Below, piece by piece: positions 1 to 32,000 of a stretch of DNA of 32,000 nucleotides. Made by a program: the position numbers and the translations under genes. Position 1 is the first letter of the stretch, and each line of letters starts with the position of its first letter. The DNA is from Promethearchaeota archaeon (GTDB lineage Archaea; Asgardarchaeota; Lokiarchaeia; Sigyniarchaeales; SOKP01): contig JAUWGH010000003.1 of the NCBI GenBank assembly GCA_030606485.1, positions 30,001 to 62,000 on the forward strand. Direction: 5' to 3'. Under the pieces are notes generated by a model that worked only from the letters and a program-made list of their open reading frames with translations, did not search any database and was not told where the DNA came from.

Positions 1-153
1 GATCGAACTAATAAAATGAATCTTTTAATTTTAAAGACAGAGCCACATCAAATTTTTGGTTATTATACGGGGGACATAGTTCTTGATGATGGAAAAAAAC
101 TTCATATCGATCGAATGTTAGGGTTTGCAGAAGAAGTGTTTAATAAATGGTAA
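1..153 (+). CDS. C-terminal end of a DUF2804-family protein (partial, starts before window)
   Basis: Frame 1 is open from base 1 to TAA at 151-153: ...HQIFGYYTGDIVLDDGKKLHIDRMLGFAEEVFNKW*, matching the Q-x-FG...G...DG...GFAE...W C-terminus I recall for DUF2804 proteins. Not in the ORF track; translated by hand. Confidence 0.65.
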   Translation, partial: DRTNKMNLLILKTEPHQIFGYYTGDIVLDDGKKLHIDRMLGFAEEVFNKW

Positions 154-263
154 AGGAGATTAATTAAAATCTAATTTTTTAGAGGTTTTTTGCTACTTTT
201 ATTCCTTTTTATATTTCCTTCTTTGATTTCTCCCTTAAATATAATCTTCTTATTAGTAAAATT

Positions 264-1451
264 TCATACATATTCTATAGTAGCAGGAGGTTTTGGGGTT
301 ATATCATAATAAATGTATTTTGTTTCAGGGAATTCAAGCAATTCATTTTTAATTTGATTTATTAAATCTATTGGCAGATTAGTAACGCTTGCTGTCCTTG
401 CGTCTTTACTATTAATACTTCGGATTATTAAATCATATCGTCCTTTTTGATTGCAGTCAAGTTCAAAAAACATTCTAGCATATCCTTTAATTTGCGCGGC
501 GATCTTTGTAAGTTTTTCGTAATCCCAATTACCCTTCACACATAATGGAACTTCGTAAGATCTTTTACCATCAACTATCCCAGTGACTTTTTTATTAAGA
601 ACATCTTCACTAATTGCTGCAAACGCTTGAAACGGTTCTTGTTCTCCAGTTTCGTTAATTATCATTGATTTCCCATATTTTTCTTTATAATAATCATCAA
701 CACGAGTTTCTACAATGTCATGAACTTTTTTTTCAAAATCTAAATTATCAAGAGTTACTGACCCTATAATTCTTGCCGAGAGAGCAGGTCCAGGAAATGC
801 TTTTCTATAAACTAATTCTTGAGGCATATTAAAATATTCAAGAACCTTTCGAACTTCTGGTTTCATTAGACTGGCTACGGGCTGAATAGTCGCATCAACA
901 TCGTATTCAATTTCCACATTATGCTGACTTTTTACAAATCCTTTGATATATTTTTTTTTCAATACATTCTCTTCTTCTAAAGACATTGTTTCTTTTAAGT
1001 CTGTGATTTTTACTCCAAAACTTTCTTCAATATCTGGAAGAATAGTGCCATCTGCGAGTAAATCACAATTCTCCTCATCTATAACTCTACCTATAGTTTC
1101 TGAGTAGGCATCTTTGAAAAGTTTTCTCTTTACTTCTGCATCTCCCTTACCTATAATTTTAGGGAGAAATTTCTCCCGAATATCTAAAATAATGGTATCA
1201 GGAAAAGTTTTCTTAATATACTCTCTTTCTTCTACGCCTTTAATTATTCTCATTAGTCCATGATCAATAAATACTGGAATCACATTGATTTTCGCTTTTT
1301 TAAGTAGAAGATATGTGGCGGAACTATCCACCCCTCCAGATAGTGCGCAAAAAACTTTTTTTTCCTTTGCATGTTTTTGTAAAAATTGAACAGCAGCATC
1401 TACAAACTTCTTAGGTTCGTGAGGTGCATTTATTAAGCGATGGTTTAACAT
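264..1451 (-). CDS. guaAB: GMP synthase subunit B (ATP pyrophosphatase/dimerisation subunit of the split archaeal enzyme)
   Basis: PP-loop ALSGGVDSS, GTILPDIEES, KSQHNV, FPGPALSARIIG and C-terminal YDITPKPPATIEY. No glutamine amidotransferase domain. Confidence 0.92.
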   Translation of the reverse strand: MLNHRLINAPHEPKKFVDAAVQFLQKHAKEKKVFCALSGGVDSSATYLLLKKAKINVIPVFIDHGLMRIIKGVEEREYIKKTFPDTIILDIREKFLPKIIGKGDAEVKRKLFKDAYSETIGRVIDEENCDLLADGTILPDIEESFGVKITDLKETMSLEEENVLKKKYIKGFVKSQHNVEIEYDVDATIQPVASLMKPEVRKVLEYFNMPQELVYRKAFPGPALSARIIGSVTLDNLDFEKKVHDIVETRVDDYYKEKYGKSMIINETGEQEPFQAFAAISEDVLNKKVTGIVDGKRSYEVPLCVKGNWDYEKLTKIAAQIKGYARMFFELDCNQKGRYDLIIRSINSKDARTASVTNLPIDLINQIKNELLEFPETKYIYYDITPKPPATIEYV

Positions 1452-1553
1452 AGCGTATTTAATGATGTAAGATTTAATTAACTTTTTGGTTATTATTAAA
1501 AAATTAGTAAAATTATATGAGAATCTGGGCTAATCAAACAATTTTATATTAAA

Positions 1554-1994
1554 TTAATCGATTAACATTGAATCGGGTAAGATCCATACTGGTGGATCTT
1601 TTCGAAGTCCTTTTTTTTTTAAAGATTCAATTTTTCTCTTATAATTTTTATAAAAATCCTGTCCTAATAAGCAAATTCCTTCATCTATTGCATCTAGGAT
1701 CGATACAATGCCTTGAATAAACATTGTATCGAACTCTTTAGGAGTATAACAAAAAGCGTCTAAACCAAGTTTACGGTTATGTTTCTCGTAAATTATACTA
1801 GAACGATTAATAAATTTCTCTTTAAAATCTCCTATAAATATTAAATCTATGTCGCTATGAGGTAGAAAATCCTCTCTAACTCGAGATCCAAATAAGATTA
1901 CACAATCTAAGGAGATACATTTCTTAATTTCTTTAATAAAATTGCTAAGATAATTAATTACATCTTCATTTTTTTGAATTTTTTTTGAAATAAT
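1554..1994 (-). CDS. MNT-type minimal nucleotidyltransferase (HEPN partner) lacking a canonical start codon
   Basis: Hand translation gives an open frame of 146 codons: IISKKIQKNEDVINYLSNFIKEIKKCISLDCVILFGSRVREDFLPHSDIDLIFIGDF...AFCYTPKEFDTMF...DSMLID*. It has the GS...DxD MNT signature and the YTPxEF motif. No ATG/GTG/TTG precedes the catalytic motif; the frame is bounded by TGA at 1997-1995. Confidence 0.85.
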   Translation of the reverse strand: MISKKIQKNEDVINYLSNFIKEIKKCISLDCVILFGSRVREDFLPHSDIDLIFIGDFKEKFINRSSIIYEKHNRKLGLDAFCYTPKEFDTMFIQGIVSILDAIDEGICLLGQDFYKNYKRKIESLKKKGLRKDPPVWILPDSMLID

Positions 1995-2382
1995 TCATCT
2001 CCTCTTCTACATAATTAATAATTCTTTCTGCTTGTTTTATGTAATGTTGAGCTTCTTCCTTATTATATGCTTTATGAGGTGCGATTCCTGGTAATGAATC
2101 AGGATATCTTGTTGTAATATATTGTTTATCAAGACTGAGTGCTTCCTTTTCTACGCTACTAATTTGGCGATTTTTTATTTCCTTATATTTTTCCAATAAA
2201 GTAGTTATTGAGTGCCCCCATCCATTTAAATTACAAGAAAATAATAATGCTTTTACTGCCTTTTCTGATGCTTGTTGAGAATGAAACACAGCGGTACTAT
2301 ATCTTTGATTTTTCAACAATATTTTTGCATTCTCAAGATCCCAATACGCCTCATTAAGCCAATTTTCTACTATTTTCTTCAT
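1966..2382 (-). CDS. HEPN domain protein (archaeal HEPN-MNT module)
   Basis: WLNEAYWDL, AVFHSQQASEKAVKALL, WGHSI and YITTRYPD are typical of PF05168-type HEPN proteins; adjacent to an MNT frame. Confidence 0.88.
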   Translation of the reverse strand: MKKIVENWLNEAYWDLENAKILLKNQRYSTAVFHSQQASEKAVKALLFSCNLNGWGHSITTLLEKYKEIKNRQISSVEKEALSLDKQYITTRYPDSLPGIAPHKAYNKEEAQHYIKQAERIINYVEEEMNYFKKNSKK

Positions 2383-2533
2383 GAAATCTCTTTTTATTTT
2401 GATCTGGTTCCTTTTAAACTAAATAATAATAATCGCATATATAATATAACTTTATTATATAAGTAAAGATAAAAAAAGAATGAATTAAAGTTCTGATTAT
2501 AAGGGTAGATTATTTAATCTTTTATTCAAATCT

Positions 2534-4699
2534 TTAAATTATTTCAAATTTCCCTTCTACAATATTAATATTTGTATCACTATATCCAGGTTGGCACCCA
2601 CCTACAGTTATAAATATTTCACCTGGCTGAATAATCTGTTCTCCATTCTCATTAAATATTGAAAACTGCTCTGGTAAAAGTATAAATGAAACCGTTTTTC
2701 TCTCTCCTTTTTTGAGTGTAATTCTTTTAAAACTTTGAAGTTCTCGAATTGGAGCTTCAGATGAGATCGATCCTTTATTCAAGTAGAGTTGTACAACTTC
2801 ATCACCTAATCGGTCTCCAATATTTTCAATATCTGCACTAATAGTGATTTTTTCATCAATTTTCACTTTACTTGGAGAAATCTGGAGATTGCTATATTTG
2901 AATTTCGTATAACTAAGACCAAAACCGAAAGAAAATAATGGTTCATCTTTAAAATATCGATATGTTCTCCCTACCATACTATAATCGCGAAAATCAGGTA
3001 TTTGGTTGATTGATTTATAAAAAGTCACGGGTAACCTTCCTGCGGGGTTATAGTCTCCAAAAATCACATCAGCTAACGCTGTACCACCTTCTTCGCCAGG
3101 GTACCATGTTTCTATAATGGCAGGAATGTTTCCTTTTGCAAAATTCACAGATAATGCACTACCACTGGTTAGTATTAGGATAATTGGTTTGCCGATATTG
3201 TGTATTTCCTTTAAAAGTTTTTCTTGAATTTCTGGTAAATCTAAATAAATACGATCTCCTTTTAAATCTGATTCTGCTGCCTGGCCTTCTTCACTTTCAA
3301 TGCGTAATGATATGCCCAATACCATAATAATTACATCGGATTTTTTAGAAATCTCAATTGCTTCATTAAAATCATCTGTAGATTTTTCTTTAAGAGGACA
3401 TCCTTTTGCATAATAGACTTCAGTCTCAGGTGACGCAACATTTTTAATTCCTTGGAGAGGTGTCGTGTATTTAGATGGAATACCATTATAATTCCCAAGG
3501 AGTACATCTAAATTATCAGCATTAGGTCCAATTATGGCTATTGATTTAATATTTTTGTTTAAGGGAAGTATATTATTTTCATTTTTCAATAACACAATCG
3601 ATTCTCTTGCCGCTTTTCGAGCAAGATCCCTATGTTTTTCACAGTCATTCACTTCGAAAGGTATTCGTGCATATGGAACAATCTCTGGTGGATCAAACAT
3701 GCCAAGCCTAAATCGCGCGCTAAAAAGGCGTTTAATTGATTTATCAATGATATCTTCTGTAAGTAAATCTTTCTCTACCGCTCCCTTTATCCAGTCCCAT
3801 ACAATCCTTTTAATCCTTTTGGTTCCAATCACAATGCAACAAAAAAGGTCACAACCCGCATTAAGTGCCATTGCCACCGCTTCCTCGGGAAAGTCGACAA
3901 CTTTATGAAACTTAAAAATATCTGAAATTGCACCACAATCAGAAACAATATATCCATCAAAACCCCATTTCTTACGTAAAATATCCTCTAATAATATTTT
4001 ACTTCCACAACATGGTTCTCCATTGACTCTATTATAGGCTCCCATAATAGAAAAAGCCTTACTTTCTTGAATACAAGCTTTAAAAGCGGGGAGATATGTT
4101 CCGTAAAGATCCTTCTGACTAACTCTTGCGTCAAAATGATGACGCTCCGATTCCAACCCACTATAAGCCACATAATGTTTCGGAGTTGCAACTATTTTTA
4201 AATATTTGGGATCATCTCCTTGGAGTCCTTTAACAAATGTTACTCCCATCCTTGATGTGAGATAAGGATCTTCGCCATATGTCTCCTGCCCTCTACCCCA
4301 ACGGGGGTCTCTGAAAATATTTATATTCGGACTCCAAAAAGTAAGACCTTGAAATATTTTTCTTTGATTTTTTCTTATTGCCTCATGATGTTTGGCTCTA
4401 GCTTCATCAGATATAGCTGTTGCCACCTCACCCATTAACTGAGTGTTCCAAGTAGCTGCTAAACCAATTGCCTGAGGAAACACAGTTGCAGTCCCAGAAA
4501 AACCAACCCCATGCAGACATTCATTCCACCAGTTATATTTAGGTATTTTCAGCCGATCAATTTTTGGGGCATCGTTCAATAATTGTGAAATCTTTTCATC
4601 AAGGGTCATTCTTGAAACTAAATCTTCCACTCTTTTTTCAATAGGTTGAGTATAATCAAGATAAAGTGGTTTATTCTTTCTTTCCATAAATTTTTTCAC
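2534..4699 (-). CDS. Glycoside hydrolase family 3 (beta-glucosidase/beta-xylosidase) with C-terminal Fn3-like domain
   Basis: RDPRWGRGQETYGEDP, PKHY, nucleophile motif IVSDCGAI, ARESIVLLKN, GRLPVTFY, FGFGLSYT, EVVQLY. Track start is GTG at 4699; ATG at 4687 (MERKN) is an alternative. No signal peptide evident. Confidence 0.95.
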   Translation of the reverse strand: MKKFMERKNKPLYLDYTQPIEKRVEDLVSRMTLDEKISQLLNDAPKIDRLKIPKYNWWNECLHGVGFSGTATVFPQAIGLAATWNTQLMGEVATAISDEARAKHHEAIRKNQRKIFQGLTFWSPNINIFRDPRWGRGQETYGEDPYLTSRMGVTFVKGLQGDDPKYLKIVATPKHYVAYSGLESERHHFDARVSQKDLYGTYLPAFKACIQESKAFSIMGAYNRVNGEPCCGSKILLEDILRKKWGFDGYIVSDCGAISDIFKFHKVVDFPEEAVAMALNAGCDLFCCIVIGTKRIKRIVWDWIKGAVEKDLLTEDIIDKSIKRLFSARFRLGMFDPPEIVPYARIPFEVNDCEKHRDLARKAARESIVLLKNENNILPLNKNIKSIAIIGPNADNLDVLLGNYNGIPSKYTTPLQGIKNVASPETEVYYAKGCPLKEKSTDDFNEAIEISKKSDVIIMVLGISLRIESEEGQAAESDLKGDRIYLDLPEIQEKLLKEIHNIGKPIILILTSGSALSVNFAKGNIPAIIETWYPGEEGGTALADVIFGDYNPAGRLPVTFYKSINQIPDFRDYSMVGRTYRYFKDEPLFSFGFGLSYTKFKYSNLQISPSKVKIDEKITISADIENIGDRLGDEVVQLYLNKGSISSEAPIRELQSFKRITLKKGERKTVSFILLPEQFSIFNENGEQIIQPGEIFITVGGCQPGYSDTNINIVEGKFEII

Positions 4700-4782
4700 T
4701 AAAAATATTTGTTTAAATATGCGATCTAATGAAATTTATTATTAATTTTAGTTTAGAAGTAAAATTTGTGATTTTTTATATA

Positions 4783-6123
4783 TTAATTAAACATTTCCAT
4801 GAAAGCTCCGAGTCTTGTTTTCACTTGTTCGATGTTTTCTCCAATTTTATTAAATGTTAGAGCAGTTGTGGGAATTTCAAGCTCCTTTCTAACTTTTTGA
4901 CGAAGCATTGTATAACAATTTGATATTGAATGACAACCAAATAGTTCGATGAATATTAAGCCGTCAACATCCATTTTCCTTGCAACCCGAATATAAGAAT
5001 CGGTTAGGGCATTATTATCACAACCAACGCCTTTTGTTGTAATATCCATTAGAAACTTCGCGTAAGCTTCTATTGGATCAGAATAAGCATAAACCTCAAT
5101 ATTTTCTAAAGCCCCTAATATTTCCCAATCAGCATAAAGAAGTCGACCTCCCATTTTATATATTAAATTGTGAGATTCTGGTTCCCAACCTCCAAACCGA
5201 GGTGTTAAAAGAATACGAGGTCGATTAGATACATCCATCCCTATTTTCTTCCTAATCCTTTCTTTCATTTCTTTGACAAGATTTCTAAAATTTTTCAAAT
5301 ATGTCTCAGCATTAGAATTAAAATCCTGAAATGATATGCTCAAAAGGGCGAGGATTTCAGAAAAGGTGGCAGGGTTACAAGGGTAAAAATTAGAATTACT
5401 TATTTCATAAATAATTTCTTTATACAATTCTCTACATTCATTACTAATTCTAAACTGTTTTCTTAGGTCATTATCAGTAATGGAATTTCCAGTTAATTTT
5501 TCTAATTGGGAAATAGTTTCTTTTACATTTCCGGTGCAAATTTCCAAAGCATTGCCAATATTTCTCGGCGGGATGTCCAACCAGATTAAATTATCACTAA
5601 ATCGCTTTAAAGATTCATAATATTTGTTAAAGGCACTACACCTTATTATAACATTTAAGTTTGCGTCCAAATTATTATGTCTTGATGAATGCATGCCATA
5701 AAGCGCCTTAATTCCATAACAAAAGTCATTGGAAACCCCTTCTTCAATCCCTAAATCATACATATTATTATATTTATAGTTTAGTGAATTAATCACGTCA
5801 TCTATTATTCCATCAAAGACTTTAAGAAAATCAAATTTTCTTATAAATCCTAAAAAATTTGACACTGCCTTCCAACCAAAAAGACCTGAGGCCGAATTTA
5901 ATGCCTCTAAGTATGTATTAACTTTAAATTTTTCTAATCTTATCGGGAAAATAGGAATCGCTTTTGCTGCAAATACTAAGTCACTAAAGGGGAACACAAC
6001 TGAAATTAATTTCTTTCCTTTTCTATTAGATTTAATGTTGAATTTTCGTCCGGAATGCAAAAAATCATAGGACATTCTTAACATTGAAGTAAAATTTATA
6101 ACATCATCCGTCATTAAACTCAT
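4783..6123 (-). CDS. 2-hydroxyacyl-CoA dehydratase family subunit (HgdA/FldB-like)
   Basis: Cys motifs FCYGIK, IRCS and LFGCHS; C-terminal EQVKTRLGAFMEM; abuts its paralogue with zero spacing. Confidence 0.8.
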   Translation of the reverse strand: MSLMTDDVINFTSMLRMSYDFLHSGRKFNIKSNRKGKKLISVVFPFSDLVFAAKAIPIFPIRLEKFKVNTYLEALNSASGLFGWKAVSNFLGFIRKFDFLKVFDGIIDDVINSLNYKYNNMYDLGIEEGVSNDFCYGIKALYGMHSSRHNNLDANLNVIIRCSAFNKYYESLKRFSDNLIWLDIPPRNIGNALEICTGNVKETISQLEKLTGNSITDNDLRKQFRISNECRELYKEIIYEISNSNFYPCNPATFSEILALLSISFQDFNSNAETYLKNFRNLVKEMKERIRKKIGMDVSNRPRILLTPRFGGWEPESHNLIYKMGGRLLYADWEILGALENIEVYAYSDPIEAYAKFLMDITTKGVGCDNNALTDSYIRVARKMDVDGLIFIELFGCHSISNCYTMLRQKVRKELEIPTTALTFNKIGENIEQVKTRLGAFMEMFN

Positions 6124-7260
6124 TTAAATCATCTCCAAAAATGCTTCAATTCTTGTGGATAATTGTCCATGTGAGGCTCTTGAGTAATCCCTCTCAATAT
6201 TTAGCACAAAATAATTTTTTGCTTGTAATTTCTCTTTTAATTGCTCTCTTGGTAAGCTCATATGGTCGCAGAATTTAATTATATGATTAATTACACCGAT
6301 ATTACTTATTCCCAATTTTTCTTTAAGGTTATTTATGATTGAAACGATTTTTTTAATTTTGTATTCTATAAAATTTGGGACTACATGATCAGTATAAGTA
6401 TTTCTCTTAAACATCTCTGTTAAAATGTCAAATGGATTGTTTTTTTTTTGTTGATCTAACCAATTATCCTCTAATGTTTGTGAGAAATAAACATCTCCAA
6501 CCCATGTATCTAGAAATATGACATTACCGCCTCCTTTCTCTATAATCTCTATTAAATCATCACCGAGAAATATCGAACATCCCGTTAAAATAACGTTTTT
6601 CTTATTATTGATATTGATTTGGCCAGCGTTATTAACATTAAAATTTCTCAATTCCAAAATTTTTGGACCATATAATAATGCTTTTTGGTATAATTCCAAC
6701 TTATCTGAGCCGGAAATATCATAATATTTTATTTTTGATATATTTCTACGAAATCTGTTATATTTTTCAATACTATTGATGATATCTTCATTTGAAATGG
6801 AAGATCCTCTAATTTCTTCCAACTTTTTCTTAAATTCTATTAACTCTATTCTATAATATTTCAGCCCGTTTTCTGATAAAATATAAGGAACATAAAAATC
6901 AATTCTTGGAATATCAAAATATTTACAAATTATTTCTGAAGAACAAATATCAGAAACGCAGTGATTGGATACAATAAAATAATCGATTAAATCAAGAAAT
7001 CGATATTTATTCGGCTTTACTGAAAATAAGCCAATAGTACTAAGAGCAAAACTACAAGTTGAAGTCGGCAAATAATCCGCGCCTTTATCCATTAATTCGT
7101 CGTTTCCCGAAAAAATCAATCTCAATGGAATAAATCCAGCAGCGTCGATAAGTTCCTCAGGAATATTGTCATGAGACATATATGCAATTATTTTTTTACC
7201 TTTTTCCTTCTCTTGTTTCAAGAATTCATAGTACTCAAGAAAAAATTCTAAATCTACCAT
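6124..7260 (-). CDS. 2-hydroxyacyl-CoA dehydratase family subunit (HgdB/FldC-like)
   Basis: PEELIDAAGFIP, TCSF, SNHC, IKFCDH, LNIERDY, QLSTRIEAFLEMI are the family's hallmark motifs. Confidence 0.87.
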   Translation of the reverse strand: MVDLEFFLEYYEFLKQEKEKGKKIIAYMSHDNIPEELIDAAGFIPLRLIFSGNDELMDKGADYLPTSTCSFALSTIGLFSVKPNKYRFLDLIDYFIVSNHCVSDICSSEIICKYFDIPRIDFYVPYILSENGLKYYRIELIEFKKKLEEIRGSSISNEDIINSIEKYNRFRRNISKIKYYDISGSDKLELYQKALLYGPKILELRNFNVNNAGQININNKKNVILTGCSIFLGDDLIEIIEKGGGNVIFLDTWVGDVYFSQTLEDNWLDQQKKNNPFDILTEMFKRNTYTDHVVPNFIEYKIKKIVSIINNLKEKLGISNIGVINHIIKFCDHMSLPREQLKEKLQAKNYFVLNIERDYSRASHGQLSTRIEAFLEMI

Positions 7261-7331
7261 TTGAATTAGAAAATTAAATTCAATAAAAAAGGTTTTTGAA
7301 AATAAAATGAATATGAAAAGTATGGAATTAA

Positions 7332-7541
7332 TTATTTTAATTTAAGAACTAATTCTGCAAAATATTCAAAATCTCGATTATATGTCTTTTCTGCTTCTAG
7401 TGAAATTTTGGCAAACACACAGCCCGGTAATTGATTATATTTGAGATGATATTCTATGCATTCACAACATCGACCTCGGTGTGAGCAATTATATGTGCAA
7501 GCACAAGATTACTTCCTTTCTTCTTGATTACATTCAACCAT
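7332..7541 (-). pseudogene. Small Cys-rich protein (DUF6485-like) interrupted by an in-frame TAA at codon 11
   Basis: Hand translation: MVECNQEERK*SCACTYNCSHRGRCCECIEYHLKYNQLPGCVFAKISLEAEKTYNRDFEYFAELVLKLK*. The CxCTY...CCEC..YH...LPxC...EKTYxR pattern resembles DUF6485 as I recall it. Internal TAA at 7511-7509. Confidence 0.7.
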
Positions 7542-7644
7542 TATTATATCATAATCACTAATTTTTCTTTTAAAAAAAAATTTTTGATGGAACATTTTTA
7601 TTTTCGAATTTTTATGAGATTAATAAGACAAGATTAGTGATATT

Positions 7645-9054
7645 ATGTCAGACTCAGCTAAAAATATAATTAAATTTCTTTGTGACAGGTTTTTTGAATT
7701 AGATTATTATCCAACCAGTTTAAGTGGACTATTAGATTTACCAATAGATAAGTTGAGGGATTTTACGCAAAAGGATATTTCAAAATTTAATAAAATCGAT
7801 ATCAAAATATTACGTGATTTAACCACAATTAGTGAAGAAGAGTTTTTAGAACTTGCAACGCTAACAAACATGGATTTAAATATATTAAATAATGCAAAAG
7901 TTGCCGCTACTTTAATAGCAAATGCCTGGACTAAAAGAAAAGAATATATAAAAAAATCTCAGAGCAAAATCGTTGTAGCAGGGCTTGATTATGCAGGAAA
8001 AACATCTCTTATTAATAGATTAATGCATGATCATACTTATGGGGATTTGATTAATCTAGAGCCTACAATAGGCGCAAATATCCAAGAATTTGAATCGGAT
8101 AATTTAAACTTGATAATATGGGATCTTGGAGGGCAAAAAAGTAATTTAGAGGAATATATCCAAGAACCAGAGAAATTTTTTATCCAACTAGATGTTTTAT
8201 TTTTTGTATTTGATGCTCAAGATGATGTTCGCTATGAAGCTGCTCTTAAATATTTAAATGATATCTTAGAAATTCTTGAATTTTTAAAAGAAATTCCTTA
8301 TATCTTAATTCTTATAAATAAAGTAGATCCTGACATCGAAAAAGATCCCGATTTTCAAATCAAACTTGAATATTTATCTGATAAAATTACAAGAATCTTT
8401 CTTAAGAAACCAAAAAACGTAAACTATGAAATAATACAAACAAGTATTTATAATATTTATTCCCATGAGCCTGAAATCGTAAAAACCATAAAAAATGTTT
8501 TTTCAAAAGATATTATTGCGAAGAAAGAAAAAAGAGAAATGGAAATTGATGAAAAACTTCAGAGGATATTGGATATTAATTTTAAATTAATGGATAAAGT
8601 TGTTTCTGAACTCTCTGACATAAAAAGAGTTTTATATAAATTAACACCATCAGATCTAAAACAATCAATCTACGCCGTTCCTTTCGATAAAGTTCCTTCT
8701 GATTTTGTATCAACTCCCAAAAAAATTGCTAAAAAACCAATAACTGCAAAAATTGAAAAGAAAAAACCTAAAAAAAAGAAAAAATCTAAAAAATCCGCAG
8801 TTCCTACTAAAATTCCTAAACCTATAAAATTATCTCCGCAACCATCCAAAATTGGAGAAGCAATGGATAAATTAAGTCAAAAATTTGAAGAAAGCGAACA
8901 GATAATGGCATTGGAAAATTTAACACCACCCAAACCTCCTCCAAAACCACCGTCAATTCCCCCACAAAACATTATTAATCCTCGTAGCCAAATAATGTTA
9001 GAATTAAAAGATATCTTCAAAAAAAAGGGAATCGTGAAAAAAGACATTCCTTAA
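7645..9054 (+). CDS. Arf-like small GTPase with N-terminal HhH-like domain, coiled coil and Lys/Pro-rich C-terminal tail
   Basis: G1 GLDYAGKTS, G2 EPTIG, G3 WDLGGQ, G4 NKVD, G5 TSI. The N-terminus (LPIDKL...IKILRDL..ISEEEF) resembles helix-hairpin-helix folds. Tail ends PPKPPPKPPSIPP...RSQIMLELKDIFKKKG. Confidence 0.88.
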   Translation: MSDSAKNIIKFLCDRFFELDYYPTSLSGLLDLPIDKLRDFTQKDISKFNKIDIKILRDLTTISEEEFLELATLTNMDLNILNNAKVAATLIANAWTKRKEYIKKSQSKIVVAGLDYAGKTSLINRLMHDHTYGDLINLEPTIGANIQEFESDNLNLIIWDLGGQKSNLEEYIQEPEKFFIQLDVLFFVFDAQDDVRYEAALKYLNDILEILEFLKEIPYILILINKVDPDIEKDPDFQIKLEYLSDKITRIFLKKPKNVNYEIIQTSIYNIYSHEPEIVKTIKNVFSKDIIAKKEKREMEIDEKLQRILDINFKLMDKVVSELSDIKRVLYKLTPSDLKQSIYAVPFDKVPSDFVSTPKKIAKKPITAKIEKKKPKKKKKSKKSAVPTKIPKPIKLSPQPSKIGEAMDKLSQKFEESEQIMALENLTPPKPPPKPPSIPPQNIINPRSQIMLELKDIFKKKGIVKKDIP

Positions 9055-9292
9055 AAGAAGATTCTGTTTTGTTAATACTTCTAAGGATATTAATTAAACA
9101 AAAATAAAAGCTTTTAATTAACCCTAAAGTTTTAATAGCTGACTATTTATTTTTAGATTTCTTAGATGATAAGGGAACAAAACAAAATTAAATAGCTGTG
9201 ATCTTATTATTATTTTATAGCAACAATCCTCAAAAAAATAAATTTTCAATTATATTTTATCAAATATTAAGTAAATACAATGTGTATAAAAT

Positions 9293-9844
9293 TTGAAAGA
9301 TGCCACGTTTAAAATATGCATTTTTGGAGACGGAGGTGTAGGAAAAACATCTTTAACCAAAAAATTTGTAACTGGCTTATTTGATCCGGATTTGAAATTT
9401 ACAATTGGACTGGATTTTTTCGTTAAAAATTTGGAGATCAATGAAAAGTTAATATCCTTACAAATCTGGGATTTTGCTGGTGAATCTCGATTTAGATTTC
9501 TTTTACCAGACTATGTAAAAGGAGCATCTGGAGCAATTTTTATGTATGATATTACTCGATTTTCATCCATAAAAAATATGGAGGATTGGTTACTTGTTTT
9601 TAATCAAGGTTTAATTAAAACTGAAAAGCGATTTCCTATTATTATGGTCGGAGGAAAAGCAGATCTCATTCAGAAACGGGCAATTCAGAGCGAAGACGCT
9701 ATTGAGATAGCAAAAAAACAAAAATTTATTGGGTTTATTGAATGTTCCTCTAAAACAGGAGAAAATGTAGGAAAAATATTTATCACATTGGCTAAAACAA
9801 TGATAAAAGAAGCAGGTTTAATCCAAGATAATGTTTTGTTATAA
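9293..9844 (+). CDS. Rab-like small GTPase
   Basis: G1 GDGGVGKTS, G2 FTIG, G3 WDFAGE, YVKGASGAIFMYDIT, G4 GKAD, G5 ECSSK. The TTG start is forced by an in-frame TAA at 9287-9289. Confidence 0.93.
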   Translation: MKDATFKICIFGDGGVGKTSLTKKFVTGLFDPDLKFTIGLDFFVKNLEINEKLISLQIWDFAGESRFRFLLPDYVKGASGAIFMYDITRFSSIKNMEDWLLVFNQGLIKTEKRFPIIMVGGKADLIQKRAIQSEDAIEIAKKQKFIGFIECSSKTGENVGKIFITLAKTMIKEAGLIQDNVLL

Positions 9845-9920
9845 ATTCTTTTCTAAATCAGAAAAATTAAACTAATAATAGGATGTTATTCGTATTATTA
9901 AGATTTATTCCATCGATAAT

Positions 9921-9937
9921 AAAAAAAAGAAAAAAAA
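9921..9937 (-). terminator. U-rich archaeal-type terminator candidate downstream of the histone gene
   Basis: Plus-strand A8-G-A8 reads T8-C-T8 on the minus strand, about 85 nt after the histone stop codon. Confidence 0.4.
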
Positions 9938-10020
9938 TTGGTTATTATTTATTCCTCCGCTTGAAAGAAAGATATCATAAAAGAGACATTCACTGGAAGC
10001 ATACGCGTGAAAGAGCTTTA

Positions 10021-10230
10021 CTAAAAGTACTTAATCGCTAAAAGTATGTCTTCTTTTGTAATTTTCTTCCTCTTCGAATGTTTTGTTAACTTCAAAGCGG
10101 TTGTAGTTATTGCTTTACTGGCAACACCCAACCAATCGATTAATTCATCAACAGCGTCGCGTGCAACGATTGTAGCACCAACGTTTTTCATTAATCGGCG
10201 GATGGGGCTCCATGAAAAGTATTCTGCCAT
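10021..10230 (-). CDS. Archaeal histone (single histone fold, tailless)
   Basis: Aligns gap-free with HMfB: SPIRRLMKNVGA ~ APIGRIIKDAGA; HSKRKKITKEDILLA ~ HAGRKTIKAEDIELA. Confidence 0.93.
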   Translation of the reverse strand: MAEYFSWSPIRRLMKNVGATIVARDAVDELIDWLGVASKAITTTALKLTKHSKRKKITKEDILLAIKYF

Positions 10231-10616
10231 AATTTTTTTACACTTTTTTGGTTTTTTATTAATTTTTTATTTTATATTAAAATTTGTGTTTGAATTAATA
10301 TATTCTCTTCAAATATTTAAAGATTTTGGTGCGTATTGAAAAATAGTAAAAAAAAAGTGAGAAAAATTGAAATATTTTTGTCGAGTAATGGAATTTGTTA
10401 ATCTGGTAAGAGATAATTTTTTTAATAAAATTTCATCAGCTGACCAAAATTTGTAACCAATTAATAATATTTGTAATGATTTTTATATATTTTTTATTAA
10501 TGGGATTAAATTTTAGAATTAAAGTAGGTTTTTATAAAAATGTGAGAAAGAATATAGTGCAAGGAATTAATAGAAATAAAAAAAGAAATTTAAAAATATT
10601 ATATTAATAATCTGAA

Positions 10617-11045
10617 TTAAAACATATCTTTTTGAATAGAATTTTCAATTTCTTTATTAATATCATCAGTTGGTTTTGTGACACATCCTATTTCTGCTAT
10701 TACCTGAAGTCCTGTTGGACTTACCATTTCCTTTATATCGTTGCAAATCTTTGGTGGACTATTTGGATCAGCACCTGTCCCAAATACGATAAGTTTTTTG
10801 CCTTGTAAATTCAATTGGTTTACTTTTTTTAAGAATTTTTTAAAAGTCCTCGCCATTTGACCAGCATGAGTTGGAGTACCCAATCCTATGATTTCAAAAT
10901 CTTTAATAGAATCAATTGATTTGAATTCTTTATCCCGATAAATCTCCACCGAAACCTCCAGATCTTCCAATCTTTTCATAATTTTTTCTGCTAATAATTT
11001 TGTGTTCCCAGATCGTGTATCATAAATAATGATTGCATTTGACAT
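10617..11045 (-). CDS. Short-chain flavodoxin
   Basis: FMN phosphate loop IYDTRSGNTKLLAEKI, LGTPTHAG and VFGTG; 142 aa. Confidence 0.88.
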   Translation of the reverse strand: MSNAIIIYDTRSGNTKLLAEKIMKRLEDLEVSVEIYRDKEFKSIDSIKDFEIIGLGTPTHAGQMARTFKKFLKKVNQLNLQGKKLIVFGTGADPNSPPKICNDIKEMVSPTGLQVIAEIGCVTKPTDDINKEIENSIQKDMF

Positions 11046-11200
11046 TTTTTATCACTCTCTTAAAATAATGTAATATAATATCTGGAAGAACTTAAATAAC
11101 TTTTTTATTATTTAAAAAGGGAATTAAAAAATACTTAAAATTTCTTAAGTTCCATAACAAATAATCTTTTATTTTTAATGATTCCGGAATTTCTATAGGT

Positions 11201-11572
11201 TTAAGATAAAAATTCTTTTATAACTTCTTTGAATTCCTTGAGGTTTAATGGTTTTGAGAGCGATTTATTAAAACCAGCCCTAGCAAATATGGATTCCCTA
11301 TTACCTTCAACTGGAGAAGAAGAGGCGGCAATAATTGGAATCCCTTTAAATTTATCCATTTTGCGGAGTTCTTTACAAATCCCAATTCCTTTTAATTTTG
11401 GAAGGTTATTATCTAAAATAATAAGATCGGGATTCCCAGATTTTATCATTTCTAAGCCTTTATCTCCCCGAGTTTCATAGAAGACTTCAATATTTGGGAT
11501 TTTCTTGAAGATAGCTTTATATAATTTGATATTGGCTTCGTTATCTTCGATAATAAAAACTTTTTTTTTCAA
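11201..11572 (-). CDS. Single-domain response regulator (divergent DivK/CheY-like receiver)
   Basis: IIEDN, LIILDNNLP (phospho-Asp), AASS, SKP. TTG start preceded by a GGGGGT Shine-Dalgarno-like sequence. Confidence 0.88.
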   Translation of the reverse strand: MKKKVFIIEDNEANIKLYKAIFKKIPNIEVFYETRGDKGLEMIKSGNPDLIILDNNLPKLKGIGICKELRKMDKFKGIPIIAASSSPVEGNRESIFARAGFNKSLSKPLNLKEFKEVIKEFLS

Positions 11573-11670
11573 TGATTTACCCCCATATGCTAAATTATAA
11601 ACTTTTTGTCAAATAATAACATAATAATAATAAATTATTTCTATTTAAATTAAATGGAGAAATTCTTTAT

Positions 11671-12597
11671 TTGAAATATATTTTTGGACCAGTTCCATCT
11701 CGACGGTTGGGAAATTCATTAGGAGTTGATCCAATCCCTTCTAAAACTTGCAATTTTTCATGTATTTATTGTCAATTAGGAAGAACAACAAACTTAACAA
11801 ATACAAGAAAAAATTTTTTTCCAAAAGAAGATATAATTCAAGAAATGAAACTATCATTAAAAATTCACGAAAAAACGATGGATTTTTTAACTTTTGTAGG
11901 AAGTGGAGAACCAACATTATATAAGGATTTGAAAGACCTTATTTTAGCGGCAAAACGATTAACAAATAAACCAGTTTGTGTAATAACCAATGGAGCATTA
12001 TTGTATAACCGGGAAGTGCAAAATTCTTTAATGGAAGCAGATGTCATTATGCCAAGTTTAGATGCAGGAGATGAAGAAATGTTTAGAAGGATTAATCGAC
12101 CTCATCCTGATATAAAATTTGATAAGATGGTTGAAGGAATGATTGAATTTAGAGAAAAATTTCCCGGTAAAATCTGGATGGAGATAATGTTAATGAAGAA
12201 CATTAATGACGGAATCGAATCACTTAAAGTGATTAAAAAAATCCTAAATCAGATTAATCCAGACCGTACATATATTAATGTACCTATAAGACCTCCTGCA
12301 GAATCTTGGGTAATAAAGCCAAGTAAAGAATCAATTGAAAGATGCAAAGAAATATTAGGTGAAATCTATAATATCTCTTTTCCTGAAGAAGGGCAATTTT
12401 TTAGTCCGAGTTCTGACTTGGAAAATGAAATTTTATTATTAATAGAAAGACATCCGATGAGGCATGAACAAATTCTTAAAACATTCCCAAATTTCTCTGA
12501 AAAGAAAATATTAACAATCCTATATAAATTAGAAAAGAAAGGAAAAGTAATAAAAAAGAAATATGATGAGGTAATATTCTGGAATTTTATTCCGTAA
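11671..12597 (+). CDS. Radical SAM protein (COG0731-like Fe-S oxidoreductase)
   Basis: YIFGPVPSRRLGNSLGVD, CNFSCIYC (CxxxCxxC), GSGEPTL, ITNG, PSLDA, PIRPPAE. Confidence 0.9.
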   Translation: MKYIFGPVPSRRLGNSLGVDPIPSKTCNFSCIYCQLGRTTNLTNTRKNFFPKEDIIQEMKLSLKIHEKTMDFLTFVGSGEPTLYKDLKDLILAAKRLTNKPVCVITNGALLYNREVQNSLMEADVIMPSLDAGDEEMFRRINRPHPDIKFDKMVEGMIEFREKFPGKIWMEIMLMKNINDGIESLKVIKKILNQINPDRTYINVPIRPPAESWVIKPSKESIERCKEILGEIYNISFPEEGQFFSPSSDLENEILLLIERHPMRHEQILKTFPNFSEKKILTILYKLEKKGKVIKKKYDEVIFWNFIP

Positions 12598-15439
12598 TTA
12601 TTGAATCTGGTTTTATTGCGACTTTACCTAAATTTTTAGGTATTGAAAATTTAAATGTAGTCCCTCTTCCCAACTCGCTGGTAAAAGAGATATTTCCTCC
12701 ATGCATATTGATTAATTTCTTAGTTAAGGGTAATCCCAATCCGGTACCTGGAATTGAATCAACAAAAAATGAACTTACTCTTTGAAATTCCTTAAATATT
12801 AGATCATAATCTTCCTTTGCAATCCCTATTCCAGTATCAATAATATAAAATTCAAATTGATTTTCATTTTCCATAATTTTCAGCTTAATTCCCCCATCAT
12901 TGGTAAATTTAATTGCATTACTTAACAAATTGTAAAGTATTTCCTTTAATCTTATCTGATCTGCTTCAATAAATTTTTCCGTTTCTAATCCAATTACCTC
13001 AAATTTCAACTTTTTTTCATCAAGTAAGGGCTTAACTGTTGATCTAATCTGATTTATTAAATTATTTAAAGGAAATTTTTTAATATTTAATCTCATTTCA
13101 CCCGATTCTATTTTGGATATATCCAAAATTTGATTTATCATGTTTAATAAATGCTCACCAGAGGATCGAACGTCTTTAATAAAATCTTTTTGTTCTTTAT
13201 TTAAGCTCCCGTAAATTTCTTCCGCTAATAAATCTGAAAATCCAATAATTGCATTTAAAGGTGTTCTTAACTCATGAGACATGGTGGCCATAAATTCACT
13301 TTTAAATTGAGAAGATTTTAGAACTTCATTAACATAAAGATCTTTTTGTTTTATAGTTTCATTTAATTTTGTTATAGCATCATCCAATTCTATAGTTCTA
13401 ATTTTTACTTTTTCCTCTAATTCTTCAGCAAATTTTTTTATTAACGCCTCTGCTTTCTTTTTCTCTGTAATATCCCGAACTATACCATAAAATCCACACT
13501 TCTTATTTTGTGAATCATACTTTAAAGAAATAGAGAGTTCAATATTACTTTTTATTTCGTTCTTTTTAATGAGCTCAAAATCATAGATTTTAGCTATTGT
13601 TTCAGTTTTATAAACTTCATTAAAAGATTTAAAAACGCTTTCTGCAGTTTCTTCTGTTAAGAATTGCCGATAATTCAAACCCATTAATTCATCTTTTGGA
13701 TATCCAGTAATTTCGCACCAACTATCATTAAAAAATGTAAAATTTCCTTCAAGATCACTTTCATAATATCCTTCTTTAATATTTTCAAGAATAGTCCTAT
13801 GTTTTTCTTCAGATTCTCTTATTTTCCTTTGCGTTTCCTTTATTGTCGAAATGTCTTGAATTACAAAATAGAATAGTTTTTTTCCACTAATTTGTACTAT
13901 TGAAGAATAGAGCATAACAGAAATCAAACTTCCATCCTTTTTAGACAATGGAATTTCCAGTGGTTTTGGAGTGTTTCCCTTTATTATAGTTTTAAAATTT
14001 TTCATAATTTTTGAATAAGAATTTAAAGGAAATTTTCCAATATTTTTAAAATGCTTACCAATTATTTCATCTCTCTTATATCCAAACAAATTTTCAGCGC
14101 TAGGATTACAATCAAGAAATTTTCCTTGTGTATCCATTAGCGCTATAGATAAGGGAGTATTTTCGAATAGATGTCTAAATTTTTGTTCAGATTCTTTTAC
14201 TTTTTGTTCTGCCTTCTTGCGTTCTTCCTCAAGATCTATCATATTTAAACCAAAAGCAATATCTTGAGCAACCTCCTTAAATAAATTTTGTTCATCCAAA
14301 TCATTAACTAAATCTCGAGGAATAGATGCAGATAACCAACCGAAAATTTTTTCTCTGTGTTCCAATCGAATAGTCATCGCTGCTCTACCCTCATATACTT
14401 TCGATAAAGGACAATCTGTGCAAGTTAAATTAGGATTTTCATTGATAATTAAATCTGATTGCACTATTGCCTTTCTGCTGCATTCAGTCATTTCACCTTT
14501 CTTTAATAATTCAATCATGGATGAAAAATTTTCACCCAAACCTGCTTCAGCGGTTAATATAACATTATTTGAACTGTTTAAGAAGGCAATCCAAGCGTTA
14601 AAATAGCTTCGAGTTTCTATAAGATTATTACAGGCGCCTTGAAGCAATCTCTTACGATCTTTTTCTTTAATTATAAGCTGATTTACATTGCTAATGACTC
14701 GTAATACAGAAGAGATATGTTTTATTTTCTCCTCAGCCTTCTTACGCTGAGTATTATCTCTCAGTACTGCAATATAAAAATCTCCCTTATCATCTTTTAA
14801 TAATTGCCCATTGACAGAAACAGGAACATAATACCCATCTTTATGTCGAACTCTAAATTCAGTAGAGATTTTTTCTCCGGTAGCATTTGCTTTTTTCAAT
14901 GCTTCTGCAACATTTAATAAATCATCTGGATGGATATAATTTAAACTACTTAAGCCAATCATTTCCTCTTGTTTATACCCAAATATATCAAAACATTGAG
15001 GACTTATATAAGTTATCTTCGTTTTTAAAGTAGTCTCTAATATAATATCAGAAATGTTATTAATAAATCCACGATATCTTTTTTCGGATTCCTTTATTTT
15101 TTGTTCTGCCTTTGAGATCTGCTTACTTAAAAAACCAACAAAATAACCAGTAAATATAAATATAATCCCTCGAATTAAGTTATCGATTATTGTATTCAAT
15201 CCAATAAAAAATGAAAAGAAAATTAATGAACTAGTCAAAAATATAGGCACAATTAAACCTCTTTTTTTCCACCAAAGACATGCTAAAATAGTGGGAATAT
15301 AAAAAAAATGAGTAAATATCGTGCTAATTTTAAGTATGAAGAGAAAATAATATTCTAAAAAGCATAAAGCAGATAAGACTGCAATTATAATAAGAATTTC
15401 AAATTTTTCTTCAGGGTTTTTAATTTTTAATCCAATCAT
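12587..15439 (-). CDS. Membrane-bound sensor histidine kinase: TM - PAS - GAF - PAS - PAS - HisKA - HATPase
   Basis: Hydrophobic N-terminus (3-4 TM), PAS repeats ending RDNTQRK/QDIS/RDITEKK, GAF with CTDCP, H-box MSHELRTPLNAI, N-box NLLSNAIKFT, DTGIGI, GTGLGL. Overlaps the convergent radical SAM gene by 11 nt. Confidence 0.95.
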   Translation of the reverse strand: MIGLKIKNPEEKFEILIIIAVLSALCFLEYYFLFILKISTIFTHFFYIPTILACLWWKKRGLIVPIFLTSSLIFFSFFIGLNTIIDNLIRGIIFIFTGYFVGFLSKQISKAEQKIKESEKRYRGFINNISDIILETTLKTKITYISPQCFDIFGYKQEEMIGLSSLNYIHPDDLLNVAEALKKANATGEKISTEFRVRHKDGYYVPVSVNGQLLKDDKGDFYIAVLRDNTQRKKAEEKIKHISSVLRVISNVNQLIIKEKDRKRLLQGACNNLIETRSYFNAWIAFLNSSNNVILTAEAGLGENFSSMIELLKKGEMTECSRKAIVQSDLIINENPNLTCTDCPLSKVYEGRAAMTIRLEHREKIFGWLSASIPRDLVNDLDEQNLFKEVAQDIAFGLNMIDLEEERKKAEQKVKESEQKFRHLFENTPLSIALMDTQGKFLDCNPSAENLFGYKRDEIIGKHFKNIGKFPLNSYSKIMKNFKTIIKGNTPKPLEIPLSKKDGSLISVMLYSSIVQISGKKLFYFVIQDISTIKETQRKIRESEEKHRTILENIKEGYYESDLEGNFTFFNDSWCEITGYPKDELMGLNYRQFLTEETAESVFKSFNEVYKTETIAKIYDFELIKKNEIKSNIELSISLKYDSQNKKCGFYGIVRDITEKKKAEALIKKFAEELEEKVKIRTIELDDAITKLNETIKQKDLYVNEVLKSSQFKSEFMATMSHELRTPLNAIIGFSDLLAEEIYGSLNKEQKDFIKDVRSSGEHLLNMINQILDISKIESGEMRLNIKKFPLNNLINQIRSTVKPLLDEKKLKFEVIGLETEKFIEADQIRLKEILYNLLSNAIKFTNDGGIKLKIMENENQFEFYIIDTGIGIAKEDYDLIFKEFQRVSSFFVDSIPGTGLGLPLTKKLINMHGGNISFTSELGRGTTFKFSIPKNLGKVAIKPDSIITE

Positions 15440-15464
15440 GATGTTGCATCAGTTATTACCATAT

Positions 15465-16103
15465 TTATTTTATTGAGTTTGTTGAAAGCATCTCATCAAT
15501 AGATTTAGTTATTTCTTTACATGATTCAAGCATCATTTCTGTGTAATTCACAACTGTTTGCTCAGACAGATTTCCTTGTTCTTTCCCTTCTAAAATTAAT
15601 TCGCAAAATCCTTGAATAGTATTAATTCCACTTCTAATTTGCATAGTAAATGACTCTAATGGTAAAACTTCATCTTTTTTCATATATATTTCATTTATTT
15701 CACTAAAAAATTTTTCAAATGATTTTTTATCATCTGACAAAATTTGCTTGTTTCCTAATTTTAGGAATTCCATTTCAATTCTTCGGAAATGAATTATTGG
15801 GATTAGAGGATATGCTACATCCCGAAGAATTATCAGTGAATATAATTGTTTCCCTCCTCGAGCACTAGGATCTTCAATTTCAATTTTACAGATCTGGGAA
15901 TAAAATTGACTAAAATCCAAAATGACAAATTTATTTTTAGTATTTAATGCATCTCTCAAAAGATTTTTAATGAATTGCTCTTCCTTAAGTGGAAAAGATG
16001 AATATAAAGTTCTGGGACCTAAGATTTGATCATATTTTCCAATAATTAAAATAAATTGATATTTATCCAGCCCTTCTTTAAAATTTAGGTAAGGATCTGA
16101 CAC
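15465..16103 (-). CDS. Longin/uDENN-like (FLCN/SMCR8-type) domain fused to a His-less DHp-like domain
   Basis: ILIIGKYDQILGPRTLYSSFP (uDENN-like start); KIEIEDPSARGGKQLYSLIIL (cf. FLCN FFIKDSLARGFQRWYSII); C-terminal TMQIRSGINTIQGFCELILEG aligns with the neighbours' SHELRTPLNAILGFSQLLLDG. GTG start with GGAG upstream. Confidence 0.65.
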   Translation of the reverse strand: MSDPYLNFKEGLDKYQFILIIGKYDQILGPRTLYSSFPLKEEQFIKNLLRDALNTKNKFVILDFSQFYSQICKIEIEDPSARGGKQLYSLIILRDVAYPLIPIIHFRRIEMEFLKLGNKQILSDDKKSFEKFFSEINEIYMKKDEVLPLESFTMQIRSGINTIQGFCELILEGKEQGNLSEQTVVNYTEMMLESCKEITKSIDEMLSTNSIK

Positions 16104-16156
16104 TTTTTCTCTCCATTTTCATATTAAAATTATTTTTATTTCAAATTTATTACCTT

Positions 16157-18463
16157 TTATTTAATTGTAGATATTTTTTGCAACTTTTCTTCAGTTAATG
16201 TGATTTTAGGAATTGTAAAAAAGAATGTGGTTCCTTTATCTAATTTACTTTCAAACCAAATTTCCCCTCCATGAAGATTTACTAGTCTTTTCGTTAATGC
16301 TAAACCCAACCCTGTCCCCTGAACCTGTTTTATCTTATCACCTTCTACTCTTCCAAATTCTCTAAAAACTACATCATAATCCTTCTTTGCGATACCAACA
16401 CCAGTATCTTTAATTTGAAATTCCCAATGATCGATTCTCTGAATACCACGAAGTGAAACATTTCCTTTCTCTGTAAATTTAAATGCATTACTTAAAATAT
16501 TATATATTATTTGTTTGAAACGTACAGGATCAGCAATTAAACAATCTTGTTCATTTATACCTTTAACTTTAAATTCCAAATTTTTGTTTGAATATAATGG
16601 TTTTATTACTGCATTAATTTCTACAATTAATTCATTTAAATCAAATTTCTGCATATCTAATTTTAATTTTCCAGCTTCAATTTTTGAGATATCTAAAATA
16701 GAATTTATTAAACTCAGTAAATGATCTCCCGCAGAATTGATATCATTTATGAAATCTTGTTGATCTACATTTAAATCCCCATATGATCCATCTAATAACA
16801 ACTGTGAAAAACCTAATATTGCATTCAACGGTGTTCTTAATTCATGAGACATTGTAGCCATAAATCGTGATTTAATATCCAAGGAAGCAAGTAATTGATC
16901 AAATAACATTTCTCGATTCTTTTCAAAATTCTTTCTATCAGAAATATCGGAAAAAAAAGATTGAATGATTATTTGATCTTCAATTCTTAATATGGTTGAC
17001 GAAACTTCTATATACAATAGGTTTCCATGCTTTTCTTTTATCAATGCTTCGACTTTATTTAAAATTGATAGATCATAAATATCTTCTTCGTAATGTTTTT
17101 TAACTAAATCCATAAATTCTGGGTCAAATAACTCGTATATATTGTGTGTTAATAATTCTTCTCTATTATAGTTAAATAAATTCTCGGTTTCTCTATTAGC
17201 TTTTAAAATTTCACCCTTTTGATTTAATAGAAAAATCCCCAATGGAGCTGTTTCATTAAGCGCATGGATTTCTTGGAGTGATTTTTCCAATTCCATTATT
17301 TCTTCTTCTGATTTTTTTCGGGCTGAAATATCTTGTATAATAAGTTGTATTAATTTTTTTTTACCTATTTTAAATAAAGCAAATTGCATATTCACCCATA
17401 TAAGGCTTCCATCCTTCTTATTTACTTGAATATCAATAGGCTCTGGAACCTCTCCTTTATTAATTTCTTTAGATTTATTTTTTATTTCTGGAAGATATTT
17501 TGGAGGAATAATAGAATTTTGACTATAAAATTTATTGATTAACTCTTCCTTTTTATATCCAAATATTTTTTCTGTAGTATTATTGCAATCAATAATCACA
17601 CCTTCCAAATTTAGTAGGATTATAGAATTTGGAGAATTTTCGAATAGATATCTGAATTTTTCTTCTGACTCTTTTTTCTTTTTTTCCGTCTTCTTGCGTT
17701 CCGTAATATCTTCGCAATTCGTTAGGAGTACAGTTTTACCACCCAACTCTATTAAGTCTATATTCATTAGAGCTGTATAAATTGTGCCGTCTTTTTTTTT
17801 CAATTTTACTTCAAAATTATGGACCTTATCAGTTTCATGCAATTTATTAAGTAATTTTTTACGTTCATTTGGATCAACATAAGTAGAAATAAGTCTTTGA
17901 GTGTTTAACTCATCTAAGGTAAAACCTGTTATTTCTTGCATTTTTTTGTTTATAGCAAGAATATTACCCTCAAGGTCAGCAATCCCAATCCCTATTGGAG
18001 AAGAATTAAATAAAAATTGATATTTTTCCTCAGATTTTTGTATTTGGCTAGTTAATTTTTCCATTTTAATCCATGTTCGATTTCTTTCAATAGCATGTTG
18101 GATTGAACGTAATAATATATTGCTACTAACCTCATTTTTAATCAAGTAATCTTGAGTTCCTGCTTTAACCGCTTCTACGCCTATTTGAAAATCATCATTT
18201 ACAGTTAGAACAATAATTGGAATATTTTGAACCTTTTCACAAGTCTTAAATACAGTATTAAGTCCAGAGCTATCTGGAAGGTTTAAATCTAAGAGAATTA
18301 CGTCATAATTTTTATTATCAATACGTTTAAATCCATCCTTAAGGGTTTCAACCCAAACTAAACTAAATTTTAAATTTTTAATCTCTTTTAGCATTTCTTC
18401 TATTAATCGAGCATCACCTGGATTATCTTCGATTAACAGAATATTAATTAAATTATCTAACAT
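16157..18463 (-). CDS. Cytoplasmic hybrid histidine kinase: REC - PAS x3 - HisKA - HATPase
   Basis: LLIEDNPGD, LLDLNLPDSSG, three PAS repeats (EDITERK, QDISARK, SDISDRK), MSHELRTPLNAI, NILSNAFKFT, DTGVGI, GTGLGL. Confidence 0.95.
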   Translation of the reverse strand: MLDNLINILLIEDNPGDARLIEEMLKEIKNLKFSLVWVETLKDGFKRIDNKNYDVILLDLNLPDSSGLNTVFKTCEKVQNIPIIVLTVNDDFQIGVEAVKAGTQDYLIKNEVSSNILLRSIQHAIERNRTWIKMEKLTSQIQKSEEKYQFLFNSSPIGIGIADLEGNILAINKKMQEITGFTLDELNTQRLISTYVDPNERKKLLNKLHETDKVHNFEVKLKKKDGTIYTALMNIDLIELGGKTVLLTNCEDITERKKTEKKKKESEEKFRYLFENSPNSIILLNLEGVIIDCNNTTEKIFGYKKEELINKFYSQNSIIPPKYLPEIKNKSKEINKGEVPEPIDIQVNKKDGSLIWVNMQFALFKIGKKKLIQLIIQDISARKKSEEEIMELEKSLQEIHALNETAPLGIFLLNQKGEILKANRETENLFNYNREELLTHNIYELFDPEFMDLVKKHYEEDIYDLSILNKVEALIKEKHGNLLYIEVSSTILRIEDQIIIQSFFSDISDRKNFEKNREMLFDQLLASLDIKSRFMATMSHELRTPLNAILGFSQLLLDGSYGDLNVDQQDFINDINSAGDHLLSLINSILDISKIEAGKLKLDMQKFDLNELIVEINAVIKPLYSNKNLEFKVKGINEQDCLIADPVRFKQIIYNILSNAFKFTEKGNVSLRGIQRIDHWEFQIKDTGVGIAKKDYDVVFREFGRVEGDKIKQVQGTGLGLALTKRLVNLHGGEIWFESKLDKGTTFFFTIPKITLTEEKLQKISTIK

Positions 18464-18662
18464 ATTTTTATTATTTTATGTTATTTAGTTTAATAAGTAA
18501 TTACGATAATACGAAAAATGATAATTTTTAATGATATAGAAATATTGGATGAGAGAGAGACACATAGATTATTCCTCTTTTTACCTCATTAGTTATATAA
18601 GAATTTCTAGAATTAATCGTGTTAAATTCATTAGCATTTTCTTTCAATTAAAATTTATCAAA

Positions 18663-19121
18663 TTAAGTTATTTCTGGCCCATCAGGTGGTAATTTAACAA
18701 TCGTAAACCAGAAATCTCCAATAGATTTCACCACTTTTATAAATTGCTCCATATCTATAGGTTTGGAGATATAACAATTCGCATGTAAATTGTATGTTTT
18801 TATGACATCCTCTTCAGATTTCGAAGTTGTTAAAATTACGACCGGAATTCGCCTTAAATCTTTATCTTGCTTAATTTCAGCTAAAACCTCACGTCCATCT
18901 TTCTTAGGTAAATTTAAATCAAGAAGAATTACATCTGGTCGTGGTGAATTTTTAAATTTTTCTTTTTTAAATAAAAAATCCATTGCCTCTATACCATCCA
19001 ATGCTATGTGTAATTTATTAGCAATTTTACATTCTTTAAGAGCTTCTTTTGTCAAACGCACATCTCCTGGATTATCTTCAATTAACAAAATTTCTACCAT
19101 TTTATGTTTTTGTTTTGTCAA
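18663..19121 (-). CDS. Rcp1-like single-domain response regulator
   Basis: LLIEDNPGDVRL, LLDLNLPKKDGREVL, IPVVILTTS, ANCYISKP. TTG start with GAGGT upstream. Confidence 0.93.
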   Translation of the reverse strand: MTKQKHKMVEILLIEDNPGDVRLTKEALKECKIANKLHIALDGIEAMDFLFKKEKFKNSPRPDVILLDLNLPKKDGREVLAEIKQDKDLRRIPVVILTTSKSEEDVIKTYNLHANCYISKPIDMEQFIKVVKSIGDFWFTIVKLPPDGPEIT

Positions 19122-19143
19122 AACTTTTACCTCATTTTTTTCT

Positions 19144-21084
19144 TTAAATTGCTTCTTTTTTCATATAATTATTTTTTTTTATTGGAATAATAAAATGAAA
19201 TGTTGAACCCTTTCCAACTTCTGATTCAACCCAAATTTTTCCATTATGTCTTTCTATAATTCTTTTACATAGGGCTAGACCTATTCCAGTTCCAAGATAT
19301 TCAGACTTTCTGTGTAAACGTTGGAATATAATAAAAATACGATCAAAATATTCTGGATCTATGCCGATCCCGTTATCTTTTACTGAGAATTGCCAGTTAT
19401 TTTTTTTTTTTTTTGCTGAAATATGTATTCTCACGGGATCTTTACTGCGGAATTTTAATGCATTATCAATCAAGTTTTGAAACACTTGTATTAATTGTGT
19501 TTTATCAGCCAATATGTTTGGTAAATAGTCATGGGTTATCTCTACATCATTTTCTTTTATAGTTTCATGTAAATTGAAAAGAACATCTTTTAAAACCTCT
19601 TCACAGTTAATAACTTCAAAAGGATTACCACGAGTCTGAATTCTTGAATATTCTAACAAATCTTCAATAAGAATTTTCATATTATTTGCTCCATCCACAG
19701 CAAATTTAATGAACTCATTTGCATCCTCATCCAGCTTATCTTTATAACGCTTTGCTAGGAGTTGGGTATAACTTGTCACCATTCTTAATGGCTGTTGTAA
19801 ATCATGAGATGCAACATAAGCAAATTGTTGTAGTTCTTCATTGGAACGTTTTAAAGCATTTAATGTATCTTTCATTGCATTTTCTGCTATTATACGCTCG
19901 GTGATGTCCCGGAATATAAGAACAACACCAATAATATTTCCTTTATCGTCTTTTATCGGAGCACCACTATCGGCAATCGGTATTTCCTTTCCTTCTTTAG
20001 ATATTAAAACAGTATGATTCGCCAGACCAACAACAACGTCCTCTCGAATTACTCTCGATACGGGACTTTCGATTTGCTTGCGAGTTTTCTCGTTAACGAT
20101 GTTAAAAATATCTCCTACGGGTTTTCCCGTGGCTTCTTCTTGCTTCCAACCAGTTAAAGACTCGGCAACAGGATTTAAAAACGATATCTTACCTTTTGTG
20201 TCGGTAGCAATTACCGCATCGCCAATACTATTAAGTGTCGTAGAAAGCCATTCTTCGGATTCTTGGAGCTTTTTTGTGCGCTCTTCCACCAATTCTTCAA
20301 GATGCTCGCGATATTTCCTTAATTCCTCCTCCGCTTTCTTTCGCTCCGTAATATCTTGTCCAACTCCTTGAATCCCAATTGCCTTTCCATCAGTATCTTT
20401 TACCGCAGTAACATTCCAAGAAATCAATACCCTTTCTTTTTTTCCCTTTTTCCAAAAATATTGCTCAAAACCTTCTTGACTCATATTTGGATCTATTCTA
20501 ACCTTCTGCCTTACGGGTTCAGCCCTTTCTAATTCATTTTTCTCAAGCATTGATCTTATATCCTTACCAATCATCTCCCCTTCTTCATATCCTAATACTT
20601 TACAGGTGTATGGATTCATTAACGTTACTCTCCACTCATCATCGTGTGCCAAAACGATGGCATTGGAATTATTTATTAACATTTGGTATCTATGCAATTC
20701 TGCCTCTATCTTCTTACTCTCAGTAATATCTCTGAAAACCTCAATAACTGCTGGATTACCATAAAAATCTTCTACGAAAAAAGCGTCAATTCCAAAATAT
20801 TTTGTTTCTTTGGTTGAAGGAAGTGTTGAAATTTTTTCGAATCTCATCCTACGTTGTTCTATTGTTAAAGATTTTTCAATAGGACAAGATTCACAAGGTT
20901 TTGAGCGCTTAAATAAAGTTTCATAGCAGTTTTTTCCAACCAAATTCTTTCCGAATTCTTTGAGAGCATTTTCATTTGCAAATAATATCTTATTCTTCTG
21001 AGAAATAACCAAAATTGGATCTTTCATATTTGAAAAGATTAACCCTATTTTTTCCAGAGATTTTTTTAACTCTTGTGTTGCCAT
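19144..21084 (-). CDS. Cytoplasmic PAS x3 histidine kinase with a Cph1-type kinase core
   Basis: FAYVASHDLQQPLRMV, QNLIDNALKF, DNGIGI, FQRLH, GTGIGLA. PAS1 carries CY...PCESCP. AGGTGA Shine-Dalgarno upstream. Confidence 0.95.
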   Translation of the reverse strand: MATQELKKSLEKIGLIFSNMKDPILVISQKNKILFANENALKEFGKNLVGKNCYETLFKRSKPCESCPIEKSLTIEQRRMRFEKISTLPSTKETKYFGIDAFFVEDFYGNPAVIEVFRDITESKKIEAELHRYQMLINNSNAIVLAHDDEWRVTLMNPYTCKVLGYEEGEMIGKDIRSMLEKNELERAEPVRQKVRIDPNMSQEGFEQYFWKKGKKERVLISWNVTAVKDTDGKAIGIQGVGQDITERKKAEEELRKYREHLEELVEERTKKLQESEEWLSTTLNSIGDAVIATDTKGKISFLNPVAESLTGWKQEEATGKPVGDIFNIVNEKTRKQIESPVSRVIREDVVVGLANHTVLISKEGKEIPIADSGAPIKDDKGNIIGVVLIFRDITERIIAENAMKDTLNALKRSNEELQQFAYVASHDLQQPLRMVTSYTQLLAKRYKDKLDEDANEFIKFAVDGANNMKILIEDLLEYSRIQTRGNPFEVINCEEVLKDVLFNLHETIKENDVEITHDYLPNILADKTQLIQVFQNLIDNALKFRSKDPVRIHISAKKKKNNWQFSVKDNGIGIDPEYFDRIFIIFQRLHRKSEYLGTGIGLALCKRIIERHNGKIWVESEVGKGSTFHFIIPIKKNNYMKKEAI

Positions 21085-21133
21085 TTTTTATTTCACCTTT
21101 TTTTAGAACCAATAATTTTTATTAAAAAATTTA

Positions 21134-21349
21134 TTAAATGTTATTTTGAACAATTTGTCTAAATTCATTAATATTAATGAGTTTTGAAATATATTCATTA
21201 AAACTTGCTTGTAATATACGCTCCTTATCTCCTTTCATCGCAAAAGAGGTAACAGCAACGATGGGAATATCTTTAAATTTTTCGATTTTACGGAGTTCTT
21301 TACAAATATCAATTCCGCTCATATCTGGCAATTGTATTAGTTATTCCGA
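21134..21349 (-). pseudogene. 5'-truncated duplicate of the DivK-like receiver at 21656-22024
   Basis: IQLPDMSGIDICKELRK...IPIVAVTSFAMKGDKERIL is nearly identical to the neighbour. The similarity starts right after the phospho-Asp position, an in-frame TAA lies just upstream, and KP has become KL. Confidence 0.8.
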
Positions 21350-21423
21350 CATATTCTAACGAATTTTCATCTTATTTTTATGTGGTTGAATAAAATTGAC
21401 AAATTTTAATTTAACAATATCTG

Positions 21424-21439
21424 ATAACAAATTTGTTAT
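21424..21439. promoter_or_regulatory. Perfect 16-bp palindrome ATAACAAATTTGTTAT (candidate operator)
   Basis: Self-complementary; shares the ATAACAAA core with the inverted repeat at 22151-22233. Confidence 0.45.
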
Positions 21440-21655
21440 AAGGTATTAATAATTGTATCACTATATAAATATACTTGTTGTAATTCTTACATCATAATAT
21501 CAATTTTTTAAAAGATTTTTTATAACGATTAAAAAGTAATAATTTAATTTTTCATAAAAAAAGTTAATTCATTAAAAAATAGTGTAAAAAATTTCCTTTA
21601 AAAAGAAATATAATCTTAAAAATTGTAATATCAGAATTTTTATATTAAAATAAGA

Positions 21656-22024
21656 TTAGACAATAACATTTTTGACTGTTTTCCTAAAATCGTTAATATT
21701 TATTGGTTTTGCAATGTAAGTATCGAAACCTGCTTTCAATATACGTTCTTTATCACCTTTCATCGCGAAAGACGTGACAGCAATAATTGGAATGTTTTTA
21801 TATTTTTCAAGTTTACGAAGTTCTTTACAAATATCGATTCCACTCATATCTGGTAGTTGAATGTCTAAAATTATTAGGTCTGGATTATCTGACTTTAGAG
21901 ATTCAAAAGCTCGACCACCATGGGTCTCTGCTATAATTTCAATATCAGGCATTGTATTTAGGACTGCTTTAAATAATTTCATGTTTTTTTCATTATCTTC
22001 CACAAGAAATACTCGTTTTTTCAT
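21656..22024 (-). CDS. DivK-like single-domain response regulator
   Basis: LVEDNEKNMKLF, LDIQLPDMSG, AVTSFAMKGDKERI, YIAKPI closely follow the Caulobacter DivK pattern (VEDNELNMKLF, DIQLP, AVTAFAMKGDEERI, YISKPI). Confidence 0.93.
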   Translation of the reverse strand: MKKRVFLVEDNEKNMKLFKAVLNTMPDIEIIAETHGGRAFESLKSDNPDLIILDIQLPDMSGIDICKELRKLEKYKNIPIIAVTSFAMKGDKERILKAGFDTYIAKPININDFRKTVKNVIV

Positions 22025-22150
22025 AAAACCTTAACTCTATATTATTGTAATGATGAAATACGCATCTCCTCATCATCAAATGTTTGTATATTACTATAAC
22101 AACACTCTTTGATAACAAATTGATACAAAATATTAGTGATAAACATTGTA

Positions 22151-22233
22151 TTTAAATATTTGTTATAATAATGTGTTTATTAATATTAAATTCTTCATTT
22201 TAAATATTTACTCTATTATAACAAATATTTAAA
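22151..22233. repeat. Perfect 20-bp inverted repeat (TTTAAATATTTGTTATAATA / TATTATAACAAATATTTAAA) with 43-nt spacer in a divergent promoter region
   Basis: 22151-22170 is the exact reverse complement of 22214-22233. Confidence 0.7.
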
Positions 22234-22459
22234 AATTAAAAAGATTATGTAGTAATTACAAATATATAGTTTTTTGTGTGTAAAACCCGATATATAAAAA
22301 GACAAAATAAAATTGAATAATGCGTGTTTATTAATGCATTGAATTAGTAGGGCAGTATGGAATTTGGTTTCTTGTAAAAAAATGATTTTAATTATTAAAT
22401 TGATTTCTTTGATTCTGATACAATATTGAAATCCTCATACTTAAAATTTTTGAGAAAGA

Positions 22460-23320
22460 ATGAATGAAAAAAAAACTGAAGAAATGGAAAAATATGAAAA
22501 AATGACTGGCAAACACGCAATTTGGCGTGGAGTAATAACCGAAGGATTTAAAAAATGGCAACGAGGAGAAAAGATATACGATAGATTTAAGGAGAGAATA
22601 GCTCTTTATGTATCTAAAGAAACTAAAGAAGATTGGCAGAATTTCGTAAGAGATTCAAAATACACTTCAATTTCTAAACTAATAAGGGATGCTGTAAACA
22701 ATTTCATTGAAAAAAAAATAAAAGTAATAGAGCATGAGAATTATAATAAAGGTGATCAACTTAGAAATCTTTCAGATATCTCTTATGTTTTAAAAGAAGC
22801 ATTAACTTCAATAAAAGGATTTTCCCAATTATTAATTGAAAATTATAAGGAAGAACTCAATGAGGAAATCATTTTAAAAATAAAAGAAATTTTTGATAAA
22901 AGCATCTTTCTTGAAAACAAGATTAATGAATCGTTAGAATACTCTTATATTAGTAAATCACAATATGACATTTTACTAATTGAAGATGATATATCAACAA
23001 TAAAGTTATTAAAATCATTTTTTGAAAGGAAGGGTTATAGTTGTAAAGGTGTCATTAGTGGTTCTAAAGGATTGAATGAATTAAAGAGAAATATTCCTAG
23101 AATTATTTTATTGGATATTATTTTACCTGATATTAATGGATTTGATGTTTGCAAAATAATAAAATCTAATAAAATATATCAAAATATTCCCATCTTTCTA
23201 TTAACTGCTGTATCAAGTCTAAAAGTTGAGCATTTTATTAAAAAAGCAAAAGTAGAAGGTTATATCTCAAAACCTTTTGATTTTTCGGATTTTAATTCAA
23301 TATTTAAATATTTAAATTAA
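22460..23320 (+). CDS. AIWRG-motif - RHH-like - DHp-like (His->Tyr) - REC protein, copy 1
   Basis: RIALYVSKETKEDW...SISKLIRDAV (ribbon-helix-helix pattern); SYVLKEALTSIKGFSQLL (H-box-like, Tyr109); intact REC (IEDD, LLDIILP, LTA, SKP). Confidence 0.8.
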   Translation: MNEKKTEEMEKYEKMTGKHAIWRGVITEGFKKWQRGEKIYDRFKERIALYVSKETKEDWQNFVRDSKYTSISKLIRDAVNNFIEKKIKVIEHENYNKGDQLRNLSDISYVLKEALTSIKGFSQLLIENYKEELNEEIILKIKEIFDKSIFLENKINESLEYSYISKSQYDILLIEDDISTIKLLKSFFERKGYSCKGVISGSKGLNELKRNIPRIILLDIILPDINGFDVCKIIKSNKIYQNIPIFLLTAVSSLKVEHFIKKAKVEGYISKPFDFSDFNSIFKYLN

Positions 23321-23333
23321 TTTTTAATAATTT

Positions 23334-23663
23334 TTAATCTCTTAAAATGGGAATAGAAAAAGAAAATTTACTTCCTCTATTTCTTCCTGCTGATTCCATC
23401 CAGATATTTCCCCCGTGTAATTCAATAATCTTTTTCGCAATATATAGACCGAGCCCTGTACCCTCAATTCCAACATCCCAACCTTGACCATATCTTTCAA
23501 TTTTTCCAAATTGTTTAAATAATTGATTCTTTTCCTCAGCGGAAAACCCAATTCCATTATCTTCTATTGAGATTATAAAAAAGTTAGATTTTACTTCAGA
23601 AAAGATTTTAATTTCTCCTCCAAGAGATGTGTAGTTAATTGCGTTTATTAATATAAGCATCAT
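23334..23663 (-). pseudogene. Stand-alone or 5'-truncated HATPase_c (kinase catalytic domain) without H-box
   Basis: INAINYT (degenerate N-box), EDNGIGF, LFKQFGK, GTGLGL, HGGNIWMES, GSKFSF. An in-frame TAA lies 9 codons upstream of the first ATG. Confidence 0.7.
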
Positions 23664-23783
23664 AAAATTAAAATTGGAAAAATTAAATTAAATTTTGTGT
23701 TAATAATTGAAAAAACTTATATTATACTTTGTGATAATAATAATCTAGAAATGTAATAAAAATAGTGAATCTTTCCTTTTTTA

Positions 23784-24659
23784 TTGGTGATTTCAATTTT
23801 GAGTAATGAAAAAAAAAGTAGTGAAATGGAACAATATGAAAAAGAGACAAGGAAATATGCTATTTGGCGTGGTATTATAACTGAAGGATTTAAAAAGTGG
23901 CAACGAGGAGAAAAAATTTATGATAGAGATAAAGAGAGAATATCACTCTATATTGCAGAAGAAACTAAAGATAAATGGCAGAATTTTATTGAAAGTAGTA
24001 AATATTCTTCTATTTCAAAATTGATAAGAGATGCTGTTGATTTTTTTATTAATGAGAAATTAAGAGTAGGTGTTGATGAAAAACTTAAAAAACTAGGACC
24101 TTTAAAATCAATTACAAATCTTTCTCATGATTTAAAAGAGGCTTTAACTTCGATAAAAGGATATTCACAGTTATTGCTTGAAAATTATAAAGATAATTTG
24201 ACAGAAGATGTATTATCAAAAATTAAGGAGATTTTTAATAAAAGTATATTTCTTGAAAATAAAATAAAGGAAGTTTTGGAAAAAGGAGAAATTGGAAAGA
24301 GACAATATGACCTTCTATTAATCGAAGATGATCCATCGACTATAAAATTATTAACAACTTTTTTTGAAAGTAAAGGTTATTCTAGTAGAGGGGTAATTAG
24401 TGGTTCTAAGGGAATAGATGAATTAAAAGCAAACATTCCAAAATTAATATTGTTAGATATAATATTGCCAGATATAAATGGATATGATGTTTGTAAAATG
24501 ATAAAATCTGAAGAGAAGCTTAAAAATATACCAATTTTCTTCTTAACAGCTATTCCAAGTTCGGAAGTTGAGAAAAGAATTAAAGATGCTGGTGCTGATG
24601 GTTATATTTTAAAACCATTTGATTTTAGTGATTTTGAAATTTTATATACATATCTATAA
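23784..24659 (+). CDS. AIWRG-motif - RHH-like - DHp-like (His retained) - REC protein, copy 2
   Basis: Paralogue of 22460-23320; SHDLKEALTSIKGYSQLL (His115); intact REC (IEDD, LLDIILP, LTA, LKP). Confidence 0.82.
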   Translation: MVISILSNEKKSSEMEQYEKETRKYAIWRGIITEGFKKWQRGEKIYDRDKERISLYIAEETKDKWQNFIESSKYSSISKLIRDAVDFFINEKLRVGVDEKLKKLGPLKSITNLSHDLKEALTSIKGYSQLLLENYKDNLTEDVLSKIKEIFNKSIFLENKIKEVLEKGEIGKRQYDLLLIEDDPSTIKLLTTFFESKGYSSRGVISGSKGIDELKANIPKLILLDIILPDINGYDVCKMIKSEEKLKNIPIFFLTAIPSSEVEKRIKDAGADGYILKPFDFSDFEILYTYL

Positions 24660-24806
24660 ATTTTAAAATTCTCTTTTCTTAGTTACAGAAAGCATTTCTT
24701 TTACATAATCCATAATCTATTTAGTAATAATCAAATTAAACAACTAAGAAATAAAGTATATATTCAATTTATTTGACAAAATTAATTTAAAAATTTGGTT
24801 TAATTA

Positions 24807-26114
24807 ATGGTTATAGGCATAGCATTATTTAGTTGGGATAAGAAGGTGGGTGCGGTTTTAGAGATTAAACATCCTGAAAATCTTGATTTATCACAAAATT
24901 TAATTAACAAAATATATATGACTCATGCTTATAGGCAGGAAAATCAAAAAGAAGAGTTAATGGAAATTAATCTGGAGAATCAAATTATTCTTAGTTACTG
25001 TGATATGTCTAAAGTTGTAAAACTTGGGTATGAAATAATAATCCTTATTGTTCATGAGAAGGAGAAAATACATCTTAAAAATTTAAAATCTGAATTATTT
25101 GAATTTGCGAGAGAAGTGTTAAATAAACCTAAAATTGAGAGAAAGAAGTATTTTTTTGAAAATCTCGATTTGTTTTTTAAAGAAACAGTAAAGAAAAAGA
25201 TATTATTAGTTGGACGAGCAGCTACAGGAAAATCTAGTATTAAGCAAGTTATTTTTGAAGGAAAGATGCCACAGGAGTTATTATCTAATCCCCTTGAGCC
25301 AACTCGTGGTTTAACACCCTCTGTTTATTCATGGTTAGATCTAGATTTGGGTATTTTCGATTCAGCTGGTCAAGAACTGGATTATTTATTAGATGATAAA
25401 AATGAACAAACCTTAGCATTCGAAAATACTGATATTGTAATATATATGTTTGATTACTTAACGTGGATTGAAAATAACGAAATAATAATAAAAGATATAA
25501 AAAAAGTTTCAAGAATTATTAAACAAGAGTCTTATAATGCTAAAATTATATTATTTCTACATAAAATTGACTTAATTAAGGAAGAAAACAGAGAACAAAA
25601 CATAAAAAATATCCAGCGAGAAATAAAAGAACAATTGAATTTGCAGATTTATTTTACAAGTCTTTATCCAAATTTAATTTATAATATTTATAATGCCTTT
25701 TATGAGATTTTAAGTAATTTTTCCAAGGAGACTATTTATTTTAAAGAGGTTTTGGATGAAAAAATTAAAGATAATTCAAAATCTATGTGTTTTATAACTA
25801 ATCAAAATAGTAGTATAGTTGTTCAGACAATGTCTAATGATTTCAATTTTAAATTAATTAACCAAATTCATAGATTAATTGCTCAATTTGACCAATCATT
25901 TGAAGACATGAGCATTAATGATAATATCGATTATATGATACTTTCAAGTTTGAAAAATTTTAATATTATTATGAAATTTCTTAATCTCTCGAATTATGAT
26001 CTCAAAAATTTAATTTTAATCTCTGAAACAATTAGTATCATTCAATTAATAGAATTTTGTGAGGAAATTAAAAATACTTTGAATAGATATTTTTATAAAG
26101 ACATTCAAAAATGA
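24807..26114 (+). CDS. Rag/Gtr-like GTPase with N-terminal uDENN/longin-like and C-terminal roadblock-like domains
   Basis: G1 GRAATGKSSIKQVIF, EPT, DSAGQ, LHKID, TSL (HKxD is the Rag-type G4). N-terminus IALFSWDKKVGAVLEIKHP; C-terminal MCFITNQNSSIV-led region. Confidence 0.8.
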   Translation: MVIGIALFSWDKKVGAVLEIKHPENLDLSQNLINKIYMTHAYRQENQKEELMEINLENQIILSYCDMSKVVKLGYEIIILIVHEKEKIHLKNLKSELFEFAREVLNKPKIERKKYFFENLDLFFKETVKKKILLVGRAATGKSSIKQVIFEGKMPQELLSNPLEPTRGLTPSVYSWLDLDLGIFDSAGQELDYLLDDKNEQTLAFENTDIVIYMFDYLTWIENNEIIIKDIKKVSRIIKQESYNAKIILFLHKIDLIKEENREQNIKNIQREIKEQLNLQIYFTSLYPNLIYNIYNAFYEILSNFSKETIYFKEVLDEKIKDNSKSMCFITNQNSSIVVQTMSNDFNFKLINQIHRLIAQFDQSFEDMSINDNIDYMILSSLKNFNIIMKFLNLSNYDLKNLILISETISIIQLIEFCEEIKNTLNRYFYKDIQK

Positions 26115-26123
26115 GAATCTAAA

Positions 26124-32000: not shown

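Follow-up and report, generated by a model that had tools for sequence, protein, structure and literature searches.

The gene examined here, T, encodes a protein of two parts, an N-terminal longin domain of the FLCN/NPRL2 type and a C-terminal degenerate HisKA/DHp hairpin, and there is strong support for its membership in a conserved, patchily inherited gene cluster that contains a Rag-like GTPase, an Arf-like GTPase, PAS histidine kinases, receivers, DHp-REC proteins and a Rag-like GTPase pair. The interpretation that I favour, at a probability of about 45%, is that T is a dimeric longin regulator of the Rag- and Arf-like GTPases of this cluster, wired to a dedicated two-component set.

Gene T and its surroundings

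T lies in a 32-kb stretch of archaeal DNA, the whole of which was analysed and is called the window below; the coordinates of T, its domains and its neighbours are collected in Table 1. The open reading frame and residue numbering of an earlier sequence-only reading hold, and the two motifs that it singled out, E77-D-P-S-A-R82-G-G-K-Q-L-Y-S-L-I-I-L and T153-M154-Q-I-R-S-G-I-N-T-I-Q-G-F166, are present as written. A GGAG-type ribosome-binding site stands 6-12 nt 5' of the start codon, and the gene is single copy in its own genome. The four GTPase genes of the window and the two kinases that flank T on the same strand, at distances of 53 and 25 nt, are also present as that reading had stated. 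The datasets listed with the window's DNA are all cold-seep or marine-sediment metagenomes, and none is RNA.

Table 1. Positions in the window of gene T, its parts and the neighbouring genes.
Feature	Position	Strand	Remarks
Gene T (longin + pseudo-DHp)	15465..16103	minus	open frame, 212 aa, GTG start
Longin domain of T	15678..16061	minus	residues ~15-142; AF2 model, VIA and Foldseek matches
GP motif G29-P30	16014..16019	minus	start of strand 2 (strand 29-35)
R82 codon CGA, candidate arginine finger	15858..15860	minus	beta4-beta5 loop
Degenerate HisKA/DHp hairpin of T	15474..15668	minus	residues 146-210
M154 codon ATG	15642..15644	minus	phospho-acceptor His position of H-box
Upstream hybrid kinase, REC-PAS x3-HisKA-HATPase_c	16157..18463	minus	768 aa; 53 nt before T
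Downstream kinase, PAS x3-HisKA-HATPase_c	12587..15439	minus	950 aa; 25 nt after T
REC	18663-19121	minus	farther upstream of T
PAS kinase	19144-21084	minus	farther upstream of T
REC	21656-22024	minus	farther upstream of T
Two DHp-REC proteins	22460..24659	plus	286 and 291 aa
Orphan HATPase_c-only ORF	23334-23663	minus	between the two DHp-REC genes
Gtr1/RagA-family GTPase pair	24807..27629 (24807-26114, 26124-27629)	plus	435 and 501 aa
Arf-like GTPase	7645..9054	plus	469 aa
GTPase gene	9293-9844		one of four in the window

The window makes up 0.85% of the genome and holds 6 of its 15 kinase/DHp ORFs, 6 of its 11 REC ORFs and 4 of its 67 GTPases. An RHH-HisKA-REC architecture is known from Lokiarchaeum (PMC5847659). 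The Gtr1/RagA-family pair also closes the cluster in other genomes, and the Arf-like GTPase of the window is the orthologue (57% identity) of a GTPase of about 493 aa that most other genomes have next to T in divergent orientation.

A longin domain with a GP motif and a candidate arginine finger

The AF2 model of T (pLDDT 83) comprises a longin fold and then a helical hairpin. Its N-terminal elements run in the order two strands, a helix, three strands and then helices 103-114, 118-122 and 126-140, which, together with the structure matches, identifies the longin fold (beta-beta-alpha-beta-beta-beta-alpha-alpha). The top solved structures found with VIA were chains 8fw5_B of a GATOR1 complex (Z 11.6) and 6nzd_H of an FLCN complex (Z 11.2), the alignments spanning 126-130 residues at 2.7-2.9 A, and Foldseek assigned a probability of 1.0 to the GATOR1 and FLCN entries 6ces_N, 7t3b_B and 8dhb_J. 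An Atlas search with T placed NPRL2 at TM 0.62 and folliculin at TM 0.55; every match of the Atlas search by features fell below 0.9, and these are leads only. Non-GAP longins (CPLANE, Mon1-Ccz1, TRAPP and SNARE longins) follow close behind at Z 8-10.9, so the fold by itself cannot tell GAP-type from GEF-type longins.

The Pfam Folliculin model (PF11704) detects T at E=0.0016 and 18.7 bits, under its curated cut-off of 23.3. It matches all 27 aligned relatives at E<=0.1 (best 3.8e-5) and also gives sub-threshold matches in 3 of 14 control genomes. Sequence searches of the PDB, made with the family profile and with residues 14-112, returned chance matches only (CheY, a viral nucleoprotein).

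According to PMC12290439, a GP motif and an arginine in the beta4-beta5 loop are specific to GAP longins and absent from other longins. T has both features. Its glycine and proline lie where that paper defines the motif, in the loop before strand 2 or at the start of it, and among 128 relatives G29 is kept in all and P30 in 127. R82 falls between strands 67-77 and 85-95 of the AF2 model and is kept in 126 of the 128; an arginine is also present in relatives of only 34-37% identity (P0128, P0131 and P0137). The arginine finger of SMCR8 and FLCN sits in the betaL4-betaL5 loop, and R82 agrees with these residues (FLCN R164, SMCR8 R147) by position only. Because the whole family is highly conserved, with 47 invariant columns in alignment A1, the invariance of R82 is weaker evidence than it appears. 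The arginine is missing from two distant relatives that retain the rest of the protein, both of which are directly flanked by kinases and not by GTPases. The longin domain proposed from the sequence is thus borne out by the GATOR1 and FLCN structure matches, the GP motif and the loop arginine, and R82, whose conservation had been named as a check, proves to be kept.

A C-terminal hairpin of HisKA descent

That the C-terminus of T derives from the dimerisation/phosphotransfer hairpin of HisKA, with loss of the acceptor histidine, is strongly supported. In the AF2 model helices 146-176 and 181-210 form a hairpin like that of HisKA, with an H-box-like helix that retains R157, N161, I163, G165 and F166. 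The Pfam HisKA model (PF00512) matches T at E=0.0038 and 17.7 bits, under the curated cut-off of 26.9, and matches 9 of the 27 aligned relatives. When compared by hhalign with the DHp of 15 neighbouring kinases, a profile of the C-terminal part aligned at P=3.4e-5 with L/M154 on the histidine column, and against all 4834 ORFs of the genome kinase/DHp ORFs, of which there are 15 in total, supplied 6 of the 8 top non-self matches. These three results uphold the claim of a HisKA-like C-terminus. A fold search with the hairpin was uninformative, the DesK DHp (Z 8.2) appearing amid many unrelated hairpins that scored equally.

M154 aligns with the histidine of MSHELRTPLN in a flanking kinase, and the H-box of T further differs from that of HisKA in having Q for E and S-G for T-P. 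The acceptor column of 128 relatives reads L in 88, M in 32, H in 4, I in 3 and K in 1; of the four that bear histidine, two read HHEIR and two SH[HK][VI]R. The conserved acceptor histidine by which both HisKA and Spo0B/ChpT-type phosphotransfer domains are recognised is therefore absent from 124 of the 128, and the description of the domain as His-less stands for T and for these relatives, but not absolutely, as four carry the residue. T ends at residue 212, after the hairpin, and unlike HisKA kinases it has no catalytic ATP-binding (HATPase_c) domain, so it does not qualify as a histidine kinase. A search for longer fused forms of T gave none at E<=0.001, which counts as weak evidence, and an exhaustive search of representatives for fused forms found only two, both PAS-fused and of 388-391 aa. 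Homologue and fusion searches found no full-length longin-HisKA-HATPase relative.

Predicted homodimer

Two T chains are predicted to join through their hairpins into a symmetrical four-helix bundle like that of a DHp domain. The homodimer prediction has an ipSAE of 0.61 (0.64, 0.61 and 0.57 in separate runs) against 0.00 for the best control, with run-to-run contact agreement of at least 100% and partner pLDDT of at least 74; among proteins of solved structure, 20 of 30 pairs and 1 of 23 single chains reach the mark for a dimer. The predicted interface is made of residues 153-206 only, all of them in the hairpin, and there is no confident contact between the longin domains. Chains paired through the hairpin would therefore present two longin domains. 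The invariant residues S158, G159, N161, T162, G165 and F166 lie outside the predicted interface. This score may, however, reflect the model's memory of solved DHp dimers.

A pairing of T with the N-terminal domain of the 435-aa Rag-like GTPase was also considered, and was dropped on sequence grounds after hhalign with the T family gave P=0.29 and no similarity.

Gene order, co-inheritance and distribution

Gene order was surveyed at 48 Lokiarchaeial T loci, in genomes that are GTPase-rich and, where they are kin, are non-independent samples. Among the 46 loci not running off the contig, the directly downstream gene on the same strand was a Rag-like GTPase in 28 and a PAS histidine kinase in 14. 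The gap between T and the downstream GTPase is mostly 6-46 nt, and there is strong support for the view that this Rag-like GTPase is usually co-transcribed with T. The upstream gene is a GTPase at 27 of 42 loci, and usually an Arf-like GTPase stands divergent on this side of T. Within three genes on either side of T, 43 of the 48 loci have a GTPase, 39 a kinase/DHp gene and 35 both. The order of T followed by a 294-aa Rag-like GTPase persists at 37% identity, and a PAS-fused T paralogue and a Rag-like GTPase are divergent neighbours. The cultured Promethearchaeum syntrophicum MK-D1 has an orthologue of T (DSAG12_02452) with a single-domain REC gene directly upstream; a REC of about 122 aa follows the Rag-like pair. 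The layout of the window, in which two kinases enclose T, is rearranged and belongs to the minority. The sequence-only reading had described T as embedded in a kinase operon, which misplaces the emphasis, since the tightest partner in most genomes is the Rag-like GTPase; the more general link that it drew between two-component systems and small GTPases is strongly supported by conserved gene order and co-occurrence.

A hand count over 154 genomes of the order found T together with the N-domain of its Arf-like neighbour in 49, T only in 7, the Arf-like domain only in 6 and neither in 92; as these genes share contigs, their joint absence from fragmented MAGs is partly an assembly effect. Top-scoring HisKA kinases (E<=1e-19), which often adjoin T, occur in 49 of 52 genomes with full T versus 14 of 102 without it, in a count made by hand at a cut-off picked post hoc. 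Since HisKA genes are present in all 154 genomes, T is not tied to two-component systems in general, and perhaps it is tied to one high-scoring kinase subfamily, as delimited by that same post hoc cut-off. T shares in the decay of its cluster, as stop codons in G216 and G227 attest.

The 297 homologues of T are of uniform length and 55-100% identity and are under strong purifying conservation, and the gene is intact and single copy in about 50 species. T is confined to one order, Lokiarchaeales, and was absent from about 245 Asgard genomes searched outside that order. It thus arose within this lineage and is not ancestral to the eukaryotic complexes that it resembles.

Comparison with known systems

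T shares its longin fold with eukaryotic FLCN (which acts on RagC/D), NPRL2 of GATOR1 (RagA/B) and SMCR8 of C9orf72-SMCR8 (Arf/Rab). Like these proteins it has a GP motif before strand 2 and an arginine in the beta4-beta5 loop, and it is genetically associated with exactly both of their client classes, Rag-like and Arf-like GTPases. Unlike them, T has neither a DENN nor an NPRL2 C-terminal domain, and a kinase-derived hairpin stands in that place; its sequence scores under the Pfam cut-offs, and its GAP role is putative. Eukaryotic longin GAPs act as longin heterodimers, and the SMCR8 longin is inactive by itself, whereas no equivalent of the partners FNIP, NPRL3 and C9orf72 was found for T.

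The sequence-only reading knew of no description of such a fusion. In kind this was wrong. Fusions of Asgard NPRL2-like longins with two-component domains appear in a 2020 preprint by Liu et al. (10.1101/2020.10.19.343400), and Asgard longins with a GP motif and arginine finger were described in 2025 (PMC12290439); T shares its domain class and its phylum with both. The surmise that two-component systems feed eukaryote-like longin regulators with possible GAP activity is likewise in print. The exact architecture of T may be drawn in Fig. 5c of Liu et al.; the portions of the preprint and of PMC12290439 that were available contain no family-level account of the His-less DHp fusion, its dimer or its cluster. 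Liu et al. state that the majority of ESP genes lie outside conserved neighbourhoods, and Tran et al. (PMC10933270) that the GTPase genes of MK-D1 in general do not share operons with longin genes.

Actinobacterial conservons combine a kinase (CvnA), a roadblock/MglB-type protein (CvnB), CvnC and a Ras-like GTPase (CvnD) (PMC13621833, PMC13343842). In contrast to the T cluster, these are bacterial and encode an MglA/MglB-type pair, not Rag/Arf-like GTPases with an FLCN-type longin, and their roadblock protein has no fused DHp; the comparison does not imply that the clusters are homologous.

Proposed role of T and alternatives

As a dimeric regulator, T would be a soluble adaptor whose longin domains bind the Rag- and Arf-like GTPases of the cluster and set their nucleotide state, while the kinase/receiver set would give input to T or take its output. 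In the genome of the window T, which stands between two kinases, would have lost its co-transcribed GTPase and would act on the Arf-like GTPase (7645-9054), the Rag-like pair (24807-27629) or both. The most likely mechanism would be R82-stimulated GTP hydrolysis; GAP activity is something that I only infer, and this step taken alone I regard as possible, not probable. A fuller scheme is rather unlikely: here T would be a longin-type GAP of the Rag/Arf-like GTPases that a His-Asp phosphorelay gates directly, the pseudo-DHp either pairing with the DHp of a kinase or serving as a dock for a phospho-receiver.

Two alternatives turn on what the hairpin binds. The sequence-only reading had the His-less hairpin form mixed four-helix bundles with the DHp of a neighbouring kinase. 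T would in that case shut the kinase down, alter its response or be recruited by it, with the longin half relaying the signal to or from a GTPase. The Pseudomonas RetS-GacS system offers a parallel, in which a DHp acts by pairing with the DHp of another kinase and not by productive phosphorylation, but RetS is a full hybrid kinase and the pairing of T with a kinase is only a proposal. Such a bundle would suit the homology of the hairpin to the DHp of the flanking kinases, with its five retained H-box residues, the kinases found directly downstream or within three genes, and the co-occurrence with the top-scoring HisKA kinases, post hoc cut-off included. It is made improbable by the homodimer prediction, which passed and whose surface a mixed bundle would itself need, and by the nearest gene, which is mostly a GTPase and not a kinase. 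It is also distinctly unlikely that a (phospho-)receiver of the cluster docks on helix 1 of the pseudo-DHp without phosphotransfer and so switches the longin half on or off. HisKA kinases contact receivers just after the histidine position, as in HK853-RR468-type complexes, and it is there that the invariant residues outside the predicted dimer interface lie; single-domain REC genes moreover recur in the cluster. Kinases, however, conserve these same residues on structural grounds as well, and the phosphatase-type motif H-E-x-x-T/N is degenerate in T, reading [LM]-Q-x-x-S.

Other alternatives concern the longin half and the protein as a whole. T might be a scaffold, a GEF-type platform or an effector in which R82 is a structural or binding residue and not a catalytic finger, and the signal may then run from the GTPase to the two-component proteins. 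Most longin/roadblock dimers bind GTPases in this way, non-GAP longins match the model nearly as well as GAP longins, and the absence of a found heterodimeric partner and of contact between the longins in the predicted dimer is consistent with it, as is the loss of the arginine from two relatives that keep the remainder of the protein. I nevertheless judge it rather unlikely, given the near-invariance of both the GP motif and R82, a combination reported as GAP-longin specific in PMC12290439; the kinase-flanked setting of the arginine-less relatives, two cases only, also fits an arginine that matters where there is a GTPase partner. That T is the sensor and DHp piece of a dismembered longin-input kinase, with no function of its own, would account for the orphan HATPase_c-only ORF of the window and for the histidine of a few relatives. 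This is disfavoured as very improbable by the number, uniform length and purifying conservation of the homologues, by intact single copies in so many species, by the failure of the searches to find a full-length longin-HisKA-HATPase relative, and by the decay of T along with its cluster.

Significance

Asgard genomes encode dozens of small GTPases as well as longin and roadblock proteins, and their gene layout seldom reveals which regulator belongs to which GTPase (PMC10933270). The T family departs from this pattern: a short-gap operon, conserved order and co-inheritance link its candidate GAP-type longin with one Rag-like GTPase, one Arf-like GTPase and a specific set of kinases and receivers. 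It opens the questions of whether Asgard longins with a GP motif and arginine act as GAPs, which GTPase they serve, and how a bacterial-type phosphorelay talks to eukaryote-like GTPases. Given the linked cluster and the MK-D1 orthologue, all three are testable with a handful of recombinant proteins. If the rather unlikely fuller scheme, with a phosphorelay that gates T as a GAP, is true, Lokiarchaeales would run a pathway from sensor kinase to longin GAP to Rag/Arf switch, whose logic would be a prokaryotic counterpart of the control of Rag GTPases by GATOR1 and FLCN, with kinases in place of the eukaryotic nutrient sensors.

Gene context and distribution of T

The main result on T, the 212-aa protein with an N-terminal longin domain and a C-terminal His-less DHp (HisKA) hairpin, is its conserved gene context. 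In the window, T has a GGAG-type site 6-12 nt 5' of its start and lies between two same-strand kinases, separated from them by the gaps that the sequence-only reading claimed; the residues quoted there (E77...R82...L93 and T153-M154...F166) are correct on translation. The window also carries four GTPase genes, three further REC genes, a third kinase and two DHp-REC genes. Because 6/15 of the host genome's kinase/DHp ORFs and 6/11 of its REC ORFs (and 4/67 of its GTPase ORFs) fall within these 32 kb, positions 10617-27629 are the organism's main two-component hub. The ORF with a HATPase_c domain alone may be a split-off kinase catalytic domain.

T and other features of the window
Feature	Position	Strand	Remarks
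T gene	15465-16103	minus	open frame, GTG start, 212 aa
Upstream kinase, REC-PAS-HisKA-HATPase	16157-18463	same strand as T	53 nt before T
Downstream kinase, PAS-HisKA-HATPase	12587-15439	same strand as T	25 nt after T
Arf-like ortholog	7645-9054	plus	57% identity
HATPase_c-only ORF	23334-23663	minus	109 aa, without DHp, between two DHp-REC genes
A2 match	26181-26399	plus	inside 501-aa Rag-like GTPase

When ORFs for kinases, GTPases and REC proteins were mapped across 48 non-redundant T loci, a usual order emerged: on the upstream side a DHp-REC gene (~285 aa, opposite strand) and an Arf-like GTPase (~493 aa, divergent), then T and, on its strand, a Rag-like GTPase (~293 aa), followed by one PAS kinase or two, two paired Rag-like GTPases (~437 and ~512 aa) and finally a ~122-aa REC. 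Among the 46 loci not running off their contig, 28 have a GTPase and 14 a kinase as the same-strand neighbour downstream of T; the upstream gene is a GTPase in 27/42 loci, and both classes occur at most three genes from T in 35/48. The gap from T to the downstream GTPase is mostly 6-46 nt, and the order of T followed by the Rag-like GTPase is still seen at 37% identity. This Rag-like GTPase has intact GKT, DLAGQ, HKxD and TSI motifs, and the upstream GTPase carries the Arf-type WDLGGQ motif and NKxD. In the host genome and in L006, a relative with 95% identity, the 293-aa GTPase is missing and T stands between kinases.

All 297 homologs of T (207-275 aa), which collapse to just 24 representatives at the 50% level, are unnamed or annotated 'hypothetical'. 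Their sources include Promethearchaeota/Promethearchaeia MAGs and Promethearchaeum syntrophicum MK-D1, whose ortholog is the hypothetical protein DSAG12_02452 / QEE16622.1; a literature search found no paper naming it. The 3.75-Mb host genome carries one copy of T, which is present in 56/400 genomes of the phylum, all 56 in one order (46/134 in family f1, 8/14 in f3, 1/4 in f4), and absent from ~245 Asgard genomes outside that order. PAS-longin paralogs of 388-391 aa (P0131, P0137 and L055 2549-3724) have an H-box-like helix between PAS and longin and a C-terminal helical part without the IRSGINTIQGF motif; one of them has a 472-aa Rag-like GTPase as its divergent neighbour and adjoins Cas-family genes.

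The proposed link of T to small GTPases holds, by conserved neighbourhood and by co-occurrence. By hand count, 49 of 154 genomes of the order have both T and the Arf-like N-domain, seven T alone, six the Arf-like domain alone and 92 neither, a co-occurrence inflated by shared contigs and common ancestry. The T frame is interrupted by stops in two genomes, G216 (C82:67615-68288) and G227 (C25:17043-17531), both of which lack the high-scoring HisKA kinases that adjoin T elsewhere; the neighbouring Arf-like gene is fragmentary as well in G216.

In the Arf-like family adjoining T, the G domain is followed by a conserved basic segment and a run of prolines. Positions 18-98 of A2, a profile built from the first 100 residues of this GTPase, also match the N-terminal part of ~505-525-aa Rag-like GTPases in several genomes (E ~1e-7), so the 'unique' N-extension of the Arf-like neighbour may be a degenerate piece of G domain.

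Domain composition of T

In the AF2 model of T (pLDDT 83), an N-terminal helix is followed by two strands, one helix, three more strands and three more helices, which makes the N-terminal half a longin fold. Among ~48,000 solved chains the top match is 8fw5_B of the GATOR1 complex (Z 11.6, 130 residues, 2.9 A), the FLCN-complex chain 6nzd_H scores Z 11.2, and other longins score below these at Z 8-10.9. Foldseek returned GATOR1 and FLCN entries at probability 1.0, and an Atlas search NPRL2 (TM 0.62) and folliculin (TM 0.55). The Pfam Folliculin match is below threshold (E=0.0016, 18.7 bits vs a cut-off of 23.3); it recurs in 27/27 aligned relatives (best 3.8e-5) but is not relied on alone, because the model also gives sub-cut-off matches in 3/14 control genomes.

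GAP longins are defined by a GP motif placed at strand 2 or immediately ahead of it, next to the arginine finger (PMC12290439); in SMCR8/FLCN that finger lies in the betaL4-betaL5 loop. In the AF2 model of T, G29-P30 stand at the opening of strand 2 and R82 in the beta4-beta5 loop, and across relatives they are near-invariant (G29 128/128, P30 127/128, R82 126/128). Position thus confirms the longin assignment along with both class motifs, R82 being a candidate catalytic residue; fold matches and motifs bear out the folliculin/SMCR8 class first read from the sequence.

Residues 146-210 form a helical hairpin in the AF2 model, with a fold that is generic when taken alone. Its likeness to a kinase dimerisation domain is found by Pfam HisKA (E=0.0038, with 9/27 relatives matching), by BLASTP against the upstream kinase's H-box (E=1e-4) and by hhalign of the T-family profile with DHp domains from 15 neighbouring kinases (P=3.4e-5), which places the His column on position 154. 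When the C-terminal family profile was run against all 4834 ORFs of the host genome, kinase/DHp ORFs, of which there are 15, took six of the top eight non-self places. Of 128 relatives, 88 have Leu at position 154, 32 have Met, four His, three Ile and one Lys. Two close relatives retain HHEIR, and two distant ones show SH[HK][VI]R and lack the Arg. The HisKA matches, the alignment of the His column and the His-keeping relatives together show that this domain is a degenerate DHp derived from a true H-box, and the claim of a His-less dimerisation domain is upheld.

The two distant relatives, P0129 and P0133 (L057 1911-2528 and L058 8001-8585), have Glu or Lys for the Arg, keep the His in S-H-[HK]-[VI]-R, and are directly flanked by REC-PAS kinases, not GTPases; because there are two cases, this association of Arg loss with kinase neighbours is suggestive only. 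Another protein, P0145 (556 aa, without a catalytic domain), has six tandem HisKA-like repeats (Pfam HisKA E=1.6e-37 over six stretches), with the acceptor His replaced by Phe in each (S-F-[NK]-L-R-[TS]).

Discussion

The claim that this fusion lacks description does not stand as written: Asgard NPRL2-like longins, some of them joined to domains of two-component systems (Liu et al., 10.1101/2020.10.19.343400), and Asgard longins with GP motif and Arg (PMC12290439) are in print. Some Asgard longins are reported with both GP motif and arginine finger, and their possible GAP activity has been raised (PMC12290439); Liu et al. surmise that growth control remains centred on two-component systems. 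RHH-HisKA-REC proteins of Lokiarchaeum have been listed (PMC5847659), and MK-D1 GTPase genes generally lie outside operons with longin genes (Tran et al., PMC10933270). Bacteria offer a precedent in the conservons, operons that combine a kinase with a roadblock protein and a small GTPase (PMC13621833, PMC13343842). The literature search found no text on the His-less DHp family to which T belongs, on the dimer or on the conservation of the cluster. The observation on T is confirmed and its first interpretation partly supported: the domains and the GTPase link are upheld, but the proposed mixed bundles with the kinases, like the claim of novelty, do not stand as written.

Architecture, conserved motifs, DHp ancestry and gene linkage are observed; how the two halves work together may be pictured in three ways. 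Plain dimerisation of the hairpin may provide the coupling. Two copies of T are predicted to form a homodimer (ipSAE 0.61; runs 0.64, 0.61 and 0.57; best control 0.00), with between-run contact agreement of at least 100% and partner pLDDT of at least 74, a mark reached by 20/30 proteins solved as pairs and 1/23 solved as single chains. On each chain, residues 153-206 make up the confident interface, a predicted symmetrical four-helix bundle, with no confident contact between longin domains. Because solved structures include many DHp dimers, this result shows likeness to them and may stem from examples that the predictor has memorised. Coupling may also come through putative pairing of the hairpin with a kinase DHp, or through a receiver that would dock onto the side of helix 1 that is both exposed and conserved (S158, G159, N161, T162, G165, F166).

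The kinases and receivers of the cluster would give input to T or take its output. The paired longin domains would act on the cluster's Rag/Arf-like GTPases, and for that step on its own I favour GTP hydrolysis stimulated by R82, tentatively and at a probability of about 0.3.

Follow-up and report, generated by a model that had tools for sequence, protein, structure and literature searches.

Two neighbouring, paralogous genes in the window, a 32 000-nt stretch of a Promethearchaeota archaeon genome, are predicted to encode proteins whose likeliest role is that of a phospho-controlled, dimeric RHH transcription factor. Both copies combine, in the same order, a small N-terminal AIWRG module, an RHH-like segment, a HisKA-type DHp hairpin and a complete receiver (table 1), and they align over 284 residues with 67% identity and zero gaps. 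Pfam identified no HATPase_c domain in copy 1 or copy 2, and neither counts as a histidine kinase, for which a CA/HATPase_c domain is expected within the same protein. The initial annotation had described the pair as paralogues with RHH-like, H-box-like and REC parts and without an ATPase domain, in agreement with both the open reading frames and Pfam. The explanation that we favour for the locus as a whole, with a probability of about 0.55, is that of a dimeric RHH regulator that would be phosphorylated in trans and act on ATAACAAA promoter elements, the DHp histidine being secondary and copy 1 independent of it. To our knowledge, few archaeal response regulators have a DNA-binding output and these are poorly understood; we know of none studied from Asgard archaea. 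The present family places a receiver on the same chain as a DNA-binding domain and a kinase-less phospho-His hairpin; it also has a small module in common with RNA polymerase and a conserved promoter element of its own.

Table 1. Features of the regulator locus and its surroundings (positions within the window).
Feature	Position	Strand	Basis or remark
Perfect 16-nt palindrome ATAACAAATTTGTTAT	21424..21439	.	Duplicated promoter piece; direct repeat D17
Stand-alone 122-aa receiver, divergent from copy 1	21656..22024	-	Response_reg 91.7 bits
Third element ATAACAAAT, receiver/copy-1 intergenic region	22112..22120	+	
18-nt inverted repeat, left arm TTATAACAAATATTTAAA (ATAACAAA + TATA-like box)	22151..22168	-	Exact repeat
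18-nt inverted repeat, right arm	22216..22233	+	Exact copy of left arm
Copy 1, 286-aa RHH-HisKA-REC ORF, His→Tyr variant	22460..23320	+	Pfam
Copy 1 AIWRG module	22475..22585	+	Module HMM E 7e-22
Copy 1 RHH-like segment	22598..22714	+	RHH_1 13.4 bits, residues 47-85; Foldseek of paralogue
Copy 1 DHp (HisKA) hairpin	22769..22930	+	HisKA 14.5 bits, residues 104-157; family profile vs HK853
Copy 1 Tyr109 (TAT), acceptor position	22784..22786	+	CAT in G040
Copy 1 receiver	22970..23293	+	Response_reg 71.2 bits; acceptor Asp219 at 23114-23116
109-aa HATPase_c ORF, kinase remnant	23334..23663	-	Pfam; intact kinase in G040
Copy 2, 291-aa RHH-HisKA-REC ORF from TTG, His kept	23784..24659	+	Pfam
Copy 2 AIWRG module	23820..23930	+	Module HMM E 2.6e-22; pLDDT ~88-92
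Copy 2 RHH-like segment	23937..24050	+	RHH_1 13.4 bits; weak PDB profile matches; Foldseek
Copy 2 DHp hairpin, two helices	24060..24290	+	HisKA 27.1 bits; HK853 DHp residues 6-82
Copy 2 His115 (CAT)	24126..24128	+	Aligned to HK853 H260
Copy 2 receiver	24315..24632	+	Response_reg 77.2 bits; acceptor Asp225 at 24456-24458
Two Gtr1/RagA-like GTPase genes	24807..27629	+	Pfam; begin 147 nt 3' of copy 2

The structure of copy 2, whose start codon is uncertain (23784, 23787, 23799 or 23826), was modelled with AlphaFold2 (pLDDT 86). The expected elements were present, including the two DHp helices (H92-120 and H127-152) and, in agreement with Pfam, a linker of about 10 residues between DHp and REC. 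The full-length copy 2 homodimer scored 0.29 in complex prediction (mark 0.42), a value that weighs neither way. Full-length Foldseek searches were swamped by receiver matches, and the N-terminal half was folded and searched on its own. This retrieved the RHH domains of ParD2/ParD, PrpA and NikR with probabilities of 0.85-0.97 but E-values of 0.65-2, along with DHp domains. In both copies the RHH_1 score falls below the Pfam cut-off of 20.5 bits, and the profile matches seven of 68 family members at E ≤ 0.01; profile matches to the PDB were similarly weak (ORF56, E 0.38; a CopG chimera, E 0.96). The monomer model lacks the RHH β-strand. Strand residues K36, R38 and Y42 hardly vary in the family.

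The middle segment proved DHp-like, as the initial annotation had proposed. A family profile of the N-terminal half covers the whole DHp domain of HK853 from Thermotoga maritima (PDB 3dge and 4jas) with an E-value of 1.4e-9, placing the family histidine on the phospho-acceptor H260; both DHp helices align and HK853 and the family have the motif S-H-x-L-K/R-x-P-L-T-x-I-K-G in common. HisKA (PF00512) matches 58 of 68 members, with copy 2 just over the cut-off of 26.9 bits and copy 1 under it. HK853 differs in having a CA domain, Glu at H+1 and Thr at H+4; in the family the CA domain is absent and REC follows directly after DHp. At H+1, Ala is present in 101 of 122 sequences (copy 2 has Asp and copy 1 Val), while H+4, where Thr or Asn is usual, is Glu in all 122. 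Codon checks bore out the Tyr read at the acceptor position of copy 1 and the His read in copy 2, as well as the replacement of the H-box Pro by Ala in both (LKEAL; family consensus LKEPL). His115 is conserved, as had been expected: 115 of 122 close family members retain the residue, as do all 49 members examined from the two old paralogue clades. It is lost in eight of 18 divergent cluster representatives that retain an intact LKEPLT.IKG motif and receiver, so the fold works without it, and paralogues that carry Tyr or Phe in place of His turn up repeatedly across the family.

Receiver residues E181, D182, D183, D225, T255 and K277 are invariant in 122/122 sequences, copy 1 included. A further receiver is encoded divergently from copy 1, and its place is the same in every genus relative and in the more distant lineage L071. 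The gene had been noted as DivK-like; the receiver is real, but it is simply a stand-alone generic REC. The AIWRG module is modelled in copy 2 as a helix, a β-hairpin and a second helix. Foldseek returned no fold match for its 35 residues, and an ESM Atlas feature search with residues 1-85 gave only uninformative scores (0.75-0.76). All genomes of the family also have this module at the C-terminus of RNA polymerase subunit A', a tail on which our literature search found nothing.

The regulators, recognized by their AIWRG module, were present in 37 of the 40 genomes from the window's own family of Loki-type Asgard archaea and in none of 160 sampled genomes of other Asgard families. The best 120 homologues share 59-93% identity with copy 2 and cover 95-100% of its length; the same set is matched by copy 1, and close homologues bear the annotation of response regulators from Lokiarchaeota/Promethearchaeota. 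Two copies are present in almost all genomes of the family, having arisen by two independent duplications; the window's pair reflects a separate duplication at genus level. In other genera the pair lies head-to-head with a TFB gene, while in the window it lies within a two-component/Rag-GTPase island. The RHH-HisKA-REC architecture is already on record and is not new: a 2018 census lists it for four proteins of Lokiarchaeum GC14_75 (PMC5847659). Our literature search found the architecture only in that one sentence, which gives no function (PMC5847659). The GC14_75 proteins (PMC5847659) share domain order and lineage with the window's pair, which differs in the H-box Ala for Pro, the genomic context and the Tyr in one copy.

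By comparing genera, we derived a promoter element, ATAACAAA, that is found at the promoters of these genes in TFB and Rag-island contexts alike. Of 12 TFB/pair intergenic regions from four other genera, 11 contain it, versus two of 74 control intergenic regions, corresponding to 2.53 and 0.10 per kb, respectively. Within the genus, intergenic DNA is conserved as much as coding DNA, making footprinting there uninformative. Between the stand-alone receiver and copy 1 we found an exact inverted repeat, in a block identical in seven lineages, and a third element nearby (table 1); this intergenic region is the sole cluster of at least three such 8-mers in the 3.75-Mb genome. There were none upstream of this genome's own TFB orthologue. 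Since ATAACAAA sits at the BRE position, its reader could be a TFB paralogue or another factor rather than the RHH.

Between the two copies, on the minus strand, lies a 109-aa HATPase_c ORF that the initial annotation had overlooked. Its intact counterpart in the sister species G040 is a PAS-HisKA-HATPase kinase of 668 aa. A deletion of 1796 nt, with the same junction in five lineages, left the stub, while in a sixth Tyr lineage the kinase was killed independently by two stops and a frameshift. Copy 1 retains His in G040 alongside the intact kinase, and all Tyr lineages have a dead kinase, a correlation that sets one His lineage against several Tyr lineages among seven in all. The coincidence of copy-1 His loss with decay of the adjacent kinase suggests a functional link between the two. 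The CAT codon for His is also found in copy 1 of metagenome clusters P0010 and P0012, and the copy-1 orthologue of L071 has His and a truncated receiver. Judged by these orthologues, the His→Tyr substitution in copy 1 happened recently, within a single genus. Copy 1 gives a star-like DNA tree, and mosaic identities between genomes suggest recombination. In DNA reads on the covering contigs (four runs from four studies), no difference at 22784 was among those listed, a weak hint that Tyr109 is fixed in the window's species.

In the explanation that we favour, the dimer would be held together by the RHH and a DHp four-helix bundle, with the RHH binding the ATAACAAA elements that adjoin TATA-like boxes in the regulator's own divergent promoter. 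A kinase acting in trans would phosphorylate the receiver Asp, altering either DNA binding or contact with the basal machinery. The DHp His would serve as a secondary phosphotransfer site, to or from Asp, and probably not as an autokinase site, because H+1 is mostly Ala, H+4 is invariably Glu and an ATPase domain is absent. Within the genus, one ancestral gene would have been duplicated, with the PAS kinase between the copies and the copy-1 His linked to this enzyme. In the lineage of the window, a single C-to-T change probably then converted this His to Tyr and the kinase was reduced by deletion to its 109-aa stub, with copy 1 persisting as a His-independent, receiver-controlled regulator. 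The sister species, differing in His or Tyr in copy 1 and in a live or dead kinase, offer a natural experiment in which the role of an orphan His can be tested.

The DHp could instead be just a dimerization or linker scaffold taken from a kinase, its His without phospho-chemistry and the receiver Asp alone regulating. The missing ATPase domain and H+1 acid, the exchange of Thr/Asn for Glu at H+4 and the divergent members that manage without His would all fit, and we consider this a real if minor possibility; near-complete retention of His among close members and in both old clades, and its disappearance from copy 1 just where the adjacent kinase decayed, count against it. The initial annotation had looked to DivL of Caulobacter (PDB 4q20), proposing that copy 1 is a phospho-dead paralogue that heterodimerizes with copy 2 through DHp and RHH, tunes it and partners the divergent receiver. 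DivL does have a HisKA-type DHp with an acceptor Tyr and appears among the weak DHp profile matches (E 0.01). Purifying selection on copy 1, the pairing of copies in nearly all family genomes through two independent duplications, the recurring Tyr/Phe paralogues and DNA-facing strand residues that are nearly alike in both copies are also in keeping with such a partner. Yet in DivL the Tyr is fixed and accompanied by PAS and CA domains, with neither RHH nor receiver, whereas copy 1 lacks PAS and CA and its Tyr is recent and species-variable, His being present in G040, P0010, P0012 and the L071 orthologue. The pair therefore functioned for long with two His copies, and a Tyr that arose recently within one genus implies that the duplication did not serve to make a phospho-dead partner. 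Given also the generic nature of the neighbouring receiver, the analogy breaks down and the role proposed from it is unlikely.

Early pseudogenization of copy 1 after loss of its kinase input would account for its faster evolution. Its dN/dS is 0.29-0.33 compared with 0.16-0.19 for copy 2, or 0.33 versus 0.16 in the Tyr lineages only; its stem branch is also the longer of the two (0.47 against 0.20), departures from the family at 120 conserved columns number 18 in copy 1 and nine in copy 2, and the L071 orthologue has lost part of its receiver. By domain, dN/dS in copy 1 reaches 0.55 in the DHp and 0.29 in the receiver. However, the reading frame is intact in all seven lineages, all receiver catalytic and module residues are kept, and dN/dS stays far under 1, in the range spanned by the neighbouring genes (0.15-0.32). 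Judged by these rates, copy 1 is still under purifying selection and not decaying, which makes pseudogenization improbable. None of the three outcomes that the initial annotation had named as counting against it was found in full: the DHp assignment and the conservation of His115 stood, and selection on copy 1 is about twofold more relaxed than on copy 2 but without decay. Still less can be said for a split kinase, in which the HATPase_c ORF would phosphorylate the flanking DHp His in trans. It begins with ATG, keeps its N, G1, F and G2 boxes and is open in several lineages, but it is the 3' stub of the kinase; the deletion also took 110 nt upstream of the kinase start, and the ATG of the stub derives from former intergenic DNA. 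With a dN/dS of 0.47-1.3, further shortening in G129 and L072 and no counterpart found in other genera, we rejected this highly improbable reading and regard the ORF as a deletion remnant.

Functional parallels are Spo0B and ChpT, likewise kinase-less four-helix-bundle His proteins; such a protein could hand phosphate from one receiver to another. The likeness is one of function that we infer, and no sequence match to the window's pair was obtained; Spo0B and ChpT each carry a degenerate CA-like domain but lack both DNA-binding and receiver domains, whereas here the DHp runs directly into REC. The 'HisKA, no HATPase' proteins of Archaeoglobi and Methanomicrobia (PMC5847659) likewise have a DHp with a conserved His and no ATPase, for which phospho-acceptor or phosphatase roles have been proposed (PMC5847659). 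They differ in carrying PAS/GAF domains at the N-terminus and the DHp at the C-terminus, with no RHH or receiver (PMC5847659).

A bolder version, which we hold to be distinctly unlikely, makes the regulator a single-chain end-station of a phosphorelay in direct contact with the basal transcription machinery, with a kinase feeding a His-Asp pair in the dimer, the RHH on ATAACAAA at the BRE position, the AIWRG module competing for or mimicking a docking site on TFB or RNA polymerase and, in this genus, the Rag operon under its control. If true, control of that operon by an end-station regulator would tie two-component signalling to eukaryote-type small GTPases. The regulator lies directly upstream of the Rag-like GTPase genes, and this linkage recurs among the genus relatives as well as in lineages P0007 and P0008.

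The window has a G+C content of approximately 27%; proteins that match it closely carry Lokiarchaeota/Promethearchaeota or other Asgard archaeal annotations, and Pfam identifies Gtr1/RagA-like GTPase genes within it. The two regulator genes, copy 1 and copy 2, encode proteins that align without gaps at 67% identity, and no further family copies were found genome-wide (3.75 Mb, 13 contigs). Pfam searches yielded a strong receiver domain in both, a weak RHH_1 (ribbon-helix-helix) match in each (13.4 bits) and HisKA scores of 27.1 bits for copy 2 and 14.5 bits for copy 1 (cut-off 26.9); HATPase_c was absent from both. This agrees with the initial annotation, which had described paralogues with RHH-like, H-box-like and receiver segments and no ATP-binding domain. 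Its reading of the H-box also held: the phospho-acceptor codon specifies His in copy 2 and Tyr in copy 1, and both copies carry LKEAL, with Ala in place of Pro.

Features of the regulator locus and related genes (window positions unless a contig is named; G000, the window's own genome; L, individual loci or contigs)
Feature	Position	Strand	Remarks
PAS kinase	19144-21084	-	646 aa
65-aa fragment	21134-21331	-	duplicated C-terminal half of receiver gene 21656-22024, 77% DNA identity
Duplicated promoter-region piece	21332-21655		follows the 65-aa fragment, includes the ATAACAAATTTGTTAT palindrome
Palindrome ATAACAAATTTGTTAT	21424-21439		perfect
Third ATAACAAA-type element	22112		receiver/copy-1 intergenic region
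18-mer TTATAACAAATATTTAAA	22151-22168 and 22216-22233	inverted pair	exact; between stand-alone receiver gene and copy 1
Copy 1	22460-23320	+	ORF, 286 aa
Copy 1 H-box codon	22784-22786	+	TAT, Tyr109
HATPase_c ORF between copies	23334-23663	-	109 aa, Pfam
Copy 2	23784-24659	+	ORF, 291 aa counted from TTG
Copy 2 H-box codon	24126-24128	+	CAT, His115
160-aa protein, other genera	L050:8137-8619	-	no Pfam match
160-aa protein orthologue	G000:C6:165245-165718		66% identical, away from the pair
RNA polymerase A' gene	G000:C5:178559-181597 (L074:2072-5101)	+	C-terminal tail of ~130 aa, Lys/Pro/Val-rich repeats
Two-module protein	G000:C12:154607-155437 (L075:2005-2751)	-	~250-277 aa, C-terminal CxxC...CxxC zinc ribbon, no Pfam match
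Leucine-rich repeat protein	L073:1207-2538 (G008:C34)	-	443 aa, by TFB gene; two or three AIWRG/RHH-like units

A profile built from the N-terminal 158 residues of 68 family members matched the complete histidine hairpin (DHp) of Thermotoga HK853 (E 1.4e-9), covering both helices and placing the family His on the phospho-acceptor H260. This match identifies the middle segment, previously described as an H-box-like helix pair, as a true DHp of the HisKA type. Against RHH proteins the profile scored only weakly, with ORF56 at E 0.38 and a CopG/Arc/MetJ protein at E 0.96. Foldseek comparison of an AlphaFold2 model of the N-terminal half yielded the DHp domains of ERS1, GacS and CpxA and the RHH domains of ParD2, PrpA, ParD and NikR, with probabilities up to 0.97 and poor E-values. 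The full-length AlphaFold2 model (pLDDT 86) comprises, in order, a helix, a beta-hairpin, a helix, an extended stretch, two RHH helices, two long DHp helices and the receiver. The sequence of the extended stretch is K-E-R-I-S-L-Y-V, and every second residue (K, R, S and Y) would point towards DNA; K36, R38 and Y42 are nearly invariant in the family alignment. An RHH domain is likely in the family.

The full RHH-DHp module was present in 37 of the 40 sampled genomes of the window's GTDB family and in none of 160 genomes sampled from 26 other Asgard families, where matches were to the DHp only. Both genes are members of a Lokiarchaeial response-regulator family that is already catalogued, yet unstudied; our literature search found no mention of the RHH-HisKA-REC architecture beyond the 2018 census (Galperin et al., PMC5847659). 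Other genera carry two old paralogues per genome, forming two clades in the tree. Copy 1 and copy 2, each with its genus orthologues, are sister groups (support 99), so that the window's pair is the product of a separate duplication or of homogenisation. The stem branch measures 0.47 for copy 1 versus 0.20 for copy 2. On a more distant contig, L071, a copy-1 orthologue with His and a truncated receiver lies upstream of a copy-2 orthologue; since orthologues of both copies are found there, the duplication predates the genus.

The genomic setting of the pair differs between genera. In other genera it lies head-to-head with the gene for TFB, a TFIIB-type basal transcription factor, in 16 of 17 loci, within a block of GatE, GatD, ribosomal protein L2, TFB, the pair, a 160-aa protein, DUF2110, profilin and proteasome alpha. 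The 160-aa protein is conserved and sits just 3' of the pair in 16 of the 17 loci. In the window's genus, the orthologues of TFB and the 160-aa protein are on contigs other than that of the pair, which is found among kinases and receivers, immediately 5' of two Rag-like GTPase genes, a linkage shared by every genus relative and by the P0007 and P0008 lineages. The P0008 contig also encodes a fusion of a small GTPase and a histidine kinase (718 aa), with matches to Arf/Ras/Roc GTPase, PAS, HisKA and HATPase_c; near it lie an RHH-HisKA-REC gene and a Rag-like pair, the latter preceded by a 373-aa receiver protein. At the position of the window's PAS kinase, the sister species G040 and the P0021 lineage have an 874-aa ORF, that of G040 being just 66% identical over 530 residues; evolution of the locus is fast. 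Identities among genus genomes are mosaic (window 21600-31000 against G040, G129 and G177): for the 122-aa receiver, identity is 97% with G040 and 90% with G177, whereas copy 2 is closer to G177 (96%) than to G040 (88%), which suggests recombination between species.

The ORF between the copies corresponds to the C-terminal 106 residues of a PAS-HisKA-HATPase kinase of 668 aa, which in G040 occupies the gap between copy 1 and copy 2. One 1796-nt deletion with an identical junction is common to the window, its genus relatives G177 and G129 and two metagenome contigs; it took the first ~562 codons of the kinase together with 110 nt 5' of its start, and the ATG of the remaining stub (dN/dS 0.47-1.3) derives from former intergenic DNA. 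In a sixth lineage, P0021, the kinase gene retains its full length, yet is interrupted by two in-frame stop codons and a frameshift. Copy 1 has CAT (His) in G040 and the near-identical clusters P0010 and P0012, and TAT (Tyr) in all lineages with a dead kinase. Two independent routes, the shared deletion and the P0021 lesions, thus led to loss of the kinase, in Tyr lineages only. On comparison with a single His lineage, we infer that the 668-aa kinase acted through the His of copy 1. The DNA tree of copy 1 was star-like. The initial annotation had likened the Tyr protein and its neighbouring receiver to DivL and DivK, an analogy that fails on its defining features; the Tyr of copy 1 is a recent loss, tied to inactivation of the kinase beside it.

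Pairwise dN/dS for the whole gene, DHp and receiver of copy 1 was 0.29, 0.42 and 0.24 across seven lineages and 0.33, 0.55 and 0.29 in Tyr lineages only. The corresponding values for copy 2 were 0.19, 0.31 and 0.11 across seven lineages and 0.16, 0.26 and 0.10 in the same Tyr-lineage genomes, and flanking genes gave 0.15-0.32. Of 120 highly conserved columns, 18 differ from the family in copy 1 and nine in copy 2. Copy 1 is thus functional, although less tightly constrained.

HisKA kinases have Glu or Asp at H+1, an acid that aids autophosphorylation, and Thr or Asn at H+4, required for phosphatase activity. Among 122 close family sequences, the phospho-acceptor His is kept in 115; at H+1, 101 have Ala, and at H+4 all have Glu. 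With these H+1 and H+4 residues the family resembles neither kinases nor canonical phosphatases, which would leave its DHp a phosphotransfer or structural role. H+5 is Pro in 103 of the 122, with Ala confined to the window's genus and nearest relatives. All 122 sequences, copy 1 among them, share the receiver residues E-D-D, D, T and K without exception. Among 18 cluster representatives that are more divergent, eight have another residue in place of the His (Y, Y, F, F, V, R, N, L) and retain the surrounding H-box motif, and the receiver Asp (invariant D211 in the alignment) is retained in the divergent representatives too. The receiver is probably the universal control site of the family and the His dispensable.

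Of 12 TFB/pair intergenic regions in four other genera, 11 contain the 8-mer ATAACAAA, versus two of 74 other intergenic regions in the same loci (2.53 per kb versus 0.10 per kb in the rest of the loci), figures that overstate significance because the genomes are related. In the window's 3.75-Mb genome, the receiver/copy-1 intergenic region is the sole cluster of at least three such 8-mers, and none lies within 700 nt 5' of the genome's own TFB orthologue, so that the element accompanies the genes for the regulators rather than TFB. Usually located 0-5 nt 5' of a TATA-like box, it is either a putative RHH operator at the BRE or a specialised BRE. The best-supported overall reading is a putative dimeric, phospho-controlled RHH transcription factor that would act on its own divergent promoter, with the DHp His as a secondary phosphotransfer site.

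The ~35-residue AIWRG motif is a mobile module: its HMM, searched in the window's genome, matched copy 1, copy 2, a 277-aa protein with two modules and a zinc ribbon, and RNA polymerase subunit A'. In RNA polymerase A' (Rpb1 domains 1-5) it lies at the extreme C-terminus, after the Lys/Pro/Val-rich tail. All 41 family genomes searched have at least one match, and in most of them the module terminates ORFs of ~980-1040 aa. In another genome, G008, a protein encoded next to the TFB gene joins leucine-rich repeats to the module and RHH units; the module is reused in further architectures. Many family genomes also hold ~260-aa ORFs resembling the two-module zinc-ribbon protein.
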